35,354 nucleotides of DNA. It comes from Candidatus Bathyarchaeia archaeon (GTDB lineage: Archaea > Thermoproteota > Bathyarchaeia > 40CM-2-53-6 > JAVZFM01). Shown here piece by piece: positions 1 to 35,354 of this stretch (within the stretch, counting starts at the first letter, position 1; every line of letters starts with the position of its first letter). The stretch covers positions 1 to 35,354 of the forward strand of contig JAVZFM010000001.1 in assembly GCA_038872815.1 (NCBI GenBank), read 5' to 3'. Position numbers and translations under genes: made by a program. The notes beneath the pieces are model-generated. The model saw only the letters and a list, made by a program, of their open reading frames with translations. It had not been told where the DNA came from and searched no databases.

Positions 1-8175: not shown

Positions 8176-9006
8176 CTATAAAAAGCCCCTTTTATAATGC
8201 TTTAATGAAATCTCTTCTTCTTTTAAATACATACTCTGTCTTTTAATCAATAGATCAAAATCTACTAGATGAGCATCAAATTCTGGGCCGTCTACGCAAG
8301 CAAACTTTATTTCATTGTTCACTAAAACTCTACAAACTCCACACATCCCAGTTCCATCTATCATTATTGGATTCAGGCTTGCAATAGTTTTTATTCCATA
8401 AGGACGAGTTATATCGGCTATAGCCTTCATCATTATTACTGGTCCTGCTGTAAAAACCATATCGATTTTAGCTTTTTTATATAAAAGCTCTTTTAGGACA
8501 TCGCTTACAAAACCACGATAACCTTTAGAACCATCATCAGTCGATATATAATATTCATCGCTTATTTCTTTCATTTCATTTTCAAGTATTAAAAGCTCTT
8601 TATTTCTTGCTCCTGTTATGGATATTATTTTGTTCCCAATATCCTTTAAGGCTTTAGCTACAGGATAAACCACAGCTGTAGCTACACCCCCTCCTACTAC
8701 AGCTACATTGCCATAAAGTTTAATTTCAGATGGCTTTCCTAATGGACCAACTACATCTAGGATTTTATCACCCTCCTCTAGCTCTCCAAGCATTTTAGTT
8801 GTTTTTCCAACTTCTTGAAAAATTATTGTTATAGTTTCAGATTCTTTTTCAGCTTCAACTATAGTTAATGGAATTCTTTCTCCTTTTTCATGAACTCTAA
8901 CGATTATAAATTGTCCTGGTTTATAACTTTTAGCAATAAATGGAACTTTTAACTTCATCAGTTTTATGCCATAAGCAATTTGCTTTTTAAATATGATTTC
9001 GTTCAT
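8176..9006 (-). CDS. Ferredoxin-NADP+ reductase-like FAD/[2Fe-2S] small subunit (NfnA / SudB / PyrK-like)
   Basis: 276 aa. FNR-like RxPLT(I) FAD motif (RIPLTIV), GGGVATAV NAD(P) fold, and the C-terminal Cys cluster DGTGMCGVCRV...ACVDGPEF. Confidence 0.85.
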   Translation of the reverse strand: MNEIIFKKQIAYGIKLMKLKVPFIAKSYKPGQFIIVRVHEKGERIPLTIVEAEKESETITIIFQEVGKTTKMLGELEEGDKILDVVGPLGKPSEIKLYGNVAVVGGGVATAVVYPVAKALKDIGNKIISITGARNKELLILENEMKEISDEYYISTDDGSKGYRGFVSDVLKELLYKKAKIDMVFTAGPVIMMKAIADITRPYGIKTIASLNPIMIDGTGMCGVCRVLVNNEIKFACVDGPEFDAHLVDFDLLIKRQSMYLKEEEISLKHYKRGFL

Positions 9007-9490
9007 TAGCTCTCACATAATTCCAAATTCTCATAATGCTTTTATTATAAAGAGTGAAGCTTTTTATGCCTTTGTCATAGAACTGATTTTAAAGAATTTT
9101 TGGATAACGCTAGAAGTATTGTATAAACCTTGCTTATAAAAAAGCACTAATTGATGAATAGCATGCTTTCGATATAGCTTTAACTAGGTGGAGAAAAATA
9201 AATTTTTTAAATTAAAAAGCATTTTAAGGATTTTATATAAGTTTTAGGGCCTATCAAATCCTTAATTAGGTTTAAATCTATCAACTAAGCTTTTGAATCC
9301 AAATCCATATAGCTAAAGGCTTGTAGAGCAAAAATGTAAATACGATACATCATGTAGAATAATGAGTTCTTTTGTAGCTCATCAAAATTAACTATGGGAA
9401 AACTCTAAATTAAACCTTAAGTTGGAGCTCCTCTCTGAGAACAAAATTTTTAAATAGCGCTTTAATCATATAACTTTTTAGGTGAAAAAC

Positions 9491-10516
9491 ATGAGTAGTG
9501 AGAAAAAACCAAAAACTAAAACTATTACCATCGCAATTCTTGTAATAATTATTATAGTTATTGCAGCCATTGGAGTATATTGGCTTACGCGTCCTCCACC
9601 TGCACCGCCAAAGAAGGTCCTAAAGGTTGCTTTAATCCTCCCAGGTAAGATAGATGACGTTTCATGGAATCAAGCAGCTTACGAAGCATTGATGTGGCTT
9701 AAAAAAGAATATGGAGATGAAATTGAAGTTACTTATACTGAAGGTGTTTATGATCCTGTTGATATAGTGCCAGCGCTTAGAGATTATGCCGAAAAAGGTT
9801 ATGACTTTATTATTGGTCATGGCTTTCAATTTATGGAACCAATAATCGAAGTGGCACCTGATTATCCAAACGTAGGGTTTGCACTTGGTACAGGTTATAA
9901 AACTGTAGAGAACAGTGCCATCTACGATGTGAGACTTGAAGAAGGAGGCTATCTTATGGGAGTATTGGCGGCATTAATGACTAAAACGAATAAGATAGGC
10001 GTAATTGGAGGAGTTGATGTAGTTGAGATTTATAGAGGGCATGAAGGCTTTAAGTTAGGTGCAAAATCTATTAAACCCGATATAACTATATATGAGCATT
10101 ATACAGGTGATTGGAGAGATGCTGCTGGAGCTAAGGAAGCAGCTATAGCTATGGCTGAATTAGGGGCAGATGTAATATGGCATAGTGGTGATGGATTAGG
10201 TTTAGGTGTGATAGAGGCAGCAAAGGAAAAGAAGTTTTGGGTAATGGGCACTCCAGTTGACCAAAAACCACTTGCTCCAGAAAGGATGCTTTCTTGTGTA
10301 GTGTATTCATGGGGTCCTCTCTTTAAACAAATGATCGAAGATTATAAAGCTGGAAAATACGGTGGAAAGACTTATTGGGCTACTTTTGCAAATGGTGGGA
10401 TTTCTTTGGCACCATTTTCCGATGCAGTGCCAAAAGAGATTAGAGACAAAGTAGAGCAAATAAAGCAGGATATTATAACTGGTAAACTTAAAGTAGAAGT
10501 CCCCGAGCGCGCTTAG
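9491..10516 (+). CDS. BMP-family (PnrA/Med-like) ABC substrate-binding protein, probably nucleoside-binding, anchored by an N-terminal TM helix
   Basis: The ORF track starts at GTG 9482. ATG 9491 sits 6 nt after an AGGTGA Shine-Dalgarno-like site, so I prefer it. The N-terminal hydrophobic anchor is followed by a Pro-rich linker (RPPPAPP). The BMP-like core includes KVALILPGKIDDVSWNQ. Confidence 0.8.
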   Translation: MSSEKKPKTKTITIAILVIIIIVIAAIGVYWLTRPPPAPPKKVLKVALILPGKIDDVSWNQAAYEALMWLKKEYGDEIEVTYTEGVYDPVDIVPALRDYAEKGYDFIIGHGFQFMEPIIEVAPDYPNVGFALGTGYKTVENSAIYDVRLEEGGYLMGVLAALMTKTNKIGVIGGVDVVEIYRGHEGFKLGAKSIKPDITIYEHYTGDWRDAAGAKEAAIAMAELGADVIWHSGDGLGLGVIEAAKEKKFWVMGTPVDQKPLAPERMLSCVVYSWGPLFKQMIEDYKAGKYGGKTYWATFANGGISLAPFSDAVPKEIRDKVEQIKQDIITGKLKVEVPERA

Positions 10517-10529
10517 TAAACTTATAACC

Positions 10530-10540
10530 TTTTCTTTTTT
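10530..10540 (+). terminator. Oligo-T tract after the binding-protein gene (possible intra-operon attenuation site)
   Basis: TTTTCTTTTTT lies 14 nt after the TAG stop. Archaeal termination typically uses oligo-T. Position only, no experimental support. Confidence 0.3.
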
Positions 10541-10561
10541 ACTTAGAAGAGTAAATAGGCT

Positions 10562-11599
10562 ATGCGTTTAAAAATTCCATCATTACTTAATCTTTTTCTT
10601 CCATTTATTACTATAACAATGGCATTTTCTATAGGAGCAATTCTATTACTTATAACTGGTGTAAATCCTATTTATGCCTATTGGACTCTTTTTATTGGCG
10701 CCTTTGGAAGTTTACATGCAATTGCTGAAACTCTAGTAAAGACTACACCTTTTATAATAATTGGTTTAGGAATAGCTATAGCTTTTAAATGTAAATTTTG
10801 GAACATTGGTGCAGAAGGACAATTAGTAATAGGAGCTATACTTGCTACTTGGATAGGAATTGTTTTAAAATCGATGCCACCACTTTTAGTAATTCCCTTA
10901 GCTATGATACTTGGATTTTTAGGAGGAGCTTTATGGGCTATAATGCCAGCTCTTTTTAAAGTAAAGTTTGGGATAAATGATATAATAACTACACTCATGA
11001 TGAATTATTTAGCTACATTAGGACTGAATTATTTAGTAAGAGGCCCTCTTATAGATCCTTACGGATATGGTTTCCCTCAATCACCCCTACTTCCAAGTTC
11101 AATACTTTTACCAAAGCTTATACCAGGCACTCGTTTGCACTCTGGAGTTTTAATGGCTTTGCTCTTAGCCATAGTTGCTTATATAATTCTTGAAAAGAGT
11201 ATATTAGGTTATAAGCTTAAAGTTGTAGGAGAAAATCCAGATGCGGCAAGATATAGTGGAATAAACGTGACCTTAAACATTTTAATCTCGGCTATACTAA
11301 GTGGAGGTCTTGCTGGTATAGCTGGAATGATTGAAATTTATGGCGTTCATAAGCGATTATTAGATGGGATTTCAGGGGGGTTTGGTTATATCGGTATACC
11401 AATTGCTTTAGTAGGAGGCCTAAGCCCGATTGGAATTATAGGTTCCGCATTATTTTTTGCGAGTTTATTCGTTGGAGCTGATGCTATGCAACGCAGTACA
11501 GCTATACCTATAAATTTAGTTTACGCTATTGAGGGACTTATAATGTTATTCATAACTCTAAGTGAATATTTAAGAAGAAAATATTTAAGAAGTTGGTAA
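10562..11599 (+). CDS. BMP/sugar-type ABC transporter permease (first of two)
   Basis: 345 aa, polytopic and Gly/Ile/Leu-rich. Has the family-typical NIGAEGQ motif and sits directly downstream of the BMP binding protein. Confidence 0.8.
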   Translation: MRLKIPSLLNLFLPFITITMAFSIGAILLLITGVNPIYAYWTLFIGAFGSLHAIAETLVKTTPFIIIGLGIAIAFKCKFWNIGAEGQLVIGAILATWIGIVLKSMPPLLVIPLAMILGFLGGALWAIMPALFKVKFGINDIITTLMMNYLATLGLNYLVRGPLIDPYGYGFPQSPLLPSSILLPKLIPGTRLHSGVLMALLLAIVAYIILEKSILGYKLKVVGENPDAARYSGINVTLNILISAILSGGLAGIAGMIEIYGVHKRLLDGISGGFGYIGIPIALVGGLSPIGIIGSALFFASLFVGADAMQRSTAIPINLVYAIEGLIMLFITLSEYLRRKYLRSW

Positions 11600-11606
11600 A
11601 TGCGCA

Positions 11607-12554
11607 ATGTTAGAAATTATTTTTAATGAAAATTTCATAATAGGATTATTAGCTGCAGCTGTTCGATTCTCTACACCATTGATTTTACCAGCCTTTGGAG
11701 AAATTTTAGCTGAGCGCTCAGGAGTTTTAAATTTGGGCGTAGAAGGGATAATGCTTATGGGAGCATTTCTAGGTTTTATAGGGGCATATTTTACAGGTGA
11801 CTTATTCATAGGTATAGCCTTTAGCATAATCATTGGAGCTATTTTAGGTTTAATTCATGCGTTTGTATGTGTAACATTACGTGCAAACCAGATAGTTAGC
11901 GGTATGGCTATTTGGTTTTTAGGCTGGGGAATGTCAGGATTTCTTTATAGAATGATCTTCGGAATAAGGCCTCTTCCTGTAACAATCGAGGGATTTAAAA
12001 CTATCAATGTACCACTTCTTAGTGAAATTCCATTTATAGGGCAAATTTTATTTCAACAAAACCTTTTGGTATATATTTCCCTAATTCTCATTCCTATAAT
12101 GTACTTAGCCATTTTTAAGACTACATTTGGGCTAAAGATAAGAGCTACTGGAGAAAATCCAAGAACAGCAGATGTTGCAGGAGTGAATGTATATTTAATC
12201 AGGTATATTTGCGTAATTACAGGAGGTGCTTTAGCCGGATTAGGTGGAGGATATTTATCGCTTGCACATTTAAACATGTTTATAGATAACATGACTTTAG
12301 GAAGAGGATTTATAGCCATTGCGATAGTTTATTTTGGTAAATGGAATCCTTACAAGACGTTTATAGGTGCTCTTATATTTGGTGGTGTGGATGCTCTTCA
12401 ATCCCGTCTTCAAGCTATGAAATTAGGCATACCTTTTCAGTTTTTATTAATGCTCCCTTATGCTTTAACTATACTAGCTCTTTTGGGCTTAGCAAGAAAA
12501 GCTGAATCTCCAGCAGCATTAACAATTCCTTATCAAAGGGAAGAAAAAGAGTAA
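11607..12554 (+). CDS. BMP/sugar-type ABC transporter permease (second of two)
   Basis: 315 aa, polytopic, with an NLGVEG motif paralogous to the previous permease. Spacer of 7 nt. Confidence 0.8.
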   Translation: MLEIIFNENFIIGLLAAAVRFSTPLILPAFGEILAERSGVLNLGVEGIMLMGAFLGFIGAYFTGDLFIGIAFSIIIGAILGLIHAFVCVTLRANQIVSGMAIWFLGWGMSGFLYRMIFGIRPLPVTIEGFKTINVPLLSEIPFIGQILFQQNLLVYISLILIPIMYLAIFKTTFGLKIRATGENPRTADVAGVNVYLIRYICVITGGALAGLGGGYLSLAHLNMFIDNMTLGRGFIAIAIVYFGKWNPYKTFIGALIFGGVDALQSRLQAMKLGIPFQFLLMLPYALTILALLGLARKAESPAALTIPYQREEKE

Positions 12555-12566
12555 TTTTATCATTAT

Positions 12567-13061
12567 CTATAATGTTCTTTTTTCTAGTATATGGCTGATA
12601 TATTTAGAGCGCTTTTCTACTCCAGCCTTTTTCTTTAAAATTCCAAATTTATCGGCTCTTACATATTCAAGAGCATTAGTCGGGCAGAACTCAACACATT
12701 GAGGATCACCATTGCATAAATCACATTTTATTATCTTATTTGTTTTAATGTCTATAGAAATACCTCCAAATGGACATACAAGCATACATATTTTACATCC
12801 TATACATTTATTTTCGTTAATCATAATAGCGTTAGTTTTCTCATCTCTATAAATGGCTCCAGTTATGCAAGCTTCTTTACAAAGAGGGGTTTCACAATGT
12901 TGACATAACATTGGGATATCAAGCCCCTCCTCATATTTTAAAATAGAAATACGTGATCTTTTTATGTTAAAAACATTTGTATGATGTAAGGAACATACTA
13001 ATTCACAAATCCTACAGCCAGTACACTTTTCAGGATTAACAACCAACAACTTTAATATCAT
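12567..13061 (-). CDS. Four-cluster [4Fe-4S] polyferredoxin, probable electron-transfer partner of the adjacent AOR (AorA-like)
   Basis: 164 aa with four Cys motifs: CTGCRICELVC, CQHCETPLCKEAC, CIGCKICMLVCP, CDLCNGDPQCVEFCP. Lies 24 nt downstream of the AOR gene. Confidence 0.8.
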   Translation of the reverse strand: MILKLLVVNPEKCTGCRICELVCSLHHTNVFNIKRSRISILKYEEGLDIPMLCQHCETPLCKEACITGAIYRDEKTNAIMINENKCIGCKICMLVCPFGGISIDIKTNKIIKCDLCNGDPQCVEFCPTNALEYVRADKFGILKKKAGVEKRSKYISHILEKRTL

Positions 13062-13085
13062 GAAGTTTCACCTTAAATGATCTCA

Positions 13086-15014
13086 CTAATGCAGATAAAT
13101 AGAAGATTTTTCTAGTTTATCAATTGCATTCTCTAGCCCCAATTCAATAAGTTTATCTTTAGTAGGGATGCCAGTCTCAATATTCCATTCTCTTTCACTG
13201 TAATACTCATCCAACATTGGTTCTAGATTAACAACTTCACCTTTTAAAGGTCCATTTGGCAAAGGCTCTTTTAAAAATCTTTCAGGTAAATTATCATCCT
13301 TCCTTGAAAATCCTCTAATCACATTAAATACTCTTTCAAGATTAATTATTCTTTCTCCAATTTTTAAAAGATTACTTTCCTCAATTGTTATGCCAGTAAC
13401 AGCGTTAATAAGTTTCGCTAATGCTTTAGGAAATAAAAAACTATTTTCAAGTATTTTTTTACTTAATGGAGTTCGAGCGAAGTTATAAACACAAATCTCT
13501 AACGAATCAATGATTGCACGAATATTTTCATGCCATATTACTAGTCTTCCCTTTCCTTTTATACCCCTTAGATCTACAGCTTCTTTTGTACTAAACATTT
13601 CTTCAGCTAAACTTGGAGGAAAATGGAATTCGCCTATCGGAAATGCTCTTAAATGGTCCGCGCCCCTACTTGCAACAGCAAATCCTAAAGCCCAAGCTTT
13701 TGGCCCTCTAGGATCAACATTTATTATATCTACGCCCTTAATTACTGGGGCAATTTTTCTAGCTTCATTTCCTATTCTATTAGCCATTCTTTCTACTCCT
13801 TCAGCTAAAAAGTTTCCAAAATCCTCTCTTTTTGCAATTTTATGTATTAGAGATATTATTTGTTCATGGTTGCCCCACTCTAACTTGATGCCACCAGTAT
13901 CTTCAATACTTATTAATCCTTTTTCAAAACATTCAATAGCGAATGCTATTGTTGATGAAGTAGATATAGTGTCCAATCCATATTTATTACAAAGTTCATT
14001 TGCCATTAAAATAGAAGATAAGTCGCTATTTCCGCATCTAGATCCAAAGCCACAAATAGTTTCAAATTCAAGCCCCTCGCCTTCTATGCCTGCATAAGGA
14101 CCTTTTTCAACTCTATACCAATGACTACAATGCAAAGGACAACTAAAACATGCTTTAGAACGAACAGCATAATCAGAAATGAAAACATTACCACTTATTT
14201 TAGATGCCCCCTCAAAAGTTCCCCTTTGAAAGTTCTTAGTAGGTAATGCGCCCATATCTTGGTATAAATCTACAAGTGATGGGGATCCTTGAATAGAGAA
14301 AGCTTTATAATAACCTTCATCAAGTAAAAGAGCTTCATAATTTTTCTTTATAACTTCTATTAACGCTTTTGGATTTGCTACAGAAACATCTTTGGTTCCA
14401 CGTACAGCTATTGCCTTTAATTTTTTTGATCCCATAACAGCTCCTATTCCACATCTTGCAGCAGCTCTAGCCCTTTCATTCATAACACAGGCGTATCTAA
14501 CAAGATTTTCGCCTGCTTGTCCAATGTAAACCATGCCAATATCTTCGTCCCCAATTTCTTTTTTAATGATTGTATCTGTTTCCCATGTTGTTTTACCCCA
14601 TATATGATCTGCACTTTTTATCTCAACGCTTTCATCATCTATCCATAAGTAAACAGGCTTTCTCGCTGCTCCATAGATTACTATTGCATCATACCCAGCA
14701 AACTTAAGCATAGCGCCAAAAAAACCACCAGAATTTCCATCCCCTAGCATGTTTCCTAAAGGAGATAAAGCACTTACCGTATACCTATTTGAACCCGGAG
14801 CTAAAGTTCCATTAACTGGTCCAATACCAAACACTAATATATTTTCTGGACCTAAAGGATCTATTCTAAGTTTTAATTCATCGTATAAAATTTTAACGTT
14901 CAGTCCCCTCCCTCCAAGATAATTAAGAGCTAAATCTTTTTCGAGAGGAGTTTTCCATACTTTTTCCTCGGTTAAATTTACTCTTAAAATAGTTCCAGCC
15001 CATCCATACTTCAT
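13086..15014 (-). CDS. Aldehyde:ferredoxin oxidoreductase family tungstopterin enzyme (paralog 1)
   Basis: 642 aa. N-terminal YGWAGTILRVNLT, cluster motif CFSCPLHC, and GLDTIS and ASRGADHLR blocks typical of the AOR family. Confidence 0.9.
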   Translation of the reverse strand: MKYGWAGTILRVNLTEEKVWKTPLEKDLALNYLGGRGLNVKILYDELKLRIDPLGPENILVFGIGPVNGTLAPGSNRYTVSALSPLGNMLGDGNSGGFFGAMLKFAGYDAIVIYGAARKPVYLWIDDESVEIKSADHIWGKTTWETDTIIKKEIGDEDIGMVYIGQAGENLVRYACVMNERARAAARCGIGAVMGSKKLKAIAVRGTKDVSVANPKALIEVIKKNYEALLLDEGYYKAFSIQGSPSLVDLYQDMGALPTKNFQRGTFEGASKISGNVFISDYAVRSKACFSCPLHCSHWYRVEKGPYAGIEGEGLEFETICGFGSRCGNSDLSSILMANELCNKYGLDTISTSSTIAFAIECFEKGLISIEDTGGIKLEWGNHEQIISLIHKIAKREDFGNFLAEGVERMANRIGNEARKIAPVIKGVDIINVDPRGPKAWALGFAVASRGADHLRAFPIGEFHFPPSLAEEMFSTKEAVDLRGIKGKGRLVIWHENIRAIIDSLEICVYNFARTPLSKKILENSFLFPKALAKLINAVTGITIEESNLLKIGERIINLERVFNVIRGFSRKDDNLPERFLKEPLPNGPLKGEVVNLEPMLDEYYSEREWNIETGIPTKDKLIELGLENAIDKLEKSSIYLH

Positions 15015-15935
15015 AAATCAAACCCCATTATAAAATTCAAAAATAATTGCTAAACTAAATTAATAATGATGTACAGTTTTCATATAAATCTTTGTATATA
15101 CTTGTTTACCTTTAACTTAAGCCCATCGCTTTCATCATCATAGCTATGAACCTTAAATACTCAAGCTTTGATGAGCTTTCTAAAAGCGGCTTGTTCCTTA
15201 TTATGATGGAATATGTGAATACATTTCACATAGCTTTTCTTTCTCTTGAACCCATCTGTTATAGAACACTTCCATATGGCTACATGACCTCTCTTTATCC
15301 AAGCTATAAAAGATGCTCTTATTAGGCTGTTACAGCAGAAGCAAAAATATACACCATGAAGCATAAACCAAAGTGAGGCTCTCATATATATGACTATGTT
15401 TTTCATAGGAAAAAGGATATGCTCTTAAGGCAGAAATTTTTAGGAAATGAATAAAGCATTTTAAGGCTCCTCCAAGAATTTATTAGTGTTATTCCTTAAA
15501 AATAGAAAAAATGCCTAAAATCCTTAATTTGACATAAAAGGAGGAAAAGAGGAAATTTAAATTCCCATGAAAACCATGATTTTATCTCACGATATTCTTG
15601 TATGAGCGTAATTATCTTTACAGCGATTTTCAAAAAATTCTATGAATTGAGATTACTCCACTTAAAATTAAACACAGCTTTAGAAAATTTCCTTTAAACT
15701 TGCTTTTTAAAGGATCAAGGTATATAGTAGTTTTTTATAGTTTACGTTACATTACATGAGTAAACGTATGATTCGATATTTTTATTTCGTTAAAAAGAGC
15801 TATGATATCGAGTTCCTTTTAAACAAACCTTCAACCAAATCGTAGCCACTGTAATTTTAATTCAATGATATTAAAGATACAAAAGAGAAAGTGCCTAAAG
15901 GATTTCATGAAAGTTTCTTAGCTATAGTCCAATAG

Positions 15936-15960
15936 AATGAGTTTATTTAAACTCATTTTT
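15936..15960. terminator. Perfect 10-bp hairpin with flanking T/A runs just past the adenine deaminase stop
   Basis: AATGAGTTTA-TT-TAAACTCATT followed by TTT on the plus strand and preceded by AAAA on the minus-strand read. Lies 27-51 nt beyond the stop at 15987. It could terminate either strand. Confidence 0.35.
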
Positions 15961-15986
15961 AAAATTAAGTACTTATGTTAAAGAAC

Positions 15987-17753
15987 TCACTCTATTTTTA
16001 CATCAACTATTCGATGGCTTTTTACATCTATCAATCCTTTATCAGTTAGCCCCAGCTCAGGAACTGTAGGCAATGAAATGAATGAAAGTGTCATGAATGG
16101 AGATTTTAACTTACATCCAAGCATTTTTACAGAATTGTTTAAGCTTTCCAATCTTTCAATTACATCCTTAGCATTAAGCGTACTCATAAGACCTGCAATT
16201 GGTAGTTCTAATTTTTCTAAGACTTTTCCTTGTTTTACTACTATAAGCCCTCCATGCATATCAGCTATTGAATTAACTGCTACAGCCATATCAAGGTTGT
16301 TTGTTCCTACTACAACTATATTATGATGATCATGAGCTACTGAAGAGCCAATTGCTCCATCTTTTAGGTTAAAGCCTTTTACAAAAGCTAATGTAATTCT
16401 TCCAGTTCGCTTATGTCTTTCTACGCATGCTATTTTTAGTATATCGTTTTCTAAATCTACTTGTACTTCATTATTCTTTACGCTTAAATCTGCATAAGTT
16501 CCTTTATTTATTATTTGATCTTCTATAATTTGAATTACTCTAACACGTTGTTCTTGCTTTTTGCTTTTTAAAACAAAGTCTGAAGGCTTTAATCTTCTTC
16601 GAAGCTTTACTGTATTCATAGCCCATTTTGGCCATTTAAGCATAGGCAAATCTTTTAAAAATTTTCCATTTTTTGCAACTATTTCTCCATTTGCAATTAC
16701 TATTTCAGGCTTAAATTCTTTTAAATCTTTAACCAAAATTATATCCGCTATTCTTCCAGGAGCTATAATTCCTACCTTATCATCGATTCTAAAATGTTTA
16801 GCGCAATTTATAGTGGCTATTTGAATTGCTTTTATAGGATCAAGCCCAAGTTTTATTGCTTTTCTTACATTATAGTCTATATGTCCTTCTTGAATAATAT
16901 CGTTTGGATGTTTATCGTCAGTACAAAAGAATAAATTGCTAGAATCTATTCTATACTCAACAGCAACTTTTATAAGCTCTTCAAGGTTCCTTTCGCTAGA
17001 ACCTTCTCTTATCGCAATTCCCATACCTAGCCTTAACCTTTCTAAAGCTTCTTGCGCATTTACACATTCATGATCATCGCAAAGCCCAGCTGCAATGTAC
17101 GCATTTAATTCTTTTCCGCTTAATCCAGCAGCATGTCCAACTCTTATTTTATTAAGCTTTTTTGCAGCAATAACTTTTTTGAGGTGCTCATTTTTTGGAG
17201 GAATAACTTTAGATGGATCTAACTCGCCTAAAGCAATAGTATTTTCCCATTCAAGTATTTTCATGACTTCTTTTAAGCCCAAAGTTGCGCCAGTTGTTTC
17301 TAAACCAGGAGCTGTTGGCACTCTAGAAGATATTTGAACAAAAGTTTTAAGAGGAGTTTTCCAAGCTTCTTCAAGCAATAGCCTTATGCCTTTTAAGCCT
17401 AGTACGTTCGCTATTTCCATAGGATCTATGAGAACTGTTGTTGTTCCATGTGGCAAAATGATTTTAGCTAATTGACTTGGTGTAAGCAAAGTAGAATCTA
17501 AATGGATATGAGCATCTATTAAGCCTGGAACAGCATAATAACCATCACATTCTAAAGTTTCTTTACTGGAATATTCGATTTCACATATGCTAGCTATTCT
17601 TCCTGAAACTATGCTTATGTTCGTTTTAAAAATCTCTCTAGTAAAAACATCTACTAAATTACAATTTTTTAAAAGTAAGTCTGCAGGATATTTTCCTAAA
17701 GCAGTGTTTATAACTTTTTTAATTAAAGAGAATTCATTCATCATGAATTTCAT
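15987..17753 (-). CDS. ade: Adenine deaminase
   Basis: 588 aa, the typical length. Amidohydrolase HxH motif in LIDAHIHLDS, plus the C-terminal adenine-deaminase domain pattern (SVAHDHHNIVVVG ... GGLIVV). Confidence 0.85.
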   Translation of the reverse strand: MKFMMNEFSLIKKVINTALGKYPADLLLKNCNLVDVFTREIFKTNISIVSGRIASICEIEYSSKETLECDGYYAVPGLIDAHIHLDSTLLTPSQLAKIILPHGTTTVLIDPMEIANVLGLKGIRLLLEEAWKTPLKTFVQISSRVPTAPGLETTGATLGLKEVMKILEWENTIALGELDPSKVIPPKNEHLKKVIAAKKLNKIRVGHAAGLSGKELNAYIAAGLCDDHECVNAQEALERLRLGMGIAIREGSSERNLEELIKVAVEYRIDSSNLFFCTDDKHPNDIIQEGHIDYNVRKAIKLGLDPIKAIQIATINCAKHFRIDDKVGIIAPGRIADIILVKDLKEFKPEIVIANGEIVAKNGKFLKDLPMLKWPKWAMNTVKLRRRLKPSDFVLKSKKQEQRVRVIQIIEDQIINKGTYADLSVKNNEVQVDLENDILKIACVERHKRTGRITLAFVKGFNLKDGAIGSSVAHDHHNIVVVGTNNLDMAVAVNSIADMHGGLIVVKQGKVLEKLELPIAGLMSTLNAKDVIERLESLNNSVKMLGCKLKSPFMTLSFISLPTVPELGLTDKGLIDVKSHRIVDVKIE

Positions 17754-17944
17754 TTATTAAAAACTTTGCATTTATTAAACTTTTGATTGTATAGTAGCTT
17801 CGATTAAAGAGAATGATTAAAAAAGCTATTTAGCTATGGCAATTTAACTTCTCTTCTGTTATGAAAAATAGTTAAATAATGGTAAATGAGAAAATATTAT
17901 TGAATCAAGAAAATAGTTTATTGGGTTTTGGAGGTTTTTAATCG

Positions 17945-25294: not shown

Positions 25295-25630
25295 TTGGAG
25301 TTTAAAGAAAAAGAATTAATAAAAAATGGAGTAGCTTATCGTTTAAGCTTTTTAAAACTAGAAAATGCGATTATTGCATTTTTTTATGAAAATAGCATAA
25401 GGCTTGGAACATTAGCTATTGCTTTGCCTAAGATAGATGCGTTTAGCATGCCTAGATCGTCTGTTATTCTTGGAGGAAAGTTTTTAATGGCAAGTAGGAT
25501 ATTAGCTGAAAGAATAGCTCATTCATTCAATAAAATTGGAATAGTATCTATTTATTCAAGCTTACAAGAAAATGAAGCTTTCAAGATATTCATGAAATTG
25601 CTTGAAGATTTTTTAAAAAATTCTAAGTAA
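25295..25630 (+). CDS. Hypothetical small protein with PAC4 (proteasome assembly chaperone 4)-like sequence pattern
   Basis: 111 aa with a TTG start. The stretch AIIAFFYENSIRLGTLAIALPK...SSVILGGK...SRILAERIAHSFNKIGIVSIYSS resembles, from memory, human PSMG4 ...SLFLWVGATPHLRNLAVAMCS...STSLLGD...TGLAQRLARKTNKQVFVSYNL. Confidence 0.35.
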   Translation: MEFKEKELIKNGVAYRLSFLKLENAIIAFFYENSIRLGTLAIALPKIDAFSMPRSSVILGGKFLMASRILAERIAHSFNKIGIVSIYSSLQENEAFKIFMKLLEDFLKNSK

Positions 25631-25631
25631 A

Positions 25632-26915
25632 CTAATAAGAAATTTCTCTAACAGGTGGAGCTTTTCCAAGTACTCTCTCACTTGCTTTTAAAACAGCTTC
25701 ACGATATTCCTCTTTAGTGTATACACGGACTATATTCATAAAAACTTTCATTACATCGATTATTCTTGAGAGCTCAGCTAGCTTTAAAGGAATTTTTTCT
25801 CCAACCTTTGTTTTCTTAAAAATTGGAATTTCCATTGGTTCTATTTCTACTGCATAATGATAAGGAACAGAAGGTAAAGATGGAGCATCTATGTATACGT
25901 CATCTACACTAACTTTTGCCATAGAGGCTATTTCTTCTTCAATGCTTTTTCTAACACTTTCATTTATAAGAATGCTTGAAATCAATTCATCTTTAATGAA
26001 AAAAGTTTTTTCATAAGCACATTTTAAAAGTCTTCTCCTTTCAATATCGTTTATTATTTTTTTTGAACTTTGGCATTGATTTAGTATGGCCCAAACTACA
26101 TAATCGTTAAGTGAAAGATAATCTTCTGGAGTTTTAAAGCCTGTTAAGCCCAATTCATCTTTAGCCCCCTCTAAAGCTTTAAGGAGCATTATTTGTACAG
26201 CTCTTGAAGCTCTATGGAAATAAATGGTTCTAAAAGATTCAAGCCTTGCTAACAAAAAAGTTTCTAAAGTTGGTATAGCTGTTAAGTCTATGGCTAAATT
26301 ATCGTTAAGTATATCCATTGTATATATAATTCTAAAAATATCTATTTGCCCATAACCTGCTCCTGTATGGTATGAATCTCTTGAAACAAAATCCATTTTA
26401 TCAACATCGACTGAGCTTCTCATTATTTGATCAAGAAACTTCTTAGAAGGATCTTTAAGCTTTCCTATTGCAAGCTTCCCAATTCTTTCAGGATCAAAAC
26501 CTTCACTTTTTAAAACATCTGCTAACTCAGATTTTGTAATTATCCATAAAGTCATATCTTCATGGTTTTTATTTAAATACTTTATTAAAATTGGTTCAAA
26601 AAGATGAGAAAAAGGAGCGTGACCTACATCATGTAGCAATGAAGCTATTCTTATTTCATCTATTTCTTTTAAACTAAGCTTATTTTGTAAACTTTCAGTA
26701 AGTGTTTTTGCTAAAAACATCGTTCCAAGCGAATGCTCGAAGCGTGTATGGTTAGCTGCTGGATAGACGTACTCTGCTCCTGAAAGCTGACGTATTCTTC
26801 TTAATCTTTGAAATGGCCATGTATCTATAAGCTTTTTTTCAAAATCTGTTATACGTATATAGCCATAAAGTGGATCCTTTATAAAACCCCAATATAAGTT
26901 TGGTTTTGTACTCAT
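25632..26915 (-). CDS. HD-domain phosphohydrolase of the SAMHD1/COG1078 (dNTP triphosphohydrolase-like) family
   Basis: 427 aa. Motifs: RFEHSLGTMFLA, LLHDVGHAPFSH, VDVDKMDFVSRDSYHTG. Lies 14 nt downstream of the CBS gene on the same strand. Confidence 0.8.
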   Translation of the reverse strand: MSTKPNLYWGFIKDPLYGYIRITDFEKKLIDTWPFQRLRRIRQLSGAEYVYPAANHTRFEHSLGTMFLAKTLTESLQNKLSLKEIDEIRIASLLHDVGHAPFSHLFEPILIKYLNKNHEDMTLWIITKSELADVLKSEGFDPERIGKLAIGKLKDPSKKFLDQIMRSSVDVDKMDFVSRDSYHTGAGYGQIDIFRIIYTMDILNDNLAIDLTAIPTLETFLLARLESFRTIYFHRASRAVQIMLLKALEGAKDELGLTGFKTPEDYLSLNDYVVWAILNQCQSSKKIINDIERRRLLKCAYEKTFFIKDELISSILINESVRKSIEEEIASMAKVSVDDVYIDAPSLPSVPYHYAVEIEPMEIPIFKKTKVGEKIPLKLAELSRIIDVMKVFMNIVRVYTKEEYREAVLKASERVLGKAPPVREISY

Positions 26916-26929
26916 GAAAAATCTCCAAC

Positions 26930-28057
26930 TTAATATTCAAATTTTTTCTTTAAAATCCTTTTAGAACGTTTTTGAGAAACAATCTTTTTTATTTTGTCTA
27001 AAATAGAATCATAAATGCTTGAAAGCTCCCAGCCAAAATCTGAATAAGTAAACGTTTTTTTAGGAGTTTTTATGAATACATCTACTTCATATCTTTTTCT
27101 TCCTTTTTTTTCATTTTTTGGAGAAGTTTTTATGTTGGATTTTGCCTCAATGATTTTAAGAAAACTTTTTCTAAAAAATTTAATAATTCTTATAAACTTC
27201 ATTTTTGCTACTTCAGCTTCAAAAGGATCTTCTGGAAGCCCTATTATATAGATTGGCAATTCATTAGAATCGCTTACTTTTGGTAAAGTCTTCATATAAT
27301 CTCTATAAGTAATTATTCCTTGTAATTCTTCCCAAAGATTTATTAGGCAATAAGTTTTCTTTTTTTTAATCATCCTTTTGAGTATGCTTGAAATGCTTTC
27401 ATTCAGACTTTCCATTAATGGATTTTTATCCATAAACTCTTTGGCTGGAAAATCCATTATGCTTTTTATTTCTGGAATTATCGTTTCCTTTCCAAGTTTT
27501 TCAGGTTTAACCATTATAAAGACTATATCGCTTGATGTTAAAACTCCAAGGACTTTACCATTAAATGTTATCGGTAAATGATCTATTTTTTTATCGATCA
27601 TCATTCTTCTTGCTTTAGCAATGGAATCATTTTCTTTTAAAGTTATTGGATTCTTTGTCATTATACTACTTAGTTTTATTGTTTTTGGGATTTTATCTTC
27701 AATAGCTTTAAGTATGCTTAAAATCGTTATTTGGCCTATCAATTTATTGTTTTCTAATATTGGTAAAGCTTTAATCCTATAATCCATCATTATTTTAGCT
27801 GCTACATTAAGACTTGTAGTAGGTTGAAGCTTTGGAACAAAATTCATAATTGAAGAAACTTTTGTTTTTGAAATATCTTTAACGCTTAATAGATCTCTAA
27901 CAGTAACTATTCCTATTTTTCCAAGTTTTTCTACGAAAAGCTCGTAAGCATTTAATTCCTTAAGGATACTAATGGCCTTTGAAACAGGAGTAAGAGGATC
28001 AACTTTTATAGGAGTAGTTCTTAATTCATTCACACTTAAATCCATTATGCTTTCCAT
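26930..28057 (-). CDS. Four-CBS-domain (two Bateman modules) protein with a C-terminal HPF/RaiA (S30AE)-like domain
   Basis: 375 aa. Four repeats of the CBS pattern, each with a buried IG.IT..D/GV.T..D motif. The C-terminal 108 aa (26930-27256) fit a beta-alpha-beta-beta-beta-alpha pattern like HPF/YfiA. Confidence 0.6.
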   Translation of the reverse strand: MESIMDLSVNELRTTPIKVDPLTPVSKAISILKELNAYELFVEKLGKIGIVTVRDLLSVKDISKTKVSSIMNFVPKLQPTTSLNVAAKIMMDYRIKALPILENNKLIGQITILSILKAIEDKIPKTIKLSSIMTKNPITLKENDSIAKARRMMIDKKIDHLPITFNGKVLGVLTSSDIVFIMVKPEKLGKETIIPEIKSIMDFPAKEFMDKNPLMESLNESISSILKRMIKKKKTYCLINLWEELQGIITYRDYMKTLPKVSDSNELPIYIIGLPEDPFEAEVAKMKFIRIIKFFRKSFLKIIEAKSNIKTSPKNEKKGRKRYEVDVFIKTPKKTFTYSDFGWELSSIYDSILDKIKKIVSQKRSKRILKKKFEY

Positions 28058-28131
28058 AAATATCTTATTTTATGTAAACTCAAGTATAAAACTATTTATG
28101 GATGAATTAAAGGATTTGCTAAATCATATAA

Positions 28132-28518
28132 TTATGGAACAATTAATTTAACATACTCTATTTTTCTACTTGTTTGGAATAAATTGGCAAACTGTTTTAT
28201 TCTTTCAGCATCACCATCTAAAATAAAAATTTCAAGGCATTTATCTTCTTTTAAGTGGCTATGGATTTGTGTTTTAGTAATATCTTCAAATTCATGCTTT
28301 ATTTTTGTAACTATATCTTCTGCTTTTTGGCTATGGATTAACAAAAGGATTGGATTTAGCTTACCAACTAATTTTTCTCTTTCTTTATTATCTGCTATAA
28401 GCATCCTTGCTCCTGCTCTAATTACTTCTGACCTTCCAGAAAAACCAAGCTCTTTTTTTACTTCGTCTATTTCTTTAAGTATTTCCTCGTTCAAAGATAC
28501 ACTAATGATTTTTGCCAT
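28132..28518 (-). CDS. nikR: NikR-family ribbon-helix-helix metal-responsive transcriptional regulator
   Basis: 128 aa. The N-terminal RHH (IISVSLNEEILKEIDE...GFSGRSEVIRAGARMLI) is followed by an ACT-like domain with His/Cys ligand candidates (IHSQ..., HSHLKEDKCLEIFIL). Divergent from a metal ABC operon. Confidence 0.75.
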   Translation of the reverse strand: MAKIISVSLNEEILKEIDEVKKELGFSGRSEVIRAGARMLIADNKEREKLVGKLNPILLLIHSQKAEDIVTKIKHEFEDITKTQIHSHLKEDKCLEIFILDGDAERIKQFANLFQTSRKIEYVKLIVP

Positions 28519-28613
28519 GATTGTAGAATAATTATTAACTTATTTATAAATATTGCTATAAAAGTTATTAAGAAAAAATTTAAATATTAATAATCATCAT
28601 ATATTGAATAGAG
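28519..28613. promoter_or_regulatory. Divergent promoter/operator region between nikR-like gene and the metal ABC operon
   Basis: 95-bp, extremely A/T-rich spacer with several TATA-like elements and short palindromes (e.g. AATAATTATT). No specific operator can be assigned by eye. Confidence 0.4.
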
Positions 28614-29501
28614 GTGAAAAAAATAGTAAAAAAAATATTGCCCTTTTTTGTTGCAATTTTTGTCATTATTTGTTTAATTGATTTATGCTTTATTCTTCCA
28701 ATTCCGCAAACAGAAAGAATCGCCAACAAACAGGTAGGAGTAGTTGTGACCATACCCCCTCAGGCTGAATTTGTGGAAAGAATTGGCGGCAATAAAGTAA
28801 AAGTAACCATAATGGTCCCTCCAGGAGCAGACCCTCATACTTATGAGCCAACACCTTCTCAATTAAAAGAGGTTAGTATGGCAAAAATGTACGCTAAATT
28901 GGGTTCTGGAATTGAATTCGAGCTAGCATGGATGGACAAAATACTATCTATTAATAAAGAGATGTTAATTGTTGATTGTTCAAAAGGAATAGATCTTATA
29001 AAAGCAGAAGATGAGCTTTATGGAGTTGATCCACATATTTGGCTTTCTCCTAAAAACGTAAAGATAATGGTTGAAAACATATATCAAGGCCTAATTCAAA
29101 TTGGCCCTACTGACCAAGAATACTATAAAAGAAATAAAGAAAAATATTTACAAGAATTGAATGAATTAGATAATGAAATTGCTCAAATACTCTCTGGAAA
29201 AAAGATTAGAAAAATCTTGGTTTATCATCCAGCATGGGCATACTTTTGTAAAGATTATGGATTAGAGCAGATGTCAATTGAAAAGGAAGGTAAGGAACCA
29301 ACTCCACAAGAAATTGCTGATTTAATAAAACAAGCAAAAGAAAATAACATAACGGTAATTTTTGCATCACCAGAGTTTGATACAAAAGCAGCAGAGGTTA
29401 TAGCTAAAGAAATTAATGGGAAAGTTGTTTTGATAAGCCCTTTAGAAAAGAACTATTTAGAAAATATGCGAAAAATTGCTAAAACTTTTACAGAGGTTTA
29501 G
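28614..29501 (+). CDS. Cluster A-I metal (Zn/Mn/Fe; ZnuA/TroA/MntC-type) ABC substrate-binding protein
   Basis: 295 aa. GTG start, N-terminal TM anchor, and conserved metal-site contexts DPHTYEP and DPHIWLSP. Confidence 0.8.
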
Positions 29502-29503
29502 AT

Positions 29504-30277
29504 TTGAGTAAAGAAATCGTTAGTTTAAGGAATGTAGAAGTTTGCTTTGATGGAATGCCTATTCTTGAAAATATAAGCCTTTCTATAGAACAAAATGATT
29601 TCCTTGCTATTATAGGCCCAAATGGTGGTGGAAAGACTACATTACTAAAAGTTATCCTTGGACTAATTAATCCTAATAAAGGAGATGTAAAAGTTTTTGG
29701 AGAAGAGCCTCAAAAAGCAAGAAAATTAATTGGTTATGTGCCTCAATATACTTTCTTCGATAGAGATTTCCCGATAAGTGTTTTTGATGTAATTCTTATG
29801 GGCAGGTATGGAGGAGTATTTAAAAATTATTCTAAAGAAGATAAAGAAGCAACTTTTAATGCCCTAAAAACTGTAGACATGCTTGAATTCAAAGATAGAC
29901 AAATTGGAAAGCTATCAGGTGGACAGTTACAAAGAGTTTTTGTAGCAAGAGCAATTGTAAGAGAACCAAAATTGCTTTTGCTTGATGAACCTATGTCAAG
30001 TATAGATCCTGGAATGCAAAAATCATTCTATGAATTACTTTTAAAGCTTAAGGAAAAAATGGCAATAGTTTTAGTAACCCATGACATTAGCGTTATTTCT
30101 GCTTATGTTGAAAAAATTGCTTGTTTAAATCGTAAATTATTTTATCATGGATCAATAGAAGCAGGGTTAAAAAAGCTTGAAGAAGTTTATCAATGTCCAA
30201 TAGAATTAATAGCTCATGGAATCCCACATAGAGTGCTAGGAAGGCATGATAAAAATGATAGAGATACTTCAATATGA
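29504..30277 (+). CDS. Metal ABC transporter ATP-binding protein (ZnuC/TroB-type)
   Basis: 257 aa. TTG start 6 nt after GAGGT. Walker [10 protein letters not shown], signature LSGGQLQR, Walker B LLLLDEP. Confidence 0.9.
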
Positions 30278-31061
30278 ATTTATGAGAAATGCCTTAATTG
30301 CAGCTTTTTTAGTAAGTCTAACTTGTGGAATTGTAGGCACATACATAGTTATAAAGAGAATAGTGTTTATAAGCGGTGGAATTTCTCATGCTGCATTTGG
30401 TGGAATTGGTCTAGGATATTTGCTTAGAATAAATCCCATCCTTGCTGCTATTCCATTTAGTATATTGGTTGCACTTAGTATTGGAACTGTTAGTAAAAAA
30501 ACAAAAATTAGCGAAGATACGGCTATAGGGATATTATGGGCATTAGGTATGGCATTAGGAATTATTTTCATTACTATAAGTCCAGGTTATGCTCCCGATT
30601 TATTCAGCTATCTATTTGGATCAATTCTTACAGTATCTTTGTTTGATTTAATTATAATGCTTATCTTAAATATAATTATAATCTTTACAGTTATTCTATT
30701 CTATAAAGAGCTTTTAGCAATTTCATTTGATGAAGAGTTCTCAGAAGTTGTTGGAATTTCAACAAAAAGTTTTTATTTTATGCTTATATGTTTAGTTGCT
30801 TTAAGTGTTGTGATTTTAATAAGAGTTGTTGGTGCAATTCTTGTTATAGCATTACTGACAATCCCAGCAGCAATAAGCAAGCAATTTACCTATAACATTA
30901 AAAAATTAATGGTGCTTTCAACATTTATTGGAATTATTTTAACTGTAACTGGTTTATATCTATCTTATATATTTGATTTACCTTCTGGTGCAACTATTGT
31001 TTTAGTTTCAGGAGTAGGCCTTCTTTTTTCATCATTTTTAAAACATTTTATATCAATTTAA
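30246..31061 (+). CDS. Metal ABC transporter permease (ZnuB/TroC-type)
   Basis: 271 aa, polytopic. Overlaps the ATPase gene by 32 nt (or 23 nt if the start is the Met at 30255). Confidence 0.85.
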
Positions 31062-31170
31062 GAAAATGTTTTACAGTTATTCTATTCTACCATTTAAAGT
31101 ATGCTATGCTTTAAATTCAAATATCGGTTAAAACCTTAAATGTAAATTATACGTATTAGAAAATTCTTAA

Positions 31171-32214
31171 GTGAAAAGCATGAAAAACTCTTTAAATTCT
31201 TTAAGCCTTAAAGTTTTATTATTCTTTTTAGCATTTAGCTTAAGAGTTTGGCATTTGTTTTCTTTAAACTATGATTGGTATGGAGATTCTTATCATCATT
31301 GGCTTATAAGTAGATTAACAATGGAAAACAATTTTTATTATACGGACTTTAAACCAAAAACTATGAACTTAGTTTGGCTTCCTTTATATCATTATTTGAG
31401 CGCTTTTTTAATGAAGTTAACAGGCCTAACAGATTTAACTATTCCTCATTTTATAAGTATTTTTTCTGGGAGCATTAGTTGTATCCTTGTTTTTGAAATA
31501 TCAAAAATAATATATAAAAAGAATTGGTTAGGAATTTTAGCTTCTTTAATACTTGCTTTTCAACCTTGGTTTATAGCCATAAACTCTTTAGCTCTTACTG
31601 AATCTTTATCGATCATGCTTGTTTTAGCAAGCCTTTATTACTATTTTAAAGAAAAACCAATACATTGTGCCTTAATTTCAGCTTTAGGCATGTTAGTAAG
31701 GTATGAGAATTGGCTTTTTTTTGGATTGATTTTCATTATAGGCTTGTATGAAAAAAAGTTAAAAGGCTTAAGCCTTTTAACTTTTTTAAGCTTAGGAATG
31801 CTTGTATTCTTTTCTTGGTCTTTTTGGAGCTTTATAAATACTGGAAATCCTTTTGAATGGGCTTTTTTACAAACAAGAATGAATGAAGTAGCGGTTTCTT
31901 GGGCAATAGGAAAGACAAAAAACTATTGGGATATTTTTCATTATTATGATTTAATTCTAAGAATGAGTTTTGGTATTTTTATGATTTCAATAATAATGGC
32001 TATAAGGGAAAAGAACAAGCTTGTTAAAACTTTGTTTTCAATTATGATGATTTTTCTCTTTTATAGAAGCTTAGAGTATTTCTTGAACATGAATCTGGGC
32101 GAAGAAAGGTTCATAGTAGCGTTATTGCCTTTTATGGCTATTCTAGCGGCACCTGCCTCAAATTGTGAAAAAAATTTTTATAAATTAAAATTGAAAAAAA
32201 AGCTTTTAATATGA
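31171..32214 (+). CDS. GT-C fold membrane glycosyltransferase-like protein (PMT_2/ArnT-like), membrane part
   Basis: 347 aa with about 10 hydrophobic segments. The first-loop acidic/aromatic motif DWYGDSYHHW is typical of this class. Ends at a TGA that is in frame with the next ORF. Confidence 0.55.
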   Translation: MKSMKNSLNSLSLKVLLFFLAFSLRVWHLFSLNYDWYGDSYHHWLISRLTMENNFYYTDFKPKTMNLVWLPLYHYLSAFLMKLTGLTDLTIPHFISIFSGSISCILVFEISKIIYKKNWLGILASLILAFQPWFIAINSLALTESLSIMLVLASLYYYFKEKPIHCALISALGMLVRYENWLFFGLIFIIGLYEKKLKGLSLLTFLSLGMLVFFSWSFWSFINTGNPFEWAFLQTRMNEVAVSWAIGKTKNYWDIFHYYDLILRMSFGIFMISIIMAIREKNKLVKTLFSIMMIFLFYRSLEYFLNMNLGEERFIVALLPFMAILAAPASNCEKNFYKLKLKKKLLI

Positions 32215-32223
32215 ATTGGACTA

Positions 32224-32658
32224 TTGATGCTAACTATAGCTCCTTTAATGAATCAAATATGGGTTTTCAATAAGAAAAGCTATACTTTACATCCAGAAAT
32301 TAGAGCTGGAAAATGGCTTAAGGAAAATTATTCTGGAGGAAAAATAATTTGTGATAGCCCTACAACGATTTACTATAGCGATTTAAACCCTAATTTATTT
32401 ATTAGCAGCGTTCATGTATTGAATGAATTGAAATATTTAAATGAGCCTTCAATAGAATCCTACTTGATAAATAATGATATTCGCTATATAGTATGGTTTA
32501 AAAACTCGTATTCAAATACTTGGAATATTTTTAGATTTTTAGAAAATAAAGAAACTTATAGGATAATCAATGTTGAGTTTAAGCTTGTTTATGCCGATAT
32601 AGGATGGGAGCATGATTATGGTGTACCATGTATTTATGTTTATGAAATAGAGCATTAG
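32224..32658 (+). CDS. Probable C-terminal (extracytoplasmic) domain of the preceding GT-C protein, separated from it by an in-frame TGA
   Basis: 144 aa in the same reading frame as 31171-32214. Only three sense codons lie between the TGA and this ORF. Read-through would give a complete TM helix (LLIxIGLLMLTIAPLMNQIWVF) followed by a soluble domain. Confidence 0.5.
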   Translation: MMLTIAPLMNQIWVFNKKSYTLHPEIRAGKWLKENYSGGKIICDSPTTIYYSDLNPNLFISSVHVLNELKYLNEPSIESYLINNDIRYIVWFKNSYSNTWNIFRFLENKETYRIINVEFKLVYADIGWEHDYGVPCIYVYEIEH

Positions 32659-34857
32659 TTAAAGCTCATAAAGCTTATCAATAGGCTTGCTTGAATAAAA
32701 TACTATTCCTTTATCTTCTATTGAAAATTCTATCCATTTTTCAATAAATCTTTCTCCTCTTATTTTTTTAATTCTAAGTATTCTTTTCATTTTCCCCCTT
32801 TCTTCTAGAAGAAGTGTTTCTATTACGCAATCAGATGTTTCCTCTATTTTAGTGATTGCTTCTTTATCAAGGCTAGTGCCTAAAGTATAATAAAACCTTC
32901 CATAGTTTCCTTTTATTTTAGCTCCTACTGAATGAATAAATGAAAGTATTTGCTCAAGCTTTAAAGCTGAAAGCATAGGAGTAAAAGAATCTAAGAAAAC
33001 ATCAACTTCTCCTTTTGATTCATTCAAACAACTTGATATCTTAATTCCAAGAGTTGTTAAATCACTTAATGAGCTAACGTAATATTTTTCGCTAGAGGGT
33101 TTTCCAGCTATGCTAGAGTAAGAATCTATAAAAATAAGTTTATTACTTTCATAGAATTCTTTTACATCCATTCCTAACTTTTTCATACTTTCTATTATTT
33201 TAAATGGAAACTCAACATTAGTTATAAAAACACAAGTATTTCCATTTTTTAACCCATCATAAAGCAATGTTTGTAATAAAACAGTTTTTCCTGAACCTGA
33301 GTTTCCGATTATGGCTATAGAACTAGCTTTTGGAATGTCTCCACCCATTAAGGCTTTTATGAATTCATAAGAATGCCTATAAACTTTTCTTTTCTTTTTT
33401 GTAATGAAAGCAAAAATTGTTAATGCTAAGATAAATATTAAAACGTATCCATAATGTTCTTCAAACTTTGCTTGAAGCTTTACTTGTTTAAGCTCAGAGT
33501 TGTTTATACTAACATCATTTATAAAGCTTAATATAAAATATGACCCAACAAGCTTATAATCTCCAATTGGGATTTGTTTAAACTTCACTATACCTCTTAA
33601 ATCAGTTAAACCACTTGCTATAACTTTATCGTCTTTCATAAGCTCAACATTTATTCCTGGAAATAAAAGCCCATAAATGCTTAATTGAAAGCTTGGATTA
33701 TAAACAGGTAACATTACTTCAACTTGCATATCACTCATAACAGAAATATCGTTCATTATTGTTGAGTTCCATTCTTTCCAATTAACTGTTATATCATAGT
33801 TTCCATAGATTTCACTAGAAGGCAAAAATGCATTAATGAATCCAGTTTGATTAGATTTTCCAAGCCATACAATGTTTGAATTTTTCAAGATTGTAATCTC
33901 TACATTGGATATAGGTTCTTTAAAATCATCGATAAGCTTTATTAAAAACTTGTAGAAAGGGGCTATCCAAAACTTTAAATATCCTTCATACTTATTTTTT
34001 GAAAGATCTTGGGTTTCAGTTTTTATTTCATAAGTTCCTTTAGGTAAAAAAATCTCGTATGTATAAATTCCACTATATTGCTTAGAAGCTTGAATATCCA
34101 TTCTCATGCTATTCTCATATATGAGTTCTTGGGTCTCAGCGTTTAAAATTTTAATTTTTGGTAATGTTATATCGCTTATACCAAAAGGATCAGAGACATT
34201 CAATAGAACTTTTATAGGTATAGAGCTTTCTTTTATTTGAAAAATTGATAAGGCTTTACCATCTATGCTTAAAGTTTGTAAATTCATGCTTACATGGTCT
34301 ACACATGGAATACTAACTTGAGTTGGAGTTTTTAAACTATTCCAATACAATCGAATAGGAATTAAAGGATTTGATGGAATGAATTGAATTGAAAGCTGTA
34401 TACGTGAGCCTTTTAAGAAAGTATGATTGGCAACTCCTATTCCAAGGTTATAGTCTTTGATACTAGGGCTAAGAAAAATAAAAGCATTCATTGAAGGCAC
34501 AACCTCTCTAGTTTTATTCGTAGAAGTTAACTCATACAATGAAATTTTTAAAGTACCATTGACCATTCTATCAGCGCTAAGCCATATTCTATAGAATATG
34601 CTTCCATAAACTTTAAGCTGAAAGCCTAAAGGTGGATCTAGTGTGAATATACTTTCAACTCTAGCATCAGTTTCTTTAACGTTTTCGACTATAAGGCTTA
34701 GGCTTAATGTTTTCCCATCGAAAATTTCTTTTTGGCTTGATCTAGCATAAAGCTTCACATACTTAATTATTGGCAAAGTAAGAATAGGAATTAAAGCATC
34801 ATTGATAGCCATGATAAACATTAATAGTATTAACAAGCAAACTCTTAGCTTATGCAT
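32659..34857 (-). CDS. Bitopic membrane protein: signal/anchor, ~470-aa beta-rich glycosylatable extracellular region, TM helix, cytoplasmic KaiC/RecA-superfamily ATPase domain
   Basis: The ORF track gives 760 aa from 34941. I prefer the Met at 34857 (MHKLRVCLLILLMFIMAI...), which yields a signal-like N-terminus. There are many N-x-S/T sequons. A second TM (YGYVLIFILALTIFAFIT) is followed by KKKRK. The C-terminal domain has Walker A (GNSGSGKT), Walker B-like (LIFIDSY) and a KaiC-like context (MGGDIPKASSIAIIG). Confidence 0.7.
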   Translation of the reverse strand: MHKLRVCLLILLMFIMAINDALIPILTLPIIKYVKLYARSSQKEIFDGKTLSLSLIVENVKETDARVESIFTLDPPLGFQLKVYGSIFYRIWLSADRMVNGTLKISLYELTSTNKTREVVPSMNAFIFLSPSIKDYNLGIGVANHTFLKGSRIQLSIQFIPSNPLIPIRLYWNSLKTPTQVSIPCVDHVSMNLQTLSIDGKALSIFQIKESSIPIKVLLNVSDPFGISDITLPKIKILNAETQELIYENSMRMDIQASKQYSGIYTYEIFLPKGTYEIKTETQDLSKNKYEGYLKFWIAPFYKFLIKLIDDFKEPISNVEITILKNSNIVWLGKSNQTGFINAFLPSSEIYGNYDITVNWKEWNSTIMNDISVMSDMQVEVMLPVYNPSFQLSIYGLLFPGINVELMKDDKVIASGLTDLRGIVKFKQIPIGDYKLVGSYFILSFINDVSINNSELKQVKLQAKFEEHYGYVLIFILALTIFAFITKKKRKVYRHSYEFIKALMGGDIPKASSIAIIGNSGSGKTVLLQTLLYDGLKNGNTCVFITNVEFPFKIIESMKKLGMDVKEFYESNKLIFIDSYSSIAGKPSSEKYYVSSLSDLTTLGIKISSCLNESKGEVDVFLDSFTPMLSALKLEQILSFIHSVGAKIKGNYGRFYYTLGTSLDKEAITKIEETSDCVIETLLLEERGKMKRILRIKKIRGERFIEKWIEFSIEDKGIVFYSSKPIDKLYEL

Positions 34858-35125
34858 ATACTTTCGCTCACTTATTATAATTTTATTGGTATTTTTTAAG
34901 CTTTTACACTTAATCCAAGCCAACTTATATTTCTTGATCATTCATAAATCGTAGAAAGTCTTAAATATGAAGACCATAAAATATTTTCTTGATATGCTTT
35001 AAAGAATAAGTTTAAAATTAAAATAAAAACAAGTTACAAACGCTATAAGCCATGAAAAATTTTGAAGCATAAATTAAAAACTTTTATTACTAGAGGGTTT
35101 ATAAATAAAAAACGAGTTGAGTGAT

Positions 35126-35354
35126 TTGAAGAAAAAGCTAGTAATGTTTTTATCGATAACGCTATTCGTATATATTTTTACAAGTTTTATAGGACTAAGC
35201 TATTCTCAAATAGCCTCATTGTTGATATTTATAATGTTGATTAGTAGTTCCCTCCTATTTTGGAGATTTAGAGTTGCCTTCGCTTTTATTGGTATATCTG
35301 CTCTTTTAGGATTAGGATTACTCGATATCGACCATTTAATAGAATTTGCAAGTT
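35126..35354 (+). CDS. 5' part of a polytopic permease (possibly ArsB/NhaD/CitMHS-type ion transporter superfamily), truncated by the window end
   Basis: Open frame from TTG 35126 (or ATG 35144) to the window edge, with two hydrophobic segments (FLSITLFVYIFTSFIGL, FAFIGISALLGLGLL). Family assignment is weak. Confidence 0.4.
   Translation, partial: MKKKLVMFLSITLFVYIFTSFIGLSYSQIASLLIFIMLISSSLLFWRFRVAFAFIGISALLGLGLLDIDHLIEFAS

What the first reader, a model, noticed from the sequence alone, without database searches (positions are those of the whole stretch)
26930..28057. Four-CBS protein fused to an HPF/RaiA-like domain, co-transcribed with a SAMHD1-type HD hydrolase
Seen: the N-terminal ~265 aa contain four CBS repeats. 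The C-terminal 108 aa (26930-27256) read as follows:

PIYIIGLPEDPFEAEVAKMKFIRIIKFFRKSFLKIIEAKSNIKTSPKNEKKGRKRYEVDVFIKTPKKTFTYSDFGWELSSIYDSILDKIKKIVSQKRSKR...

This maps onto the beta-alpha-beta-beta-beta-alpha pattern of bacterial HPF/YfiA. From memory of E. coli HPF: lNItG...eiT.alr.fv..Kf.KLe.yf....v.V.l.......a...l.v.g.el.a.a...DmY.AID.lidKL.rQl.K.k.K. The HD gene starts 14 nt downstream.

Established: S30AE/HPF domains silence ribosomes by occupying the 30S decoding region. CBS pairs sense adenine nucleotides. Canonical HPF homologs are generally regarded as absent or rare in archaea.

Inference: this is an energy-charge-sensing ribosome hibernation or translation-control factor with a domain architecture I do not know to be characterised. 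It may be functionally tied to nucleotide-pool control by the HD triphosphohydrolase.
Basis: inference. Interest (0 to 1): 0.65.

Follow-up and report, generated by a model that had tools for sequence, protein, structure and literature searches.

The report
Archaeal HibA-type ribosome hibernation factor

Summary
The ORF at 26930-28057 (-) encodes 375 aa with four CBS motifs and a 110-aa C-terminal domain. A SAMHD1-type HD gene starts 14 nt downstream.

The C-terminal domain is HPF/RaiA-like. [quoted passage not shown] Ten of 49 divergent relatives hit Pfam PF02482.

The whole protein aligns end to end with the cryo-EM-characterised Pyrococcus abyssi HibA (chain 9sr9_H, profile E = 1.9e-34). 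This architecture was published in 2025-2026 as HibA (Nat Commun 2026) and AHA (bioRxiv 2026). Those proteins bind AMP, plug the 30S decoding site and the 50S peptidyl-transferase centre, and preserve 70S ribosomes in stationary phase. The window protein is therefore an uncharacterised member of a known family.

The HD linkage is real but narrow. It recurs in two close relatives (70% and 78% identity) and in none of 81 other loci. A functional tie to dNTP control remains speculative. Comparisons restricted to the C-terminal domain are only marginal against HibA (P about 1e-3), so structure and collinearity carry the assignment. Interest is low.

The parts
26930..28057 (-). hibA/AHA-type gene, 375 aa: CBS module plus HPF/RaiA-like domain. 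The start codon at 28057 (MES...) agrees with the N-termini of homologs.
   Evidence: ORF; 263 full-length homologs, mostly Bathyarchaeia; alignment A1; profile versus P. abyssi HibA chain 9sr9_H, E = 1.9e-34, one stretch 7-366 / 4-376; BLASTP of P. abyssi HibA versus the window protein, 13-358 / 14-348, E = 4.9e-15.
27263..28057 (-). CBS module (residues 1-265): four CBS motifs forming two Bateman pairs. G-h-h-T-x-x-D ribose-binding signatures lie at residues 49-55, 171-177 and 247-253; CBS2 has Ser114 in place of the Asp.
   Evidence: Pfam PF00571, four stretches; AF2 full-length model, pLDDT 85.7; Foldseek matches to SriD, MJ1225, SSO3205-AMP, AMPK-gamma and Dri, E 1e-19 to 1e-13; motif positions and family conservation.
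27452..27514 (-). Extended loop after CBS3 (about residues 182-202). It aligns with the 'PTC loop' (P. abyssi HibA residues 190-207) / 'loop 3' of AHA, which inserts into the peptidyl-transferase centre.
   Evidence: Coil with low pLDDT in the AF2 model (residues 186-193 below 50); aligned to P. abyssi residues 190-207 in the HMMER alignment; loop length is 20-23 residues in 55 of 56 family members; role of the loop taken from PMC13324472 and PMC12934967.
26933..27262 (-). [quoted passage not shown]
   Evidence: AF2 model, pLDDT 84.1, pTM 0.71; Foldseek PDB top 33 hits all HPF/RaiA/YfiA/pY/RafH/MPY, best E = 8.5e-6, E. coli HPF 2rql 3.5e-5; PF02482 in 10 of 49 divergent relatives, best 8.3e-7; charge.
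26916..26929 (-). 14-nt spacer between the hibA stop codon and the HD start codon, with an SD-like GGAG (26923-26926). There is no room for a separate intergenic promoter, so co-transcription is likely.
   Evidence: Sequence read directly. Equivalent gaps of 1 nt (L082) and 15 nt (L083) in close relatives. Co-transcription itself is inferred, not shown.
25632..26915 (-). SAMHD1/EF1143-type HD-domain phosphohydrolase gene (427 aa), a putative dNTP triphosphohydrolase.
   Evidence: PF01966 + PF19276; PDB homologs 2hek 6e-53, 2o6i 6e-36, SAMHD1 about 1e-29 over residues 11-411; weak partial PADLOC dGTPase hit, 6.9e-9.
25295..25630 (+). Convergent 111-aa ORF with no recognisable family. It travels with the HD gene in the two close relatives.
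   Evidence: No Pfam or PADLOC hit; conserved next to HD in L082 (73% identity) and L083 (81% identity).
28058..28131 (-). 74-nt AT-rich intergenic region upstream of hibA. It is a possible location for hibA's own promoter, but none was demonstrated.
   Evidence: Sequence. The RNA contig ends at 28031, inside the ORF, so the 5' end is not defined.

Best explanation
The gene encodes a Bathyarchaeial ortholog of the HibA/AHA family of archaeal ribosome hibernation factors.

Mechanism, by homology to P. abyssi HibA and Haloferax volcanii AHA:
- The basic C-terminal HPF/RaiA-like domain lodges in the mRNA/tRNA channel of the small subunit at the decoding centre.
- The N-terminal four-CBS disc docks on the large subunit. 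Its long CBS3 loop reaches into the peptidyl-transferase centre.
- One polypeptide therefore blocks the A, P and E sites and clamps the two subunits into an inactive, nuclease-protected 70S.
- The CBS module binds adenine nucleotides, AMP most tightly, and probably links occupancy to energy state.

What is shown here: the domain architecture, the HPF fold of the C-terminal domain, collinear homology to the characterised protein, conservation of the loop and of nucleotide-binding signatures, and a transcript fragment.

What is inferred from the published relatives: ribosome binding, AMP binding and the physiological role.

In this lineage the gene is very probably co-transcribed with a SAMHD1-type HD hydrolase. 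I regard that as a local operon arrangement, not a family property.
For: - Four CBS motifs.
- AF2 model of the C-terminal domain with HPF topology, pLDDT 84.
- The top 33 Foldseek PDB hits are all HPF/RaiA-type hibernation factors, E 8.5e-6 to 5e-3, TM 0.5-0.67, while the next folds have TM below 0.3.
- The family profile aligns in one stretch over 360 positions with HibA chain 9sr9_H, E = 1.9e-34. BLASTP of P. abyssi HibA against the window protein is collinear into the C-terminal domain, E = 4.9e-15. The domain boundary is at residue 266, against 270 in HibA.
- The C-terminal-domain profile retrieves 173 representative clusters, including about 110-140-aa standalone proteins as the HibA paper describes. 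Ten of 49 divergent members hit PF02482, best E = 8.3e-7.
- JGI already names one homolog 'ribosome-associated translation inhibitor RaiA'.
- A loop equivalent to the PTC loop is conserved in length, the TxxD signatures are present, and the C-terminal domain has net charge +14.
- Published function: cryo-EM, in vitro translation inhibition, knockout phenotypes and AMP Kd of 12 uM, and AHA.
- Transcript contig inside the gene.
Against: - The window's own C-terminal domain does not reach PF02482.
- A profile of the C-terminal domain alone finds neither HibA nor bacterial HPF among PDB sequences.
- hhalign restricted to the C-terminal domain, against P. abyssi or Thermococcales HibA, is always in register but only marginal (E = 0.09; P = 0.004 to 0.0008).
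- Homology of this domain to HibA therefore rests on structure, collinearity and transitive links.
- The Foldseek PDB copy predates the HibA entries, so no direct structural superposition on HibA was possible.
- No ribosome-binding or nucleotide-binding data exist for this protein.
- The published HibA work saw no clear effect of AMP or ATP on ribosome binding, so the 'energy-charge switch' step is unproven even in the model systems.
Confidence: 0.86

Rival explanations
1. A dormancy operon. In this hot-spring Bathyarchaeial lineage HibA and the SAMHD1-type HD enzyme form a functional unit. Co-expression on energy stress would silence ribosomes and deplete dNTPs together, or the CBS module would regulate the HD enzyme directly.
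For: 14-nt gap with an SD-like GGAG. The same order hibA-HD-orf111 occurs in two relatives, with gaps of 1 and 15 nt. The HibA paper notes pull-down links between HibA and DNA replication/recombination proteins in Thermococcales. The window also carries nucleoside and nucleobase salvage or catabolism genes.
Against: The adjacency is absent from all 80 species-representative loci and from the 69%-identical relative, which has ATPase genes there instead. Three closely related genomes amount to essentially one evolutionary event. No RNA spans the junction. No paper reports such a linkage.
Confidence: 0.1
2. The protein belongs to one of the other CBS-module ribosome factors (Sri/ARC/Dri-type, CM-1 to CM-6), and its C-terminal domain only converges on an HPF-like fold without being homologous to HibA's.
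For: C-terminal-domain comparisons with HibA are marginal. For the CBS module alone, the best structures in the available Foldseek library are SriD and MJ1225. The profile scores SriA/B-type chains only slightly below HibA (109 versus 122 bits).
Against: By sequence the best PDB match is HibA, and it is the only one aligned through the C-terminal domain. Sri chains are 270-340 aa and matched only over the CBS part. Dri is a double CBS module of 655 aa. Relatives of this C-terminal domain hit PF02482. The HibA entries are missing from the Foldseek copy, which explains why Sri ranks top there.
Confidence: 0.04
3. The protein is not ribosome-associated. It is a CBS-regulated nucleic-acid- or protein-binding regulator whose small alpha/beta C-terminal domain has another target.
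For: No direct biochemical data for this protein. Small alpha/beta folds recur in many contexts.
Against: Thirty-three consecutive top structural matches are ribosome hibernation factors and nothing else scores comparably. The protein shows end-to-end homology to a protein visualised on ribosomes, a strongly basic C-terminal domain and a conserved PTC-type loop.
Confidence: 0.03

Closest known systems
HibA (Pyrococcus abyssi PAB0961 / Thermococcus barophilus TERMP_00697; PDB 9sr9 series; Madru et al., Nat Commun 2026, PMC13324472)
   Same: Same two-domain architecture and near-identical domain boundary: CBS module 1-269 plus HPF/RaiA-like 270-392, against 1-265 plus 266-375 here. Collinear full-length homology. 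Long loop after CBS3. [quoted passage not shown]
   Different: Only about 24% identity. The C-terminal domain is very divergent (domain-only P about 1e-3). The window protein is 17 aa shorter. Different phylum (Thermoproteota/Bathyarchaeia versus Thermococcales). It sits in an operon-like pair with an HD hydrolase, which is not reported for HibA.
AHA (Haloferax volcanii HVO_2384; Souza et al., bioRxiv 2026, PMC12934967)
   Same: The same family under another name: a CBS tetrad related to AMPK-gamma plus a C-terminal HPF domain; loop 3 inserted in the PTC; two AMP bound; terminal helix longer than in E. coli HPF, as in the model here (H80-108).
   Different: No direct sequence comparison was made here because the HVO_2384 sequence was not retrieved. 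AHA comes from a haloarchaeon with an acidic proteome.
Bacterial HPF / RaiA (YfiA) / plastid pY (Pfam PF02482, Ribosomal_S30AE)
   Same: Fold and topology of the C-terminal domain (Foldseek E 8.5e-6 to 5e-3). The published archaeal homologs occupy the same 30S site.
   Different: The window domain does not reach the Pfam model. It has a longer beta2-beta3 loop and a longer C-terminal helix. It is fused to an N-terminal CBS module, whereas the bacterial proteins are standalone or carry the long-HPF dimerisation domain.
Sri (SriA-D, Methanosarcina acetivorans, PMC13454478), ARC-P/ARC-A (Methanolobus, 10.64898/2026.01.19.700304) and Dri (Pyrobaculum calidifontis, PDB 9e6q/9e7f)
   Same: Four-CBS modules that bind archaeal ribosomes and are linked to energy limitation. 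They are structurally the closest CBS modules available in the Foldseek library.
   Different: In the matches here they aligned only over the CBS module, never the C-terminal domain. They act as separate tandem proteins encoded in operons (Sri, ARC) or as a double CBS module (Dri). The HibA paper reports that these families largely exclude HibA phyletically.

Membership tests
HibA/AHA archaeal hibernation factors | N-terminal module of four tandem CBS motifs (two Bateman pairs) | tested here: met
   PF00571 in four stretches, E = 4.1e-37; AF2 model; Foldseek to CBS-tetrad structures, E down to 1.7e-19.
HibA/AHA archaeal hibernation factors | [quoted passage not shown] | tested here: met
   AF2 topology, pLDDT 84.1; top 33 Foldseek PDB hits all HPF/RaiA-type; PF02482 in 10 of 49 relatives.
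HibA/AHA archaeal hibernation factors | Full-length collinear sequence homology to an experimentally characterised member | tested here: met
   Profile A1 versus 9sr9_H, E = 1.9e-34, single stretch 7-366 / 4-376; BLASTP E = 4.9e-15, 13-358 / 14-348; P0267 confirmed as P. abyssi HibA.
HibA/AHA archaeal hibernation factors | Sequence homology of the C-terminal domain alone to the HibA C-terminal domain | tested here: inconclusive
   hmmsearch of the domain profile versus PDB gave no hit. hhalign gave E = 0.09, P = 0.002-0.004 and P = 0.0008-0.0013 against a Thermococcales profile of Neff 1.6. All alignments were in register.
HibA/AHA archaeal hibernation factors | Extended loop in or after CBS3 (PTC loop / loop 3) | tested here: met
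   Residues about 182-202 are coil with low pLDDT. They align to P. abyssi residues 190-207. Length is conserved at 20-23 residues across the family.
HibA/AHA archaeal hibernation factors | Adenine-nucleotide (AMP > ADP > ATP) binding by the CBS module | not testable with these tools
   Only indirect evidence: GxxTxxD signatures at residues 49-55, 171-177 and 247-253; T250 is invariant and D253 nearly invariant.
HibA/AHA archaeal hibernation factors | Binding to 70S at the decoding centre and PTC; inhibition of translation; protection of 70S in stationary phase | not testable with these tools
   Known only for P. abyssi / T. barophilus HibA and H. volcanii AHA.
Bacterial HPF/RaiA (Pfam PF02482 Ribosomal_S30AE) | Match to the PF02482 model | tested here: not met
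   No hit for the window protein or its C-terminal domain at E <= 1 or E <= 10. Relatives hit weakly: 3 of 33 (best 0.0017) and 10 of 49 (best 8.3e-7).
Bacterial HPF/RaiA (Pfam PF02482 Ribosomal_S30AE) | HPF fold | tested here: met
   Foldseek: 8fmw_W 8.5e-6, E. coli HPF 2rql 3.5e-5, V. cholerae HPF 4hei 4.3e-5, YfiA 4v8i 3e-3.
Sri / ARC standalone CBS-module hibernation factors | Standalone CBS module without an HPF domain, encoded in a cluster of several CBS-module genes | tested here: not met
   The protein carries the HPF-like domain. The flanking genes scanned (HD, NikR-like, orf111, orf139) carry no CBS domain.
SAMHD1/EF1143-type HD dNTP triphosphohydrolases (the neighbouring gene) | HD domain plus HD-associated region, homologous to SAMHD1 across the catalytic core | tested here: met
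   PF01966 + PF19276; SAMHD1 E about 1e-29 over 11-411, EF1143 6e-36. Catalytic activity and substrate are not testable here.

The most novel reading that the evidence does not exclude
In a small hot-spring Bathyarchaeial lineage, hibA has been joined in one transcription unit with a SAMHD1-type dNTP triphosphohydrolase and a conserved convergent 111-aa ORF. Entry into dormancy would then shut down translation and drain dNTP pools (replication arrest or an antiviral state) in a coordinated way, possibly with the AMP-sensing CBS module acting on both.
Probability: 0.1. Interest if true: 0.45.

Novelty: already known. Interest (0 to 1): 0.2.

Why it matters
The finding independently rediscovers, from raw sequence, a family that three groups established by cryo-EM in 2025-2026: the archaeal branch of the HPF hibernation module fused to an AMPK-gamma-like energy sensor. 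For annotation, this gene and its roughly 260 'CBS domain-containing protein' homologs in Bathyarchaeia and Nitrososphaeria should be labelled HibA/AHA-type ribosome hibernation factors. That label is relevant to how slow-growing sediment and hot-spring archaea survive energy limitation. The only element not covered in the papers I read is gene context. One context is a lineage-restricted hibA-HD dNTPase pair. Another Bathyarchaeial sub-lineage places hibA directly upstream of the A-type ATP synthase operon. Both are modest leads, not discoveries.

Tried and rejected
1. phmmer of the 108-aa C-terminus against PDB sequences gave only a chance hit to arginine decarboxylase, E = 0.74.
2. hmmsearch with a 33-sequence C-terminal-domain profile against PDB sequences gave only noise (levivirus coat and similar), with no HibA or HPF.
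3. Pfam on the window's C-terminal domain found nothing.
4. Foldseek of the full-length model could not test HibA directly because the PDB copy ends 2026-04-08 and lacks 9sr9 and 9l96. The top hits were CBS-only proteins.
5. hhalign of the C-terminal domain against P. abyssi HibA or a Thermococcales profile was in register but marginal. A database search seeded with P. abyssi HibA returned only Thermococcales at >=78% identity among those listed, so the profile stayed shallow.
6. A search for per-genome HibA calls in Bathyarchaeia in the HibA paper's source data found only the genome list.
7. The identity of PDB 9l96 (406-aa CBS protein, second-best sequence hit, aligned only over the CBS part) could not be traced in the literature library.
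8. Co-transcription evidence was not obtained. One metatranscriptome holds a single 359-nt contig inside hibA and nothing over the junction.
9. The defence-system reading was rejected. PADLOC gives no hit for HibA, orf111 or orf139, and only a weak partial dGTPase hit for HD. The NCBIfam DS11 CBS anti-phage model scores 25.6 bits against a cutoff of 260.
10. The NCBIfam CBS-containing families (PrdR, IMPDH, SpxR, CcpN and others) all score far below their cutoffs and match the CBS part only.
11. No tRNA genes were found in the window.
Full report
**Observation.** The window carries an ORF at 26930..28057 on the minus strand. Pfam finds four CBS stretches (PF00571, E = 4.1e-37) in the N-terminal ~265 residues. 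It finds no family for the last 108 residues scanned alone.

The next gene on the same strand, 25632..26915, encodes 427 aa with an HD domain and the HD_assoc_2 region. It is homologous to human SAMHD1 across residues 11-411 (E about 1e-29), to EF1143 (2o6i, 6e-36) and to 2hek (6e-53). The spacer is exactly 14 nt. On the coding strand it reads gttGGAGatttttc, with an SD-like GGAG 7 nt before the HD start codon. All factual parts of the finding are confirmed.

**Source organism.** Homologs are numerous (263 at E <= 1e-3) and full length (about 370-390 aa). Where named, they come mostly from Bathyarchaeia/Thermoproteota MAGs. One is already labelled 'ribosome-associated translation inhibitor RaiA' by JGI. 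The stretch is held almost completely (93% of sampled words) by a hot-springs metagenome run. The window is AT-rich at about 31% GC. It is a Bathyarchaeial genome fragment.

**The C-terminal domain.** In a 56-sequence alignment the last ~105 residues are the best-conserved part of the protein (GLPxDPFEAE..K.KF..EA..IK..RRYEV..GW.L..D..K).

Sequence-only tests of this domain were weak:
- phmmer and a 33-sequence profile found neither HPF nor HibA among PDB sequences.
- Only 3 of 33 close relatives touched PF02482, best E = 0.0017.

Structure was decisive:
- Its 33 best Foldseek matches in the PDB are, without exception, ribosome hibernation factors of the HPF/RaiA/YfiA/pY/RafH/MPY type. The best is 8fmw_W at E = 8.5e-6; E. 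coli HPF 2rql scores 3.5e-5; TM-scores are 0.5-0.67. The first unrelated folds have TM below 0.3.

An exhaustive profile search with the domain found 173 representative clusters. These comprise both ~370-410-aa CBS fusions and ~110-140-aa standalone proteins. Among 49 divergent members, 10 match PF02482 with best E = 8.3e-7. This gives a transitive sequence link to the bacterial family.

**Relation to what is known.** The best PDB sequence match of the whole protein is chain H of 9sr9, a 392-aa 'Dehydrogenase'. A database search confirmed this chain is the Pyrococcus abyssi protein (P0267).
- The family profile aligns with it in a single stretch, profile positions 7-366 against chain residues 4-376, E = 1.9e-34.
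- BLASTP of the P. abyssi protein against the window's protein is collinear from residue 13 to 358, well into the C-terminal domain, E = 4.9e-15.

The literature library shows this protein is HibA, described in a 2025 preprint and in Nat Commun 2026 (PMC13324472). It has a CBS module (residues 1-269) fused to an HPF/RaiA-like domain (270-392) and was seen by cryo-EM on P. abyssi 70S ribosomes.
- Its C-terminal domain sits in the 30S mRNA/tRNA channel, as bacterial HPF does.
- The CBS module takes three positions on the 50S. In one of these a long loop (residues 190-207) enters the peptidyl-transferase centre.
- HibA inhibits translation in vitro, and this requires the C-terminal domain.
- A T. 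barophilus knockout has about 60% fewer 70S ribosomes in stationary phase and a longer lag phase.
- The CBS module binds AMP (Kd 12 uM) more tightly than ADP, and ADP more tightly than ATP.

An independent preprint describes the same family as AHA in Haloferax volcanii. It reports two bound AMP molecules, a knockout phenotype, and homologs in 17 archaeal phyla. HibA is reported in 47% of archaeal genomes and standalone HPF/RaiA-like proteins in 8%. The architecture is no longer uncharacterised, and the premise that HPF is rare in archaea is outdated.

**Membership.** The window protein meets the architectural definition of HibA/AHA:
- four CBS motifs;
- an HPF-fold C-terminal domain;
- a domain boundary at residue 266, against 270 in HibA;
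- collinear homology to the characterised protein.

It also has a 20-23-residue loop after CBS3, conserved in length across the family. This loop aligns with the HibA PTC loop and is modelled as a low-confidence coil. The G-h-h-T-x-x-D ribose-binding signature is present in CBS1, CBS3 and CBS4, and it is family-conserved in CBS1 and CBS4. The C-terminal domain has net charge +14 with a Lys/Arg tail.

The weak point is direct sequence homology restricted to the C-terminal domain. hhalign gives E = 0.09 with the narrow profile. It gives P = 0.002-0.004 with a broader one. Against a shallow Thermococcales profile (Neff 1.6) it gives P = 0.0008-0.0013. All three alignments are in register. Both papers remark that this small domain evolves fast.

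The available Foldseek PDB copy ends on 8 April 2026 and lacks the HibA entries. A direct structural superposition could therefore not be done. In that copy the CBS module matches SriD, MJ1225, SSO3205, AMPK-gamma and Dri best. I put the HibA/AHA assignment at about 0.86.

**The HD neighbour.** The pair is very likely one transcription unit, given the 14-nt gap and the SD-like motif, although no RNA evidence spans the junction. The only transcript evidence is a 359-nt metatranscriptome contig inside hibA, at 27673-28031.

Comparative data limit the significance of the pairing:
- tblastn with the HD protein found no HD homolog within 6 kb of the hibA homolog in any of 80 species-representative genome loci from Bathyarchaeia, Nitrososphaerales, Hecatellales and Methanomethylicia.
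- The two closest relatives (78% and 70% identity) do show hibA-HD with gaps of 15 and 1 nt, followed by the same convergent 111-aa ORF.
- The 69%-identical relative instead has an 85-aa ORF and A/V-ATPase subunits C and K at that position.
- In the three genomes that have the pair, HD is 87-92% identical while HibA is 70-78% identical.

The linkage is thus confined to a narrow lineage and amounts to about one evolutionary event. In the text searches of the HibA, AHA and ARC papers, none discusses an operon, synteny or an HD gene next to these factors. PADLOC gives only a weak, partial dGTPase hit for HD and nothing for the other genes. A functional coupling of hibernation to dNTP depletion remains possible but speculative; I put it at about 0.1.

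**Other context.** Upstream on the same strand is a NikR-like regulator (RHH plus NikR_C). It is divergent from a ZnuA/ABC/ABC-3 metal transporter, which is its more plausible target. In 15 loci of one Bathyarchaeial sub-lineage, hibA lies in a conserved block HypA / PhoU-like / ADP-forming acyl-CoA synthetase-like / hibA / A-type ATPase subunit I. The window retains only a C-terminal fragment of the synthetase-like gene at 24179-24490.

**Verdict.** The gene is an uncharacterised Bathyarchaeial member of the HibA/AHA family. The HD linkage is real but lineage-restricted, and no functional evidence supports it. Interest is low (0.2).

Noticed in passing
L004, L009, L012, L013, L016, L019, L028, L034, L039, L043, L046, L052, L059, L064, L071 (for example L043:6001-9176): In one Bathyarchaeial sub-lineage the hibA homolog lies directly upstream, on the same strand, of A/V-type ATPase subunit I (PF01496). 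It sits within a conserved block HypA / PhoU-like / ADP-forming acyl-CoA synthetase-like / hibA / atpI. L081 (69% relative) has ATPase subunits AC39 and proteolipid downstream. An AMP-sensing hibernation factor next to the ATP synthase operon is suggestive, and term searches of the three papers found no discussion of gene context.
   Followed up: partly
window 24071-24505 (+): This 144-aa ORF matches only the C-terminal ~105 residues (36% identity) of the ~500-aa acyl-CoA synthetase-like protein that precedes hibA in other Bathyarchaeia. It is either a gene remnant or a split subunit, and it hints at a rearrangement near the hibA-HD locus.
   Followed up: partly
window 6781-23110: Cluster suggestive of nucleoside/nucleobase uptake and breakdown: Bmp/PnrA-type ABC binding protein and two permeases (9482-12554), adenine deaminase (15987-17753), dihydropyrimidine-dehydrogenase-like pieces (6781-9006, 17945-19132), an amidohydrolase (21360-22709), two aldehyde:ferredoxin oxidoreductases (13086-15014, 19428-21350) and ferredoxins.
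   Followed up: partly
window 28132-31061: A NikR-like regulator (RHH plus NikR_C) is transcribed divergently from a ZnuA / ABC ATPase / ABC-3 permease metal transporter. In three Nitrosopumilales-type loci (L053, L055, L057) a NikR-like gene lies convergent, just downstream of the hibA homolog.
   Followed up: partly
window 25295-25630 (+) and 24589-25008 (-): Two small ORFs (111 and 139 aa) have no Pfam or PADLOC family. The 111-aa ORF is conserved (73-81% identity) convergent to the HD gene in L082 and L083, so it is probably a real gene of unknown function.
   Followed up: partly
window 28045-28057: The database copy of this protein (P0001, 371 aa) starts at the second ATG (residue 5). Homologs begin MES.., which supports the upstream ATG at 28057 as the true start.
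   Followed up: partly
window 32659-34941 (-): A 760-aa protein with a C-terminal KaiC-type ATPase domain (PF06745) and DUF7504. The N-terminal ~500 residues have no family assignment.
   Followed up: no
PDB 9l96 chain a (not in the window): A 406-aa 'CBS domain-containing protein' present in four PDB entries is the second-best sequence match (E = 5e-32 with the profile), but it aligns only over the CBS part. Its source and paper could not be identified in the library.
   Followed up: partly
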